The notes under the pieces were generated by a model. The model saw only the letters and a list, made by a program, of their open reading frames with translations, made no database searches and was not told the DNA's origin. A stretch of 64,000 bases of DNA from an uncultured Acidimicrobiia bacterium (GTDB taxonomy: Bacteria; Actinomycetota; Acidimicrobiia; Spongiisociales; ZC4RG35). Positions 1 through 64,000 of the stretch are shown here, piece by piece. The number at the start of each line of letters is the position of its first letter. Within the stretch, counting starts at the first letter, position 1. Position numbers and translations under genes: made by a program. Location of the stretch: the NCBI GenBank assembly GCA_963840175.1, contig CAWIXU010000004.1, positions 9,288 to 73,287 of the forward strand. Direction: 5' to 3'.

Positions 1-34
1 ACTCGACATCTCGATTGACAATGCACCCGGCACC

Positions 35-400
35 GTGATCATCGCTATGACCCAGGCCGGCAACTCTGGTACGCCTGGTCTGTTGGATACAGGTGACATG
101 ATCCTCATCTACTTCTCTGAGGATGTCGTTGTCGCTCCCGGTGCCACGATCCAGCTTCTCGACCCTGACGGAACCACCGCCACGATCACATGTGGCGTCG
201 AGGCGACTTGCGCCTCCGGTCCTGCCGACCAACTGTTGATCACGATTACGGTTGCACTGCCCACCTCCGGCGGGACCACGCCCGGCATCGAGAATCAAGC
301 CGAGATAACAGCGGTAGGCGGCATCACCGCCTCTGACAACGGCGCTGCGGTCAACACTGCGGATTCGAGCGTTTTCGGCCGCACATTCTTCGACTTCTAG
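35..400 (+). CDS. C-terminal fragment of a secreted/surface protein with Ig-like beta-sandwich repeats; 5-prime end is outside the window
   Basis: ORF 35..400 continues from the window start. T/G/A-rich beta-strand repeats (ATITCGVEATCASGPADQLLITITVALPTSGGTTPG) resemble bacterial Ig-like surface domains. Confidence 0.35.
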   Translation: MIIAMTQAGNSGTPGLLDTGDMILIYFSEDVVVAPGATIQLLDPDGTTATITCGVEATCASGPADQLLITITVALPTSGGTTPGIENQAEITAVGGITASDNGAAVNTADSSVFGRTFFDF

Positions 401-441
401 CAGTTGACTCCAACGGGGAACGTGAGCGTCCCCGGCAACGT

Positions 442-3255
442 TTGACACCCATAGTGTCGAGGAAAATTTCGTTTGGGTTGGTGGTCGTTCTGATGGGCCT
501 TCTTGCGTCGCCGGCACAAGCTCATCCGGTTCCGATCGACACCTCGAGCGTCGTGCCCGGCGACCACCCCCAATGCGGGGTTCACCGACATTGGAACCTT
601 CGACGCCACTACTCGGACCGCCATCAACTGCCTGGCGGCCTTCGGGATCGCGCAGGGCACCACTGCTGCGACCTATTCGCCCAACGCCAACGTCGCCCGC
701 TGGCAGATGGCGCTCTTTCTCATTCGTCAGGCCGAGGACCATGGCCTGACCGTACCGGCGCCGGTCGATCAGGGTTTCACTGATATCGGCGGGCAGGCAG
801 CGGCGACGCAGAGACGCGATCAATCAGGTCGCGCAGATGGGGATCAGCAGCGGGACGACTTCGACCACCTTTTCGCCCAACGACACTGTTACTCGCTGGC
901 AGATGGCGCTTTTCCTCTATCGACTCGCCGTTCAGGCCGGGGTGACGGTCACCGACGATCCAACCAGCGATTCCTTTAGCGACATCGGCGGCTACGGCAG
1001 CGAGATTCAAACCGCGATCAACTTCCTCGCGGACGGGCACATCGCGCTCGGAACCAGCGAAGGAATCTTCTCGGGCAACGTAAATGTCACCCGCTGGCAG
1101 ATGGCTCTGTTCATCACCCGGGTGCTGGCGGCCGACGGCATCACGCAGTCGTGAGAGCGTATCATGCGCCGTTTGCTCATCGTTTCGGCAGTTCTTGCGC
1201 TGATTGCGGGCTGATGGCACTGCCCGCCGGAGCGTTGGTTTCGGAGGCCTGTCCTTCCAACCTGCCCGCCGGAGCGCTTCGGTGACCTGGCCGGTTTGAG
1301 CACGGATGCTCTGGATGCCATCGATTGCGTTGCCCATTACAAGATCGCCGCAGGGCACCTCGGCGACGACATTCAGCCCCAATTCTTCTGTGCTTCGCTG
1401 GCAGATGGCCCTGTTCCTCACCAGAACGGTGACGGCTCTGGGAGTCGCCCTTCCCAACGGAGCCGGCCAGGGGTTCACCGACATCGGATCTATGCCGGCG
1501 GCGACCCAGACCGCCATCAATCAGATCCGCCAACTCGGAATCAGCCTGGGGACCTCCGCTACCTCCTTCAATCCGTTGGGCGTGGTGCCTCGCTGGCAAA
1601 TGGCTCTGTTCCTGAGCCGGCTCCTCTCAAGCGGTCGGGGTCTCGCTTCCCAACGGCGCCAGCCAGGGCTTCACCGACATCTCGGCCATGCCGGTCGGCG
1701 ACGCAGGTCGCGATCAACCAACTTCGCCAGCTCGGCGTCGCGCTGGGGACAACCGCAACCAGACCTTCTCGCCGTTCAGCGACGTCTTGCGCTGGCAGAT
1801 GGCGCTCTTCCTGGCCCGGTCGACCGAAACCGCGGGTGGCCTTCCGTTCCGATTGGCGGCGGCGCTGCCAGTCGACCACTCCTCCGACCTCGGGCACTGT
1901 CCCCTTGACAGTCACCGTCCGCAATCCCGACGGAAGCCTGGCCAGCGAACCGGCGAGTGGACGTGTTCGTGGCGGCATCGCTCGACAGCAACGGGCGCTG
2001 CGTGCTCGACAACGATGCTCATGTCAACGGAGGCGATGCCGGCTACCAACAGCAACTGCGTGCTCGACAACAATGATCCGCTCACCAATGGCAGCGGTGT
2101 CGTTACGGTCAACCTCACCCACGATGCGACTCAGGAAGTCGACACGATTTACTCCTGGACCGGCGAGGTCGGTGAAACGTTCGATTTGCAGGACGTCCGA
2201 GGCGAAGCGGCGGTGCAGCTCACCTGGGGTGCGGCTCCAACCGGCCTGACCATTCCAGCAAACGTGAGCGCCGGATTTGCTACGTCAGCGCGCGGTCAGG
2301 GCCCAACTGATCGGGCCCGGGGGCGCGGCAGTGACCCTGTCGGGTCAGAACATCAGGTTCACGGTGCAGCGCGGCAACCAGACGATTCTCACCCAGACGG
2401 TGATGACGGGAGCCGACGGAAGCGCCACTCTGACCTATGTCGGTCCGGCCGATCCTTCGGGAGCAGACGACGCTGCGGTCATCGACAACGTCACGGCGTT
2501 CTGGGACAAGGACCGGGACAACGTCGACGACGGCGCGGCCGAGTTCGACGACAGCGGCACCGTTACTTGGGACGATCTGCTTGCCCCCGGTTACGACCGC
2601 CTCTCTCAGCCAGAGTTCCTTGACGCAATCTGCTCGGCGAGTTCGCTTCGATCTCGGTCACCGTCCGCGACAAGTTCAGTCAGCCGATCGCCAACGCCGA
2701 CGTGACGTTCCAAACCGGACAGGCCGGTCCGACCGTCGCCACCACCAACGCCTCTGGAGTGGCCACTTTCCAGTACACGGTCGTTGGCACGGGCTTGGCG
2801 GACTCCGTCGACGCCAGCGTGGATCTCAATCGAGATGGCGACACCAACGATCCCGGTGACCTGGGCTTTGGTGGCGTCACCAACCTCATTCACTACTGGG
2901 TCGCGACCGCGCCGACGCTGGCCGGGATTGACCGTCGTTCGATGTGATTGCGATCAATGCCGGCGCCAACACGGTCGACGTCGTCCAGATCGGCACCGCC
3001 AACTACTACCGGCTCACCTACGACGCGAATGACCAGTTCAATGTCAACGGGGGTGGCTCGGAGAGCCTGGACCAGTTCGAGTCGGCATTGGTCGGTATGC
3101 TGCTTCCGGATCTCGACGGTCCGGGAGGCCAGGAGCTGATCGACCAATCCCTACTCCACACCTGCCGGCGCCGCCAGCGCGTTCCTGCTGAATACCTAGA
3201 GCACGCTCTGGCTAGCGCCTCGAGCGATTTTTGGGACGCGGAGCCGTCGCCGTAG
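442..3255 (+). CDS. Large cell-surface protein with signal peptide, multiple SLH domains and bacterial Ig-like (Big) domains; reading frame interrupted by many frameshifts
   Basis: Signal peptide KISFGLVVVLMGLLASPAQA at 442. Repeated SLH signature FTDIG..AIN.LA.LGI..GTS.TTFSPN..VTRWQMALFL.R in ORFs 503..979, 837..1154, 1306..1908 and 1688..2623. Ig-like segments in 2277..2705, 2702..2947 and 2944..3255. All pieces are consecutive on the same strand in alternating frames. Confidence 0.6.
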
Positions 3256-4292
3256 GGGCTCGGGATGTCTCCGAGGTCGCTCCCATCCGACTTCGAGCAG
3301 GCGGCGCGCCTCGGCGCCGATCCCGGCACCGGCCGCGACTCGGACCGCGAACGTGCCCATGACCTCGGGGCGTTCGGTCGAGTTGCGGACCACCACCAAG
3401 GGTCGTTTCAAAACCGACACCTCTTCGGCGATCCCTCCCGAATCTGAAATCATCAACGCCGCCTCGGCCTCGAGAGCCAAGAAAGTCGCGATAGCCGATC
3501 GGTTCAACGACCATGAGCTTGTGCGAGCAGAGGCTCCGAGGCCGAACTCCTCGGCCCGGGCGACCGAGCGAGGATGCAACGGCAGCAGGACCGGCAGTGG
3601 CAGCGAGGCGAGCTCGATTCAGAATGGTCGAGTACGTGTCTCGCGTCGTCGACATTCTCGGGTCGATGAAAGGTCGAGAGGATGAAGCGGCCGCTTCCAC
3701 GCCGATACCGAGCCAGAATTTCTCCTACGATCCGTGGGAGCAAGGCGGCGACCGCTTCGACCACCGTGTTGCCTGTCAACGCCACCCGTCCGCCGCGATC
3801 CCCTCGGCGTGCGAGGTTGTCGACCGAAGTTGGCGTCGGGGCGCAACAGAGGTTGCTCAGGTGGTCGGTGACCACCCGGTTGTGCTCCTCGGGCATCCCC
3901 CAGTCGTGGCTCCGCAGCCCCGCCTCGATATGACAGAGGAAGACCGAGCGGGCGTTGGCGGCGAGGGCTCCGGCCGTCACCGAGTTGGTATCCCCTTGAA
4001 CGAGGACGGCACGAGGCTGCTGCTCGGCGAATAGTTCGTCGAGTGAAGCGATGGCCGAACCGATCTGTTGGCCGCGGCTGATCCCGCCGACTTCGAGGAA
4101 GGTGTCAGGGGTTGGGAGGCCGAGGTCGCGGAAGAAGACCTCAGAGAGGTTGGGGTCGTAGTGCTGGCCGGTATGGACGACGAAGGCGGCGTCGCCCAGC
4201 AGATGAATGATGTGGGAGAGCTTGACGATCTCGGGCCGGGTACCCAGCACGACCGCGATTGACTTGGGTGGGAATCCGTACTGGTTGGTCAT
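3196..4292 (-). CDS. wecB: UDP-N-acetylglucosamine 2-epimerase (non-hydrolysing), frameshifted near 3580-3660
   Basis: N-terminal part in ORF 3504..4292 (IAVVLGTRPEIVKL...HTGQHYDPNLS...LVQGDTNSV). C-terminal part in ORF 3196..3579 (ISDSGGIAEEVSVLKRPLVVVRNSTERPE). The two pieces are colinear on the minus strand. Confidence 0.85.
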
Positions 4293-4389
4293 AACCTCGG
4301 CCGGGCATGCTACGGGCTCTCCTCCTTGTTCTTGAGCTGGCCCTCATCGCCCTCATCGCCTACAACCTGCGTTGTCGCTCTGCTTTGGA

Positions 4390-5170
4390 TGGAGAAATCC
4401 CGTGACGAGGGCCAGCGGCAGTCGCGCAGCCACCGCTTCGTCATCGTGATCCCCGCTTACAACGAGGAGCGCGTCGTTGTCGCCCGGCCGGTCGCCGATC
4501 TGACACCACAACTAAGGGAAGGTGACGAGTTGTGGGTGCTCGCCGACCGATGCACCGACGACACGGCCGAGGTGGCGCAGGCGGCCGGAGCGCGCGTCGA
4601 CCGAACGCTCCGAGCGGGCCCGACGGAAAAGGCACCGGCACTGGCATGGTTCGTTGCCAAGCGACCGCTAGTTAGCGACGAGGCGCTCGTCGTGATCGAC
4701 GCCGACAATCGGGTCCCCGGCAAGCTCCTCGATCGGTTCGGCGCCGAACTGACCGACGGGCACTCGGTGCTGCAGGCCTACCTCGATGTGGCCAACCCCG
4801 ACGAGTCGGCGTTGGCGACCGCCTCGGCACTCTCGTATTGGGCTTCGAACCGCATGGTCCAGCTGGCGCGGGCCAACCTGGGTTGGACAGCCGATCTCGG
4901 CGGCACCGGCATGTGTCTGACTTCTCGAGGCGCTGAACGCACGCGGGCGGATTCGGGACATCGTTGGTCGAGGACCAGGACCTCGGAGTTCGCTGCTTTC
5001 TCGCCGGACACCCGGTCCGTTGGCTGCACGACGTTCGAATCGCCGATGAGAAACCTCCCACGGCCACCGTCGCTGTACGCCAACGGTCACGCTGGACAAG
5101 TGGACGTCGTCAGGTCGCTCGCCGTTGGTTGGAGAAGGTTGTCAGCCGAGCGACAGCCGGCGTCGCTTGA
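4390..5170 (+). CDS. Family 2 glycosyltransferase (GT-A fold), frameshifted near 5000
   Basis: ORF 4326..5477 contains FVIVIPAYNEE...VIDADN motifs. It continues in frame 4964..5170 (DQDLGVRCFLAG...RSRWTSG). Confidence 0.65.
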
Positions 5171-5458
5171 TCTCGCGCTTGCGTCTGGTGCAACCTTCGC
5201 GGATGGGGATGGCGTTGCTCAGCGCCGCGCTGGCCGTGGCCTCGGCTCTCGGCGCGTCCTCTGCTTGCCCTGGCCGTTGTGGACGGCGGTTGCGCTGGTC
5301 CAGTTGCTCGCCCCGATCCCGTTTCTGATCCGCGACCGGGTGCCGTCTCGCTATCTGAGGAAATATCCGCTGCTGGCGTTGCTCCCACTGCTCAAGATTC
5401 CGGGCACGCTTCGTCGCAACCGGGAGTGGTATCACACGCCCCACGGGTTATCGGACGG

Positions 5459-6375
5459 TTATCCGACTGGGCCCTGACGGCCCGGGGCGAGCGGAGTAGC
5501 CCGCGAACCAAGCCCGACGCCGTAACTCAGGTGCATGATCGCGATTGACCCAATACCTCGAGCAGCCGTCCCCGACTCGCCGAGGGCGAGCACCACGATC
5601 CAGACGACGATCAGGAGAAGCAGCGGCCACCAAATCGTGGTGAGCAGGCCGAAGGCGACCGCGACGACCAGGCCGAGAACCAGGGCTAGCGGAGCCAGCG
5701 GTCGCCATGACGGGAATTCGCCGTTGAGATAGAGCATGTCGGCCTTGCCCAGTCCGTATCGGTAGAACTGGCGCCACAGAGCTGCCGGTGTGGACCGGGG
5801 TCGATAGGTCGTACGGATACTAGGATCGATGAGGATCCGTCCTCCACGTTGGCGAAGTCGATAGAAGAAGTCGGCATCCTCGGCGACACGAGACGGCAGT
5901 GATCTCATCCCGCCGTTGGCGAGGAAAGTCTGCCCGGGTCATGGTTCCGAGATAGACGGTGTCACCTTCGGTTGGCTCCTCGGTGTGATGAAACGGCGCT
6001 GGTCCGATTCCGAACTTTCGAGCGGTAGGCCGCCGCGACCGCCCGGCCAAAAGCGTTGTCGCCTTGCGGACGCATCGGACCGCCGACCGCTGCGGCTCCC
6101 GAAGCGAGGAGTGCTTGCACCGAACGAGTTACGTAAGTCAGGGCCGTAGGTGGTGTGAGCATCGGCTCGGATCAAGACGTCGGCTGCGGTGTTGTCCGCG
6201 GCGAGGTTGAGCGCGTGCGATTGCAGGCGTCGGGGATTGTCGACGACGCGCAACCTTGGTAGGCGAACCAGCCAGCGGGCAAGATGTTCGGGAGTGGCAT
6301 CGGTGGAACCGCCGTCGGCGACAACGAGTTCCCACTCCCCGGCGTAGTCCTGTTCCTCAATGCTCTGCGAGGCAT
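5459..6375 (-). CDS. Family 2 glycosyltransferase on the minus strand, frameshifted
   Basis: C-terminal part in ORF 5459..5908 (EDADFFYRLRQRGGRI, then a TM helix). N-terminal part in ORF 5939..6253 (DAHTTYGPD...). Confidence 0.55.
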
Positions 6376-6450
6376 TCGTCGATACTCCCGGCCTCGTTGA
6401 AGACCGGAAGCAACACAGCGACCGAGGGCAGTTGATTACGTTCTATCGCA

Positions 6451-7802
6451 ATGACGGATTCGGCCTGGCGCCAGCGGTTGTTTCTGGCAATGGTGGCGGT
6501 GCTCCCGCTTCATACCGTTTATCTAAGCGCCTGGATTTCGTGGAAGCCGTTCATGGTCCTCCTGGCCGTCCTGGCCCTGTGGGACCTGGGCGACGGCATT
6601 CGGCTCCGGCAGTGGCCATGGCACAAGCGAATCACGCTCGCGTTCCTTCCCTTGATGGTGGCGGTTGCGATCGGGTTCCCAGGTCCTGAGCTATCGCGAA
6701 CGATTCATCCGGCTCGCCTTAGCGCTTGTCGTCGGGTTCGGGGTGCTGGCAGTTACCGAGCGACGACTGCGCGGCGTCAGGAATGGGAGCGCGCACCCTA
6801 CGGGTCATCTTCTGGTCCGCGGCCGCCATGGCGGTGACCGGCCTGATCTTCTCGGTGCTGCTTCTCGGCCTCGGGGGGGACGAAGGAATCGACTACCTCA
6901 CAGGGTCGCGCGGTTACGACCTTCCTCTCCTCGACAAAATTGGCAAGCCCGCCTATCTCTTGTCGGGTTTCCTCGCGCTTTCCAACTGGCATCAGGACCC
7001 GGGCTATGGAGCCGCTTGGGCGGTCCTCTGGGCGACATTGGCCCTCATCGCTTCCCTCCGCGGCCTCGGAACCAAAAGTCCTCTGATCGACGGAGCGATC
7101 ATCGGTGTTCTTTGGTCCGCAGTGGTGATGGGATTCTCCCGCACCGGGTGGGTGGCGCTGGCCGTGTCGTTGGTTCTCGTGGCCTGGAAGGTGACACGGC
7201 GAGGATTGGTCAAACGGATCGTCGCTGCAACCGTTGCCCTGATCTTGTCGATGGGGCTTCTCTTCGTCGCTGATGTCGAGAATGTCGGGGGGGAGCTGCC
7301 ACTTCAGTTCGCCTTTCGGCTCCGTCAGGGCTGGGACCTCCTGGCATCGATCACCGGGCTGTTCGAGTCATCCGCAGCCTTCGAGGACCAGTTCCAGCCA
7401 TCCGAGCAACGGGCCGACGTCTGGCCGGAGTACTGGCAACTGTTCCTCGACCACCCGGTCACCGGGGTGGGCTTCGGGGTTGGCTGGGAAACCAACTCCA
7501 TCGGCCAGGAACCGCACAACTTGTTTCTCGAGCTCGGAGCAGAAACCGGGATCATCGGTCTCGTCGCTTTTGCGTTGTTGTTGGGCTTGATCATTCGCGC
7601 CGGCAGCGGAGTTCTCGGGGCGGTGGCGCTGACCGTGTCGTTCTTGCCTGCGTTCACCCAGACAGTGCTCTTCGAACCAACCTGGTGGTTCGCCGCCGGC
7701 CTGTTCTTGGCCGCGGGAGGGAAGTTCGAGGATGCCGCGGAGATGCCTGTAGAGTCGTCTGACGAGTCAGGGGTTGTCACCCCAAAACAAGCTGCTGCCT
7801 AG
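6451..7802 (+). CDS. O-antigen ligase/polymerase family membrane protein (Wzy_C domain), frameshift near 6800
   Basis: ORF 6726..7802 has about 10 TM segments and the Wzy_C-like motif HNLFLELGAETGIIGL. The N-terminal TM segments are in ORF 6451..6837. Confidence 0.65.
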
Positions 7803-7849
7803 GGTTTTGGCGCGCCTTGCGTCTGCCTGGAAAGCTGGAAGGAGCGATT

Positions 7850-9727
7850 TTGCGCTCGCCAATCAGACAACTCCTCGCTGTGATTTTGGCCTTCGGGCTT
7901 CTCGGCGCGAACCTGCCCGTCGCCCACGCGCAGACGACCGATCCGACGTTCACCGTCACCGGATCGGGATGGGGTCACATGGTGGGAATGTCCCAATACG
8001 GAGCGAGGGCGCTCGCCGCGAATGGATCTTCGGCTGCCGATATCACCGGCTTCTATTACGCCGGAACCACCGTGCGTCAAACCACGGACGTCGTTTCCAA
8101 CTTCATGGTCACCGATCCCGATCCGCTCTGGATCGGACTGTTGCAGAACCGGTCGACCTTCAACTTCCGCGTCGACGGCGCCGGACCGGTCGGCCTTTGC
8201 AAAGCCAACGACGGCGAGGGCGAATGTCCCACCCAATTCGCCCTCTCGGGAGAAACCTGGGAGTTCCGCGCGTTGGGCGGCGGTGCCTGCCAGTACTTCA
8301 AAGCCGGGGTGGCAGTTGGCAATCCCGGAACCTGTCGCGGGGCCCTGACCTGGGACTTTGGCACGGGAACGAAGATCTTCTCACCCGATAACGGGCGGAC
8401 ATATGCCCGGGGCATCATCCGCTTCCGTCCGGCCGGAGCCGGATTCCATGTGGTTCTCGAAATCAACATGGAGGGATATCTCTATGGGCTGGGGGAGATG
8501 CCCTCGAGCTGGCCGATGGCGGCGATGCAGGCCCAGGCGATCGCGGCGCGCACCTACGCCTTGCGACAGGCATTGCGATACGGGCCGGAAGAGACGCTTG
8601 ACGCCTCCCGGCAGGCGACCTGTTGGTGTCAGCTGGTCTCCACGGTGGCCGATCAGGCGTACGTGGGTTGGGGCAAGGAGGTGGAGTCGCAAGGAAACCG
8701 GTGGGTCGAGGCAGTCAACACCAGTGCCGGCCAAGTGATCACCCACCCCCAAGCACCGGACTCGACAGTGATCGTCGCCTACTACGCCTCCTCCACGGGA
8801 GGCCACACCGATAGGAATGTCGAGGGCTTGGGCCACACCAATCCCTTGCCTTATCTGGTGGCGACGCCCGACCCCTGGTCCGTGTCAGCCGCCGCGGCTA
8901 ACCCTTTCGCGACCTGGACGCGCACGCTGACCGCAGCCGAGATCGCCACGGCCTTCGGGCTGGAATCAGTCACAGGCGTGGAGGTGACCCGACGCAATGG
9001 CTCCGGTACGGTGGCAGAGGTCACCATTGCCGGCACGCTTGGCGGACAGTCGACACTTCTTGTGCGCAGCGGCCGTAGTTTTCGTGATGCGTTTGCGATG
9101 CGTTCCACTGCCTACGCGATCAGCGGCGGGAGCGGGATCGGGACCGCCATCTGTGACGGCGTACCGCCCCCGGCGGGGTTCACCGATGTCGCGGTCGGCA
9201 ACATCCATTCCGAGGGAATCAACTGCCTGGCCGCCCTGGAGATCACCACCGGGACCACCGCCACCACGTTCTCGCCCGCCCAGGCGGTGAGCAGGTGGCA
9301 GATGGCAGTCTTCTTGATCCGCACCGCTCACGCCCTCGGGATTGCGGTGCCGGCACCCGTGCCGCAGGGATTCACGGACCTAACCGGCATGGCTCTCACC
9401 ACCGTCGATGCGATCAACCAGCTCAAACAACTCGGGGTCACCTCGGGAACGACCCCGACGACCTTTGCCCCCAACGCCAGCGTGTCCCGCTGGCAAATGG
9501 CGCATTTCCTCACCCGTCTTTTCGCGATCGCCGGCGGCGCACCGGCCGGAGCTGGCGCAAGCTTCAGTGATCTCAACGGCCTGAGCCCCGAGACGATCGC
9601 GGCGATTGGCCAGCTGGCCGGTCTGGGGATCACGCTCGGGACGGGTCCCGGGACCTTCGGCCCCAACGACGTGGTCACCCGCGAACAGATGGCGACCTTC
9701 CTCACCCGCCTGATCCGGCTCCTTTAG
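7850..9727 (+). CDS. SpoIID/LytB-domain protein (amidase enhancer family) with three C-terminal SLH domains
   Basis: Intact ORF 7817..9727. RBS GGAAGGA at 7837..7843, then in-frame TTG at 7850. Signal peptide. SpoIID motif GSGWGHMVGMSQYGA. Three SLH repeats at the C-terminus (TFSPAQAVSRWQMAVFL; TFAPNASVSRWQMAHFL; TFGPNDVVTREQMATFL). Confidence 0.85.
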   Translation: MRSPIRQLLAVILAFGLLGANLPVAHAQTTDPTFTVTGSGWGHMVGMSQYGARALAANGSSAADITGFYYAGTTVRQTTDVVSNFMVTDPDPLWIGLLQNRSTFNFRVDGAGPVGLCKANDGEGECPTQFALSGETWEFRALGGGACQYFKAGVAVGNPGTCRGALTWDFGTGTKIFSPDNGRTYARGIIRFRPAGAGFHVVLEINMEGYLYGLGEMPSSWPMAAMQAQAIAARTYALRQALRYGPEETLDASRQATCWCQLVSTVADQAYVGWGKEVESQGNRWVEAVNTSAGQVITHPQAPDSTVIVAYYASSTGGHTDRNVEGLGHTNPLPYLVATPDPWSVSAAAANPFATWTRTLTAAEIATAFGLESVTGVEVTRRNGSGTVAEVTIAGTLGGQSTLLVRSGRSFRDAFAMRSTAYAISGGSGIGTAICDGVPPPAGFTDVAVGNIHSEGINCLAALEITTGTTATTFSPAQAVSRWQMAVFLIRTAHALGIAVPAPVPQGFTDLTGMALTTVDAINQLKQLGVTSGTTPTTFAPNASVSRWQMAHFLTRLFAIAGGAPAGAGASFSDLNGLSPETIAAIGQLAGLGITLGTGPGTFGPNDVVTREQMATFLTRLIRLL

Positions 9728-9775
9728 TCCTATTTCCTCTGTAGGGAGAGTTGGGCGCGGCCGATTGATGACAGG

Positions 9776-10995
9776 ATGGCGGTTGTTGGCAATGGACCCG
9801 AAACAGAGTGCAGGCGTGACGTCGAAGAGCTGGACTCACCGCGGGGCTTCAAGGCACCGGGCACTGCTCGCATGATCGCCGGCTCGCTGGTCGGCGCGGT
9901 GGCGGCCTACCTCTTCCAGGTGCGTCGGCGTGCGCAGCGTCTGGGGACGGAAGCCTTCGCGCCGATCGCCGTCCTGTGGACCGTCTTCTTCATCGTCGCC
10001 ACTGTGATCGTCTGATTCCTCTGGAGCATTTCGTGACCCGCGAGGTGGGGCGAGGACGACGGGTGCTGCGTTCGGATCGAGCGGCGATGATCCTCTGATC
10101 CTCCTCTCACCGGCAACGCTGATCGCGGCTGTTCGTATTATCTGATGCGGGACCGCCTCTTTGCCGGCGAGTCGATCTTTGCGTTCCAGGCCTTCCTTCT
10201 GACGATCGGGTTTGGATTGATGCAGGTCGGCAAAGGCATCCTGGCCGGACATCGGCAGTTTGCTCGTTACGGGGCGCGTCCTGGGCTCGAAGGAATCATA
10301 CGGCTCTTGGCGGCCGTCATCTTCCTCGCGCTGTCGGCCAGCGCCGTCTCGCTCGGTTGGGCCATGGTGGCCGCGCCTCTCGGCGATCTTCTTCGTCACG
10401 ACCCTGGAGCCACGATCGGGAGACCGTCGCCGGAGTCGTCGCGACGCCGGCCCGCGGGTTCTTGTCTTCTTACGTTGCGGGCGCGGCAGCTTCCCAGCTT
10501 CTACTGGCCGGAGCCCCGCTCGCGGTAGCAGCTCTCGGTGGCAACGAGCATCTGCGTAGCGTCATGTTCGTCACCTTCACTCTGTATCGGGCGCCGCTGA
10601 CGCTGATTTACAACCTGCAGGGCCGAGTTCTTTCACTCCTGGTCCGCCTCGAAAACGGCGACGCGATTCGACGTCTGGATCGACCAGGGTGGCGACCTTC
10701 GGAGTCGGCATGATCGCGGTCGCCGGTCTGGTCGGATGGTTGGTCGGGCCGGCCGTCGTCGAGCTGCTTTACGGGCAGGATGCTCGTCCGATCGCACTCG
10801 TCGCAGCTTGTGCGGCGGCCGGCGTTATCGCCGCCTCGATCACGCAGATCCTTTCGCAGGCGCTGGTGGCGGGAGGATCAACCGGCGAGTTGGCCGGCGC
10901 GTGGGTCGGCGGCCTCGTCGTCGGGCTGGGGACGATGGCGCTTCTGGAACGGGCCTCCCGACGTGCGAGTGGCGGTCGGCTTCCTCGCCGGCGGA
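9776..10995 (+). CDS. Polysaccharide biosynthesis protein / Wzx-like flippase, fragmented by frameshifts
   Basis: TM-rich fragments in ORFs 9776..10015, 10145..10528, 10357..10713 and 10689..11045 (LYGQDARPIALVAACAAAGVIAASITQILSQALVAGG). These resemble the C-terminal half of MATE/Wzx-type flippases and sit inside a glycan-biosynthesis cluster. Confidence 0.4.
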
Positions 10996-11450
10996 GGTTG
11001 TTCGCCCTGGCTTTGGCGACTTGGCGCATTCTCCGTCCGCGTTGACATCCACTCGATATGCGCTCGCCGCAATGCCGGCGACATTCTCTTGATGGCCCCG
11101 TCATCGAGGGGTTGAATTCGGTCCCGAGCGATGATCACGTTCCCGTCGAGGTGAACGAGCCCGGCTGATAGCAAAGTCGAGAGGTGCAAGGGCCGCCGTA
11201 GGGAGTTGCCGCGGAAACCTGCTTGCACGATGCGCAACAGGTCAGCGATCGCTTCTACGCCCAGAACTGCGGACCAAAATCTCCGGACGTACAGATCGGT
11301 TGGGGCGAACCCGGACTCGCTTTTCATGATGGAGACGAGATAGAGCGGACGGCGGGCGACTGTCGGTCGGAGCGCCTCGTCCGGAAGCGGTGCGGCCAAT
11401 GTTGCATAGGGAGGACATGGCAACGGCTTCCGGGACGAGACACTCCTCAC
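10878..11450 (-). CDS. Hypothetical protein, possible winged-helix DNA-binding protein
   Basis: ORF 10878..11450, with likely start at MKSESGF. No family recognised. It lies next to DUF559 cassette copy 1. Confidence 0.3.
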   Translation of the reverse strand: MRSVSSRKPLPCPPYATLAAPLPDEALRPTVARRPLYLVSIMKSESGFAPTDLYVRRFWSAVLGVEAIADLLRIVQAGFRGNSLRRPLHLSTLLSAGLVHLDGNVIIARDRIQPLDDGAIKRMSPALRRAHIEWMSTRTENAPSRQSQGEQPPPARKPTATRTSGGPFQKRHRPQPDDEAADPRAGQLAG

Positions 11451-11569
11451 GCTTACGAAGTATCAAGAACCGTTAACTACCGTCAAGTCCCTTAGAAACC
11501 TTCTTTTCGCGACTTCTGGATGCTTCAGCTTCTCCCCGGAGCGGGGATAGCGCGCGATCGCGTTTTCTT

Positions 11570-12122
11570 CCCCCGGAGGGGGGAGTACCCGAGCGAAGCG
11601 AGGGGGTAGGGGGCGTTTTCTCGAGACCCAGGAGCTCAACCCTCTTCTATTCCCCTCGAAAAGGAACTACTCGTTCAACATGGCCCGACCCCGTCACACC
11701 GACCTCGCCGCGAACGAGAGCACGGGAGCTTCAGAAACGGGATGACCGTCTCAGAGGCGCGGGTGTGGCAGGTGATCCGCGGCGGACAATGCGGCGCCCG
11801 GTTCCGTCGGCAGGTTCCGATCGGACGGTGGATCGTCGACTTCGCCAGTCTGCAAGCCACGACTGGTGCTCGAAATCGATGACGAGTCACACGACTGGCG
11901 TGACGAAACGGAACGCATCGAGTACATCGAAGCGGAGGGTTTTCCGATTTTGCGGCTGACAAACAAATACGTCGCCGAGGACCTCGGCGCCGTTCAGCGA
12001 ACGGTGAGCTTGTGGGTGGCGGAGCTCAAGGCAGGGCGAAGGCCGGAGTAGGGATCGCGTCTGGAGAGAACGCCCCCCTCGTCTGCCTCCTTCGTCGGCA
12101 GACACTCCCCCCTCCGGGGGAG
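11570..12122 (+). mobile_element. DUF559 cassette copy 1 (~550 bp) bounded by 17-bp terminal inverted repeats CCCCCGGAGGGGGGAGT; degraded copy
   Basis: Left TIR at 11570..11586 and right TIR (reverse complement) at 12104..12120. About 80% nucleotide identity to 41564..42114 over the whole length, including the flanks ...GAGCGAAGCG...CTCAACCCTCTTCTAT...AAAAGGAACTA and ...AACGCCCCCCTCGTCTGCCTCCTTCGTCGGCAG. Confidence 0.6.
11680..12051 (+). pseudogene. DUF559 (Vsr-like endonuclease fold) gene with at least two frameshifts
   Basis: Aligns to the intact paralog 41675..42043. One extra A near 11715 and one extra base near 11845 break the frame. ORFs 11765..11959 and 11866..12051 carry the pieces (...LEIDDESHDWRDETERIEYIEAEGFPILRLTN). 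Confidence 0.65.
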
Positions 12123-12175
12123 AAACGGGAGATCCCCTCCGGGGGGAGAAATTCAGGTCTGGGGATGAAACGGAT

Positions 12176-14752
12176 TTAGCCCGAGGGTGGCGCAGGGGCG
12201 GCGGCCTGGCCGACGGTGATGTACACCGGGCTCTTGTACGTCATCGCCGTTCCCGGCCCGGGGGTCTGAGCGAGAACGACATCGACCTGGGCGGGGTCGG
12301 TGACCGGCACGTAGGTCGCGTACACGTCGACCCAGGTCCCAGTTGAGTAGATGAATCGGTTGATCGTTCGGTAGGCCTCGCTGATCGGTAGGCCGATCAC
12401 ACTCGGCAACGCGCCGCCAGGGACCTGGCCGTTCGAGACATATATACGAATCGGAAGCCCGGCTTCGACTTCGGCTCCCGAACCGAGCGACTGGAAAACG
12501 ACGGTGCCCGCGGCCTGCAGCGAGGGAATCGGGGTTCACGTTGGGGATGAGTTTGGCCTCGGTCGCCAACGACACTGCCTCGGCTTCGGTCTTGCCGATG
12601 AGATAGGGAACGATGGTGGTCGGGGGCTTGAGGAACGGCTGGAGCTCCTCTTCGGTCAGGCGTGGAAAGTCGAGTGCTTCGACATCGGTCAGCACCATCC
12701 GCATGAACTCGGCCCAGATCGGAGCCGGGACCGAACCACCGAAGACCCGTTCGTAATACTCACCGTGGATGCGAACGTTGCGCAGGGGAACCTGATCTCG
12801 CTCGTACCCCACCCAGACCGCAGTCGTGTACTGCGGAACGAAACCGACGTACCAGGCGTCGCGATAGTCCTGGTGGGTGCCGGTCTTTCCACCCTGGGGC
12901 CGACCGATGGCGGCTCGCTCGGCCGTTCCTTCCGCGGTCGGCACTTCGAGCAGCGGGATTCGCGCTGCCTCGGCGATCGGCGCGGCGATCACCTGCTGCT
13001 GCTCGACCTGGTGCTGGTAGAGCACCTGGCCGTCCTCGTCGAGGATGCGGTCGATCAGATAGGGCTCGGCGTAGAGGCCGTTGGTGGCGAAGGACGAATA
13101 GGCGGAAGCCATCTCCAAGGTCGAAACTGCACCGGTCCCCAGCACGATCGAAGGCACCGGCTGGCAGCGGTGAGGTGATCCCCATTCGGTGCGCGGTCTC
13201 CACTACCTTCTCCGGCCCTACCTGCAAGGAGAGCTGGGCGTAGATCACATTGATCGATCGAGAGGTGGCTTCCTGGAGGGTGATGCGGCCGGCGCTGGCC
13301 CCGGCATTCGACACGGTCCACTTGTTGGGATCGGGCCCATCCGAGCAGATCGTCGGGCAGGTCAGGATGCGAGGGCTCGACCCGTCATATGTGTTGCCGA
13401 GCGTGATGCCGTTCTCGAGCGCCGCGACCAGACCAAACGGCTTGAACGCCGAACCGGGGTTACGTCGACCCTGGACGGCGAGGTCGAACTGGCTCTGTTC
13501 GAAGGGGAGCCCCGAAGCCATCACCTCGACCGCCCCGGTCTGGTTGTTGACCATCGTCAAAGCTCCAGTTGGTGAGCAAGAGTTGGCCTCGGCGTACGAG
13601 GTCAGGTTCTCGATCGGCTCGCTGGGAAAGATTCTCGTGCAGAGTTGCAGGTTCTCTTCGTAGGAATAGAAGGGGAGCCACTCGAGCAGCATCGCATTCG
13701 CCGCTTGCTGCAAATTGAGATCGATGGTCGTTTCGATGGTCAGGCCCCCGCCACCGACGCAGTTGACATCGTCGGATGGGCAACCGAAGACCGAGATGGC
13801 GCGCTCCTCCAGGGTCTGGCCGAGAAAATCGAACTCGTGACGCGAGAGGTCGGACAGCTGCCGCATCACCTCGGTGCGCACGTGTTCCGCCTCGCCGCGG
13901 AACTCGATGTGCTCGAGCACCCCAAGGGGTCTTGACTTGGCGATCTCCGCCTGAGATTCAGTGGTCCAGTCCTGTTCGAGCATGAGGTCGATGACGTCGT
14001 TGCGCCGATCGAGAACTACCTCTGGATTGTCGCCGAGGGTCGTAGAGCGAAGGGTTGCGGATGAGCACCGCGAGGGTGGCGGCCTGATCCAGGGTCAGCT
14101 CGGACATCTCGCGGTGGAAGAACTCACGGGCCGCGGTCTTGACCCCGTAGGCGCCGGCACCGAAGTAGACCGAGTTCATGTAGAACTCGAGGATCTTGTC
14201 CTTCGAGTGGCGACGCTCGAGCTCGGCGGCGATAAACGCCTCTTTGATCTTCCGCTCGATCGTGACCTCGTCGCCGACGAAGACGTTTTTCACGACCTGC
14301 TGGGTGATGGTCGAACCGCCGCGGGTGTTGCCGCTGCGGAAGTTGTCGAGGGCAGCCGAGGCGATGGCCGGGAACGAGACGCCCTGATGGTCGTAGAAGC
14401 CTTTGTCCTCCGCCGCCAGGATCGCGTGTTGAAGGAGCAACGGCACCTCGTCGATCGGGGCCGGCTCGGAGTTGCGCCCGTCGTGGAGCTCGCCGATGAT
14501 TTCTCCGCTTGCCCATATCCGCGACACCCGTGACAGGTCGGGGAGGGTCAGAGTCAACGTCTCGACTTCAGGGACGTACTCGGCTCTTACCTTGTCGATG
14601 GCGGCATAGGCGGAGTTGGCGCCGAGGAAAGTGAAGAGGCCAACCCAGGTGCTGCCCAGGAGCGCGATCGACAGCAGTCCCGCCAGAGCCGGGAACCAGC
14701 GGCCACGACGCTCGCGCGCTTCCAGTTGGTGGATGAGGGATCGATTGGCCAT
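12176..14752 (-). CDS. Class A penicillin-binding protein with C-terminal PASTA domain, multiple frameshifts
   Basis: Transglycosylase domain (GT51) in ORF 13958..14752 (EDKGFYDHQGVS, GGSTITQQ). Transpeptidase motifs SAFKPF (SxxK), SNA and KTGT in ORFs 12760..13983 and 12153..13157. PASTA domain in ORF 12176..12409. Confidence 0.85.
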
Positions 14753-14826
14753 AAATCAACCGGAGCCAAAGTCGAATGGATAGTCCCCGGTAGCATCAAA
14801 GGTTACCTCTCGACGTCAGGTATTCC

Positions 14827-16377
14827 TTGCGCACTCCCAGCGGAATCGAAATCGAGGTTGTCTACGACCAACCCGCCGATCCCGACAAAATCGGCAGTCC
14901 GGGTGAGTATCCGTTCACCCGCGGCCCTCATCCCACGATGTATCGCGGACGGCTCTGGACGATGCGTCAGTACGCCGGCTACGGCACCGCCGACGCCACC
15001 AATCGCCGGTTTCGTGAGCTCCTCGCCGCCGGGCAGACCGGCCTATCGACTGCCTTCGACCTGCCGACGCAGATGGGACTCGACAGCGACCACCCGTTGG
15101 CCGAGGGAGAGGTCGGCAAGGTCGGAGTGGCGATCGACACCCTCGACGACATGCGCCGTCTCTTTCGGGAGATCCCTCTCTCCGAGGTGTCCACCTCGAT
15201 GACGATCAACGCCACGGCTCCGATCCTGCTCCTGCTCTATCAGCTGGTGGCGGAGGAGCAAGGCGTCGATGGCAAGGAAATCCGGGGCACCGTGCAGAAC
15301 GACATCCTCAAGGAGTACGTCGCCCGCGGCACCTACATCTACCCGCCGGGGCCGTCGATGCGGATCGTCACCGACGTCTTCTCGTACGCGGCCAAGGAGC
15401 TCCCGGCCTTCAACCCGATTTCGATCTCCGGCTATCACATCCGCGAAGCCGGCTCCACCGCCGCCCAGGAACTCGCGTTCACGATCGCCCATGGCCTCGC
15501 CTACGTGGATGCCGCCCTGAAAGCCGGCCTCGACATCGACGACTTTGCTCCCCGGCTCTCATTCTTCTGGAACAGCCACAACCTCTTCTTCGAGGAGGTA
15601 GCCAAGTTCCGTGCAGCCCGCCGATTGTGGGCCGACCTGATGCGGAATCGCTTCGGAGCCAAAGACGAGCGGTCGTGGGCGATGCGGTTCCACACCCAGA
15701 CCGCCGGTTCGACTCTGACCGCGCAGCAGACCGGAAACAACGTGGTGCGCACGACCGTCCAGGCCATGGCCGCCATCCTCGGAGGGACGCAATCGCTGCA
15801 CACCAACTCTTTCGACGAGGCCGTTGGACTGCCGACCGACGAATCGGCCCGTCTCGCCTTGCGGACCCAGCAGGTACTCGCCCACGAATCCGGCCTCGCG
15901 GATGACAGTCGATCCGCTGGCCGGCTCCTACTTCGTCGAGGAGCTCACCAACCAGCTCGAAGCCTCGGCCCGCTCACTGCTCGACGCAGATCGAAAGGAT
16001 GGGGGGCGCGGTGGCGGCAATCGAGAGCGGGGTGGACGCAACGTCAGATCGAAGAGGCGGCCTACGAAGAGGCCCGTCGCCAGGAGTCAGGCGAATCGAT
16101 CGTGCTCGGGGTGAACCGATATGTAGTCGGCGATGAGGCTGAGATTCCGGCGTTGAGAATCGACCCTGAGCTGGAGCGCGAGCAAAAGGCGCGCCTCGGC
16201 CAATGGAAGGCAGAGCGCTCGGCAACTGAAGTCGAATCCGCCCTCGACGCCGTCACCATCGCAGCCGGAGACGGGACCAATTTGCTTTATCCCATGAAGG
16301 AAGCGCTTGTCGCCGGTGCAACCTTGGGCGAGTGTTCCGAGGCGATGCGGGCCGTGTTCGGGAGCCACCGACCGTGA
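14827..16377 (+). CDS. Methylmalonyl-CoA mutase family protein, catalytic (beta/alpha)8 domain only with no B12-binding domain; frameshift near 15900
   Basis: ORF 14827..16377 (RGPHPTMYRGRLWTMRQYAGYGTADATNRRFRELLAAGQTGLSTAFDLPTQMG...). The C-terminus ...LYPMKEALVAGATLGECSEAMRAVFG ends at 16377, so the protein is about 520 aa. Confidence 0.8.
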   Translation: MRTPSGIEIEVVYDQPADPDKIGSPGEYPFTRGPHPTMYRGRLWTMRQYAGYGTADATNRRFRELLAAGQTGLSTAFDLPTQMGLDSDHPLAEGEVGKVGVAIDTLDDMRRLFREIPLSEVSTSMTINATAPILLLLYQLVAEEQGVDGKEIRGTVQNDILKEYVARGTYIYPPGPSMRIVTDVFSYAAKELPAFNPISISGYHIREAGSTAAQELAFTIAHGLAYVDAALKAGLDIDDFAPRLSFFWNSHNLFFEEVAKFRAARRLWADLMRNRFGAKDERSWAMRFHTQTAGSTLTAQQTGNNVVRTTVQAMAAILGGTQSLHTNSFDEAVGLPTDESARLALRTQQVLAHESGLADDSRSAGRLLLRRGAHQPARSLGPLTARRRSKGWGARWRQSRAGWTQRQIEEAAYEEARRQESGESIVLGVNRYVVGDEAEIPALRIDPELEREQKARLGQWKAERSATEVESALDAVTIAAGDGTNLLYPMKEALVAGATLGECSEAMRAVFGSHRP

Positions 16378-17744
16378 CCACCGACCCCAAGCGAACCCGC
16401 TTTCTGATTATCGGCGCCGGCCCGGCCGGCACCGCCGCCGCCACCAACGCGGCCGCGCTAGGCGCAAAGGTCACTCTGGTCGAGGACCAGATCGTCGGTG
16501 GCGCGGCCCATCTTTGGGATTGCATTCCCTCCAAGACCATGATCGCCACCGCCGTGCGGATCGACTCGATGCGCAACGCCCCCCGGCTCGGGGTGACCGC
16601 CGCGCCCGGGCAGCGTCGACAGCGCCCAACTAGCCGAGCGAATCTCCATCATCTCCGGCGACATCAACCGCAGCTGGGTCGACCTCCTCAGCAGCCAGGC
16701 GGTCGAGATCATCAACGGGAAGGCCCGGCTGACCGGTCCAATCAGGCGATCGTCGAGGGAGATGACGGCGAACAGCACCGATCGAGCTTTGACGTCTGCC
16801 TGCTCTCGACCGGCTCGGCTCCCGCGTGTCCCGGCCTGGGCAGTCATCGACGGAGAACGAATCCTGACGACTCGCGACGCCTACGACCTCGAGCGAGGTG
16901 CCCGAACAGTTGATCGTGATCGGTTCGGGGGTCACCGGAGTCGAGTTCGTGCACATCTTCGAGTCGCTCGGTTCGGACGTCACCCTGGTGGTCAGCCGTC
17001 AGCAGATCCTTCCCCACCGCGATCCCGAGGTCGCAGCGGTGCTGGAAGAGAACTTCCTCGAAAGCGGGAGTGCGTCTGGTCATCGGCGCTCGCGCGATCG
17101 GGATTGATCGAACCGAAGACGGAGTCAGGGTTCGCTGCGACGACGGGCGGGTGGTCGAAGGCACCCACGCCTTGCTGGCGATCGGCTCGGTCCCGAACAC
17201 CGACTGATCTCGGACTGGGCGAGCTCGGCATCAAGGAGAGCGGCGGTTTCATCCAGGTCGACGAGCATCAGCGGACCTCGGTTCCCCACATCTATGCCGC
17301 AGGAGACTGCACCGGCCAGTTGCTGCTTTCCTCGGTGGCTGCAGTGCAGGGCCGGAAGATCGCCCGTCACGCGATGGGCTTGCCGGTCACACCGATCGAC
17401 TACTCCAAGGTGAGCCAGGCGATTTTCACTGAGCCCGAGATCGCCTCGGTCGGCCTTGAGGAGGCCGAGCTGGCCGCGGGAGGTCGCAAGGTGCGCACAA
17501 CCAAAGTGCCCTTTGCCGCCAACGCTCGGGCGGTGCTGCAAGGAAATCCCCGCGGCTTCGTCAAAGTCATGTCGGATCCCGCCACCGGAGTCGTCCTGGG
17601 CGGGAGCATCGTCGGCCACCGCGCCTCGGAGCTGATCGGGATCATGGCCCTCGCGGTCAAAGCGCGGGTCACGGTCAACGTCCTCGTCGACACCCTGATG
17701 GTGCACCCCTCCTCTCGGAAGCGATCAGCGAAGCAGCGGAGTGA
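16374..17744 (+). CDS. Pyridine nucleotide-disulfide oxidoreductase, LpdA-like (single-Cys CIPSK motif like M. tuberculosis Rv3303c NAD(P)H quinone reductase); frameshifted
   Basis: GTG at 16374 overlaps the upstream stop. FAD-binding motif IIGAGPAGTAAA. Active-site region GGAAHLWDCIPSK has one Cys instead of CxxxxC. NAD-binding VIGSGVTGVEF in ORF 16898..17107. Dimerisation domain in ORF 16762..17784, ending ...SEAISEAAE at 17744. Confidence 0.7.
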
Positions 17745-17772
17745 GACGTCAGATCAGACGTCAGACATCAGA
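17743..17772. repeat. Heptad repeat arm (GACGTCA GATCA GACGTCA GACATCA) immediately after the lpdA-like stop
   Basis: Tandem GAC(G/A)TCA heptamers seen in the sequence. Inverted copy at 18623..18656 and paired copies at 45427..45505. Confidence 0.7.
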
Positions 17773-17896
17773 ATGTCGTTGTAGCCAACGTTCGTGAACT
17801 GCCGACACACGGTTCCAGAGCGCATCTACGGCGCTCGGAGGTCCGTCGGGGCGAATGGCGAAGACATCTGCCAAGGCGGCGAACCAGTCGCCCGGA

Positions 17897-18656
17897 TTAT
17901 CCAGCGTGGTTGAAGTCGACTCGTGCTCTCGACGTCGGGTGAGGACGCATCCCCGGAGAATGTCGGTCCCGTTCTCGAGTCGAAGCTGGGCGGTGACGAC
18001 TCCGGCAAAGCTCGATTCGGGGGACGTCGACAGGTGCTTGTGCCGTTCGCCGACACGCGTCCATCTCCACCTGGCCTGTCCGAAAGCTCATGCCCGAGAA
18101 GGAGCCGGTGGAATCGTGGGTGAAGTGCCAATCGCCAACCCCATCATCGGTCTCCTCGAAGCGAAAGGTCATTGGGTTCTGGGCATAAGTGCCCGAGATC
18201 ATTGGAAGCGGGTCGTATAGCCCGTCGCCAAGTCCCGCGTCCACCCACCAATCTCCATTCGGGTTCTCAGCCGTTGGGAGGTCATGGGCAACAAGCACCA
18301 GGTGATTCGACAACCACTTGACGTCGGGACCCTCGGGTCCATGTACGCCGCCGATGTGGCGGGTCACGTGATAGCCCAGCGAACCCAACACGAGGGATAA
18401 GGCTCCGTTCATCTGATAGCAGTAGCCGCCGCGGCTGTGGTTGGCGATTCGGTCCAGCGAGGCGGTCGGGTCGATGCTCCAGTTCTCGGACATATGAATC
18501 CACACGGATTCGTAAGGCACCCGTTCGACCCAAGCCCGATGGAGCCGGCTGCAGTGCCTCCGCGGAGGGAGGCTCCACCTCGACCCCGATGCGTCCTAGC
18601 GCCCGAACGACGTCCGGCTCTATCTGATGTCTGAAATCTGATGTCTGATGTCTCAC
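17897..18656 (-). CDS. nat: Arylamine N-acetyltransferase, frameshift near 18480-18520
   Basis: ORF 17897..18520 has the catalytic-Cys motif HSRGGYCYQMNG and the downstream NAT fold. The N-terminal YxxRIG-type segment (VRALGRIGVEVEPPSAEALQ) is in the frame of ORF 18282..18794. Confidence 0.7.
18623..18656. repeat. Heptad repeat arm, inverted relative to 17743..17772 (TGATGTC TGAAATC TGATGTC TGATGTC)
   Basis: Reverse complement of the 17743 arm at about 85% identity. Overlaps the nat 5-prime end and the stop codon of the upstream lipoprotein gene. Confidence 0.7.
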
Positions 18657-20154
18657 TGGTAGCTCACGTATACCGGTACGGGGTCGAGGGCTAGCACCTC
18701 CGCTGGAGTGGCTCCTCCCCGAGGGGTGTCTTCGTCGTAGAAGTTCTTCCAGCCCCAGAGGAAATTGTCGCCGTTTGCGGTTAGCGCGTCCCACGTGTCG
18801 TATTTGGTGCCGAGCGGTCCCTGTCCGTCCATCTGGATTACAGTCGCCAGCTCAGGATGAGTGACGATCTGGTCGCGGTTCTCGATCATGTCGAGACGGA
18901 ACTGATGGAGCAGGAAGAACTTCTGCGGGCAGCTTGTTCTCGCGGACGAGAGCGGCGAGCCACTCGGAAACCTGGTTGACCTCGGCGGCGTCGACCGATC
19001 CGATTTGGCGGAGATGGACCTGGTCGGGTTCCAGCCGCCACTCCGGGTCGAGGGCGAGACCGACGTGAGGCAAGCCGAGAAATTCTTCGTACGGCCTTGG
19101 CCTGGGTGAGGAAATCGGTGCGACCTGGTTGCAGATCGAGGATCACGTACACATCGTTGGCGGCGGCAACCTCGATCCACGGTCGGATGACGTCGAGGCT
19201 CATCTCTTCGGAGTAGTTGTTGTCGTCGCCCGGGAAGGCGGACGCGACGGTGGCGATGATTTCGAAGCCCAAGACGACTGGAGTCCCGTCGGCGTCATAG
19301 CCGGCGGCGATCTCAGCCGCCCTCGCGACGGCTTCCTCGGGACCCTGCTCGCCGAGGACCCCAAGCGCCGACGTGGTCGGGTTGCCATAGAGCGCCACCA
19401 ACCTTCGACCCGGGAACAGCTTGAGCCCGCCACCGGGGAGCTCTGGGGCGTTGACGAGCGCGCCGCTTTGCCATTCGATGAGCTCGGGATCAAAGCCCCC
19501 GGCGACGAACATCTCCTGCGCGGGGGTCGATCTCACCGACTCGAGCAACGCCTGGTCGCCGAGCATGTTGTGTGGATCGGCAAGGACGACCCGGTCACCC
19601 CGTAAGCCGGCGAGAGCGGTCACGGGAGCGACGAGGTCGGACCTGGTGGCGTCCGCCAGCCAGATATTTTCGCCTTCTGTGTCATCGGTTGGGTTTCTGC
19701 CGGCGGCCGCGATGGCTTCCTGTAGAGCGATCGAGTTGCTGGGAATTCCGGCCACCCCACTAGGGAGGGCGCCCCCAACGACCGAGATCGAGTGTGGTGC
19801 GAGGCGGCGTAGCTCATCTACGACCTCGGCGTCAGTCCCTGCGACCAAAAGCGGTGCCTTGATGGAGGCGGCGTAAGCGCCTGCTGCCTCGAGTTCCGGC
19901 GTCGAACCGCTCGCCACCACGACGTGGTCGGCGCACGCCAGGGTGGCCTTGGAGAGGGCGATCGAGAGCTCGACGGGGTCGGTGCTGGTGAAGATCTGCT
20001 GATCGGGTGCGATTCGACATTCCCGGGCCGTGGTTGTGGTTATCGCCTCAGTCGTGGTCGTCGCCGACGGTATTGACGAAGGCGTGCTCGTGCCACCGGC
20101 CGAAGTGCATGAAGCCAACACCAGCCAGACAATCACGGCCGATTTTTGGTTCAA
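18653..20154 (-). CDS. Lipoprotein with repeated cell-wall-binding-like modules and a C-terminal putative glycoside-hydrolase-like domain; frameshift near 19100
   Basis: Minus-strand translation (the ORF track labels 18886..20343 as plus, but it matches the reverse complement). Lipobox VIVWLVLASC. Three repeats of the type ELEAAGAYAASIKAPLLVAGTDAEVVDELRRLAPHSISVVGG. C-terminal DVYVILDLQPGRTDFLTQAKA... continues in ORF 18653..19180. Confidence 0.45.
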
Positions 20155-21909
20155 CGGATGACGGCCAGCACGGCTCCCAGCGAGACGGTGTCGCCGGCTT
20201 GCACCCGGAGGTCGACGACCTCGCCGGCGCTCGGGGAGCGCACCTCGTTCTCCATCTTCATCGCCTCGAGCACGCAGATCGGCTGGTTCGGCTTCGACCT
20301 TGTCGCCTGCCTTCACATGCACTTTGACGATCGTGCCCTGCATCGGCGCGCGTGACGACTCCGTCGTTGCGCACCCGACGCGGCGGGCCGGTCGAGCTTC
20401 GGCCGAGCTCTCCGCGTCATCCCGGGTCCAGTCGCGGGACCAGCGTCAGGTGACCAGTAGGTGACCGCAAACCGCCGTCCCACCGATCTCGACGGTCATG
20501 TCGCGGCGGGCGAGCTCCTCGTCCTCGGGCAGCGTTGGCTGCGACGAGCGGCGTGGCGTCGGGGAACTTGACCTGATCCTCGAGCCAGCGGGTGTAGTGA
20601 CGGCCTTCGAGAAAGTCGGGATGATCGAGCACAATGAGATGCGCAGGGATGGTTGTCGCCACCCCGGTGATCAGAAATTCCTCGAGGGCGCGACGGCCGC
20701 GTCGGATGGCTGGTCGCGATCGCTACCCCACACGACCAGCTTGGCCATCAGGTTGTCGTAGTACTGGCTCACCCTGGTGGTCGGGCTGGATCCAACCATC
20801 GACGCGCACGCCCGGCCCGGCCGGTTCGCGGTAGTCGGCGACCTGACCTGGCGTCGGCAGAAAGCCGCGCAGCGGATCCTCGGCGTTGATCCGGAATTCG
20901 ATGGCGTGGCCCCGCGGGCGTGACCGAGTCGAAGTCGAGCTTCTCGCCCTGCGGCGATCCGCAGCTGCCACTCCACGAGGTCGAGACCGGTGACCATCTC
21001 GGTGACCGTGTGTTCGACCTGGAGGCGGGTGTTCATCTCGAGGAAGTAGAACTCGCCCGATTCGGGATCGAAGAGAAACTCGACGGTGCCGGCGTTGACG
21101 TATCCGCACGAGCGCCCGGCGGCCAGGGCGGCTTCGCCCAAGAGCGTTGCGCTGTTCGGCGGTCATACCCGGGGACGGGGTTTCTTCGATCAGCTTCTGG
21201 TGTCGTCGTTGCACGGTGCAGTCGCGCTCGCCGAGGAAGACACCGTGGCCGGCTGGGTCGAAGAGGATCTGCGCTTCGACGTGACGCGGGCGCGGCAGGT
21301 ACTTCTCGACGTAGACCTCGGGGTTTCCGAAGTAGGCGTCGGCCTCGCGCCTGGCCCCGTCGAACGCCGCCACCGATCTCGCTCGCGCTGTTGACCACGC
21401 GCATTCCTTTGCCGCCGCCGCCGTGGGCGGCCTTGATCGCGATCGGATAGCCGAACTCTTCGGCGAGGGCGGCGACCGTCTCCACCGATTCGGCCGGTTC
21501 GGAGGTCCCTGGAACCGTCGGCAATCGCCGCCTCGGCGGCATGTCGCCGCGAGGTGATCTTGTCGCCCATCGCCTCGATGGCCGCGGGAGGAGGGCCGAC
21601 CCAGGTGATGCCGGCCCTGGTGACCGCCTCGGCGAACCCGGCGTTCTCGGCGAGAAAGCCGTAGCCGGGATGGATCGCATCGGCCCGAGCGGCCGCGGCG
21701 ACCTGGAGGATCTTTTGGGCGTTCAGATAGGACTCGGCCGCGGGCGCCGGTCCCACGTTCCAGGACTCGTCGGCCAACTGCACGTGCAGCGAGTCGCGAT
21801 CGAGGTCCGAATAGATGGCAATCGTGTGGATGCCCATCTCCTGGGCGGTGCGGATGACCCGCACCGCGATCTCTCCCCGGTTGGCGATGAGGAGGCGGGA
21901 AATGGTCAC
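20151..21909 (-). CDS. accA: Acyl-CoA carboxylase alpha subunit (biotin carboxylase plus biotin carboxyl carrier domain), several frameshifts
   Basis: GTG start at 21909 ([21 protein letters not shown]). ATP-grasp segments in ORFs 21190..21909, 21033..21680 and 20671..21141. Biotinyl domain ...[10 protein letters not shown] / ...[31 protein letters not shown]...VIR with stop at 20151. Confidence 0.85.
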
Positions 21910-21911
21910 TA

Positions 21912-23462
21912 GAGCGGCATGTTCCCATGCTTTTTCTGGGGGAGGTGCTCGCGTTTGGTGCGCAGCATCTCTAGCGCCCGGATGAGCTTGCCGCGGGTCT
22001 CGCGTGGCTCGATCACCTCATCGACCAGACCGAGTTCGGCTGCCCGATAGGGATTGTTGAATTGCTCCTCATAGTCGTGGATCAGCTCGGTTCGCTTTTC
22101 CTGGGCGATCGGTGGCCTCGGCGAGCTCGCGTCGGAAGATCACGTTGACCGCCCCCTGCGCACCCATCACGGCGATCTCGGCCGACGGCCAGGCAAAGAC
22201 CATGTCAGCACGAATGCCGCGGGCATTCATAACGAGGTAGGCCCCTCCGTAGGCCTTGCGCGTGATCACCGTCACCCGCGGCACGGTCGCTTCGCAGTAG
22301 GCGTAGAGGAGCTTGGCGCCGTGGCGAATGATGCCTCCGTGCTCCTGGCCGACGCCGGGAAGGAACCCGGGCACGTCGACGAAGGTGATCGAGAGGAATG
22401 TTGAACGAGTCGCAGAACCGCACGAAACGGGCCCCTTTCTCCGACGCCTCGATGTCGAGCGTCCCCGCCAGATGAGACGGCTGGTTGGCGACGATCCCGA
22501 CCGCCTGGCCATCGAGCCGTCCAAAACCGACGATGAGGTTGCGAGCCCAATGCTCGTGGACCTGAAAGAACTCGCCGTCGTCGACGACCAATTCGATCAG
22601 CGTGACCATGTCGTAGGGCTGGTTGGGCGAGTCGGGGATGATCGTGTCGAGGACATCTTCGAGCCGGTCGCGACTGTCGGTAGGGGGGAAGTAGGGCGGC
22701 ATCTCGAGGTTGTTCTGGGGGAAGAAGCTGAGCATGTAGCGCACCGCGTCGAGAGCGGTGCTTCCGTTCGGGAACACGAAGTGGGTCACGCCGGAAATGC
22801 TGGCGTGGGTGAAGGCACCACCGAGTTCTTCCATCGCTACCTCTTCGCCGGTGACGGCTTTGATGACATCGGGACCGGTGATGAACATGTGCGACGACCC
22901 GTCGACCTGGATGACGAAGTCCGTCATGGCCGGGGAGTACACGGCCCCGCCCGCGCACGGCCCCATGATCACCGAGATCTGCGGGATCACCCCCGAAGCG
23001 CGCACGTTGCGCTCGAAGATGCGGCCGTACCCGTCGAGGGAAGCAGACCCCCTCCTGAATGCGGGCGCCGCCGGAGTCCTTGAGACCGATGATCGGCGCT
23101 CCAACCTCCATCGCCAGATCCATCAGCTTGCAGATCTTGTCGGCCACCGCCCGGCCGAGTGATCCGCCGAAAACCGTGAAGTCCTCCGCGTAGACAAAGA
23201 CGGTCCGTCCGTCGATCGTGCCGTAGCCGGTGACCACCGCGTCCCCCGGGGGGCGCTTTTGCTCGATGCCGAACCCCGATGGACTGGTGACGGACAAACA
23301 TGTCCATCTCCTGAAAGCTGCCCTTGTCGAGCAGGTGGTCGATCCGCTCTCGAGCGGTGAGCTTGCCCTGCTCGTGCTGGCGGTCGACCGCTCGCCGGCT
23401 CCCGGCGTGATGGGCCTCATCTCGAGTTTGCGTAGTTGCTCGATGCGGGCTTCGGTGCCCAC
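21912..23462 (-). CDS. accD: Acyl-CoA carboxylase beta subunit (carboxyltransferase, PccB/AccD5-like), several frameshifts
   Basis: [19 protein letters not shown] in frame 22987..23763. [39 protein letters not shown] in ORF 22272..23462. C-terminal half in ORFs 22205..23104 and 22069..22524. Stop is 2 nt before the accA start. Confidence 0.85.
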
Positions 23463-23475
23463 CAGCCTCCTCCGT

Positions 23476-24035
23476 ATGCTCTCCAGGGCCGGGATGTCTA
23501 CACCCTATTCGTCCCACGTTTACGAGGAAGTCACCTCGACCCAGGACGTTGCCCGTTCGCTCGGGATCGACAGGTCCGATCCTGGTGATTGCCGCCCGCC
23601 AGACCGAGGGTCGCGGACGGTCGGGCGCGAGCTGGGAAACGGCTCCGCGAGCCCTGGCCGCGAGCCTCCACTTCGCGCCGCGGAGCCTCGGGTGGCCCGC
23701 TGACCGTTGGACGCTGATTCCGCTGGCGACCGGCATCGCCGTCGCACGCTCTTTGCAGCTCAAATCTGAAGTGGCCCAACGATCTCCTGGTCGCGCCGGA
23801 AGAGAAGGTCGGAGGCATCCTGGTCGAGGCGACCGGTCAGACGATGACGATCGGCGTCGGGGTCAATCTCTGGTGGCCGGACCCTCCAGCCGAACGGGCT
23901 GCGACTATGGACCGACGATCCCGGTGCCTGAGGCTCTCACCGCGCCTCGGCGAGACCGTTGGCGAGGCGGTCTGGGAAGAGCTCGGTAACGGCGCCGAGG
24001 CTGGAGCTACGACGACTACTGCCGGGCCTGCTTGA
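23476..24035 (+). CDS. birA: Biotin--[acetyl-CoA-carboxylase] ligase, frameshifted; divergent from accD
   Basis: N-terminus [29 protein letters not shown] in ORF 23230..23703. Biotin-binding motif [23 protein letters not shown] in ORF 23549..23989. C-terminus in ORF 23844..24035. Confidence 0.6.
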
Positions 24036-24112
24036 CACTCGGCAGCGAAATCACTTGGGGGCGAAAACCGAACGCGGCAACCGATCGCTTCGCGATCGAC
24101 CGCACGGATGGG

Positions 24113-24903
24113 TCACTCGTAGTCGAGGAATCCGCGTGCGCCGGCGCAAATCCGCAACTGCCGGCGAGTGTGACGCCTCAACCCGTCCGTTAGCCCAGGT
24201 CCTCGGTGACGGCTGGCGGCAGAGGTGGATCGGAAGAACTCAAGCAAACGGGCGGACATGTCGGCGCCGGCTCCACTGTCGAACTCGGGAGATTCTTCGT
24301 TCCAGAAGTCGTGTCCGGCGCCTTCATAAAGGAGCCAGGTGCCATGCCCGTTGCGATTCTGCGCCTCGTCGACGGTGTCGTTGTCGATCAGCTGGTCGCT
24401 CTCGCCGTAGAGGCCGAGGACCGCGACCGGCAGACTTCCCAGGTAGGTCGGCCACCTGATGCTCGCGCTCCTCGTCGCCCGTAAGCGGGGTGGACGACCA
24501 CGGCCACCGAACCCACCCAGGGTCGCGTGGCGGCCGCGATCAAGGCCGGCCGACCACCGACGTCGATACCGAGCAGCCCAACCTTCTCCGGCAAGCGCCC
24601 AGAAGACGTCGTCGCTCTGGAGGAACTCGTATGTCTCCTCGAGCATCACCATCACCTCTCGATCGCTCGTTTCGGAGTAGGCAGCAAGGGCGTCGTCACC
24701 GGCTACCGCGAACAGTTCCACCACGACGGCTCGCGATCCCGTTGCGGGCCAGATCGCCGGGCAAGGGATTTCTCCCCGGAGGAGAGGCCCCCGAGCCCCG
24801 GGAAAGACGAGAACGACCGGAAAACGTCCCGGCTTCGTCGGGGCGGGAAAGGTACCCCGGCCGATAGCCGCGCTCCGATCGGCACCGCGCTGGGCGCCAT
24901 ACA
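24113..24903 (-). CDS. Dienelactone hydrolase family alpha/beta hydrolase, frameshifted
   Basis: ORFs 24113..24940 and 24388..24594 (IGVDVGGRPALIAAATRPWVGSVAVVVHPAYG resembles the DLH nucleophile region). Confidence 0.5.
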
Positions 24904-25054
24904 TGATTGAAAAAGTGCCCTCGTGGGGAAGTACTGCCAAAGGTTCTCCGGGTTGGTTTGGAGGAGGCTAGCGATTGTCGAATCCCATTGTCGTGCGCTC
25001 TCCGGGTGCAGATGGAACCGGCGTACCCGTATCATGCGTTCTTAGGGGTATTCG

Positions 25055-26377
25055 ATGACCACTGATCCCGATTCCAGTCCCCGTTTCAACGCGTCCACCC
25101 GCTCCCAACGGCCGCTGGTGGAAGCGCCTGGTGATCGGACTTTCTGGTCCTCGCCAACCTGGCTGTTGGCCTGGTTCTCTTCGCCCTCCACTCGAGCCAG
25201 GCCGCATTTGTCGCCAACGCCACCCAGAACACGGACGTCACTCCCGAACTGACGTTCGGCCCACCGCCAAGTCAGAGCCGCTCACGTTTTTGGTGATCGG
25301 CTCCGACACCCGTGAGGGCCTCGACAGCCTGCAGAACTTCGGCGAGTCGGAGGGGGCGCGCGGCGACGTGATCATGCTGATCAAGCTCTACCCCGATGGC
25401 GGCCGCGCCCAGATCCTCTCGCTTCCCCGGGACCTCCTGGTCGACATTCCCGGCCAGGGCACCGATCGAATCAATGCCGCATACGCCTTCGGTGGCGCTC
25501 CGCTGATGGTCCGCACCGTCGGGCAAGCGACCGGTCTCCCCGATCCACCACTACGTCGAGATCGATTTCGTCGGCTTCCAGTCGCTGGTCGACGAGATCG
25601 GAGGCGTCTACATCGACTTTCCCTACGCGGCCCGTGACGCCAACAGCGGATTGTCCGTCGAAGCGGCCGGCAGCTGCTCGACGGCTCCCAGGCTCTCGCC
25701 TATCGCCCGGTCGCGCCACTACGAGGAATTGCAGGACGACACCTGGGTCAGGTCGACGCCGACGACATCGGCCGCACCCGGCGCCAGCAGAGCCTGATCC
25801 TGGCGATCCTCTCGGAGCGTCAAGACTCCTTCGACCCTGACCGAAGCAGGATCGATCGTGGCGTCTTTGCCCAGCACCTGACTGTCGACTCGGCATTCGC
25901 CCGATCGTCGCTGGTCGAGTTGGCCTTTCGGATGCGTTGCATCTCGGCCGCGACGATGGAGACGGCAACCTTGCCCGGTTTACATCGACGACTACGAAGG
26001 CATGTCAGTCGTGAGCATGAGCCATCCTGAGGCGGACAGCATGATCGTCGCCTTTGCCGAACGGGTCAGCCGCTGCAGCGCCGATGACCGAGGCGCTTCG
26101 TTTGCAGGTCCTCAACGGCAACGGAATCAAGGGCTCTGCCGGGCGATGGGCGACCTCCTCGAGGAACAGGGTTTCGAGGTTGCTTCGGTCGGCGATGCCG
26201 AGCGGAACGACTTCGAGACCACGACCGTCATCGTTCGTCCCGGAGGCCTTCGGCCGGCTCAAGCGCTCGTCGACGCCCTTGGGTTCGGCGAGGTTTCGAC
26301 TGGCAGTCTTGACCGACGGCATCGACGCCGTGGTCATCGTCGGATTGGATGCTGACAGGACGGCCCAGACCGGTTAG
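25055..26377 (+). CDS. LytR-CpsA-Psr (LCP) family cell-wall glycopolymer transferase with C-terminal LytR_C domain, frameshifted
   Basis: LCP core (GSDTREGLDS...GDVIMLIKLYPDGGRAQILSLPRDLLVDIPGQGTDRINAAYAFGG...VEIDFVGFQSLVDEIGGVYIDFPYAARD) in ORF 25131..25637 and shifted continuations. LytR_C domain (LRLQVLNGNGIKGSAGR...TTVIVRPGG) in ORFs 26002..26355 and 26054..26377. Confidence 0.8.
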
Positions 26378-26417
26378 CTTTTCCAAACGGGGCGGTATCG
26401 CAGGGGAGTCAATCGGA

Positions 26418-27681
26418 TGAAAATTTCTGTTATTGGGGCCGGTTACGTCGGTCTTGTGACCGCCGCCGGACTGGCCCGCCTCGGTCATGAAGTGGCTCTG
26501 GGAGAAGCCGATGCCCGATCGTGTGCGTCGTCTCGAGAACGGCGAGGTCCCGATATTCGAGAGTGGGCTTGACGAGCTGATCCACTGGGCCCGCGCGTCC
26601 CGCCGTCTCACCTTCCACGCATCCAATCGATGCAGTCAAAGGCGCCGATTTGGTCTTCCTGTGCCTTCCGACCCCGGCCGGCGAGGACGGCCGCGCCGAT
26701 CTGACGTTCGTCGAGGCGTCGTCGACGAACTGGCGCACTCGTCGAACCCGACACGGTCTTCGTCGTGAAGTCGACGGTCCCGCCGGGGACAGCCAGGTCG
26801 CTTCAGAAACGATCTCCAATCCTCGGAAGTGAGGCAGCGGTCGTCTCTCATCCGGAGTTTCTACGGGAAGGAAGTGCCGTCCGACTTCCTGGATCCGGAC
26901 CGGATCGTGATTGGAGCCGTCGATCCCACATGGCCAAGTCGGTCACCTCGCTCTACGACAGTCTCGACACCGAGGTCGTCACCACCGACCCGACGTCGGC
27001 GGAGATGATCAAATACGCCTCCAACTCCTACCTCGCCACGCGGCTGACGTTTGCCAACACGCTCGCCAATCTTTGCGAGGCGGTCGGGGCGGACATTCTC
27101 GACGTCCTCGAACGGCGTCGGTCTCGATCATCGGATCGGGCCCCACTTCCTCAAGCCCGGCCCTGGCTACGGAGGCTCGTGCTTCCCGAAGGACACGCTC
27201 GCGCTCATCGGCGTCGCCGAGGACGCCGGCTATGACTTCAAGCTCCTCAAGGCGGTAATCGACGCCGACGAGGAACAGCGTCGGCGGGTCGCCAACAAAG
27301 TCAAGGCTGCCGCCGGTGGGGTCTGCGGGGACGTCGGATCGCGATGTGGGGTGTTGCTTTCAAGGCCGGCACCGACGACGTCCGAGAATCACCCGCCACG
27401 CGGATTGCCGCTCCTGATCGAAGGAGGGGCCGAGGTCATGTCCTACGACCCTGAGGCTCACGCTCCGAACATTCGCCATGCCGACTCTGCGCTCGAGGCG
27501 GTCGACGGGGCCGATGTTCTGTTGATCGCCACGGAGTGGCCCGAGTTCGCCAAGGTCGATTTCGACGAGGTGGCAGCGCGGATGCGCGGCCACCGGATCG
27601 TCGATGCCCGCAATCTGCTCGACCCCGGCAGTGCGGGCCGCCGGTCTCGACTACTCGGGCCTGGGACGGCCCAACGCCTAG
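26418..27681 (+). CDS. ugd: UDP-glucose 6-dehydrogenase, frameshifted
   Basis: MKISVIGAGYVGLVTAAGLARLGHEV at 26418. Catalytic GYGGSCFPKD in ORF 27051..27722. C-terminus after a 1-nt correction reads ...NLLDPAVLRAAGLDYSGLGRPNA with stop near 27679. Confidence 0.85.
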
Positions 27682-27730
27682 CGAACACATATCGGCGCTT
27701 GCCGGTCGCACCAGATCGGTAGCCCGGCCA

Positions 27731-28378
27731 TCACCCCGGGGTAGGAAACGCCCTTATCAACGCGGCCGGGGTGCCAGCAGCCTTGCCGATGGCGAGTTCG
27801 GCGGCCGCGGCCAGCTCGTCGGCGATCGCTATCTCGGTGACCTCGAGCACGCGGCCGTTCATGTCGGGCGTGCCACGAAGGTCGAGGATCGGCAGCATTC
27901 CTGAGACTCCAATCGCCACGTCGACCAGGCCCATGCGCCAGGCCCGACCGAAGGTGTCGGTGACGATGACGGCGATCTCAATCCCAAATTCCCGTTCGAC
28001 GCGGATGCGGATGCGGTGCGCGGACCGGTCGGGATCGGCCGGCAGCAACACCACCTGATCATCGAGCACGTTGGAACGATCGACGCCGGCATTCGCACAG
28101 ACGAATCCGTGCCGGGTCACAGTGATCACCATGGGCGCCCCGTCGACGAAGGATGGACACCGCTTCCCGTTCGACGACGTCCCGATAGTCCTCTTCGGTG
28201 GGGGCGTCGGCCACGGCTCCTTCGGCTTTGGAGACGACCTTTTGCGTTACGACCAGGACGTCGCCGTCGGCTGGACCGAGGGGTCGCAGAGCTTCGATCA
28301 GCAAGCCGGCGCAGGTCATCGCCGGGTCGAACCTCGCCGATGCCGGTCAGCGGGTGAGATCGTGATGATCATCAAGCT
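27731..28378 (-). CDS. cofE: Coenzyme F420-0:L-glutamate ligase (CofE domain only), frameshifted
   Basis: ORF 27731..28132 (VTRHGFVCANAGVDRSN...VTDTFGRAWRMGLVDVAIG). N-terminal part in ORF 28059..28319 (GDVLVVTQKVVSKAEG). Confidence 0.7.
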
Positions 28379-28384
28379 TGGCGA

Positions 28385-29278
28385 TCTCGAGGACCCGTGG
28401 GCCAACTTGGTGGAGGCGGCGACGTCATCCATTCGGGTGTTCGCCGTGTGGATCCGCGGCCGTTTGTCGGTGTTCATCCTCGCTGTCGCTTTCGTCGATG
28501 ACGAGGTCGGTGAGGAGTCCCGAGTAGGACGGAGATCGACGCCGGCAGTATCCGCACCGTGACCCATCGACACCAAGCACTCGGTGGGCCGGTCCTTTGA
28601 GCGCGTGCCTCCGATCAGGGGCTCACGCCGATCACCTGCTCATGGCGGCAATCGTGTCGGCCACACCGGGCACGGCCAGGATCGGCCAGATCGATAGGAC
28701 CGGGTTCGAGGGGCCGATGACGACTACGTCGCTCTGCCGGCCAAGGCCTCCATGACCCCGGGCGCCGGCCGGCAGAAACCCGCTCCGCGGAAGCGCACGT
28801 CGCTCACTTCGTCGGCGTGGCGACGGAAGTACGAAATACTCCTGGAAGGAGATCCAGCCTTCACCGGCGAATCCGGACTTCGGTCCGCAGCGGGTCGTCG
28901 GTCACGGGCAGGATGGTGGCCGCGATCCCAAAGGCCGAGGCCAGCGCGGTCGTCACCCAGGTCAGCGACCACCCCGCAAGAAGACGATCCGTGCGAAACA
29001 GGTTGGTGGCAAGGTCGCTGTCTCCGATCCGGAATGTCGTGTCGATCGGCAGAGCGATCGAGGGCCTTCATCGCCGCGAAGGGATCATCGGCCAGGCCCC
29101 AACCGTGCGGCCCCTCGCGCCCCGCCATGGTGTAGATGATCGTGTCGATGTCGGGCGAGACCGCCAAGCCGTAGATGCGGTCGTCGTCGCCGACGTTGGC
29201 GATCACGGTCAATTCGTGGTCGGGCAGAGCCGCAAATCCACGGGCGAGCTTCGCCCCGCCCACTCCTCCTGAAAGCAT
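28385..29278 (-). CDS. cofD: 2-phospho-L-lactate transferase (CofD/FbiA), frameshifted
   Basis: ORF 28724..29551 contains MLSGGVGGAKLARGFAALPDHELTVIANVGDDDRIYGLAVSPDIDTIIYTMAG...EVSDVRFRGAGFCRPAPGVMEALAG. The tail continues in another frame to about 28385. Confidence 0.75.
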
Positions 29279-29440
29279 TGTCACCCGCACAGCGTGCCTC
29301 CCGACCTCGCTGAGAAGCTTGGCAGTCTCGAGAGAGATTGCAGTCGAAGTTAGGCTGCTCCACAATGATCCGGTCCATGAGCAGTCCGCCGCTTTCGTCG
29401 GCCGCTCCTTCCTCTGGCACATCGCAGGCTGTCGCCCGCG

Positions 29441-32039
29441 GTGGCCGTCGCGATCCTGGCCGCTGACGGCATCGATCCCCAGGGAACCCTGCAGGCCCTT
29501 CGCTCGCAAGTTTATGCGCCAACCCAGACTCTGGTCGTGGGCGGTGCCCACTGGTCGGAAAGGGTCGTGCGAGACAGCTCAGACGTGCTCGCGGCACTGG
29601 CACCTGACGTCTCCTTCGTGTGGTGGGTGCACGGCGATACGCGTCCGCGGCCGGACGCTCTGGGCGGGTTGGTCCGCGAGCTCGACCGCACGGAGGCCGC
29701 TGTCGCGGGGTCGAAGATTCTCATCGACGGCGGCAGCGATCGCCTGATTAGTCGGTCGGTGGGGCAACTGACGTCTACGGCGACGTCTACACCGGGCTCG
29801 ATCCCGACGAGCTCGACCTCGAGCAGTACGACGTGGTCCGTGAGGTCTCCTACGTCTCGGCTGTCTCGTTGTTGGTGCGACGCGATCTGTCTGCGCGGCC
29901 TCGGTGGATTCGACCCTGCCCTCGCTCCGCAAGCGTCGAGCATCGACTTTTGTCAGCGGGTGCGTCTCGCAGGAGGAAGAGTCGTCGTGGTTCCGTCCTC
30001 TGAGGTCTTCCACCAGTCTCCTTGCGCGGCCGAGGCTCCCGGGATGGAAGGAGCAAGGCGGTCGCAACAAGGCGATGCTGGTTGCCTATTCGCCGCTGAC
30101 CCTCGCCTGGGTGGTTCCGATCGGGCGCGCTTGTCGGCTTGCTCGATGGGCTGTCGCAACTCGTTCTCGGCAGGTTCCGACCATCTGCTGGCGACGATCG
30201 CCTCGTGGTTTTGGACCCTCGGCCAGGTGCCGTCGGTCATCGCGGCCCGGGCGCGCATGCGCCGGATCAGGGCGGTGGGAGATGAGGAGCTCTTTCGATT
30301 TCAGGTCAGCGGTTCGTCACGTCTGCGGCGCACTTTCTCCGAACTCGGTGATCGCTTCAACACGGCGATTGACGAGGAGGAGAGCGGGTCCTTGGCCGAA
30401 CGAGCTACGAGTGCTTGGCGGCGACCCATCGGCGGGTCTCTCGGCATTGTCTCCGGCCTTGGCGTCCTGGTTGCGTACTCGTTCGATCTGGTTCAGCGGT
30501 CCGCCTGAGGTGGGCTTCGCGCTGCCACCGTCGGGTTTGAGTGGGTTGGTCGCCTCCTACGGCGGCGGACCCAATCCGGCGGGTTTCGGGTCCGATTTGG
30601 TGGTCCCGCCGGTCGTCGGCCTCGGTTCGATCTGCCTATCCTCTTGCTCGGCCGCCGACCGAATCTGGCCTCCGCCCTTTTGCTTGCTGGCCGCGATCGC
30701 CCTCGCCCTCCTGGGCATGGCGCGACTGGCCCGACGGATGGGGGCAGGGTCGCTCGCGGGCGTTCGTCGCCGGCTGGGTCTACGTGGCCGGGGCGACGAC
30801 GGCCGCGGTCGATGCGACCGCCAACTGGCCCGCGCTGATGGCTGTCGGACCCTTGCCCTGGGCGATCGAGGCGATCGTTGCTCCTCCTGTCCAGGGTCGT
30901 CGACGGGTCGGCCGGTTGGCCGCGGCCGGGTTCGCCGCGGGCTTTGTGGCGATCGCTTTTCCGCCGCTTCTCTGGTCGTGGTCGCGCGAGCGGTTTGCTT
31001 TGGGCCGTCGTCGCCCGCCGTTTCGGGGCCGCTGGCCTCGGTCTCGCGGCGACTGCTCTCGGCTGCTCTCTGATCCTCCCCTATGTGTTGGGGGCCGATC
31101 TCAACGACGTGCTCTTTGCCGGCAAGCTCCGCCCCGATATCGCCAACGAGTGGCTCTGGCTGGCGGGGATCGGGCTCGGCTTCGCGGTCGCCGCCCTCTC
31201 TTCGCCGCGGACCCGGCTGCCTCGATCTGGTGGGCGGGAATCATGGCCGCGGCGGGTTATCTCGTTTCGCAGAGTCCCGACGTTGCCCCCGGGGTGGTGG
31301 TCGTGGCGTTGATGGCTGCGCGATTGGGGCCGGCGTGCTTGCGGCCAGTCTCATCGAAGTCGAGGCCGCGACCGAAGCTGCTCGGCGGTCTCGCGGCCGC
31401 GCTTCTCGCTATTGCCAGCCGTCCTCACCATCGCCCAGGGACGCTTTGGACTTCCCGGCCGATCGTTGGACCGACCGGCTCGACTTCGTGACCACGTTGA
31501 GCGCCGACGAGGCCCAGGCCGCGCCCTGCTCATCGGGCCCCGTGGATCTTTGCCTGGCCGTGCTCGGTCTCTGTTCGGGTTCGACTATCGCACGATCGAC
31601 GGGGGCCAGACAACACTGACCCAGGCGTATCTGTCGAGTCCCGGCCCCCTCGATGACGAGCTTGCTGGGTGATCAACGATCATCTACTGGCCGGAGTCGA
31701 TCTCCGACCGGGTGCCGCGCCTGGCCCGGCTCGGCATCGAGTGGCTTGTGCTCGTCCCCGGCTCCGAGTTCCCGACCGAGATCCTCAATCGGCAGATCGA
31801 TCTCGTGGCCCGACCGGTCGACACCGATCTCGCGGTTTATCAGAACCTCTCCTACCGGCCGGCGGACCTCGCTCCGGCGTGGGACGGGGTCGGAGCTGGC
31901 GCGCACGCGCCGGCTGGGGTCGGGGGCCTTGCTCGTCGTGCTCGTCGCGGTCGCCTACTGGGGACGCAACCGGGGCCGGCAAGTTCCGATCGTGGAGCCG
32001 GTCCCGAGCCAGTGGATCGGGCCGGTGAGCGTCGGATGA
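29441..32039 (+). CDS. Family 2 glycosyltransferase (WbbL-like rhamnosyltransferase-type N-domain) fused to a large polytopic membrane domain; heavily frameshifted
   Basis: GT-A domain in ORF 29441..30508 (VSFVWWVHGDTRPRPDALGGLVREL...GSKILIDGG...LGGFDPALAPQASSIDFCQRVRLAGGRVVVVPSSEV). TM-rich pieces in ORFs 29904..31073, 30541..31491, 30878..31312 and 31083..31619. Apparent C-terminal segment in ORF 31712 (IEWLVLVPGSEFPTEILNRQIDLVARPVDTDLAVYQNLSY). Confidence 0.45.
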
Positions 32040-33326
32040 GCGAGCGCGTAGCCCGCTGGGGCATCGTGTTGGTCGTCGTTCGCCGCACTGCTTTTCGGCT
32101 TCTTGCTTCCCGGCCGGCCCGGCGCCGGTCGTCGATCCAGCTGACGATCCCCGGTGACCCGCCCCTATGTGACCTGTGCCGCGGCTCTGGCCGGGTCGGG
32201 ATTCGAATCGACGGTGGGTGTGGTGACCGACTCATCCGTCAGCGGGACGCTCAGCGGGGTGGGGGTCGACAGCCCGGGCGACGACTTCGAACTGAGGGCG
32301 ACGAAAGCTTTCGCTTCGAGGTTGGGAGCGTGGCCGAGCTCGGCGTCACCCCGATCCTGGTTGAACGATTCACCGGTGGCGACCTGGGCGCGGGCGTTCT
32401 AGGGCGAGCAGGTGCGCAGGCGTCGACCGCCGGGTGCCAGCCGGCCAGTTCCGCTCCGGTCGCTTTGCTGGGCATGGCCACAAACGAGGGCGAGCAATCG
32501 ACGGTCGTGCTCGCCAATCCCTTCGCGGTCGAGGCCAGCGGCCGGTTGGTGGGGTCGTCGGAGTTTGGACTGGACATGGTCACCGAGCTCGAGTCCGTGC
32601 GGGTCCCGGCGCATTCGACGCTCACCTTGCCGCTCGGCCAGCTGATGGCCGGGCGTCAGCAGCTCGGCTTCACGCTCTACACCGACGGCGGAGCGATCGT
32701 GGCTGGCATGACCCGCTCGGGCGCAGACATCGCGACCTCGGAGGCGATCGCCGGCGCCCAGCAGTGGTTCGTTCCGCTTCCCGCCTTCGGTGTCCACGGA
32801 CAACTGATCGTTCGCAACCTCGCTTCGGTCGAGGCGACCTATCGCATCGACGCATTGAATCACGAAGGCGTGATCGAGGGCGTTGACAATGGCGCCCTTC
32901 CCCCCGACACCGAGTTCTGGCTTCAACTTCGAGGACCTTGGGGACAAGCGGCGGCTATCTCGTCACTGCCGACGAGCCGGTCGCGGTCGCGCTCGCTTAC
33001 GCGGGCGAGAACACCCGCATCGTTTCGACTGCATCTCCGACTGCCGACCGTCGCCTGGTTGGTACCCGTGTCGAGCAACGCCCCCGATTCCGAGACCGCG
33101 GTCTGGATCCTCAATCCCGAGGAGGCTGCGGTGACGGCGGAGGTGGCCGTCTTCGGCGGTGCCACCACCGAGTTCGAGGTTTCGACCGGGAACGACCTTT
33201 GGCCAGATCGTCCGCTTCAATGGCCGCGGCGGAATGATCACCGCCACCGGCGAGGTTGCGGTCTTCCACGGAGTCCTGAGCGACGGCGGCGCCGCGTCGA
33301 TGACTCTGGCTCATCCGCTCGAATGA
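32037..33326 (+). CDS. Membrane-anchored secreted protein, possibly DUF5719-like; frameshift near 33210
   Basis: Part of ORF 31712..33514, from MSERVARWGIVLVVV (TM anchor) through beta-rich segments. Ends ...VRFNGRGGMITATGEVAVFHGVLSDGGAASMTLAHPLE at 33326. The family call is from memory of the actinobacterial GT2/DUF5719 gene pair and is not checked. Confidence 0.35.
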
Positions 33327-33660
33327 GCGAGTTCACCCTTCGGCTGCTGGTCCTGGTGGCGCTCGCCGCGCTGGTTGCGGTGGCGGTGTTCTGGCAACGC
33401 CGGATGAAACGAGCGTCGCCCGTACTCCGGTTTTGCGTCCCGATCTCGGTGCCGGGATCCACTTCTTCGCCTCCGCTACCTGCCGACCGTGTCTCGACGC
33501 CCGCAAGGTGTTGACTCAGGCGTACGGCGAGCGGTTCAGTCGAGATCTCCTACGAAGACGATCCGACCCGTTTCGGCGAGCTCGGAATCTCGTCGGTCCC
33601 GACGGTCATGGTCCTTGACGGCGACGGCAACGGCCTCCTCTGGGAGGGCGTTCCCCGCGC
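33323..33660 (+). CDS. Small membrane-anchored thioredoxin-like protein (CxxC), frameshifted
   Basis: MSEFTLRLLVLVALAALVAVAVFW (TM), then GIHFFASATCRPCLDARKVL (ORF 33433..33618), then ...ISSVPTVMVLDGDGNGLLWEGVP in a further frame. Confidence 0.3.
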
Positions 33661-33731
33661 CCTCCGATCTCCCCCGCTGACCGTACGGTCGCTGGTGGAA
33701 AGGCCACAACGAATCCTCCAAGCGTTCTACC

Positions 33732-33959
33732 GTGCTCACGGTGTTCCCCAGCTGTCTCCGCTGTCCGTCACCGGCCTCGGCCGTGATGATGTACTCGTAT
33801 CCCGACCAGCACATGTGGGTCGAGGACCTCGCTGTCACCGACGTTCCTTCCTACGCCCTGTGCAGCGACCATTCCGCCCGTCTCAGCCCGCCGCGCGGTT
33901 GGACCTTGACCGATCGCCGGACCGTCGCCCGGCTCTTCGCCCCGCTCGAAGTGGCCTAG
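33732..33959 (+). CDS. DUF3499-family zinc-ribbon protein
   Basis: ORF 33732..33959 (CLRCPSPASAVMMYSYPDQHMWVEDLAVTDVPSYALCSDHSARLSPPRGWTL). Matches the pattern of the DUF3499 proteins found next to manB/pmmA in Actinobacteria (Mtb Rv3258c). Confidence 0.55.
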   Translation: MLTVFPSCLRCPSPASAVMMYSYPDQHMWVEDLAVTDVPSYALCSDHSARLSPPRGWTLTDRRTVARLFAPLEVA

Positions 33960-33965
33960 CCGGCC

Positions 33966-34236
33966 TTGGCGCTCGACCGCGACCTGCTTGACGCGGTACG
34001 CGACCTCGATGCACACGATCTGCGCCGGTTGCTGATCCTCACCCAGGCCCAGCTCGAGACGCGACGGGGTCTTCAACTCGGCCAAACGGCCCAAGATCAG
34101 AATGCGGAGCCAAATGGTCAAATGCGGCAAGGCCAGTTGCGCCGCCTGCCCCCATGGCCCCTATTGGTACGCCGTTTGGTGGGAAGACGGCGTCCGCCGA
34201 ACCCGTTACGTCGGGCGCCTGCTCCAAGACGAATAG
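33966..34236 (+). CDS. Small hypothetical protein with C-terminal zinc-ribbon-like CGKASCAACPHGPYWY motif, one frameshift
   Basis: LALDRDLLDAVRDLDAHDLRRLLILTQAQLETRRGL (frame of ORF 33966), then after a +1 shift AKRPKIRMRSQMVKCGKASCAACPHGPYWYAVWWEDGVRRTRYVGRLLQDE with stop near 34234. Confidence 0.35.
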
Positions 34237-34322
34237 AACGGCCGCCCAAGCGCACCAATCCAGGCCGGTCGCGGCAGCGAAAACCAGGTAGAAATCCGTC
34301 GTCCGATAGAATCCCCGCCTTC

Positions 34323-34535
34323 ATGGACTGCCCCCAATGTGGCGTCGTCGACGTCATCGAGATCAAGCATCGCCTGCCCGACGGCAGCGAGGTCCAGTTC
34401 TTCTCATGCCACAAGTGCGAGGAGAAGTGGTGGGACCGCTCCGGCGACCAGATCAATCTGACCCAGGTGCTCGAGCTGGTTCGCAAGGTCCCGGTCCTGA
34501 CGCACCTGATGCCGGGGAATCTGCGATGCAGCTAG
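34323..34535 (+). CDS. Small zinc-ribbon protein (CxxC...CxxC)
   Basis: MDCPQCGVVDVIEIKHRLPDGSEVQFFSCHKCEEKWWDRSGDQINLTQVLELVRK in the frame of ORF 33966..34535. Confidence 0.4.
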   Translation: MDCPQCGVVDVIEIKHRLPDGSEVQFFSCHKCEEKWWDRSGDQINLTQVLELVRKVPVLTHLMPGNLRCS

Positions 34536-34665
34536 CCGGACCACCCTCCGGTACAACGCGCCGTTTCATCCCCTTGATCGTGGGCGTGGGTTGCGCTCTT
34601 GGCGATCCTCGCGGTGCTCAACCCCCGGCTCCTCCTCGACGGCCACCACGCCGTCGGGAGGCGAC

Positions 34666-36923
34666 ATGGCTGCCCATGTGGCAGTCCCCGCCTATCTCCG
34701 CGATGTTCTGCTCCCGCAGGGCCGAATCCTCGGCTGGTCGCAGGATTGGTTCGCCGGCTATCCGGTCTTCTACTTCTACTTCCCGCTGCCTTCGCTCGTC
34801 ATCGTCCTGCTCGACGTCGTCCTGCCCTACGGCGTCGCCTTCAAAGTCGCCACGATCTCGGGCCTCCTCGCCACCCCGCCAGCCGACTTACTACCTGGCT
34901 CGCAGCCTGCGATTCGGAAGAGCCGGTGTCGACGGTGGCCGCGGCGGGCGGTGCCGCCTTCATCTTCATGGAGAGCTTCACGATCTACGGAGCCAATGTT
35001 CTCTCGACCATGGCGGGCGAGTTCTCGTTCTCGTGGTCGTTGGCCCTCTCGTCTCTTGTATCTCGCTTTTCTGATCCGCTCGATCCGCGACGACCCGAGG
35101 TACGTCCCCTGGCCGGACTCTTTCTGGCCGGCGCGGTCCTCTGCCACATCATCACGATCATCGCTTTCATGGCGGCGAGCCTCGACGGTGCTCCTCTGGA
35201 AAGGGGCCTGCGGCAGGCGCTCAAGGTGTGGGCCATCGGATTCGCCATCAGCCGGGTTCTGGGTGGTCCCGCTGCTTGCCCGTCTCGGGTTCAGCTCCGA
35301 CATGGCGTGGATACCGCTTCGCAGCTGGGATCAGCTGTTCCCGCTCGAGATCTGGCTCCTGCTGCCCGCGCGATCGGCGGAGCCATCTGGGCACTGCGGC
35401 GCACCAACCGCAGGCTTGCCGTTGATGGCGCTGACCCTGCTGCCCGATCATCTACTACCCGCTGCCAATCGTCCTCCCGGACCTGCTCCCCGGGATCTTC
35501 AACGCCCGCTGGAAGCTGTGGAACGGCCGCCTGCTCCCGTTCTGGTATTTCGGGGTCACGTTCTTTGCCGCGATCGGCATCGGCGGCGTTTGCGATGTGG
35601 CTGACGAAGCGCTTCCCCGACCGGGTCTCCGGATTGCTGCCGCGGATCCTGTTCCTCGCAGCCGGGACGGTGGCGGTGATCCTGCTCGCCCGGGAAGAGA
35701 ATGTTCCCAATCCGGTGGTTTGGGCGTGTGGCGATCTGATGCTCGGGGCCTTAGTTGCCTCGATGCTCTGGATGCGAGCCGGTCGATACCCGGTCGTTCC
35801 TGGCCCTGAGCGCAGCCGGGATCCTGGCCTTTGGCGCGCTGGCCGGGATCACGATCATGAACGGATGGGCTCGCTGGAACTACACCGGCTACGAAGGCAA
35901 AGCCAAATGGCCCGAGTACGAGGCGCTGATGACGACAGCGGCCACGACTGGAACCGGGGCGGATTCATTGGGAATACGACGAAGACGATGAACGACTTCG
36001 GCTCGCCGATGGCCCTGATGCTGTTTCCGTACTGGACTCAGGAGGCTTTCGGGTCGATGGAAGGGCTGTTCTTCGAATCGTCGCTCTCGACTCCATTCCA
36101 CTTCCTCAACCAGGCGGAGATGAGCAAGGACCCATCGAGCCCCGATTCCGGGCCTCGACTATCACCGGTTCGACTTCGAACGCGGGCATCCCCCATCTGC
36201 AGATCTTCGGGGTCGACTACTACGTGACCTTCACCCCCGAAGCCACAGGATCTGGCCGACAGCTGGCCGGAACTGACCGAGATCGCCAGCTCACCGGACC
36301 GTTCACCTTCTACGAAGTGGCCGACTCCGCCCTGGTCGAGGCTGCGACTTCCAACCCGCCGTTTACGAAGGCCCCCACAACAGCCTGCCCGGCCCGACTG
36401 GGAGGAGTCGTCGGGATCGGTCCCGGACGAACAGGCGCAACCTTCGAGGAGGTCTCACTCGAGTGGTACGGATGGATGGATCTCCTCGATCGATGGATCA
36501 CCACCGACGGCCCCGCGGATTGGCCGCGGATCACGATCGTCGACCAACTCGGAGCCGGTCTGCTCCGCTGCGGATAACCGAAGCGAAGATCACCGACGTC
36601 GTGATGACCGACGATCGGATCTCGTTCCGCACCGACGCGATCGGGGTGCCCCACCTGGTGAAGGTCTCCTACTTTCCCAACTGGCAGGCCACGGGCGCCG
36701 AAGGGCCCTTCCACGCCGGGCCTTCGCTCATGATCGTGGTTCCGACCAGTCGACGGTGACCCTGCAGTTTGGCAACACGGCCGTCGAGAACCTCGGCTGG
36801 ATTCTGACCATCGCCGGACTGGCCGCCGGCCGGGCTCTGCTGCTGGTCAGGAGCCGGGCGAGCCGCAAGCCGCTCGGACGCGGGCTACGCCGTAGCCGAC
36901 GTCCGGCGGTATCCGCCCGCTGA
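34666..36923 (+). CDS. Large polytopic membrane protein with periplasmic C-terminal domain and final TM helix (putative GT-C-type glycosyltransferase); multiple frameshifts
   Basis: RBS GGGAGG, then ATG 34666 (MAAHVAVPAYLRDVLLPQGRILGWSQDWFAGYPVFYFYFPLPSL...). About 12 TM segments across ORFs 34591..35604 and 34599..36227. Soluble domain in ORFs 36224..36577 and 36463..36759 (VSYFPNWQATGAEGPF). Terminal TM helix ...NLGWILTIAGLAAGRALLLV ends near 36921. Confidence 0.4.
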
Positions 36924-37634
36924 GCGTCCACCACCAGCAGTCGGAGCGTGTCGCGGGCCATCTGCCAGAGCATGCCGCCCCGCACCGGCGCCTGCGGAAG
37001 CGCCCGGTCCCAACTCCACCGGCAGTCTCTTTGATTGAAACCCGCCCGCTGGGCCCGAACCAGCATCTCGAGGTCGTAGGCATATCCATCGATCCGCATC
37101 TGGGGAAGACCTGATCGAGGATCGATCGCCGGAAGATCTTGAGCCCGGTCTGGGTCTCGGGCACGGGCAGCCGAAACAGACCCACCGTCGCCAGCGAAAA
37201 CAGCCGGCTCAGCACTCGCCGGATGAACGGGTAGCGGCCCGTCGCCCATCGAGTCGCGCTTGGCACCGACCAGCACGTCGGCTCGCCCATGTCTTCGAGC
37301 AAGGCCGGCAGCTGCTCGGGCGGAAGGTCGAGATCGGCGTCGAGAAAGACGATCAGGTTCGCCGCGTGGCCCGGGCGCCCGTGAACAGCGCCTGGCCTTT
37401 GCCCCGGTTGACCTCGTGACGGAGGACCCGAACTCCCTCGGCATGTCGCGGTGGCCCGCAGCGCTTCGAGCAGCGTGTTGTCGCGTGCTGCCGTCGTCGA
37501 CCACGACGATCTCCACGGGCCCCATCGCCGACAGGACGGACGCGCACCCGCTCGATGTTGGCGGCGATCACCTGCGAACCCAGGTTGGCAGGCGGCAGGA
37601 CGACGGCGACATCGGACGAGAGGACTGTAGCCAT
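36840..37634 (-). CDS. Family 2 glycosyltransferase, polyprenol-phosphate sugar synthase (DPM1-like) type, frameshifted
   Basis: ORFs 37353..37745, 36847..37914 and 36728..37525 give MATVLSSDVAVVLPP...VVDDGS...VRVLRHEVNRGKGQAL...VVFLDADLDLPPEQLPALLEDM...RLPVPETQTGLKIFRRSIL...DGYAYDLEMLVRAQRAGF. Confidence 0.7.
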
Positions 37635-37728
37635 CGAACGGCGTGGAGTGTAAGCATCGGGTCGAAGCCATACAATCACCGGCGACCTCGACCTCAATCC
37701 GCCGAGCCGCCCTGCAAGGCGGCGCACG

Positions 37729-39040
37729 ATGAGCGGAGTTTTCAAGGCCTACGACATCCGAGGGCGAACCGACATCGGTGAGCTCACCCCGGAGCTGGCC
37801 ACGGCGGTCGGAGCCGCTTTTGCCGACCTCACCGGCGCCGAACCAGATCGCGGTCGGGCGGGATTGTCGAGCGTCGTCACCGGCGATGTCGGAGGCACTG
37901 ATCGATGGGATCACCGGCCAGGGGAGCCTCGGTCCTCGCTCTCGGCGAGGTCGCGACCGACTTCGTCTACTACGTCTCCGGCAGCCGGTCGGTCCCCGGG
38001 GTGATGATCACGGCGTCGCACAACCCGGCCGAATACAACGGGATCAAGCTTTGCCGGGAAGGAGCGGCCCCGGTGGGCGAGGACACCGGCCTCAAGGAGA
38101 TCGAGAGGATGGTGGCCGAACCGTCCATGGCCGAGCGACCGTGCGGGGGCATCGGTCGAGACCCTCGATGCCCGCGAGGGCTACGTCAACCATCTGCTCG
38201 CGATCGTCGACGAAGCGGCAATGTCGCGCTGCGAGGTGGCGGTCGACGGCGGGCAACGGCATGGCCGGGGCGGTGGTCGAGGCAGTCTTCGAGCGCATTC
38301 CTCCCACCATCATCGGGCTCTATCTCGAACCCGATGGGACCTTTCCCAATCATCCCGCCGATCCGCTGCAGCCCGAGAACCTGGTCGATGTCATCGCGCT
38401 GGTCAAGCGCGGAGAATGCCGATCTCGGGGTTGCCTTCGACGGCGACGCCGATCGGGCGGTCTTCATCGACGATCAGGGCGAGCCGCTCTCGGGAAGCAC
38501 CACCACGGCCCTGATCGCCCGGTGGTTCCTGGCCCGCCAGCCCGGGGCCACGATCGTCCACAACCTCATCACCTCACGGGCCGTGCCGGAGATCGTCGAG
38601 CTCGCTCGGCGGCAAACCGGTCCGAACCCGGGTCGGTCACTCCTTCATCAAGCAGGTGATGGCCGAGACCGGAGCCGTCTTCGGTGGCGAGCACTCCGGT
38701 CACTACTACTTCGCCGACAACTTCCGGGCCGACTCCGGGATGCTGGCGATGCTGGTGCTCCTCCAGGTCATCTCCGAGTCGGGGAGGAAGCTGTCGGAGA
38801 TCCGGAGCGAAGTCGAGCCGTACTGCCGCCTCGGGCGAGATCAACATTCAGCGTGGCCGATCAGAAGGCTGCCATGGATCGGGTCGAGGAGGAGTTCGCG
38901 GACGCCGAGCTCGACGATCTCGACGGGCTGACGGTCTCGTGGCCCGACCGCTGGTTCAATCTGCGGGCTTCGAACACCGAACCGTTGCTGCGCCTCAACG
39001 TCGAAGGCCCGGACCGACACAGTCGGTCGAAGAGCTGAGC
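37729..39040 (+). CDS. manB: Phosphomannomutase/phosphoglucomutase, several frameshifts
   Basis: MSGVFKAYDIRG at 37729. Active-site TASHNPAEYNGIK in ORF 37905..39038. GEHSGHYYF and the C-terminal NTEPLLRLNVEG segments are present. Confidence 0.8.
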
Positions 39041-39073
39041 GCGAAGGTCCAAGCCGTGATCGGAGGTGAGCCG

Positions 39074-39283
39074 ATGCCGCTCATTGACCCCGTGCTTGCT
39101 GCGATCATGGTCTGCCCGTTCGATCACGGCGACCTCTTCGAGGACGAGGCCACGTCCCGGCTCGTCTGCGCGGTCTGCGGCCGTGCCTACCCGGTTGACG
39201 ACGGGATACCGATCATGCTCATCGAGGAGGCCGAGCTCCCGGGGGACGGCCCAGCAGAACGGGACGGTCCCGATGCCGGCTGA
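39074..39283 (+). CDS. Trm112-family small zinc-finger protein
   Basis: MPLIDPVLAAIMVCPFDHGDLFEDEATSRLVCAVCGRAYPVDDGIPIMLIEEAEL, within ORF 38684..39283. Confidence 0.6.
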   Translation: MPLIDPVLAAIMVCPFDHGDLFEDEATSRLVCAVCGRAYPVDDGIPIMLIEEAELPGDGPAERDGPDAG

Positions 39284-40273
39284 GGAAATGGAGAAGATGA
39301 TCGCCGGTCTTGGCGGACAGCTGCGTTGGGCTGCCGAGCCTGACGCACCGCGACCCGATCCCGGTCCCGGGCGGGTCTGATTGTGGCCGGGATGGGCGGC
39401 TCGGGCATCTCGGGCGATTTGGTCGCGGTGCTGGCGGCGGTGCCCGGTAACCGTCCACAAGAGCTACGGGTTGCCAGCTTGGGCGCGAACCGGCCCCCGG
39501 CTCGTGGTCGCGATGTCCTACACCGGCAACACCGAGGAAACGCTGAGCGCCGTCGAAGCGGCGACCGGCCTTGGGCTGACTCCCGGCGGTGGTCACGCTC
39601 GGGAGGGAAGCTCGGGGAGATGGCCGCGGCCAACGGATGGCCGATCGTCACGGTGCCCGGCGGGCTCCAGCCGCGGGCCGCCCTCGGCTACATGCTCGGG
39701 TCGTCTGCTGCACCTGGTCGAGGATGCGGTCGATCTCAAGCCCGGCGATCTGGCGGCGGCGGCCGACCTGGTCGATCGATCACCGAGCGGGCTCGGGCAC
39801 GACCTGGCAGCCGACCTCGCCGCCGGACTCCACGACCGGATCGCGATCGTCTACGGGATCGGCGGTCTCACCGCTCCGATCGCGCAGCGTTGGAAGACCC
39901 AGATCAACGAGAACGCCAAATGGCCCGCGTGGTGCAACGCGATGCCAGAGCTCGATCACAACGAGATCGTTTCCTGGACCTCGTTGTCGGCGGTGACGAG
40001 CCGCCACGTCGGGATCATCAGCCTCAGCGACGACTCCGAGAGCCCCGGATCGATGGACGCTCGATTCCGCCACACCTCCCGGCTCACCGAGCACGATGTG
40101 CCCTGGGTCGGCGAGGTGTGGTCGCAGGGGGTCAGCCGTCTGGAACGGATGGTGAGCCTCTGCGCCATGGGAGACTTGGTCTCCTCGAGCTGGCCCAGGC
40201 CGGAGGCATCGATCCGGTGCCGCGATACCCGAGCTCGAATCGCTCGAAACAGCTACTCGCCAAGGAGTCCTGA
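39273..40273 (+). CDS. Bifunctional phosphoglucose/phosphomannose isomerase (SIS domain; Mtb ManA-type), frameshifted
   Basis: MPAEEMEKMIAGLGGQLRWA at 39273 overlaps the Trm112 stop. (I)VAGMGGSGISGDLVAV in ORF 39383..40273. PRLVVAMSYTGNTEETLSAVEAA in ORF 39381..41060. Confidence 0.7.
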
Positions 40274-40274
40274 A

Positions 40275-41526
<1,252 letters not shown>

Positions 41527-41563
41527 GCCGAGGCCGGAAGACCAGAAGACCGTTTCTGTCTCT

Positions 41564-42114
41564 CCCCCGGAGGGGGGAGTACCGAAGCGAAGCGGAGGGG
41601 AGGGGGGCGTTATCTCTTAACGACGACGCTCAACCCTCTTCTATCCGGCCCGAAAAGGAACTAGTCGTGAGTGGATGCCAAGACCTGGTCACACCAACCT
41701 CGCCGCGACGAGAGCACGCGACCTTCGAAAGGAAATGACCGTCTCTGAGGCCCGGGTGTGGCAGGTGCTGAAAGGCAGGCAATGCGGGGCCCGGTTTCGC
41801 CGCCAGGTCCCGATCGGTTGTTGGATCGTGGACTTCGCCAGCCTGCGGCCTCGTCTTGTGCTCGAAATTGATGACCAATCACATGACTGGCGCGACGAAA
41901 CGGAGCGCATCGAGTACATCGAGGCGAGGGGCTTTCCGATTCTGCGCCTGACCAATGAATACGTAGCGAAGGATCTAGGTGCTGTTCAGCGAACGATCAG
42001 CTACTGGGTCGCAGACCTCAAAGCAGGACGACGACCGGAATAGGTTTCGAGCTAGAGAAAACGCCCCCCTCGTCTGCCTCCTTCGTCGGCAGCCACTCCC
42101 CCCTCCGGGGGGAG
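41564..42114 (+). mobile_element. DUF559 cassette copy 2 (~550 bp) with 17-bp terminal inverted repeats; intact copy
   Basis: Left TIR CCCCCGGAGGGGGGAGT at 41564..41580. Right TIR (reverse complement, ACTCCCCCCTCCGGGGGGAG) at 42095..42114. Paralogous to 11570..12122. Inserted between ahcY and the P450 gene. Confidence 0.6.
41675..42043 (+). CDS. DUF559 domain protein (Vsr-like / PD-(D/E)xK endonuclease fold), 122 aa, intact
   Basis: ORF 41675..42043 (...TRARDLRKEMTVSEARVWQVLKGRQCGARFRRQVPIGCWIVDFASLRPRLVLEIDDQSHDWRDETERIEYIEARGFPILRLTNEYV...) matches the DUF559 consensus (FRRQ.PIG.YIVDF...IEVDG..H...D..R...L...G..VLRF.N). Confidence 0.8.
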   Translation: MPRPGHTNLAATRARDLRKEMTVSEARVWQVLKGRQCGARFRRQVPIGCWIVDFASLRPRLVLEIDDQSHDWRDETERIEYIEARGFPILRLTNEYVAKDLGAVQRTISYWVADLKAGRRPE

Positions 42115-42421
42115 AAACCGAATTGGGAGACGTGGCCACTCCCCTGCAGGGAGAGCCGAAGGAGAGACAACTAGGCGGTCGACCAGCAGGGGTCGTATTC
42201 GCAGCCGAACTCGAACGGCGGAAGAGTTTGCGGGATCGCCAGCGCCAGCACAACCGTGATTATCGCGAGCACGAGAAAAGCGGTTAAGTCAGTTTTTCGC
42301 GAAGATTGATGGGTGAAGGCACTGAGGTCAGTGCAGACCTTGTACGAAACCAGGGTGATCGCGACCAGATAGAGAACCGTCACCGTGCCCTGCCCCGAGC
42401 CCACATGGGGCGATCATAGAA

Positions 42422-43600
42422 CTACGCCTCCCATACAGCGGGAACCGAACGCGGCTTGCGGAACACCAGACCGGTTGGTCCGTCGACTTCCTGGGCCAGG
42501 CGCAGTCCCGGCCAGTGGTCGAGGGCCGCGTCGAGAGCCGCCAGAGTTTCAAGCTTGGCGAGATGGATGCCAATGCACGCATGCGGACCTTCCGCGAACG
42601 CAAGATGAGTTCGAGCGTTGGCGCGATGAATGTCGAATCGGTCGGGATCGACAAAGACGGACGGATCGCGATTCGCGGCTGTCAAAGAAACGATCACCAA
42701 GTCACCCCGGTTGATCTCTGCCCCGGCCAGCTGCACATCTCTTGTCGCATACCGGTCGACGCGTCCTGCCGCTGGCTCCAACCGAAGCGATTCCTCCATC
42801 GCTTGACGGCCGAGCGACCGATCTTCGATGATCATTTGCAGCTGTTCGGGATGGGTGAGGACATGCCAGAAAAGGCTCGTTGTCATTCCCTCGCTGGTCT
42901 CGATGCCACCGAACATCATCACGGCGGCGTTCGAGACCACCTCTTGCTCACCCAGCTGCCCACTCACTTCGGTCAGAAGCCCGTGCTGGCGGGTAGCGCT
43001 TTCCCGAACTGCGCGCCCGAGATCGCCCATTGCCTCGTGGCCAGCTCCAGTGACGTCTTGACCGGCTGAGATTCGATCGACGTCAGCCACGATCCGCTCG
43101 TACCAGCTGAGAACCGTGTCGACGTCCTCATCGACCAGATCGAGGGCTGCAGTCACCACGGCCACTGCCAGAGGACCGGCCAGCTCACGACGAATTTCGG
43201 CTTGGCCGGTGTCCGCCAAACGTTCGGTAAGGCGGCGCGCCTCTTGATGTACTCGATCAACGAATCGCTCCTTGACTTTTGCATGGACCAGCGCTGCCGC
43301 GAAAGGATCTCGATGTCGACGATGCTCTTCCCCGTCGAGTGACAACATGCTCGGACCGACCACCTGGCCAGTCGAGAAACGAGGGTCATCAACCGTGTAG
43401 GTCTGTGCGTCGCGCATCACTTCAACACAGAGGTCACGCCGGGTCACTAACCACCCATCGAGGGCCGGAACCCAACTCACCGGCTCGTGAGCGCGCAACG
43501 CCGCCAGATGCGGATAGGGGTCACCAGCCAGCTGTTCAAGCGTGACGGCCGCGCCGAGCGGGAATGCCATGAAGCCAATCTTGTCACACCGTTCCGTCAT
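42422..43600 (-). CDS. Cytochrome P450 monooxygenase
   Basis: Heme-binding loop FAEGPHACIGIHLAKLE near the C-terminus of ORF 42422..44101, plus ExxR (ESLRLEP) and an I-helix-like MMFGGIETSEG. The real start is probably MTERCDK/MAFPLG. The first ~165 aa of the ORF are read-through antisense to comF. Confidence 0.85.
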   Translation of the reverse strand: MTERCDKIGFMAFPLGAAVTLEQLAGDPYPHLAALRAHEPVSWVPALDGWLVTRRDLCVEVMRDAQTYTVDDPRFSTGQVVGPSMLSLDGEEHRRHRDPFAAALVHAKVKERFVDRVHQEARRLTERLADTGQAEIRRELAGPLAVAVVTAALDLVDEDVDTVLSWYERIVADVDRISAGQDVTGAGHEAMGDLGRAVRESATRQHGLLTEVSGQLGEQEVVSNAAVMMFGGIETSEGMTTSLFWHVLTHPEQLQMIIEDRSLGRQAMEESLRLEPAAGRVDRYATRDVQLAGAEINRGDLVIVSLTAANRDPSVFVDPDRFDIHRANARTHLAFAEGPHACIGIHLAKLETLAALDAALDHWPGLRLAQEVDGPTGLVFRKPRSVPAVWEA

Positions 43601-43609
43601 GGTGAACCG

Positions 43610-44173
43610 ATGCTTTGTGTGGGCTGCGGAAGGTTGGGCGATGACCTCTGTCGCGCCTGCCGGCAAAATCTGGTGGAGGCGCCCGACCGTTTGCTGGCCT
43701 CCGGATTGCTGGTTCGCTCGTGCTTCGAGCACACGGGCGTCGCCAAAACAGTCGTGCACGCCTTCAAATATCAGGGAAGCGATCGCGCAGGGTGGCTGCT
43801 TGCTCGAGCCCTCGCCTGCCTGCTGCCGCCGACGTGGCACTCTGGTGCCGCTACCTCCGCGAGCTGGCGCACCGTCACTTACGGAGTCGACCCCGCTCGT
43901 GAGCTGGCCAAAAAAGTTTCGTTGCTGACCGGCAGACAGATTTGGATGGGTTTGGAGCCACCATTGCACAGCTCCGCCCAGGCCGGACGCGTACGAACCG
44001 AACGCGACCCTCCGGCGTTTACGGTCAGCGAGGAGCCTCCCACCGACTTGATCCTGATCGACGATGTTGTCACCACTGGCCGAACCCTGATGAGCGCCCA
44101 ACGTTCGCTCGGCCAGGGCGACCGTCCAAAACCGGTTCTTTTGGCCCTGTCCGCGACAGCTACCAGTGACTAG
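43610..44173 (+). CDS. ComF-family phosphoribosyltransferase
   Basis: ORF 43487..44173 has an N-terminal zinc-finger (CVGCGRLGDDLCRACRQ) and the PRTase motif LILIDDVVTTGRTL. Confidence 0.75.
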   Translation: MLCVGCGRLGDDLCRACRQNLVEAPDRLLASGLLVRSCFEHTGVAKTVVHAFKYQGSDRAGWLLARALACLLPPTWHSGAATSASWRTVTYGVDPARELAKKVSLLTGRQIWMGLEPPLHSSAQAGRVRTERDPPAFTVSEEPPTDLILIDDVVTTGRTLMSAQRSLGQGDRPKPVLLALSATATSD

Positions 44174-44228
44174 TCTTTTCTCGGGAGTGTCGATAGTCCA
44201 AGTGCCAAAAGCTCTATTGGGGGAGTGA

Positions 44229-44765
44229 ATGGAAGTTCGTGTTCATACGCGTAACACCAGCATCGACGATCGGGTCAGGGAACTAGCCGCCGAAAAGCTC
44301 GGCCACGCCGCGCGGGTGTTCGAAAGCCAGGTGGCCGACATGGATGTCGAGTTCTCCGAGGAGCACAACCCCCGCCTGGCAGCCGAGCGCTACCGCCTCG
44401 AGGTCACCACGGCGGCAGCTGGCAAGGTGATCCGGGTGGTTTCAACGGCGGCCTCGGCCGAAACGGCCGTTGATCAGGCCGTGGACCGCCTCAACCTCCA
44501 ACTACGGCGTCTTAAAGGGAAATTGATCGAAAAACACCGGAAACACGCCGTCCATGACGGTTTGGTCGAGCCTCCCACAGAACCCACGAACGAGATTGTT
44601 CGTATCAAGCAATTCGTTATGAAGCCGATGACCGTAGAGGAAGCAGTGCTGCAGATGGAGTTGCTTGGTCATGACTTTTTCTTCTTTCACAACGACGGCA
44701 CCCAGCGCCAGAGCGTGCTGTATCGCCGTCGGGACGGTCAATTGGGTTTGATCGAATCAGCGTGA
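44229..44765 (+). CDS. hpf: Ribosome hibernation promoting factor (long form)
   Basis: Intact ORF 44229..44765. RaiA-like N-domain plus C-terminal dimerisation domain (EIVRIKQFVMKPMTVEEAVLQMELLGHDFFFFHNDGTQRQSVLYRRRDGQLGLIE). Confidence 0.85.
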   Translation: MEVRVHTRNTSIDDRVRELAAEKLGHAARVFESQVADMDVEFSEEHNPRLAAERYRLEVTTAAAGKVIRVVSTAASAETAVDQAVDRLNLQLRRLKGKLIEKHRKHAVHDGLVEPPTEPTNEIVRIKQFVMKPMTVEEAVLQMELLGHDFFFFHNDGTQRQSVLYRRRDGQLGLIESA

Positions 44766-45418
44766 AGAATCCGACTGTTCTTGTTGTCGACGACGCGCCT
44801 ATTTTTCAGGCGGGTTTGGCGGCTGCCCTCAAAGTGGAGGGCTTCGACGTCGTGGCGATTGCCTCCGATGCCCTCACTGCAATTGCTGAAGCCCGCCGTC
44901 ACCGCCCGGCTCTGGTTGTTCTGGACGTGTTGATGCCGGGGATCTCGGGTCTCGATGTCGTTGACAAGATCACCGACGCCTCGCCGGGAACCAAGGTTGT
45001 GCTGCTGACGTCGAGCGACTCCGAGGAGGACTTGCTCACGGCGATCAAGGCAGGAGCTTCCGGCTACATCATCAAAGACACGCCATTCCCCAAGCTGGTG
45101 GCGGCGATGAATGAAGTCGTCAAAGGGGGAGCCGTAGTGTCGCCCAAGCTTGCGGCCCGGCTCTTTGATGTGGTGGCCCATCTGCTGCGCAATCGGGATC
45201 TCAACGCCACCCGCCGGCCCTCTCTCACCGGTCGCGAGGTGGAGATCCTGCAATGGATCGCCGATGGTCGAACCTCGCGCGAGATAGGCGAACAGCTCTA
45301 CATCTCCGAGAACACCGTCAAGAACCACGTCCGCAACATCTTGGACAAGCTGGGGATGCAGTCCCGGCACGAAGCGGTCCGCTACGCCGAACACGCGGGA
45401 CTTCTGAATCGCCGATAG
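44762..45418 (+). CDS. NarL/LuxR-family two-component response regulator
   Basis: Intact ORF 44762..45418. Receiver domain (VLVVDD...VVLDVLMPGISG...SSDSEEDLLTAIKAGASGYIIKD) plus LuxR HTH (LTGREVEILQWIADGRTSREIGEQLYISENTVKNHVRNILDKLG). Confidence 0.85.
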   Translation: MKNPTVLVVDDAPIFQAGLAAALKVEGFDVVAIASDALTAIAEARRHRPALVVLDVLMPGISGLDVVDKITDASPGTKVVLLTSSDSEEDLLTAIKAGASGYIIKDTPFPKLVAAMNEVVKGGAVVSPKLAARLFDVVAHLLRNRDLNATRRPSLTGREVEILQWIADGRTSREIGEQLYISENTVKNHVRNILDKLGMQSRHEAVRYAEHAGLLNRR

Positions 45419-45426
45419 GCGATTCA

Positions 45427-45505
45427 GAGACGTCAGACATCAGACGTCAGACATCAGACTGGGATTCCATCTGAAGTCTGAAATCTGATGTCTGATGTCT
45501 TCTCA
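45427..45505. repeat. Long imperfect inverted repeat (about 24-bp stem) built from GAC(G/A)TCA heptads, between the response regulator and secA; possible terminator/attenuator or regulator-binding array
   Basis: Left arm GAGACGTCAGACATCAGACGTCAGACATCAGAC, loop TGGGATTCCATCTGAA, right arm GTCTGAAATCTGATGTCTGATGTCTTCTC. Same repeat family as 17743..17772 and 18623..18656. Confidence 0.65.
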
Positions 45506-45528
45506 CCCCCGATACCATTCCGGCCTGA

Positions 45529-48124
45529 ATGTCCATCTTTTCCAAGCTGCTCAAGGCCGGTGAAGGCAAGACCCTGCGCGAATTCGAGCGTCTCGTCGTC
45601 GAGGTCAATGCCCTCGAACCGACCATCTCAGCGCTGGATGACGCTCAACTAGCCAACCAGACCGTCGAGTTCCGGCGCCGGCTCGACGCCGGGGAGCCGC
45701 TCGATGACCTGGCCGTCGAGGCCTTCGCCACGGTCCGGGAGGCAGCGCAACGAGTCATCGGGGAGCGTCACTTCGACGTCCAGGTGATCGGCGCTTTGGC
45801 ACTCCATCGGGGGATGGTGGCCGAGATGAAGACCGGCGAGGGCAAAACCCTGGTTTCGTCGATGCCCGCCTATCTCAACGCCCTTCCTGGCACCGGCGTG
45901 CACATCGTCACCGTCAACGACTACCTCGCCTCCCGCGACGCCGACTGGATGGGCGCCATCCATCGTTTCCTCGGGCTCAACGTCGGGCTCATCCAAACCG
46001 GTATGGAACCCGGAAAGCGGCAATCCGGCCTACGCCGCCGACATCACCTACGGAACCAACAACGAGTTCGGGTTCGACTATCTGCGTGACAACATGGCGA
46101 TGCGGGCGAGCGACCGTGTCCAGCGCGGCCACGTTTATGCGATCGTCGATGAGGTCGACTCGATCCTGATCGACGAAGCCCGCACCCCGTTGATCATTAG
46201 CGGCCGGCTGTCGGATGCGGCCAAGTGGTATCGAGACTTCGCTCGAATTGCGAACCGGTTACGACGCGATGAGCACTACGAAGTCGATGAAGCCAAGCGA
46301 CAGGTATTGACCACCGAGGAAGGCGTCGGATTCGTCGAAGAGATACTCGGAGTCGAAAACCTCTATGACCACGCCGCGGTCGACTTCGTCCACCATCTCG
46401 AGTCATCGCTGCGAGCCAAGGAGCTCTACCAGCGGGACGTGGAATATCTCGTTGACCAGGGCGAAGTCAAGATCGTTGACGAATTCACCGGGCGCGTACT
46501 CGAAGGTCGTCGTTATTCAGAAGGGCTTCACCAGGCCATCGAGGCGAAGGAAGGGGTGAAGATCAAAGAAGAGAATCAGACCCTCGCCACGATCACTCTC
46601 CAGAACTACTTCCGGCTCTACCAGAAGCTTGCCGGGATGACCGGCACCGCCGAAACCGAAGCGGCCGAGCTGGCGCAGATTTATGGACTCGAAGTGCTGG
46701 TCATCCCGCCGAACCGGACCGTGGCGCGAGCCGACCAACCCGACCTGGTCTTTAAGTCAGAGGATGCCAAGTTCCAAGCAGTCGTCGATGACATCGTCGC
46801 GCGCCATGAGGCGCAACAGCCCATCCTGCTGGGCACCGTCTCGATCGAGAAGTCCGAGCGTCTCTCGAAGATGTTGCAAAAGCGGGGCATCGAGCATGAA
46901 GTGCTCAACGCCAAGAATCATGCCCGGGAGGCTGAAATCATCGCGCAGGCGGGGCGTCCCGGCGCGGTGACCGTGGCCACCAACATGGCCGGGCGGGGAG
47001 TCGACATCAGGCTGGGTGGGAATCCCGAAGGTCTGGCGCGCGTCGAGCTCAAGCGCCAGCAGGTGCCGGAAGAGGAGTTCGAGAAAAAGCTCGCCGAAAC
47101 CACTGCCCGCTACGCCGCCGAGATCGCTCCGATCAAGGAAAAGGTGATCGAAAGCGGTGGGCTTTACGTCGTGGGCACCGAGCGTCACGAATCCCGCCGG
47201 ATCGACAATCAGCTGCGTGGTCGTTCGGGCCGCCAGGGTGATCCGGGCGAGTCCCGGTTCTATTTGTCGCTGGGAGACGACCTGATGCGTCGTTTCTCTG
47301 GGGATCGAGTTTCGTCGTTGATGGATCGGATGAAGATTCCCGACGACGTACCCATCGAGGCCGGCATGGTGACCAAGGCCATCGAACGAGCGCAGAAAAC
47401 GGTGGAAGCACAGAACTTTGAGCTTCGCAAGAACGTCCTCAAATTCGATGAGGTGATGAACAAGCAAAGAGAAGTCATCTACGACTGGCGCGTGGATTTG
47501 CTCGAGGCGTCGGGTGAGGATCTGGTCACAGAATGGATCGAGGTCGTAGTCGCCGATACCGTCGAGGCGGTTTTTCCACCCGAGCTCGCACCGTCGGAAT
47601 GGGATTGGGAATTGCTCAACAAAGAGCTAGTTCAGATTTATCCGTCAACGCTCAAAGAGCCGGGACCGGAAGGATCCTCGCTGGAGGATGTCATCGACGC
47701 GGCCGTCGAAGAGGCCAACGCGGCCTATGCAGCGAAGAGCAAGGAATTGGGGCTCGAGAACATGCGCCAGGTCGAGCGCCAGGTGATTCTGTCGGTGATC
47801 GACAACAAGTGGCGCGAGCACCTATCCGAAATGGACTACCTGCGCGCTGGAATCGGCCTGCGCGCCATGGGCCAACGCGATCCGCTGGTCGAATATCAGC
47901 GCGAGGGCTACTCGATGTTCAGCGAACTGGTCGAATCGGTGAAGCGTGACACCGTTCGCTATTTGTTCCACGTCCAATTGGCGGAGCCCGCCGCCCCGGC
48001 TGCCCCCAAAGTCGTCAACGATGATCAGTCAAAGTCAATTCGAAGCAGCGGCGCCGTGGGCCGCAACGATCCCTGCCCATGTGGCAGTGGCAAGAAATAC
48101 AAACGCTGCCACGGTGCGGCGTAA
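45529..48124 (+). CDS. secA: Preprotein translocase subunit SecA, one frameshift near 46010-46090
   Basis: N-terminal ORF 45529..46089 ([18 protein letters not shown]...[10 protein letters not shown]...[19 protein letters not shown]). ORF 46094..48124 covers the rest through the C-terminal zinc motif [14 protein letters not shown]. Confidence 0.9.
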
Positions 48125-48145
48125 CCAGGTGCTAGAAGTTCGCTC

Positions 48146-49284
48146 ATGACCGTAGAGACGACGGAACCGCACGCTTTGATCGCCGACATCCGCAACCGCC
48201 TGGCTGAGGCCCGGAGGTTTCTTTGACCTTGACCGCAAAGCCACCGAGCTCGCCGAGTTAAAGGAGCAGGCGGCCGATCCCGGCCTGTGGAACGACCCCG
48301 ACCAAGGGCGCCAGGTCACCCAGCGCCTGGCGGCGTTGGAGCGGACCATCGACAGCGTCGCCAAGCTCGAGCGAACTCTGGATGATTCGGAGGTCCTGCT
48401 CGAGCTCTCCGAAGAGGCCGCCGATCCCTCTGTGCGGGCGGAGGTCGTGTCCGAGCTGGCTGCTCTCTATCGCAGCCTGGCCGGTCTCGAACGCGAGTCG
48501 CTCTACTTCGACGAGTACGACGATCACAACGCCATCCTCTCGGTGCACGCCGGCGCCGGCGGCGTCGATGCGCAGGATTGGGCGGAGATCCTCGTCCGCA
48601 TGTACCAGCGCTTTCTCGAGGAGAACCGGTTCTCGGTAATCGTCGAGGAGATCAGCGAAGGGGAGGAGGCGGGCGTGAAGTCGGTGACCATGACGGTGCG
48701 GGGGGAACACGCCTATGGAACGCTCGAGTCCGAAAGGGGAACCCACCGCTTGGTGCGGATCAGTCCCTTCGACTCGAACTCCCGGCGGCACACCTCCTTT
48801 GCGGGTGTCGATGTGGTGCCCGAACTCGCCGACGAGGAGGGGATGGAGATCGATCCCGATGATCTCCGCATCGACACCTATCGGTCACAGGGAGCAGGCG
48901 GTCAGCATGTGAACAAGACCGACTCGGCCGTGCGGATCACCCACCTTCCCACGGGGATCGTGGTTCAGTGCCAGAACGAGCGGAGTCAACTGCAAAACCG
49001 GACCCGGGCCATGGCGATTCTGAAGGCGCGGCTCCACGAACTCGCTCGTCAGCAACGGATCACCGCAAATCGATGAGATCCGCGGTGAGCAAGGCGCAGC
49101 CGCCTGGGGCCAGCAGATTCGCAGCTATGTCATGCAGCCCTATCAAATGGTCAAAGACCTCCGCACCGATGTCGAGGTCGGCAACATCTCAGGCGTGCTC
49201 GACGGCGATCTCGACGAGTTCATCGACGGCTACCTCCGCTGGCGCCGCCTCCAGCACGAGGAATTGCGAACCCAGGGTTCGTAG
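48146..49284 (+). CDS. prfB: Peptide chain release factor 2 with programmed +1 frameshift at codon 26, plus an additional non-programmed frameshift near 49070
   Basis: ATG 48146 ([26 protein letters not shown], then UGA). +1 frame continues [12 protein letters not shown]...(ORF 48336..49076)...SPF..HTSFAGV...[32 protein letters not shown]-terminal tail [22 protein letters not shown]...LDEFIDGYL is in a third frame to about 49284. Confidence 0.85.
48213..48227 (+). promoter_or_regulatory. RF2 programmed +1 ribosomal frameshift site: internal SD-like GGAGG, 3-nt spacer, CUU UGA C
   Basis: Sequence GGAGGTTTCTTTGAC. CTT is in the zero frame from ATG 48146, followed by in-frame TGA and C. This is the canonical arrangement. 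Confidence 0.85.
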
Positions 49285-49393
49285 GTGCGTTGGACGTCTC
49301 TAACGGCCCACAGAACGGACGGAAGTTCGGTTTCGCACTCTGAGCCGGTTACCCTGAACCGGCCATCCGGGCATTCACGATGGGTCAGGACCA

Positions 49394-50111
49394 ATGATTC
49401 GGCTGCGTGACGTCACCAAGGTTTATGAGGGCGGAGTTGTGGCCGTCCGTGACATCAATCTCGACATCCAAAAAGGGCGCTTTCGTCTTCCTGGTCGGCC
49501 CCTCGGGGTCGGGCAAGTCGACGCTGATCCGGCTGTTGCTCCGTCAGGACACCGTGACCCGGGGCACGATCTGGGTCGCAGGCAAAGACATCACCCAGCT
49601 GCCCGCCTGGAAGGTGCCATTCCTCCGTCGTTCGGTCGGCACCGTCTTCCAGGACTTCAAGCTCCTGCCCAATAAGACGGTGAGTGAGAACGTCGCTTTC
49701 GCTCTCGAAGTCCTCGGCAAGCCCCGGGCAGTGATCGGTCCACAGGTCCAGCAAGTGCTCGAACTGGTCGGGCTCAAGGACAAGGCCGATCGCTATCCCC
49801 GCCAGCTGTCCGGTGGCGAACAGCAGCGAGTCTCGATTGCTCGTGCTTTCGTCAACCGGCCACCGATCCTCCTCTGCGATGAGCCCACGGGCAACCTCGA
49901 CCCGGCGACGTCGGTGGGGATCATGCGTTTGCTCGATCGGATCAACCGCTCGGGGACGACGGTCGCGATGGCGACTCATGACCACGCCATCGTCGATGCC
50001 ATGCAACGACGAGTGGTGCAGCTGGAGAACGGACGGATCATCCGCGACGAGCAGGCCGGGCGTTATGAAGAGCAGGTCGCCGAAGTCAGCGACGGGAGTG
50101 TCGCCCCGTGA
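49394..50111 (+). CDS. ftsE: Cell division ATP-binding protein FtsE, frameshift near 49480
   Basis: [28 protein letters not shown] (ORF 49394..49675), then [15 protein letters not shown]...[14 protein letters not shown]...[11 protein letters not shown] (ORF 49407..50111). Confidence 0.85.
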
Positions 50112-51050
50112 ATCGTTTCGGCTTCCTGGCGCGCGAGGCTTTCATCAACCTGCGTCGCAACCTTTTGGTGGTGATGGGAGCGGTGCTCGCGGTGTTCATC
50201 TCGCTGGCCCTTGCCTTCGGAGCCCTGGTCATCAACCAGATGCTGCGGATCAACACGCTCGCCTGGCAAGACGGAGTGCACATCATCGCCTTCCTTCATG
50301 ACGAAGGTCTGCCCGGAATCCCCACGGGCGCCCATGACGCACTTGTGGCCGAGGTTGCGAGTTGGGAGGAAGTCGCTCAACGTCAGCTACATCGACAAGG
50401 CCGAGGCTTACGTCGAGTTCCAGCAGATTTTCGCCGACCGTCCCGAGTATTTGGAGAATGTCGATCCGACTGTGTTGCCGGCGTCGGTTCGGATCGAGTT
50501 AACGGATCTCGAGCTCTACCGAGATGTTCAGTTCCGGCTGGCGAGCGAAAGCCAATTGATCTTTCGGGTAGCGACCTTCGGCGAGCAGATCGAACAACTC
50601 TCTTCACTGTCGACCGTACTCAATCTGCTCGGACTGGGTCTCGCCCTTGTGCTCGGCGTCTCGGCAGTGATCCTTATCGCCAACACCATCCGCATGGCCA
50701 TCTACGCCCGACGCGACGAGGTGGCGATCATGAAATTGGTTGGCGCCTCCAACTGGTTTGTCCGCGTCCCCTTCATCCTCGAAGGGATGATCGAAGGACT
50801 GATCGGGGCGGGTCTGGCGGTCGCCGCGGTGTGGGTGGCTTTCCGCAATCTTCGGTCCCTCGGTGACTCGATCGAGATCGTCTCGTTTGCGGTGCCCGAC
50901 CGGTTCTTCCTCACCTGGTCGATTGTGATTCTTCTCTTCGGAGCGGCAGCAGGAGTGCTGGGCAGCGTGCTGGGGCTCAGCCGATACCTGAAAGACGACG
51001 AGGGGAGCCGGCCGGTTGCGGTCGGTGCGCGGGTCTTAGAGCCGCTGTGA
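50108..51050 (+). CDS. ftsX: Cell division permease-like protein FtsX, frameshift near 50400
   Basis: ORF 50108..50866 (N-terminal [15 protein letters not shown]) and ORF 50211..51050 (extracellular domain plus 3 C-terminal TM helices). Directly follows ftsE with a 4-nt overlap. Confidence 0.8.
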
Positions 51051-52243
51051 AGTCCGCACGGCTCGCCGTGCTTTTCGTCGCCCTCGTCCTCTTCTTTGGG
51101 GCGGCTTCACCTGTGGTGGCGCAAGATCCGGCGGCCGAGCTCCGCGAGGTCCAGAACGAGCTCAACCGGGTCGAACAGGCAATCAGAGCCGCTCGCACCG
51201 AAGCCAGTTCAGTCGGCCAGCAGGTTGTCGCCGCCCAAGCCGCCATGGCTGCTGCACTCGACACCTACAACGCCGCCCAGGCCCGGGTCGAGGAACTGAT
51301 TCGCGCCGTTCAACGGACAGCGGCGCAGGTGGTTTCCCTCAAGGGACAGGTGGCGACGCTCGAACGCCTCCTGGCGAAGACTGCGGTCGAGCTCTCGAAC
51401 ACCAAGGAACGACTCGAACAGACCGCGGTCAACCTCTATATGACCGCTAGCGCCGTGCCCGGAGCCGACCTCTTTAGTCGGGCATCCGTCGCCGAGGCCG
51501 CTACTGCTCTGGCTTATTCGTCGGTGCTCTTCGATCAGGACACCGATGTCTTCACTGCGTTCGAGCTACTCCAGCGCGAAGAGGAAAGGCAACGCACACA
51601 GATCGTCGGGATGAAGACTGAAACCGAAGGCGAACTGGCGCGTCTTGGTGAGGAACGAGCGAATCTCGAGATTGAGCGCGACCTTGCCGCCGCCGCCCTG
51701 GCGGAAGCGCAAACCCAAGCCGCCAAGGTGCAGACGCTGCTCGACTCGATCCGCAACCAGATCGCCGCGGCGGAAGAACACAAGGACGGTCTCGAAGCCG
51801 ATGCAGCGGCGCTTGAAGCTGAGATCGACCGACTCGCTACCAAAGAGGGAACTGCGCCCTCGGTCTTGTCGTGGCCGGTCAACGGCGCGGTGAGCTCGCC
51901 GTTCGGCTATCGGGTTCATCCCATTCTCGGAGTGAAAAAGCTTCATACCGGCGTCGACATCAACGGCGCGAGTGGCGCGCCGATCGTCGCGTCCGGTGCA
52001 GGCACCGTGATCCTCGCTCAGACTTATGGGGGTTACGGTCGTGCCGTCGTGATCGACCACGGCGGCGGGTTGACGACTCTTTACGCCCATCAGTCGCAGA
52101 TGGCGGTGTCGGTAGGGGAGGAGGTGAGCCGGGGCGAAGTTATCGGTTACGTCGGTTGCAGTGGAAGCTGCACCGGCCCGCATCTCCATTTCGAGGTTCG
52201 GGTGAGTGGCGTTCCGGTCGATCCGCTTGGCTATCTCCGATGA
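51047..52243 (+). CDS. M23-family peptidase with N-terminal coiled-coil (EnvC-like)
   Basis: Intact ORF. Signal peptide, long coiled-coil region, and M23 motifs GVKKLHTGVDINGASGAPIVASGAGTV...HGGGLTTLYAHQSQ...GCSGSCTGPHLHFEVR. Confidence 0.8.
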   Translation: MKSARLAVLFVALVLFFGAASPVVAQDPAAELREVQNELNRVEQAIRAARTEASSVGQQVVAAQAAMAAALDTYNAAQARVEELIRAVQRTAAQVVSLKGQVATLERLLAKTAVELSNTKERLEQTAVNLYMTASAVPGADLFSRASVAEAATALAYSSVLFDQDTDVFTAFELLQREEERQRTQIVGMKTETEGELARLGEERANLEIERDLAAAALAEAQTQAAKVQTLLDSIRNQIAAAEEHKDGLEADAAALEAEIDRLATKEGTAPSVLSWPVNGAVSSPFGYRVHPILGVKKLHTGVDINGASGAPIVASGAGTVILAQTYGGYGRAVVIDHGGGLTTLYAHQSQMAVSVGEEVSRGEVIGYVGCSGSCTGPHLHFEVRVSGVPVDPLGYLR

Positions 52244-52704
52244 AGAAACCCGAAGGCGTCAAGGTCATCGCCTCGAACCGGCGGGCGCGCCACGACTACG
52301 AGATCCTCGATACTTTCGAAGCCGGCCTCGTCCTCATCGGCTCGGAGGTAAAGAGCTTGCGGGAGGGCCAAGGGCAGCTCAAGGACAGCTTCGCCCATAT
52401 TCGCGACGGCGAGATCTTTTTGGTCGGTTGTTATATCGCTCCCTACGTCTTCTCCCGGGCTGGCGGCCATGAACCGGAGCGAACCCGGAAGCTTTTGATG
52501 CACCGTCGCCAGATCGATCGCCTGGCGTCCGAGCTGGCCGAAAAGGGGCTCACCCTGGTTCCGCTTCAGCTCTACTTCAAAGAGGGCAAGGCCAAGGTTG
52601 AGCTGGGGCTGGCACGGGGAAAGCGCACCATCGACAAGCGAGAGACCGTCAAGAAGAGGGAGCAGGAGCGAGAGATGGAGCGCGCGCTCCGGCGTCGGCC
52701 CTAG
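52240..52704 (+). CDS. smpB: SsrA-binding protein SmpB
   Basis: MKKPEGVKVIASNRRARHDYEILDTFEAGLVLIGSEVKSLREGQGQLKDSFAHIRDGEIFLVGCYIAPY... in ORF 51871..52704, from ATG 52240 (ATGA overlap with the M23 gene). Confidence 0.9.
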   Translation: MKKPEGVKVIASNRRARHDYEILDTFEAGLVLIGSEVKSLREGQGQLKDSFAHIRDGEIFLVGCYIAPYVFSRAGGHEPERTRKLLMHRRQIDRLASELAEKGLTLVPLQLYFKEGKAKVELGLARGKRTIDKRETVKKREQEREMERALRRRP

Positions 52705-52742
52705 GTCTTGGCAGCGAACAGGTGTTCGACTAGGCTGTCGGA

Positions 52743-53650
52743 GTGGCGGAGTTTCGGTGGAGCCAGCTGGCGACCTCGCAGGACGGTCTCTTCGAGCAAG
52801 TCACGCCGGGTCGTCGGTCGTGGCGAGTACAAGGGACTGACCTTCCACGAGATCGAGGCTCGCTCGATCATCAGCAAAGCCCCTCCCTCGACCCCGTGGT
52901 TCGGCTACTCGATCAACGCCTACAGGGGATGCTCCCATGCTTGTGAATTACTGCTTCGCTCGGCCTACCCATGAATACCTCGGGTTCAACATGGGCGAGG
53001 ACTTCGAACAGCAGATCGTCGTCAAGACCAATGCGGTCGAGTTGTGTCGCGCCGAGACCGAGCCTGCGCGCTGGGCTGGCGATTCGATCGCGATGGGAAC
53101 GAACACCGATCCGTATCAAGCCGCCGAGGGCAAGTACAAGCTCACCAAGGGGATCATCGAGGTGCTTGGCCGAGCGTGGCAACGGATTCTCGATCCTCAC
53201 CAAGTCACCGCTGGTCCTTCGGGATCTCGACCTGATCGCAGAGGCTGCCAAGACGAGCGCAGGTCTCGGTCTCGTTTTCGGTGGCGACTCTCGACGAGGA
53301 CGTCTGGCGTCGAACCGAGCCCGGTGCACCGCATCCCCGCAAACGACTCGATGCCCTCGCCAAGCTGCGGGAGGCGGGTGTCAGCGGAGGCGTCATGGTG
53401 GCGCCGGTTCTGCCCGGCATCTCTGACAGTCCAGAGCAGGTGGCCGCCGTGAAGAAAGCGGCGCGGGAGGCTGGCGCCGAATGGGTCAACGAGGTGCAAG
53501 CTCCACCTGCGCGGTGTCCGCCCACACTTCCTGAAATGGCTGGCCCAGGACAGCCCGAATCTGGTTGCCAATTATGAGGCAAGCTATCCAGAGCGGCGGC
53601 CCACGCGAGCCCAAGCGAGCCCGACGCAGCTTCTCTCCCCGACCAACTTC
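52743..53650 (+). CDS. Radical SAM protein of the SplB-like / Rv2578c family, at least 5 frameshifts; 3-prime end uncertain
   Basis: EYKGLTFHEIEARSIISKAPPSTPWFGYSINAYRGCSHAC (ORF 52708..52974), then YCFARPTHEYLGFNMGEDFEQQIVVKTNAVEL (52937..53452), then NGFSILTKSPLVLRDLDLIAEA (52971..53426), then LDEDVWRRTEPGAPHPRKRLDALAKLREAGVSGGVMVAPVLPGISD (53281..53577). Radical SAM motif CxxxCxYC. Confidence 0.6.
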
Positions 53651-53673
53651 GGCTCGGCCGTTCTTCGTAATCG

Positions 53674-54024
53674 TGGAGGCGGCGGGAATCGGACCCGCGT
53701 CCCATGAGTCGTCAGCGCCGGCATCTCCGAGCGCAGCCGTCGGCGAGCTTGTCGGCAAGAAGGACCCCAACGGCGGGCTTCCCACTCGCTTATCCGGAGT
53801 TGATCTTTGCCCTCCGGTCCCGGATCCCGGAGGACGCATCCTGCATTGCGACGCCCGATTCCGGCGAGGCAGGCGCCCACCGGGCGGACGGGCTGCGTTA
53901 TTTAGGCAGCCAGTGCGAAGTTGTCTTCGGCACTTGTGTTTGTTTCCGGCTCTTTAACGAGGTTCCGGAGACCTCGGCTCGCTTCCGACGCATCAACACT
54001 CATGGTCGAAACCATTTCGCCCCC
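53674..54024 (-). ncRNA. ssrA: tmRNA (ssrA), about 351 nt; tag reading frame ...GCC GAA GAC AAC UUC GCA CUG GCU GCC UAA (AEDNFALAA)
   Basis: Minus-strand 5-prime end GGGGGCGAAAUGGUUUCGACC (compare M. tuberculosis GGGGCUGAACGGUUUCGAC). 3-prime tRNA-like end GGACGCGGGUCCGAUUCCCGCCGCCUCCA(+CCA). Acceptor stem GGGGGCG/CGCCUCC with G3-U70. Tag ends ALAA, then UAA UAA. Located just downstream of smpB as in other Actinobacteria. Coordinates +/-2 nt. Confidence 0.8.
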
Positions 54025-54085
54025 ATGGGCTGATCGCAATTCTACGGGTATTCAGAGAATCCGTGTTCGCCTATCTTCTGCGGAA

Positions 54086-55226
54086 ATGACGATCTACGAC
54101 AACGAGGATCTCGAGGCGATTCGCCAGCAAACCCGGCGCTTCGTCGAGGAGAAAGTCATTCCGGAGGCGGACAAATGGGAGGAGGCCGGTCGGGTCCCCC
54201 GTGAGATCCTCGACGAGATGGCCAGGATCGGCTTCTTCGGTCTGCGGGTCCCGGAGGAGTACGGGGGAGTCGGTTTCGGACCCCTCGCCACCGTCGCCTA
54301 TGCCGAGGAGCTCGGGCGTTCGACCTACGGCGGCTTCGCCATCACCGCCCTGGTCCACACCGAGCTCGCCATGCCGTACCTCTTCAACTTCGGCTCGGAA
54401 GAGCAGAAGCAGCGCTGGCTCCCGGCCATGGTCAACGGCGAGATCATCACCGCCATCGCGGTCACCGAGCCCGACGCCGGTTCGGATGTCGCCAACATTC
54501 GCACGAAGGCGGTGCGCGACGGTGACGGCTGGCGGATCAACGGCTCCAAACTCTTCATCACCAACGGGGGAATCGCCGACCTGGTCTTCGTCGCGGTCAA
54601 GACCAATCCCGAAGCGAAAGGGTCGAGGGGCATATCGATTCTCGCCGTCCCAAAGGACGCTGAGGGATTCAGTGTGAGCCGGGCGCTAACGAAGATGGGA
54701 TGGCACTCCTCGGACACAGCTGAGCTCTCGTTCAACGATTGCTGGGTTCCCGCCGACCACCTCGTCGGCGACGAGAACCGCGGCTTCTACTACATCATGA
54801 CCAACTTCCAGAACGAGCGGCTCGCCATCGCCGCGCAGGCAATCGGCGAGGCGAGCGAGAGCGATCGAGCTCACGCTCGAATACACAAAACAGCGCAAAG
54901 CGTTCGGCAAACCGCTTTTCGACAAGCAGGCCATTCGTCAGCGCCTGGCTATGGCCTCCACCGAGGTCGAGGCTGCCCGACTACTGGTCTATCACGCGGC
55001 ATGGTTGATGGAGCAGGGCGAGGATGCCGTCAAGGAAGTGTCGATGGTGAAGGCGCTAGTCGGCGAGCTCGTCAACGACGTGCTCTACGAATGCGTCCAG
55101 TTCCACGGGGGCATGGGATACATCGCTGAGACCGCGGTGGAACGCCTCTATCGCGACGTTCGCATCCACTCGATCGGCGGTGGTGCCACCGAGGTGATGC
55201 TCGACGAGGTCGCCAAGCGCCTCTAG
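54086..55226 (+). CDS. Acyl-CoA dehydrogenase, frameshift near 54860
   Basis: ATG 54086 (MTIYDNEDLEAIRQQTRRFVEEKVIPEADKWEE...). ACAD N/M/C domains in ORF 53921..55129. C-terminus in ORF 54951..55226 (LYECVQFHGGMGYIAETAVERLYRDVRIHSIGGGATEVM). Confidence 0.8.
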
Positions 55227-56077
55227 CGGATCCACTGCGTCGACTCGATGCGAGCGGCCTCGACGGCAGATCCGGACTGCCGCCTCGACATGCGTCGGAG
55301 GACCCTTGGCGCGACCGCCATACCGATGACCGCCCAGCCGGCGAGGACAGCCACCGTCTGCAGGGTGCGCCAGGACCCGCCGATCTCCAAAGCGGCCGCC
55401 GCTTCCGGTAGGAACGCCGAGCGCATACCGAGCCCCAGCCAATACATCGGAAAGACCTGGGCCACCCCCTCCAGCCAATCCCACAGATCTTGGATTGGAT
55501 AGAAGATTCCCGATATGCCGAGGAGCACCAGGATCGGCAGCATTCCCCAGGTTCCGACCTTCTGCACGCCCGGAACCGTCGCCCCGATGATGATCCCGAT
55601 CGGCAGGGTCGCAAGCAGACCGAGCACGACAACCCAGGCGAACGTGAGCCAGCCGTTGAGACCGTTGTACATGAAGTTGTCGAACAAGAAAGAAGCGGGG
55701 ATCAGAATCACGGCGAGCGAGGGGAGCAAGCCAAGTGCGTTTCCGAAGATGTGGGCCGACATGTATCCGACGATTCCGTACGGTGCCGCCTTCGATCTCA
55801 GCACGGTTCCGTCCTCACGCTCCATTGCCAATGAATACGCGGGTCCGACGACCAGGCCGAAGGCGATCATGGCCCCCAGGAGGCTCGGCATGGCCAAGGT
55901 CGGGTAGGACAGAGTGGTTCCTTCCACTTCGGTGTTTCGACGAAGGAATAGGTAGCCCAGAGTTGCCAGGGCCATGAACAGGAAGAAACCCTGGTCCTGG
56001 GGACTCTTGAGGCTCAGGACGAATTCCGTCCAGCCTCGCTTGAGGCCGTTGCGAACCGCATGCAGACGGGGATTCAT
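55223..56077 (-). CDS. ABC-2 type transporter permease
   Basis: Intact ORF, 6 TM segments. Adjacent to and co-oriented with the ATPase gene. Confidence 0.75.
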   Translation of the reverse strand: MNPRLHAVRNGLKRGWTEFVLSLKSPQDQGFFLFMALATLGYLFLRRNTEVEGTTLSYPTLAMPSLLGAMIAFGLVVGPAYSLAMEREDGTVLRSKAAPYGIVGYMSAHIFGNALGLLPSLAVILIPASFLFDNFMYNGLNGWLTFAWVVVLGLLATLPIGIIIGATVPGVQKVGTWGMLPILVLLGISGIFYPIQDLWDWLEGVAQVFPMYWLGLGMRSAFLPEAAAALEIGGSWRTLQTVAVLAGWAVIGMAVAPRVLRRMSRRQSGSAVEAARIESTQWIR

Positions 56078-56992
56078 TTCTCGACCTCCTCAAATCCGGT
56101 CGTACTCGCTTCACCAGCCACTTCGAATTGCTGGACCATCGCTAGATAGGTGTCTTCGAGAGTTGCCCGTCTTACCTCGAGTTCTTCGACCGCATCGCCA
56201 TGTTCGTTCAACAGCGACCGGACGAAACGGCGTCGCGTCCGGCGTGGTTTCGACATGGCGCTCACCGTCGAGCCGCCACCGGACCTCGGAATCGCGCGTC
56301 ACCCTTCGCGCCAGGTCCTCGACTGTGCCGTCCGCCACGATCCGGCCGCCGGCGAGGATCAGAATTCGATCGGCAAGCTTGTCGGCCTCGTCCAAATCGT
56401 GAGTGGTCAAGAGAATCGTTGTGTCCTCAAGCTGGGAGAGCTGAAGAACGAGCCCGTGAAAGTCGCGCTTGGCTTGCGGGTCGAATCCGGCGGTGGGCTC
56501 GTCGAGAAATAGCAGCTCGGGCCTTCCGACGATCCCGATGGCGACGTCGAGTCGACGTCGCTGTCCACCAGAAAGCGTGCGGATCTTCTGGTGGGCCTGC
56601 CCCTCGAGACCGATCATGGAGATCAGTTCCTCAGGCGGGTAGGGGCGGCGCCGTTCCGGTGTCGAGTAAGGCTCGTAGTAGCGGCCGAGATGCTCGAGCA
56701 AACCGAGCGGCGTCCAGCGGGCGTGGTCGCGCCAAGATTGCAGCACCACCCCCACCCGGGCTCGCCAATCCTCGGGGGCATCTTGCGGATTCGTGCCGAG
56801 CACATCGACCCGACCGGCCGAAGGAGATCGAAAACCTTCCAGGATCTCAATCGTGGTGGTCTTGCCCGCGCCATTGGGACCCAGCAACGTCACGACCTCG
56901 CCTCTGCGCACCTCGAAATCGACGCCGTTGAGTACATCGACGTCGCCGTAGCGCATCCGCAAGCCTTCGACTTCGATGACAGGCTGGTCCAT
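56074..56992 (-). CDS. ABC transporter ATP-binding protein, frameshift near 56260
   Basis: Walker A GPNGAGKTT, signature LSGGQRRRL and Walker B LLFLDEPT in ORF 56111..56992. C-terminal ...ATLEDTYLAMV in ORF 56074..56265. Confidence 0.85.
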
Positions 56993-57018
56993 GGGCGCAA
57001 ATATTCCTACGGGGCACT

Positions 57019-57420
57019 TTACGAAGCCGTTAGTCGGGACTGAGCGCGCCGGATCTCCTCCTCTTCGAGCGGGTGGACGTAGAGGTCATAAGCCATCCAC
57101 AACGACCGTGCCCAGGGGTAGAAGAACAGCGGCACCAGACCGGTGAACGAGACGACGACAATCGTGAGCCACGTCCATGGGACATCCGGCCAGGTCAAGG
57201 CGAGAAAGAGGCCGAAGGACAGAAACATCGCCAAGATGGCCAGGATCGTGTTGAAGATCACCGCGCCCACCCAGTAGCCCGGCTCGCGTTCGAAGCGATG
57301 CCCGCAGCGGGGGCAGAAATCAGCTAGCGCCCACCAGCGGAAGATTCCTCCCTGCCCGCAATGGGGGCACTGGCGGCGGAAGCCGCGGGCCAACTGAACA
57401 GTGAGCTTCGGCCGGGTCAT
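57019..57420 (-). CDS. DUF983-like small membrane protein with N-terminal zinc ribbon
   Basis: ORF 57019..57624. Likely start at MTRPKL. CPHCGQGGIF...CPRCGHRF followed by 2 TM helices. Confidence 0.5.
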   Translation of the reverse strand: MTRPKLTVQLARGFRRQCPHCGQGGIFRWWALADFCPRCGHRFEREPGYWVGAVIFNTILAILAMFLSFGLFLALTWPDVPWTWLTIVVVSFTGLVPLFFYPWARSLWMAYDLYVHPLEEEEIRRAQSRLTAS

Positions 57421-57448
57421 GTCACTCAGGCTAAGTACCGTGCTGGAC

Positions 57449-58078
57449 ATGAGGCCGCCCCGAATCGAGTACGAGAGCGCCCCGCTCGATCTGATCGACC
57501 TTGACCCCGACCCTTTCGCCCAGTTCTCCCGCTGGCTCGACGACGCCTTCGCCGCCGAAGTGCCCGAACCGGAGGCCTTCGTCCTCTCGACAGTCAGTGC
57601 AGGCGGCAGTCCTTCCTCGCGCACTGTTCTCCTGAAGCAATTCGATCAGGACGGCATCGTGTTCTACTCGAACTACCGCAGTGCCAAAGCAGTCGACCTC
57701 AGCGGCGAGCCGCGAGTGGCCGCTTTGTTCCTGTGGCTGCCAATCCACCGCCAGGTCCGGGTCGAGGGCCGGGCGGAAAAGGTCGAGGCGGAACTCTCCG
57801 ATGCATACTTTGCCACTCGCCCTCCCGAGGCCCGGCTGGCCTCGGCCGCTTCCCCGCAAAGCCAGGTGGTCGTTAGTCGGGAGGAGCTCGATGGAATGCT
57901 CGAGCTCCTAACCCGCCAATATCCCGACGGCAATGTTCCCCGCCCCGCCCATTGGGGCGGCTACCGCATCAAGCCCACGCTGTTCGAGTTCTGGCAGGGG
58001 AGGCGGGCACGATTTCACGACCGTTTCCGCTTCCGACTCGACAAGGAGCGCTGGCTGATCGATCGGTTGGCGCCATGA
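57449..58078 (+). CDS. pdxH: Pyridoxamine 5-prime-phosphate oxidase
   Basis: ORF 57401..58078 from ATG 57449 (...FVLSTVSAGGSPSSRTVLLKQFDQDGIVFYSNYRSAK...WGGYRIKPTLFEFWQGRRARFHDRFRF...). Confidence 0.8.
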   Translation: MRPPRIEYESAPLDLIDLDPDPFAQFSRWLDDAFAAEVPEPEAFVLSTVSAGGSPSSRTVLLKQFDQDGIVFYSNYRSAKAVDLSGEPRVAALFLWLPIHRQVRVEGRAEKVEAELSDAYFATRPPEARLASAASPQSQVVVSREELDGMLELLTRQYPDGNVPRPAHWGGYRIKPTLFEFWQGRRARFHDRFRFRLDKERWLIDRLAP

Positions 58079-58809
58079 AGCTGGATGTCGTCGGTTCCTC
58101 GGGCACCTATCCCACCCGTGGCCGCCCCGCCGCCGGCTATCTGATTTCTCAGGGCGAAACTCGGATCTGGTGCGACACCGGGCCTGGAACTTTCGTCACG
58201 TTGCCACTCGAGATCGACCTCGTGAGCGCGATCGTGATCTCACACGAACATCCCGATCACTGGCTCGACCTGGTCACCGCCTATCACGCGATTTGCTACG
58301 GACCGAACCCCCGCCAGGGGATCCCAGTCTTCGCTCCCCAGGCGACAATCGAGCACATGTTGAAGATCGGCGGGGAAGACGAATACGAAGGAACCTTCGA
58401 CTTCAAAGCGGTGGCAGGAGGCGACTCGATCGAGATCGGCGGGATCGACGTCACTTTCGCCTGGTCGGATCACTCGGTTCCCACCGTCGCTTCGCGCTGG
58501 GAAGCCAACGGTCGGGTCCTCGCCTACAGCGCTGACACCGGCCCCGGCGGTGACTGGGAGAAAGTGGCCGCGGAAGCTGACCTTTTTCTCTGCGAGGCGA
58601 GCTATCAGGGCGACATCGCCGACTATGCCTATCAGCACCATCTCACCGCGTCTCTCGCCGGATCGATTGCCCGCCGCCAGGGAGCCAAAAAGCTGATGCT
58701 CACTCACATCCCCCCACATCTCGATCCGACGCTTTCCATCAATGAAGCCGAGACTTCCTTCGATCGACCGGTGGAGCTTGCCGTCCCCGGGCTGAGCCGG
58801 AAGATCTAG
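58075..58809 (+). CDS. MBL-fold metallo-hydrolase
   Basis: MKLDVVGSSGTYPTRGRPAAGYLI...ISHEHPDHWLDL (HxHxDH) in ORF 57952..58809, from ATG 58075 overlapping the pdxH stop. Confidence 0.75.
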   Translation: MKLDVVGSSGTYPTRGRPAAGYLISQGETRIWCDTGPGTFVTLPLEIDLVSAIVISHEHPDHWLDLVTAYHAICYGPNPRQGIPVFAPQATIEHMLKIGGEDEYEGTFDFKAVAGGDSIEIGGIDVTFAWSDHSVPTVASRWEANGRVLAYSADTGPGGDWEKVAAEADLFLCEASYQGDIADYAYQHHLTASLAGSIARRQGAKKLMLTHIPPHLDPTLSINEAETSFDRPVELAVPGLSRKI

Positions 58810-58814
58810 CGCGC

Positions 58815-59519
58815 ATGCCCCGGGCCCGGCCGTTCGACGAGATCCGTCCCCTGCGGATGCATCTGGGGTTCACCGACATGACCCCGGGGTCGGTGCTGAT
58901 CGAGATGGGCCGCACCCGGGTCCTTTGCACCGCGGTCATCGAGCTCGAGGTTCCGCGCTGGATGCGCGACAGCGGCAAAGGCTGGGTGACCGCCGAGTAC
59001 GGGATGCTGCCCGGATCGTCATCCGAAAGAATCGGGCGCGACCAGTACCAGAAAGGTCGCGCGCTCGAAATCTCCCGCCTCATCGGGCGAGCTTTGCGCT
59101 CGGTCGTCGACCCCACGGCGATGGGGGAGCTGATGGTGCGAGTCGATTGCGATGTCATCCAGGCTGACGGCGGCACCCGCACCGCGGCGATCACGGGTGC
59201 CTGGGTCGCTCTCCACCAGGCTTTCAGCGAGGCAATCGCCAAGGGTCGACTGGCCAGGAATCCGATCGTCGATCAAGTTGCCGCCATCTCGGTGGGGCTG
59301 GTCGAGGGGGAACTGTTGCTCGACCTCGAATACGAGGATGACGCCCGCGCCGAGGTCGATTTCAACGTGGTGATGTCGGGCCGGGGACTCCTCGTCGAAG
59401 TGCAGGGTTCCGCCGAAGGCGCCCCCTACACGCGGGAGGATCTCGACCGCATCCTCGATCTCTCCACTCTCGGCATCAACGTGTTGCTCGATGCCCAGAA
59501 ACAGGCGGTTGCCGAATAG
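58815..59519 (+). CDS. rph: Ribonuclease PH
   Basis: Intact ORF 58815..59519 (GSVLIEMGRTRVLCTA...VDCDVIQADGGTRTAAITGAWVAL). Confidence 0.9.
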   Translation: MPRARPFDEIRPLRMHLGFTDMTPGSVLIEMGRTRVLCTAVIELEVPRWMRDSGKGWVTAEYGMLPGSSSERIGRDQYQKGRALEISRLIGRALRSVVDPTAMGELMVRVDCDVIQADGGTRTAAITGAWVALHQAFSEAIAKGRLARNPIVDQVAAISVGLVEGELLLDLEYEDDARAEVDFNVVMSGRGLLVEVQGSAEGAPYTREDLDRILDLSTLGINVLLDAQKQAVAE

Positions 59520-59529
59520 GGATCGACCA

Positions 59530-60112
59530 GTGATCGAGCGGCTCAAAATCGATCGAGCTGGTCGTCGCTTCGAAGAACCCCGACAAGATCGCCGAGATCG
59601 AAGCCGTGCTGGTTGCCACTGGCGCGGTGGGCGAGATCGTGCAGGGTCTCGACTGGCCCGACGTCGAGGAGACCGAGGACACTCTCGAAGGCAATGCGCG
59701 CCTGAAGGCACAAGCGGTCTACGACGCGACCGGCTTGCCGGCGTTGGCCGACGACACCGGTCTTTTCGTCGACGCCCTCGGCGGTCTGCCCGGAGTGAAC
59801 ACCGCTCGTTACGCCGGTCCCCACGCGAGCTATACCGACAACGTCGCCCTCCTGCTCCAGACTTTGGGCGACCGGGACGACCGTCAAGCAGTCTTTCGCA
59901 CGGTGATGGTGATAGTCGGAGCCGGCAGGAGCCTGGTCGCCACCGGCGAGCTCAACGGCCAGATTGCGTTCGGACCGAGAGGCGCCAACGGGTTTGGCTA
60001 CGACCCGATCTTCGAAGTCGAGGGCCGCACCCTCGCCGAGATGTCCGAAGATGAGAAGAACGAGATGTCGCACCGCGCCCGCGCTATTCGGGCACTGGTC
60101 GCGCTGCTCTAG
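59530..60112 (+). CDS. rdgB: Non-canonical purine NTP pyrophosphatase (RdgB/Ham1), one frameshift near 59555
   Basis: GTG 59530 (MIERLKI), then after a shift ELVVASKNPDKIAEIEAVL, then ORF 59606..60112 (...ALADDTGLFVDALGGLPGVNTARYAG...ANGFGYDPIFEVEGRTLAEMSEDEKNEMSHRA). Immediately downstream of rph, as in most bacteria. Confidence 0.8.
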
Positions 60113-61039
60113 CCCTTGGTCGCTCCGGCGGTGAGGGCGCCGATGATCTGTTTCTGGGCGATCAGGAACACCGCCACGATCGGGAGCGCACCCAGCAGCG
60201 CCGTCGCCGCCAGCAGACCCCACTTGGCGTTGTAGCCCTCACCGAGGAAGGCCTGCAGGCCGACCGGGAGCGTGAACTGCTCGGTTCCCTGCAAGAGGAA
60301 CGACGCCAGGATGAACTCGTTGAAGATTCCGACGAAGCTGATGATGAAGATCACCGCGAGCATCGGGCGAGCCAGGGGCAGGATGATGCGCGAGAAGATT
60401 CCGAACTCGGTCGCACCGTCGATCACCGCCGCCTCGTCGAGGGAGGCCGGGATCGAGTCCAGGTAACCCTTGATCAAGAAGGCGTTGAAGCCGGCCGCGC
60501 CACCGAGATAGACCAGGATCAGGTAAAGGTGGGTGTTGAGCCCGACGGCGGGGACGATGCCGCCGATCTGCTGCGCCAGACACAAAGAAGGCGATGAATC
60601 CCAGGAATTGCGGGAAGATCTGCAGCACCAGGAGCAACGTCAGCAATCCCCGCCGTCCTCGGAACCGAAGGCGAGAGAAGGCGTACGCGGCGAACGACGC
60701 GATGATCACGTTGAGCCCGGCCGCGACCAGCGCCACCTTGAAGCTGTTGAAGAGCCACGTCGGGACTGGGGCGACCGTGCTGCGGAAGAGCTGGACGAAG
60801 TTGTCGAGCGTGACCTGCTGGGGGATGAGCCGCGAGGCACCCAGGTTGTCGACGGCGTTGAACGAGGCCGAGATGATCCACACCACCGGAAACAGCGCGA
60901 ACAGGGCGGCAATGATGGCGACCAGGTGCCGCCAGCCGCGCAGCTGGAACCCGCGCTTGTAGTGCGCCCAGCGAGCCTCCCGGGTTGTCTCCGCTGGCCT
61001 GGAGGCGGTGCCGACGACAACGCTCGAATCACCCGCCAT
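60109..61039 (-). CDS. Carbohydrate ABC transporter permease (MalG-like), frameshift near 60560
   Basis: ORFs 60239..61039 (N-terminal) and 60109..60585 (EAAVIDGATEFGIFSRIILPLARPMLAV... EAA-loop region). Confidence 0.75.
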
Positions 61040-62700
61040 AGATCTCCTCCAGTCGCTTGGTGAGTCGGAAGCTCGTGGCCGACGAGACGGCGAGGATCAC
61101 GAAGATGATCACGATGACCGCCGAGGCGAGGGCGAATTGATTGCCGCGTCCCGCTCCTTGGGCCAGGTTGAAGGTGAAGGAGATCAGCAGGTCCGACGCC
61201 CCCACCGGGACGTCGTAGCCGCTCAGAGGCGGCCCACCTCCGGAGAGCAAGAAGATCAGGACGAAGTTGTTGAAGTTGAAGGCGAAGGCCCCGATCAGAA
61301 GCGGCGCAGTCGACACCAGCAGAAGCGGCAACGTGACCGATCGAAACACCTTGAACGGGTTGGCACCGTCCACCCGAGCTGCTTCCTGCAATTCGACCGG
61401 AACTGAGGTCAGAGCGCCGGATGAGATCAAGAACATATAGGGGAAACCGAGCCACAAGTTGACAATGAAGATGGCAACGAGGACCCACCATGGGTTCCCG
61501 AGCCAGTCGACTCCCGGTATCCCGAACGTTTCGAGGATGCCGTTGACCTTTCCAAACCGATCATTGAGCAAGCCGCGCCAGATCAGGATCGAGAGGAAAC
61601 CCTGGGATGGCATAGGGGATGATGTAGATCGACCGGTAAAACGCCCGGCCCTTCATCGCCTTCGTCTTGGAGGGCAATGGCCAGGACAAGACCCAAACGC
61701 GAAGTTGAGGATCACCGAGCCGAATGCGAAGACGATGTTCCACGTAAAGACTCGTAGAAAGGGGCCGCGGATTCGTTCGTTGGTGAGAATGTTGGCGTAG
61801 TTGTCAAAGCCAACCACCGAGCGCCAGCCGATGAAGCGGCTCTCGATCGCCGAGGTGGGAACCTGATTGCACACCCCACCAGAACAGGTGATGCTCGTCT
61901 CCGTTGCCGCGATCGCGGTTCGGGCAACGTCCTCTTCGGGCACTCCGTCGCAGAGGAAGTTGCCCGTGCCGGCCACACAGACGCGTTGGGTCTGGTTATC
62001 GGTGAGGGTGTCGGTGGCCGGGTCATAGCTAAAGCGCTGCCCGACGTTGCGGACATTGACGCTGGAAAGCGTCTCGAGAGCTGCCTGCCGGCCATCGGGC
62101 AAGTCGAGGATCAGGTCCTGCAAGGTCCCTGACATCCCGGCCAGACGCAAACGGGGAATCAACGTGTAATCGCCCAGCGTTTCGGGGGGAGCGGCAGGAT
62201 CGATCGCGGCGTCCCCGGTGTTGAGGTGCGAATCGGTTATCGGATCAGAATCGCTCGGCCGCGGAGTGCCAAAGAACGGCTCGGCTTCGCCGCCACCGAT
62301 CAGGAAGGCGAGCTGGCCGTCGTCAGTGGTGTAGACGGACAGCGGCAGAGTTTGATCGGTGCCGTCGCTTGCCATCGGGATCGCCTCGAGGGCGCTGATG
62401 GCCTGCGGCTTGGAGAGGAAGTTGCCAGTTCGCCAGTTGGTCAGCGAAACGTAGAAGGTATAGAAGACCGGGTAGACGACGAAGATCGCCATCAGGATCA
62501 GGCCGGGAGTCAACCAACGCGAAGCCGAGGCTCGCGGGCTCAGATAGGCCCAGTTGACGAGCACCGCGGCCCCAATCAGAAATCCGAACAAGGGTCCAGG
62601 ATTGATTGGCAACGAGCTGGGGGATCGCAAAGATGATCAGCGCGTCGAAGATCGCGACCGCGATGGTGCGAATCCACATTCCTTTCGCGGTTCGCTGCAA
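61029..62700 (-). CDS. Carbohydrate ABC transporter permease (MalF-like, with large periplasmic loop), frameshifts
   Basis: C-terminal ORF 61029..61613 (EAARVDGANPFKVFRSVTLPLL). N-terminal and periplasmic-loop part in ORF 61653..62630. First TM (MWIRTIAVAIFDALIIFAIPQLVANQSW) in the frame of ORF 62323..63909. Confidence 0.7.
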
Positions 62701-62794
62701 ACCGCGGTCCCACGCCACCTGTTCCTCCTCCCACCAGGCGTTCGAGTTGTGGAGCGAGCCCACCACCGAAGTGGTGGGCTCACTCGGATGGATC

Positions 62795-64000
62795 AGCCTC
62801 CGGCGATAGCCGAGCGGACTGCTTCGGCCGCCGTCGTCATCGCTTCGTCCGCGGCGATTTCGCCGTTGCGAATCAGCAGCATGTTGTCGCCAAGGGGACC
62901 CCACACCGAGGCCATCTCGGGCACGTTGGGCATCGGAATCCCGTTGCCTGCCGCCTCGGCGAAGGTCTGCGACTTGTGGATCGGAGCTCAAGCCGTCCTG
63001 CACCGCCTGCCAGGCCGTCCCGCGGGGATCGGCGTCGTACATTGCCTGCATGACTTCATCGGTGGCGATGAAATCGAGCAGGAAGGTCTGGGCCAGGAGC
63101 TTCTGCTCGGAGAAGGCCGAGATGAAGAAACCCTGTGCTCCCACGAACGGCTGGGTCGGCTGGTCACCGATCTGGGGAATCACCGCCACATCCCAGTTGA
63201 CCGTGGTCTGCTCGCGCAGGGCGCCGAGTTCCCAGGGCCCGGTGATCCAGAACGCCGAGGACCCCTCGAGGAAGAGGTTCTTGGCGGTGTCATAGTCGGT
63301 CGACGCAACAACTCCCGCCGACACCTGGTCGGCCAGATATTGCGCTCCCTGGATCGCCTCGGGAGTGTCGAGACGGACTTCGCTCGGGTCGTAGCTCCCG
63401 GTCTCAGGGTCGTAGGCGAAGATCGAGCCGCCATAGGCGGAGACGAACGGGTAGTTGTGGTAGGCGTCGGTGGCTGCGCCGCCGCCGGGGATGCCGAGGC
63501 AGGTATCGACCGCGGCGGCTTCGCAGGCTGCCGCCACCTCGTCGAAGGTCGCCGGGGCCGTGGGGACCAGGTCGGTGTTGTAGTAGAGGGCGATGGTTTC
63601 GGTGACATAGGGCACCGCATAGGTCTGACCCTCGAAACCGAAGGCATTGACCGCAACGGGTACGAAGCTGTCGGCCTTGGCGCCGAGATCGATCGGATCG
63701 ATGACGCCGTTGGCGACGAGCTCGCCGGTCCAGTCGTGGGCACCGACGAAGATGTCCGGACCCTCACCGGCGGGGCCGGCGGTCGAGACCTGGTCACGGA
63801 TCTCGCCGAACGGCACCAACTCGACGATTACCTCGACTCCGGTCGCCTCGGTGAAGGCGGGAGCGATGGCCTGGAGCGGCTCGACCCGCCGTTCGTCCGC
63901 CCAGATCACCAGCGCTTCACCGGCCGCGGCCGCGGTGGTTTCGGCGGCCGCAGAGGTAGTCGTTTCCTCGACCCCGGCGGTAGTGGTCGTTGCCAGATCG
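62795..64000 (-). CDS. Sugar ABC transporter substrate-binding protein (MalE-like), 5-prime partial (start beyond window end), frameshift near 62950
   Basis: ORF 62323..63909 (...IFVGAHDWTGELVANGVIDPIDLG...AFWITGPWELGAL...). Corrected C-terminus ...PNVPEMASVWGPLGDNMLLIRNGEIAADEAMTTAAEAVRSAIAGG. Upstream of the MalF/MalG-like permeases on the same strand. Confidence 0.75.

What the first reader, a model, noticed from the sequence alone, without database searches (positions are those of the whole stretch)
45427..45505. Long heptad-built hairpin between a NarL-family response regulator and secA
About 33-nt arms of tandem GACGTCA/GACATCA heptamers form an imperfect 24-bp stem with a 16-nt loop, 9 nt after the response regulator stop and about 25 nt before the secA start. 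It could be an intrinsic terminator or attenuator controlling read-through into secA. Because NarL/LuxR-type regulators recognise heptameric half-sites arranged as direct or inverted repeats, the array could also be a binding-site cluster for the adjacent regulator. The same repeat recurs at the nat locus, which would then be a second member of the regulon.
Basis: inference. Interest (0 to 1): 0.5.

Follow-up and report, generated by a model that had tools for sequence, protein, structure and literature searches.

The report
Fast-evolving heptad-repeat palindrome before secA
The long hairpin between the response regulator and secA is real, but it is one copy of a rapidly changing palindrome built from tandem 7-base repeats, a little-studied kind found in many bacterial phyla, and it is not a binding-site cluster for the neighbouring regulator.

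Summary
Window 45428-45500 holds two 31-nt inverted arms of (AGACRTC)n/(GAYGTCT)n. They are 87% complementary, start 9 nt after the regulator's stop codon and end 28 nt before the secA ATG. The RNA fold has z = -10. The same arms recur at 17745-17772 and 18622-18653, split around a nat gene.

The regulator-operator and regulon reading is refuted.
- The hairpin exists only where the regulator is at least 93% identical.
- It is absent at 90%, 80% and 67% identity.
- At 82% identity a hairpin of an unrelated heptad (GCTCCGY) takes its place, although the recognition helix is identical.
- The same heptad array occurs in at least 119 loci across about ten phyla.

It is not a canonical intrinsic terminator, because there is no U-tract.

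Best reading: a lineage-restricted, multi-copy palindrome of heptanucleotide simple-sequence repeats, resembling cyanobacterial STRRs and REP elements. It gains and loses whole heptads, and it is copied between loci. Its arms stay complementary even when the unit sequence is replaced. Its likeliest effect is incidental and REP-like: a stable 3' stem-loop on the hpf-regulator transcript, upstream of secA's own -10-like box. This effect is inferred, not shown. Interest is moderate. It is a new member of a known but poorly understood kind.

The parts
45428..45458 (+). Left (5') arm: AGACGTC/AGACATC heptads, 4.6 copies. It has no stop codon in any frame on the + strand.
45459..45469 (+). Centre of the palindrome (CTGGGATTCCA). 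In close relatives the core is the perfect palindrome TGGGATCCCA.
45470..45500 (+). Right (3') arm: TCTGAAG/TCTGAAA/TCTGATG heptads, 4.4 copies, with TGA in all three frames.
45403..45428 (+). Perfect 11-bp hairpin spanning the regulator's TAG stop codon. Its 5' half (TCTGAATCGCC) is coding sequence that resembles a right-arm heptad. It is only partly conserved in L120/L121.
44762..45418 (+). Upstream gene: NarL/FixJ-type response regulator (Response_reg + GerE). It is below every NCBIfam equivalog cutoff.
45513..45518 (+). -10-like hexamer TACCAT, 10 nt before the secA ATG. A TANNNT box 7-10 nt before the ATG is kept in orthologues with or without the hairpin. This is an inferred secA promoter giving a near-leaderless mRNA.
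   Evidence: read from sequence; not detected by the E. coli-type scan
45529..48124 (+). secA. It is split into two ORFs in this assembly by a frameshift near 46090, but is intact (864-865 aa) in relatives.
17745..17772 (+). Second copy of the left arm. It abuts the lpd stop codon TGA (17742-17744) and contains the nat stop codon (TGA on the - strand, 17761-17763).
18622..18653 (+). Second copy of the right arm. It abuts the stop codon of the 18653-19180 gene (TGA on the - strand, 18653-18655). A possible nat GTG start (18656-18654) overlaps that stop as GTGA, so the array would be read as the nat N-terminus.
17761..18656 (-). Arylamine N-acetyltransferase (nat, PF00797) lying between the two arm copies. 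It is frameshifted in this assembly.

Best explanation
The feature is one copy of a lineage-restricted, multi-copy palindromic element made of tandem heptanucleotides, 5'-(AGACRTC)n - short centre - (GAYGTCT)n-3'. It belongs to the over-represented bacterial heptamer simple-sequence repeats, of which the cyanobacterial STRRs, the TAACTGA arrays and the Xanthomonas GGGAATC arrays are described examples.

Shown:
- It changes by gain and loss of whole heptads and by A/G changes within units.
- It has been copied between at least two loci of this genome.
- It arose recently and is dispensable.
- At orthologous sites in sister lineages the unit sequence is replaced on both arms together, so complementarity persists while sequence does not.

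Inferred:
- The arrays grow by replication slippage in 7-nt register.
- The inverted arrangement is made or maintained by fold-back or template-switch copying, or by selection on the stem.
- Once transcribed with hpf and the regulator, the element folds into a stem-loop of about -50 kcal/mol, 9 nt past the stop codon.
- That stem-loop acts like a REP element: a barrier to 3' exonucleases and a partial, U-tract-independent block or pause to read-through.
- secA is then expressed mainly from its own -10-like box just downstream.
- This effect is probably incidental to a selfish or neutral repeat, not a dedicated control device.

The element is not an operator for the adjacent regulator.
For: Structure and non-randomness.

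Heptad indels and A/G changes among the same species:
- Window: 4 left units, alternating G/A.
- L120/L121: 3 left units, all G, plus a 5-nt indel at the right end.
- L206-L209: 5 left units and 3.4 right units.

Copying between loci: same-side arms of the secA and nat loci match at 28/28 aligned positions (plus one 2-nt gap) and at 30/31. The two arms within one locus match only 84-87%.

Recent origin and turnover at the regulator-secA spacer:
- Regulator at least 97% identical: same hairpin.
- 93% (L210): same unit family, but the left arm is degenerate.
- 90% (L212), 80% (L213), 67% (L125): none.
- 82% (L122): a GCTCCGY hairpin.

Turnover at the lpd/geneX junction:
- Window: AGACRTC arms.
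- L203: AGGGGTC/GACCCCT arms.
- L204/L205: a CAGTAGG/CCTACTG hairpin.
- L202: nothing, with the two stop codons 2 nt apart.
These lineages differ by about 20% at the nucleotide level.

Generality:
- At least 119 loci in Acidimicrobiia, Gemmatimonadota, Bacteroidota, Gammaproteobacteria, Acidobacteriota, Planctomycetota, Firmicutes and others.
- In those loci period-7 arrays number 219, of which 96 have other units. Period-6 arrays number 18 and period-8 arrays 7.
- 25 of the 119 have an inverted partner within 150 nt.

RNA-level hints:
- The sense strand folds better than the antisense strand in window, L120 and L121 (-50.0/-47.0, -34.7/-31.1, -41.4/-33.5 kcal/mol), because of G.U pairs.
- The order A-rich 5' arm then U-rich 3' arm is favoured 21:4.
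- A -10-like box before secA is kept in all orthologues.

Literature: heptamer simple-sequence repeats are over-represented in bacteria, with polymerase slippage proposed as the cause, and inverted arrays are noted in Xanthomonas (PMC4692102). TAACTGA arrays are described in PMC4679880.
Against: - There are no transcript data, so the RNA role is pure inference.
- No U-tract follows the stem, and mycobacterial-type RNA polymerases are reported to need one (my own knowledge, not checked here).
- Related hairpins lie inside the conserved pafA-pafB-pafC-tatA operon (L002) and between divergent genes (L023), so they cannot all be strong terminators.
- At the nat locus the better-folding strand is antisense to nat. 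The G.U asymmetry is therefore a property of the element, not of the locus.
- Arm lengths are often unbalanced (5 against 3.4 units in L206). That fits neutral drift as well as selection.
- A crude flank analysis shows no strong enrichment at convergent gene ends: 63 co-directional, 18 convergent, 12 divergent.
- How copies move between loci is unknown.
Confidence: 0.55

Rival explanations
1. Purely neutral or selfish DNA. The palindrome is a by-product of heptad slippage and fold-back copying and has no effect on hpf, the regulator or secA expression.
For: The element is absent from sister lineages with the same gene order. Units turn over fast. Arms are unbalanced or decaying (L206, L210). 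94 of 119 related loci are one-orientation arrays with no hairpin. The arrays occur in every kind of intergenic context.
Against: Both arms change unit together at two independent loci. The A-rich-then-U-rich arm order is favoured 21:4 across phyla. A stem of -50 kcal/mol 9 nt after a stop codon is unlikely to be invisible to RNA polymerase, ribosomes or exonucleases (inference).
Confidence: 0.3
2. Canonical intrinsic terminator or attenuator that controls read-through from the regulator gene into secA.
For: A very stable stem-loop lies directly after the stop codon. It sits between two co-directional genes.
Against: There is no U-tract and no terminator-like hit. The stem is far longer than those of typical terminators. 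No alternative anti-terminator pairing or leader peptide is evident, and Rfam finds nothing. The element is not conserved in orthologues that keep hpf-regulator-secA. secA appears to have its own -10-like box. Related hairpins sit inside operons.
Confidence: 0.1
3. Non-autonomous mobile element (MITE/REPIN-like), or a hairpin used as an integration site. The arms would be arrays of binding sites for an unidentified enzyme acting in trans, and nat would be cargo lying between the arms.
For: The whole asymmetric hairpin is shared by two loci at 97-100% arm identity. nat lies exactly between the two arm copies in the window, and between inverted arrays of another unit in L203. nat is absent where the arms are contiguous (L204, L205) or missing (L202). 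Arm polarity is fixed at 21:4 across phyla. The region downstream of lpd is a gene-content hot spot.
Against: No target-site duplication or conserved internal sequence was found. The unit sequence is not conserved between lineages, which is unlike the ends of a transposon recognised by its transposase. Arrays also flank core genes at successive junctions of the paf-tat operon, so flanking of a gene by arrays is common. No transposase was sought or found.
Confidence: 0.1
4. Binding-site cluster for the adjacent NarL-family regulator, with nat as a second regulon member.
For: GerE-type regulators bind inverted repeats (general knowledge). The array is adjacent to the regulator gene and recurs elsewhere.
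Against: The recognition helix is identical in L122, but the heptad there is unrelated. The element is absent at 90%, 80% and 67% regulator identity. There is no match to TACYYMT. The same arrays occur in at least 119 loci of many phyla with unrelated neighbours. At nat the arrays overlap coding ends, not a promoter.
Confidence: 0.03

Closest known systems
Heptanucleotide simple-sequence repeats: cyanobacterial STRRs (Calothrix/Nostoc), TAACTGA arrays (Beggiatoaceae, Cyanobacteria, Bacteroidetes; PMC4679880), and GGGAATC/GGGGAYT arrays (Xanthomonas, Nostoc; PMC4692102)
   Same: Tandem 7-nt units, mostly intergenic, with many copies per genome. Copy number and sequence vary between close relatives at the same site. 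They are sometimes arranged as inverted pairs able to form stem-loops, have a patchy cross-phylum distribution, and have no known function.
   Different: The unit AGACRTC was not found in the searched literature. The hosts are Acidimicrobiia and other soil or marine phyla. Here the array is a full palindrome through its centre, abuts or contains stop and start codons, and shows replacement of the unit on both arms together between lineages. It is not G-rich, so it has no quadruplex potential.
REP/BIME elements and REPIN doublets of Proteobacteria
   Same: Species-specific, multi-copy, imperfect palindromes in intergenic regions. They often lie just after stop codons or inside operons, turn over fast at orthologous sites, and have a hairpin-dependent effect on mRNA 3' ends (established knowledge). 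This is the best functional analogy.
   Different: REPs are not built from tandem heptads. They carry a conserved 5' GTAG and are tied to RAYT transposases. None of this was seen or tested here.
Rho-independent (intrinsic) terminators, including the U-tract-less 'I-shaped' hairpins proposed for Actinobacteria
   Same: A stable stem-loop directly downstream of a stop codon.
   Different: There is no U-tract. The stem is about 30 bp rather than 5-14 bp. It is built of repeats, is multi-copy, and is not conserved with the operon.
NarL/NarP heptamer operators (7-2-7 sites, TACYYMT)
   Same: Only the number seven and an inverted arrangement.
   Different: There is no sequence match, the units are tandem and contiguous, and there is no co-conservation with the regulator.

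Membership tests
Heptanucleotide simple-sequence repeats (STRR-like) | Head-to-tail copies of a 7-nt unit, at least 3 copies | tested here: met
   4.6 and 4.4 copies at 45428-45500, and 4.4 copies at each nat array
Heptanucleotide simple-sequence repeats (STRR-like) | Intergenic and multi-copy in the genome | tested here: met
   Four arrays at two loci in 64 kb against 1.9 chance matches. Only the window could be scanned, not the whole genome.
Heptanucleotide simple-sequence repeats (STRR-like) | Copy number varies between close relatives at the same site | tested here: met
   3, 4 or 5 left units in L120/L121, the window and L206-L209
Heptanucleotide simple-sequence repeats (STRR-like) | Period 7 is over-represented relative to neighbouring periods in the host genomes | tested here: met
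   219 period-7 arrays (96 of other units), against 18 of period 6 and 7 of period 8, in 825 kb of loci holding the repeat. In unselected regulator-orthologue loci the counts are 12, 14 and 1.
Intrinsic terminator | G+C-rich stem-loop directly after a gene | tested here: met
   The stem starts 9 nt after the stop codon and folds at -50 kcal/mol. It is far longer and less G+C-rich than usual.
Intrinsic terminator | Run of U immediately 3' of the stem | tested here: not met
   The tail is UCUCACCCCC, and the scan gives 0 terminator-like sites
Intrinsic terminator | Transcript 3' ends map at the hairpin | not testable with these tools
   No RNA data are available
Operator of the adjacent NarL-family regulator | Match to the regulator's half-site (NarL: TACYYMT) | tested here: not met
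   There is no TAC or GTA in 45428-45500. The true site of this particular regulator is unknown.
Operator of the adjacent NarL-family regulator | Site co-conserved with the regulator in orthologous loci | tested here: not met
   Absent at 90%, 80% and 67% identity. A different heptad is present at 82% identity with an identical recognition helix.
Operator of the adjacent NarL-family regulator | Physical binding | not testable with these tools
   Needs EMSA or ChIP
REP/REPIN | Multi-copy intergenic imperfect palindrome, species-specific | tested here: met
REP/REPIN | Conserved 5' GTAG and an associated RAYT transposase | tested here: not met
   There is no GTAG in the arms. RAYT was not searched for genome-wide.
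MITE | Terminal inverted repeats plus target-site duplication | tested here: inconclusive
   Inverted arms are present. No duplication is recognisable at either locus or in comparison with the array-free sites L202 and L212.
Rfam cis-regulatory RNA (leader, attenuator, riboswitch) | Match to a curated covariance model | tested here: not met
   No hit at gathering score. The only sub-threshold hits are to eukaryotic miRNA and snoRNA models.

The most novel reading that the evidence does not exclude
Heptad palindromes of fixed polarity, 5'-(TCAGAnn)n...(nnTCTGA)n-3', are products or substrates of a dedicated, widely distributed enzymatic process. Candidates are a trans-acting transposase or recombinase, or a repeat-adding polymerase. 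That would explain four things: why period 7 dominates, why the same unit recurs across about ten phyla, why arm order is biased 21:4, and why an accessory gene (nat) sits exactly between the two arms of a copied hairpin in two lineages. The elements would then be a new class of mobile or gene-capturing repeat, not passive slippage products.
Probability: 0.1. Interest if true: 0.8.

Novelty: new member of a known kind. Interest (0 to 1): 0.4.

Why it matters
- For annotation: heptad-built hairpins next to NarL-type regulators look like operators or terminators, but they are repeat elements. Calling a regulon from their recurrence would be wrong.
- For biology: the excess of 7-nt simple-sequence repeats in bacteria and the role of STRR-type arrays have been unexplained for decades. 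This Acidimicrobiia clade offers a clean comparative series at two fixed loci: no element, a hairpin of one unit, a hairpin of another unit, and arms split around a gene. That series, together with cross-phylum recurrence of one unit and a strong polarity bias, could be used to separate slippage, fold-back copying, selection on RNA structure and mobility.
- For secA: at most, the element would modestly insulate it from upstream transcription.

Tried and rejected
1. Rfam at gathering score over the whole window and at permissive E-value over 45300-45650 gave only tmRNA elsewhere and meaningless miRNA and snoRNA hits.
2. The sigma-70 promoter and terminator consensus scan of 44100-45700 gave 0 and 0. 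The -10-like box I cite was read by eye and is an inference.
3. I classified the flanks of the 119 loci by longest ORF to test for enrichment at 3' ends. The result was noisy in high-G+C DNA and showed no strong bias: 63 co-directional, 18 convergent, 12 divergent. I do not rely on it.
4. I tried to fetch the regulator-secA spacer from the organisms of L204/L205, to test whether one genome uses one unit everywhere. No regulator homologue from those contigs appeared in the list. In any case L205 carries a second family, (AGACGCC)n, at 8009-8125, so 'one unit per genome' is false.
5. The gene-cassette idea for nat was weakened. Arrays also flank core genes at successive junctions (pafA/pafB and pafC/tatA in L002; a 143-aa ORF in L008). 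More distant lpd loci hold other genes and no arrays.
6. No target-site duplication was found.
7. A full-text search for the exact arrays found 0 papers.
8. G.U strand asymmetry as evidence for a sense-RNA structure holds at secA but reverses relative to nat, so it is only weak evidence.
9. A viral-contig scan found only 9 hits, which does not indicate phage spread.
10. I recalled a resemblance of GTCTGACG to the Tn3 inverted repeat. I treat it as coincidence and did not test it.

Full report
**1. What is in the sequence**

Window 45428-45500 reads AGACGTCAGACATCAGACGTCAGACATCAGA-CTGGGATTCCA-TCTGAAGTCTGAAATCTGATGTCTGATGTCT.
- The two 31-nt arms are 87% complementary, with 11 nt between them.
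- Tandem Repeats Finder.6 and 4.4 copies of a 7-nt unit. The left arm is a perfect 14-nt repeat.
- The left arm begins 9 nt after the TAG of a Response_reg + GerE regulator (44762-45418). The right arm ends 28 nt before the secA ATG at 45529.
- As RNA, 45400-45530 folds at -71.4 kcal/mol against -32.9 +/- 3.8 for shuffles (z = -10.1). The fold includes a second, perfect 11-bp hairpin across the regulator's stop codon.
- The 79-nt element alone gives -50.0 kcal/mol.
- A two-heptad pattern matches 10 times in the window against 1.9 expected.
- These are the only period-7 arrays in 64 kb, and this is the outstanding local inverted repeat.

**2. The nat copy**

- The same heptads occur at 17745-17772 (+ type) and 18622-18653 (- type).
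- These are the two halves of the same asymmetric hairpin, about 850 bp apart.
  - The left arms of the two loci are identical at 28/28 aligned positions, with one 2-nt gap.
  - The right arms are identical at 30/31.
  - The two arms of one locus match only 84-87%.
- Between them lies an arylamine N-acetyltransferase gene on the minus strand (PF00797).
- The arrays fill the gene junctions completely.
  - The lpd-like gene ends ...SEAAE-TGA at 17742-17744, after correcting one homopolymer error.
  - nat ends ...HERWLQRHSDV-TGA inside the left array.
  - The 18653-19180 gene ends at TGA 18653-18655.
  - An in-frame GTG overlapping that stop (GTGA) would start nat, so that it reads through the right array.

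**3. Source and quality**

- An identical regulator protein occurs on two ENA contigs (L120, L121). Homologues are labelled Acidimicrobiia.
- SecA is intact there (864 aa) but split in the window. lpd, nat and the neighbouring gene also look frameshifted, so the window is probably an error-prone long-read assembly.
- The hairpin itself is not an artefact: four short-read assemblies from other samples carry it (L206-L209).

**4. Orthologous regulator-secA spacers**

The hpf-regulator-secA order is widely conserved. The spacer changes along a gradient of regulator identity:

| Regulator identity | Loci | Spacer |
|---|---|---|
| 100% | window, L120, L121 | AGACRTC hairpin; 4 or 3 left units; A/G differences; a 5-nt indel |
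| 97% | L206-L209 | Same hairpin; 5 left and 3.4 right units |
| 93% | L210 | Same unit family on the right arm; degenerate left arm plus an extra G+C hairpin |
| 90% | L212 | 55-nt spacer; no heptads |
| 82% | L122 | Hairpin of a different heptad, (GCTCCGY)n, with its inverted complement |
| 80% | L213 | No heptads |
| 67% | L125 | No heptads |
| 70% or below (other loci) | e.g. L123-L124, L126-L131, L134, L137-L138 | No heptads; usually another gene between the regulator and secA |

- All spacers keep a TANNNT box (TACCAT or TAGCAT) 7-10 nt before the secA ATG.
- I read that box as secA's own promoter, giving a near-leaderless mRNA. This is an inference; the E. coli-type scan finds nothing.

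**5. Orthologous lpd junctions**

- L202 has neither nat nor repeats, and the two stop codons are 2 nt apart.
- L204 and L205 are sister lineages (87-89% nt identity). They lack nat and carry a single hairpin of CAGTAGG/CCTACTG heptads. Its end unit supplies the neighbouring gene's TAG.
- L203 has nat, flanked by inverted arrays of a third unit, AGGGGTC/GACCCCT. The nat GTG start and TGA stop lie inside those arrays.
- Window, L202 and L203 are about equally distant from one another (78-81% nt identity).
- More distant genomes hold other genes after lpd and no heptads.
- At two independent loci, then, the unit sequence is replaced between lineages, yet both arms change together. The arms flanking nat can pair at -45 to -53 kcal/mol in both nat-bearing lineages.

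**6. Distribution**

- The pattern AGACRTCAGACRTCAGACRTCAGA, for which I estimated about 2 chance matches from the collection's size, hits at least 119 stretches in the species-representative genome collection.
- The hits come from Acidimicrobiia, Gemmatimonadota, Bacteroidota, Gammaproteobacteria, Acidobacteriota, Planctomycetota, Desulfobacterota, Firmicutes, Streptomyces and one archaeal MAG.
- Of the 119 loci, 94 are one-orientation arrays and 25 have an inverted partner within 150 nt.
  - 21 of those have the window's order.
  - 4 have the opposite order.
  - Because a palindrome reads the same on both strands, this bias concerns the polarity of the unit relative to the dyad. It remains unexplained.
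- In these loci, period-7 arrays of many other units adjoin the AGACRTC arrays. They outnumber every other period: 219 in all, of which 96 have other units, against 18 of period 6 and 7 of period 8.
- Only 9 viral contigs carry the array.

**7. Interpretation**

- The regulator-operator idea fails on every test available here.
  - There is no match to the NarL heptamer.
  - There is no co-conservation with the regulator.
  - The recognition helix is identical where the heptad is different.
  - The same array occurs with unrelated neighbours in many phyla.
- The canonical-terminator idea fails on the U-tract. It also conflicts with related hairpins lying inside the paf-tat operon and between divergent genes.
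- What the data do show is a repeat element with four properties:
  - (a) it gains and loses whole heptads;
  - (b) it is copied between loci as an asymmetric unit;
  - (c) it is young and dispensable;
  - (d) it keeps arm complementarity while its sequence turns over.
- In close relatives the centre is itself a perfect palindrome (TGGGATCCCA). That fits an inverted-duplication or fold-back origin, or correction of one arm against the other.
- Weak hints favour an RNA-level effect in the sense orientation:
  - G.U pairs make the sense strand more stable in window, L120 and L121, although this asymmetry travels with the element;
  - the favoured layout puts the A-rich arm 5' and the U-rich arm 3' on both strands.
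- I therefore commit to a heptanucleotide simple-sequence palindrome with an incidental REP-like action on the hpf-regulator transcript: a 3' stem-loop barrier with partial insulation of secA.
  - Confidence that it is such a repeat and not an operator: about 0.9.
  - Confidence that it has the stated RNA effect: about 0.35-0.4.

**8. Comparison with known systems**

- The kind is known. Heptamer simple-sequence repeats are over-represented in bacteria, and polymerase slippage has been proposed as the cause.
- STRRs, TAACTGA arrays and GGGAATC arrays are described, including occasional inverted pairs, but their function is unknown (PMC4692102 and PMC4679880).
- The AGACRTC unit was not found in the searched full-text library.
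- I file the feature as a new member of that kind. REP elements are the closest functional analogy, but membership in that family is not met (no GTAG; RAYT untested).

**9. Verdict**

- This is a real and striking structure, but it is an ordinary kind of repeat element, not a regulatory device.
- It carries some genuinely puzzling population-level properties: cross-phylum recurrence of one unit, arm polarity bias, replacement of the unit on both arms together, and a gene nested between the arms.
- Interest is 0.4.

Noticed in passing
window 45529-46089 / 46094-48124; 16332-17744; 17761-18656; 18653-20343: secA, the lpd-like gene, nat and the neighbouring lipoprotein-like gene are each split by frameshifts. 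SecA is intact (864-865 aa) in near-identical contigs, so these are most likely homopolymer errors of a long-read assembly, not pseudogenes.
   Followed up: partly
window 45513-45518, and the same position in L122, L125, L212 and L023: A TANNNT box (TACCAT or TAGCAT) sits 7-10 nt before the secA ATG in all orthologues. It also sits before an unrelated gene after the L023 hairpin. This suggests near-leaderless transcription starts right next to these elements.
   Followed up: partly
window 53671-54024 (-): A tmRNA gene (Rfam RF00023, 157.7 bits) lies downstream of the conserved secA-prfB-ftsEX-smpB block.
   Followed up: no
window 17745-18656; L203 1402-2293; L202, L204, L205, L214-L216: The interval between lpd and the acyl-CoA carboxylase genes is a gene-content hot spot. 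Depending on lineage it holds nat, a cell-wall-type lipoprotein, an AhpC/redoxin gene, a PNPOx gene, LtrA or a hypothetical gene.
   Followed up: partly
L205 8009-8040 and 8093-8125: Two direct arrays of (AGACGCC)n, one base different from the window's unit, occur in a genome whose lpd junction carries a CAGTAGG hairpin. One genome can therefore hold several heptad families.
   Followed up: no
L079 182-233: A loop-less head-to-head palindrome, (GATGTCT)n directly joined to (AGACGTC)n. It is one of only four cases with the reversed arm order.
   Followed up: no
L003 682-790; L005 5143-5244; L093 487-609; L073 1144-1314; L019 6573-6667: Arrays of unrelated heptads (TTTAGCG, TCCAGCG, CAGCTTG, GGTCGTT, CTCCAGG, GGACGAC) directly adjoin AGACRTC arrays. 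In L019 the array abuts what looks like the 3' end of a tRNA gene.
   Followed up: no
L002 4229-4291 and 6638-6717: Heptad hairpins occupy two successive intergenic junctions (pafA/pafB and pafC/tatA) of the conserved actinobacterial paf-tat gene block.
   Followed up: partly
window 17742-17744, 17761-17763, 18653-18655; L204 about 4902; L202 1106-1113: Stop codons co-vary with the repeat unit: TGA with TCAGACR arrays and TAG with CAGTAGG arrays. The array-free L202 has the gene end CAG-TAG, the same heptad as the L204 unit, which hints at local seeding of an array from the gene's own end.
   Followed up: partly
window 62752-62785, 61916-61971, 12105-12148: These are the only other strong local hairpins in the window: 15-nt arms at 93% complementarity with a 4-nt loop, 23-nt arms at 83%, and 15-nt arms at 80%. 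Terminator-like hairpins seem rare in this genome.
   Followed up: no

Follow-up and report, generated by a model that had tools for sequence, protein, structure and literature searches.

Background

The tmRNA (ssrA product) of Mycobacterium and other Actinomycetota is of the one-piece type (Rfam RF00023), which combines an acceptor stem bearing a G3.U70 pair, a reduced D-loop, a T-arm, the helix P2, the pseudoknots PK1 and PK2-PK4, and a reading frame that ends in ALAA, with its stop codon in the loop of helix 5. The gene is found downstream of prfB-ftsE-ftsX-smpB. In E. coli the T-loop of tmRNA is modified, with m5U and pseudouridine, and SmpB binding requires T-loop/D-loop contacts (PMC3968760). 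U55 contacts G18 in the D-loop and is the most conserved modified position of tRNA (PMC7912444). Almost all tRNA-type T-loops have this residue. The 3' ends of tmRNA genes serve as frequent integration sites, and tmRNAs reduced to the tRNA-like domain, with no coding sequence, are also known, e.g. in mycobacteriophage DS6A, where this RNA reportedly inhibits the host tmRNA (PMC11915505).

The ssrA locus described here comes from an uncultured Acidimicrobiia bacterium and was analyzed in a contiguous 64-kb stretch of DNA, henceforth the window. Its product has every one of the one-piece features listed above, and, unlike the tRNA-like-domain-only forms of the DS6A type, is a complete tmRNA. It departs from the actinobacterial pattern in three respects: the tag is short compared to that of Mycolicibacterium (AEDNFALAA as against ADSNQRDYALAA), the gene lies on the strand opposite to smpB, and the T-loop has a C at position 55. 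The first of these is shared with other Acidimicrobiia tmRNAs (e.g. L131, L123, L125 and L126), which have the same tag, length and architecture. The window gene is thus an ordinary, standard tmRNA of a known kind, and its antisense arrangement and C55 allele are real but amount to minor, lineage-level variants of a familiar gene.

Identification of the tmRNA gene and its tag reading frame

Two independent types of search converge on the same locus. ARAGORN reports a tmRNA at 53673..54024 of the minus strand as the sole RNA gene in the window, and Rfam cmscan matches 53671..54024 of that strand to RF00023 with 157.7 bits (E = 3e-62; gathering score 47 bits), covering positions 1-374 of the 374-position model without truncation. 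This is the only Rfam match at gathering level in the window. The initial annotation had called an ssrA gene at 53674-54024 on the minus strand from the letters alone, and these strong full-length matches bear it out. Read from 54024 to 53674, the minus strand opens with GGGGGCGAAATGGTTTCGACC and closes with GGACGCGGGTCCGATTCCCGCCGCCTCCA, exactly as had been given. The mature one-piece RNA is 351 nt long, counted to the discriminator A (53674..54024, minus strand), and the last 23 nt of the gene occur as a single copy in the window (none of 100 shuffles contained them). The DNA continues with CGA after the discriminator base; the 3' CCA is not encoded and must therefore be added post-transcriptionally.

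The tag reading frame occupies 53902..53931 (minus strand), running from the resume codon GCC (53931-53929) to the stop codon UAA (53904-53902). ARAGORN translates this frame, GCC...GCU GCC UAA, as AEDNFALAA followed by a stop, and the same tag is found at an identical position and in an identical register in about 20 Acidimicrobiia relatives. The tag ending in ALAA that had been read from the sequence is hence also the one seen in relatives, and the comparison with related tags, which had been suggested as a means of settling the resume codon, fixes it as GCC, all of these relatives having the same start. The full tag appended to proteins is predicted to be A-AEDNFALAA. One detail of the initial annotation did not hold: the tag had been described as ending in tandem stops, whereas the frame continues UAA AUA ACG and the second UAA lies in the +1 frame, leaving one stop codon, in line with the single stop symbol printed by ARAGORN.

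Secondary structure and covariation

To describe the fold, the window RNA was aligned with 26 other Acidimicrobiia tmRNAs (27 sequences in all) and compared to a model of 94 pairs comprising the acceptor stem, P2a-c, both stems of each of the pseudoknots PK1 to PK4, the helix-5 tag hairpin and the T-arm. In the window RNA 93 of the 94 pairs are canonical; the exception is one U-U within the eight pseudoknot stems, which are otherwise canonical throughout. Over the 27 sequences 92.0% of cells pair; in controls with the 3' partners shifted by 1-3 columns the figure is 35.6-49.7%. Double-sided changes affect 52 pairs, compared to 18-24 in these controls. In 500 shuffles the observed value was never attained by any measure. 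The nested helices were recovered independently by RNAalifold, and each second stem of the pseudoknots (helices 6, 11, 13 and 16 of the model) shows compensatory changes among the relatives. An inability to fold the PK1-PK4 region had been named as grounds for rejecting the tmRNA call; both stems of each of the four pseudoknots do fold, with compensatory changes in support.

The acceptor stem had been described as a 7-bp helix with a G3-U70 pair, and the sequence (G1-G7 paired with C344-C350) and the alignment both agree with this. Its 5' strand GGGGGCG lies at 54018..54024, with G3 at 54022, and its 3' strand CGCCUCC, with U70 at 53677 and the discriminator A at 53674, is contained in 53674..53681 (here and below all elements of the RNA are on the minus strand). 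The G3.U70 pair is G.U in all 27 aligned tmRNAs, while at the pair 6:67 a compensatory change separates the window, with C-G, from 21 relatives, with U-A. The reduced D-loop (AAAUGGUUUCGAC) has the conserved GG, with G12, G13 and G18-A19-C20 invariant in the 27 sequences. The T-arm (53682..53698; supported by the sequence, Rfam and the alignment) consists, as had been read, of a 5-bp stem (GCGGG/CCCGC) and the 7-nt loop UCCGAUU, and its stem is paired in 100% of the relatives' cells, with two covarying pairs.

In the Rfam alignment and in the RNAalifold structure the 5' strand of P2 (53977..54005) pairs with 53702-53732, and double changes occur at 10 pairs of this helix (helices 2-4 of the model). 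PK1 (53945..53976), with the stems CGAGG/CCUCG and UCCGG/CCGGA (helices 5 and 6 of the model), is paired in 100% and 97.8% of the cells, respectively, with compensatory changes present. The conventional helix 5, which the Rfam alignment places at 53891..53911 (helices 7-8 of the model), forms a hairpin with the end of the tag frame and presents the stop codon in its loop. Among the remaining pseudoknots, PK2 (53840..53890; helices 9-11) is 91-100% paired, with switches from U-A to C-G in 12 sequences in its second stem; PK3 (53793..53834; helices 12-13) is 84-87% paired, with 10 pairs doubly changed; and PK4 (53736..53787; helices 14-16) has a second stem that is 96.8% paired, with five pairs doubly changed.

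Gene neighborhood and inversion of the ssrA block

An intact smpB gene coding for 154 amino acids is present at 52240..52704 on the plus strand (Pfam PF01668, SmpB; E = 6e-59). Its product is identical over 154 of 154 residues to P0124, an SmpB sequence encoded on a 73.7-kb NCBI/ENA contig that is probably the window's own source record, and is most similar to the SmpB proteins of Acidimicrobiia metagenome-assembled genomes. The genes to the left follow the actinobacterial order secA-prfB-ftsE-ftsX-M23 peptidase-smpB, and those to the right the order acyl-CoA dehydrogenase (ACAD)-DUF983-PNPOx-MBL-RNase PH; both flanks are collinear with those of relatives. The comparison with the mycobacterial order prfB-ftsE-ftsX-smpB-ssrA, drawn by the initial annotation, is apt, this order being present in the Mycolicibacterium, Microtetraspora and Actinomadura loci. 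Its further observation that ssrA is antisense to smpB with a radical-SAM gene in between is equally accurate: the window reads smpB (plus), radical-SAM (plus), ssrA (minus), and then ACAD (plus).

In relatives the arrangement is different. The ssrA gene is on the smpB strand in all 45 related genome loci that have a tmRNA, and in L125, whose SmpB is 84% identical to that of the window, as well as in L004, smpB is followed by a co-directional ssrA and then by a radical-SAM gene on the opposite strand. Relative to these two loci, a block of about 1.35 kb (52705..54050) that contains the radical-SAM gene and ssrA with a 26-nt leader is inverted in the window. Homology to L125 can be followed from the smpB stop to the tmRNA 5' end, resuming at 54025-54050 of the window; in L125 the interval between the smpB stop and ssrA is 26 nt long, and these 26 nt are found at this distant place in the window, which puts the left breakpoint essentially at the smpB stop codon. 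The inverted order recurs in L123 (94% DNA identity; a contig of long-read style), L131 (95.2% identity over 10.2 kb), L129 (a short-read MEGAHIT contig) and L128 (77% DNA identity, SmpB 90%), and the gene order of the P0127 contig agrees with it. L131 (ENA ERZ25039586, contig_4077), which differs from the window at 2 of 352 nt of the tmRNA, also has the C6-G67 acceptor pair in common with it, whereas L125, L126 and more distant relatives have U6-A67 together with an ssrA co-directional with smpB. L126 and L127 show a third arrangement. These comparisons show that the antisense position of ssrA is derived: a block of two genes was inverted in the ancestor of this species group. A flipped block of ssrA and a radical-SAM gene in otherwise rigid actinobacterial synteny, apparently with its own -10 element, may be of specialist interest.

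The radical-SAM gene (52743..53670, plus strand; CX3CX2C motif) is convergent with ssrA and, once frameshifts are corrected, ends in a TAA (53668-53670) located 3 nt from the tmRNA 3' end. Its frame is broken by five single-base insertions in the window; intact homologues of 303 amino acids are present in L128 and L126. On the other side ssrA is divergent from the ACAD gene of the conserved right flank (54086..55226, plus strand), which has one frameshift near 54855.

Two further features of these neighbors were observed. A LAGLIDADG intein of about 345 amino acids is inserted in the radical-SAM gene adjoining ssrA in L129 (1802-3748) and L123 (8716-9740), at a point directly preceding the third cysteine in the iron-sulfur motif CX3CX2C (CSHACSY|CVAGDT...VVSHN|CFARP), a site that corresponds to about 52945-52958 of the window. 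The allele of the window, L130, L131 and L128 is free of the intein, which indicates a presence/absence polymorphism within one species cluster. Further to the right, an ABC-2 permease and ATPase pair (55223-56992, minus strand) lies between the ACAD and DUF983 genes, as it does in L123 and L131. It is missing at that position from L008, L009, L018, L019 and the P0127 contig, and is hence a small insertion, specific to the lineage, into a gene order that is conserved in other respects.

The broken frames recur across the locus. Aligned over 10.2 kb with L131, the window contains 11 single bases and three longer insertions that L131 lacks; the reverse holds for only two. The window-specific insertions, about 1.2 per kb against this 95%-identical contig, are mostly outside homopolymers; single-base examples within 47240-57501 include those at 49062, 49475, 50375, 52800, 52945, 53166, 53255, 53497, 54855 and 56229. 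They frameshift prfB, ftsE, ftsX, the radical-SAM gene (five times), the ACAD gene and the ABC ATPase gene. None falls inside ssrA; the leader of the gene has one, at 54036. In-frame stops are absent from about 2,100 well-aligned codons of the window. These insertions are most likely assembly errors, and they call for caution with other findings in the window.

An antisense orientation produced by misassembly, or by a mobile element integrated at ssrA, would fit the use of tmRNA 3' ends as common integration sites (PMC11915505) and the recurrence of the exact 3' 23-mer of the window as att-like fragments in many soil contigs (e.g. L114). Yet the same orientation is found in four other independent assemblies of close relatives, obtained from different samples and with both long and short reads, so the inversion is not an assembly artefact. 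As for integration, the tmRNA 3' end occurs only once in the window even with 3 mismatches allowed, no inverted repeat at the ends of ssrA or of the block exceeds chance expectation and terminal inverted repeats are absent, and the flanks on both sides are core genes in conserved order. We consider either origin extremely improbable; occupation of ssrA by a genomic island or prophage in particular was rejected, with the 3' 23-mer in single copy (at up to 3 mismatches) and conserved core genes flanking it. Fainter still is the prospect of a real protein gene overlapping ssrA at 53565..53957 (plus strand), where the list of open reading frames has an uninterrupted frame of 130 codons. Long spurious frames occur on every strand in DNA of 62-69% G+C; this one has no family in Pfam, its region accumulates single-base indels among relatives, the conservation there is explained by RNA base-pair covariation, and gene callers have picked different frames and strands at this place in L123, L129 and L131. 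A genuine gene here is vanishingly improbable, and the ORF, antisense to a strongly supported RNA and without a Pfam match, is best read as spurious, which is how it had originally been taken. Recognition of ssrA clears such calls, which gene callers have placed differently in these three related public assemblies. Beyond correct annotation the ssrA gene of the window has little meaning, tmRNA being universal in bacteria and found at once by ARAGORN and Rfam.

Expression signals and predicted function

A putative -10-like promoter element, TAGAAT, is present at 54039..54044 on the minus strand, 14 nt upstream of the mature 5' end. By eye, the window, L123, L125 and L126 all have this hexamer 14-15 nt ahead of the mature tmRNA, whichever the orientation of the gene, and its position is thus conserved in relatives. 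This suggests that ssrA kept its own -10 element through the inversion. A consensus scan of 53400-54300 found neither a complete sigma-70 promoter with -35 and -10 elements nor an intrinsic terminator.

The gene is almost certainly functional, judging from its sequence and that of its relatives, and it is highly probable that it supplies this bacterium with a standard, working one-piece tmRNA whose partner SmpB is encoded 1 kb away. By analogy with the established trans-translation pathway, a precursor would be transcribed from the gene's own promoter, with the conserved TAGAAT as its -10 element, after which RNase P would trim the 5' end and CCA would be joined to the 3' end post-transcriptionally. 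Alanyl-tRNA synthetase would then charge the RNA with alanine through recognition of G3.U70 and the discriminator A, and the charged tmRNA, together with SmpB and EF-Tu, would enter the empty A site of stalled ribosomes. Translation is expected to resume at GCC (53931-53929) and to append A-AEDNFALAA, which would mark the protein for proteolysis.

The C55 variant of the T-loop

The T-loop of the window, UCCGAUU, has C55 (53692, minus strand) where the canonical U54-U55-C56-R57-A58 has U, and is canonical at its other positions. All 45 relatives from the genome scan have UUCRAnU, L123, L125, L126, L127 and L128 are likewise U55, and so is L131, the nearest tmRNA (UUCGAUU), although it departs from the window tmRNA at only 2 of 352 nt and shares its C6-G67 acceptor pair; U55 is accordingly seen in 51 relatives. 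The exception is L129, a short-read MEGAHIT assembly of another sample, which reads UCCGAUU and differs from the window at 4 positions in about 300 nt of the 3' part of the tmRNA. As a single-nucleotide deviation that is also found in L129 and in other full-length tmRNAs, C55 is no argument against membership in the tmRNA family.

The exact 23-mer formed by the C55 T-arm and acceptor 3' strand was found in 42 metagenome contigs. None of these contains a close relative of the window tmRNA: similarity extends over at most 34 nt, and outside the tRNA-like domain there is none. ARAGORN overlooked most of the 42, and Rfam identifies some as full tmRNAs, one as a permuted form and the others as 77-nt mini forms or isolated 3' fragments. 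The full-length tmRNAs come from lineages unrelated to the window (L089, 209 bits; L091, 170 bits; L102; and the permuted L116), which shows that C55 is compatible with an otherwise canonical tmRNA. In a collection of viral sequences, this 23-mer has at least 120 matches in its U55 version, compared to 10 in the C55 version.

What C55 represents can be judged against these distributions. The initial annotation was right about the letters of the loop and had left open whether they reflected a sequencing error or a lineage feature; the data point to something intermediate. C55 as a fixed feature of the clade is ruled out by U55 in L131, L123, L128 and L125-127. A base-calling or assembly error in an organism that is truly U55 has more to recommend it, in that the window is error-prone, with some 12 insertions per 10 kb that L131 lacks, the L131 tmRNA with its mere 2 differences reads U55, and so do the 51 relatives as a whole. 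However, the C recurs at position 55 in L129, a short-read assembly of a different sample, which largely disposes of this reading, and the demonstrable errors of the window are insertions, not substitutions, with no in-frame stop in the well-aligned codons mentioned above; we therefore regard an error as unlikely. Decay would be another way to account for a C at a nearly invariant position in a region of broken genes (prfB, ftsE, ftsX, radical-SAM and ACAD), ssrA then being a pseudogene with a disabled T-loop. Against this, the RNA has no indels, retains 93 of 94 canonical pairs and matches the covariance model over its full length, the tag frame and smpB are intact, and C55 is present in high-scoring full-length tmRNAs elsewhere, while the frameshifts strike essential genes and are absent from L131, as would be expected of sequence errors and not of decay. 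A decaying gene is very unlikely. The independent occurrence in L129 and the U55 of the nearest relative together indicate instead that C55 is a real allele, polymorphic within the species cluster and not a clade feature.

As to its consequences, a C55 tmRNA would not be open to pseudouridylation at position 55, and the substitution could weaken function, given the contact of U55 with the D-loop and the importance of such contacts for SmpB binding. The elbow may be slightly weaker, but the effect is probably small and the tmRNA most likely still functions. This natural variation between U and C, at the position of the T-loop that is conserved most strongly, could provide a ready-made test of how far tmRNA needs U55 or pseudouridine 55. 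The identical C55 23-mer occurs in two strains of the species cluster on different acceptor-stem backgrounds, in unrelated full-length tmRNAs and in many att-like fragments. One might imagine from this that the change from U55 to C55 is no product of neutral drift but a recurrent, selected T-loop allele, spread or driven by mobile elements that use the T-loop region of ssrA as attB or by phage mimics of tmRNA. This appears distinctly unlikely; were it true, it would mean that tmRNA can work without pseudouridine 55.

C55 tRNA-like domains in viral and soil contigs

The mini forms are 77-nt, CDS-less tmRNAs, flanked by protein genes, that were found on 27 contigs of marine or deep-sea origin, including 10 IMG/VR viral contigs (L083, L087 at 7277-7353, L092-L098, L101, L104, L107, L110, L112, L117, L119, L120, L122 and L132-L141). 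They consist of an acceptor stem with G3.U70, an analogue of the D-loop, one short hairpin, a C55 T-arm and an encoded CCA, and score 72-75 bits against the Rfam tmRNA model with its entire middle deleted. Their T-arm and acceptor 3' strand with C55 (GGGUCCGAUUCCCGCCGCCUCCA) are identical to those of the window, whereas P2, the tag frame and all the pseudoknots are absent and, unlike in the window, CCA is encoded. C55 is present in all 27 contigs, all of which were recovered by means of the C55 23-mer itself. In their reduction to the tRNA-like domain they resemble the DS6A tmRNA (PMC11915505).

A set of soil contigs (L114, L081, L082, L085, L086, L090, L099, L103, L113, L115, L084 and L121) contains only the last 25 nt or so of a C55 tmRNA, the pattern that elements integrated at ssrA would leave behind as att-site remnants. 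L114 has an intact tmRNA with U55 (L114:13201-13564) and, 12 kb downstream on the same strand, a C55 fragment (L114:947-969), a layout that suggests an island of about 12 kb.
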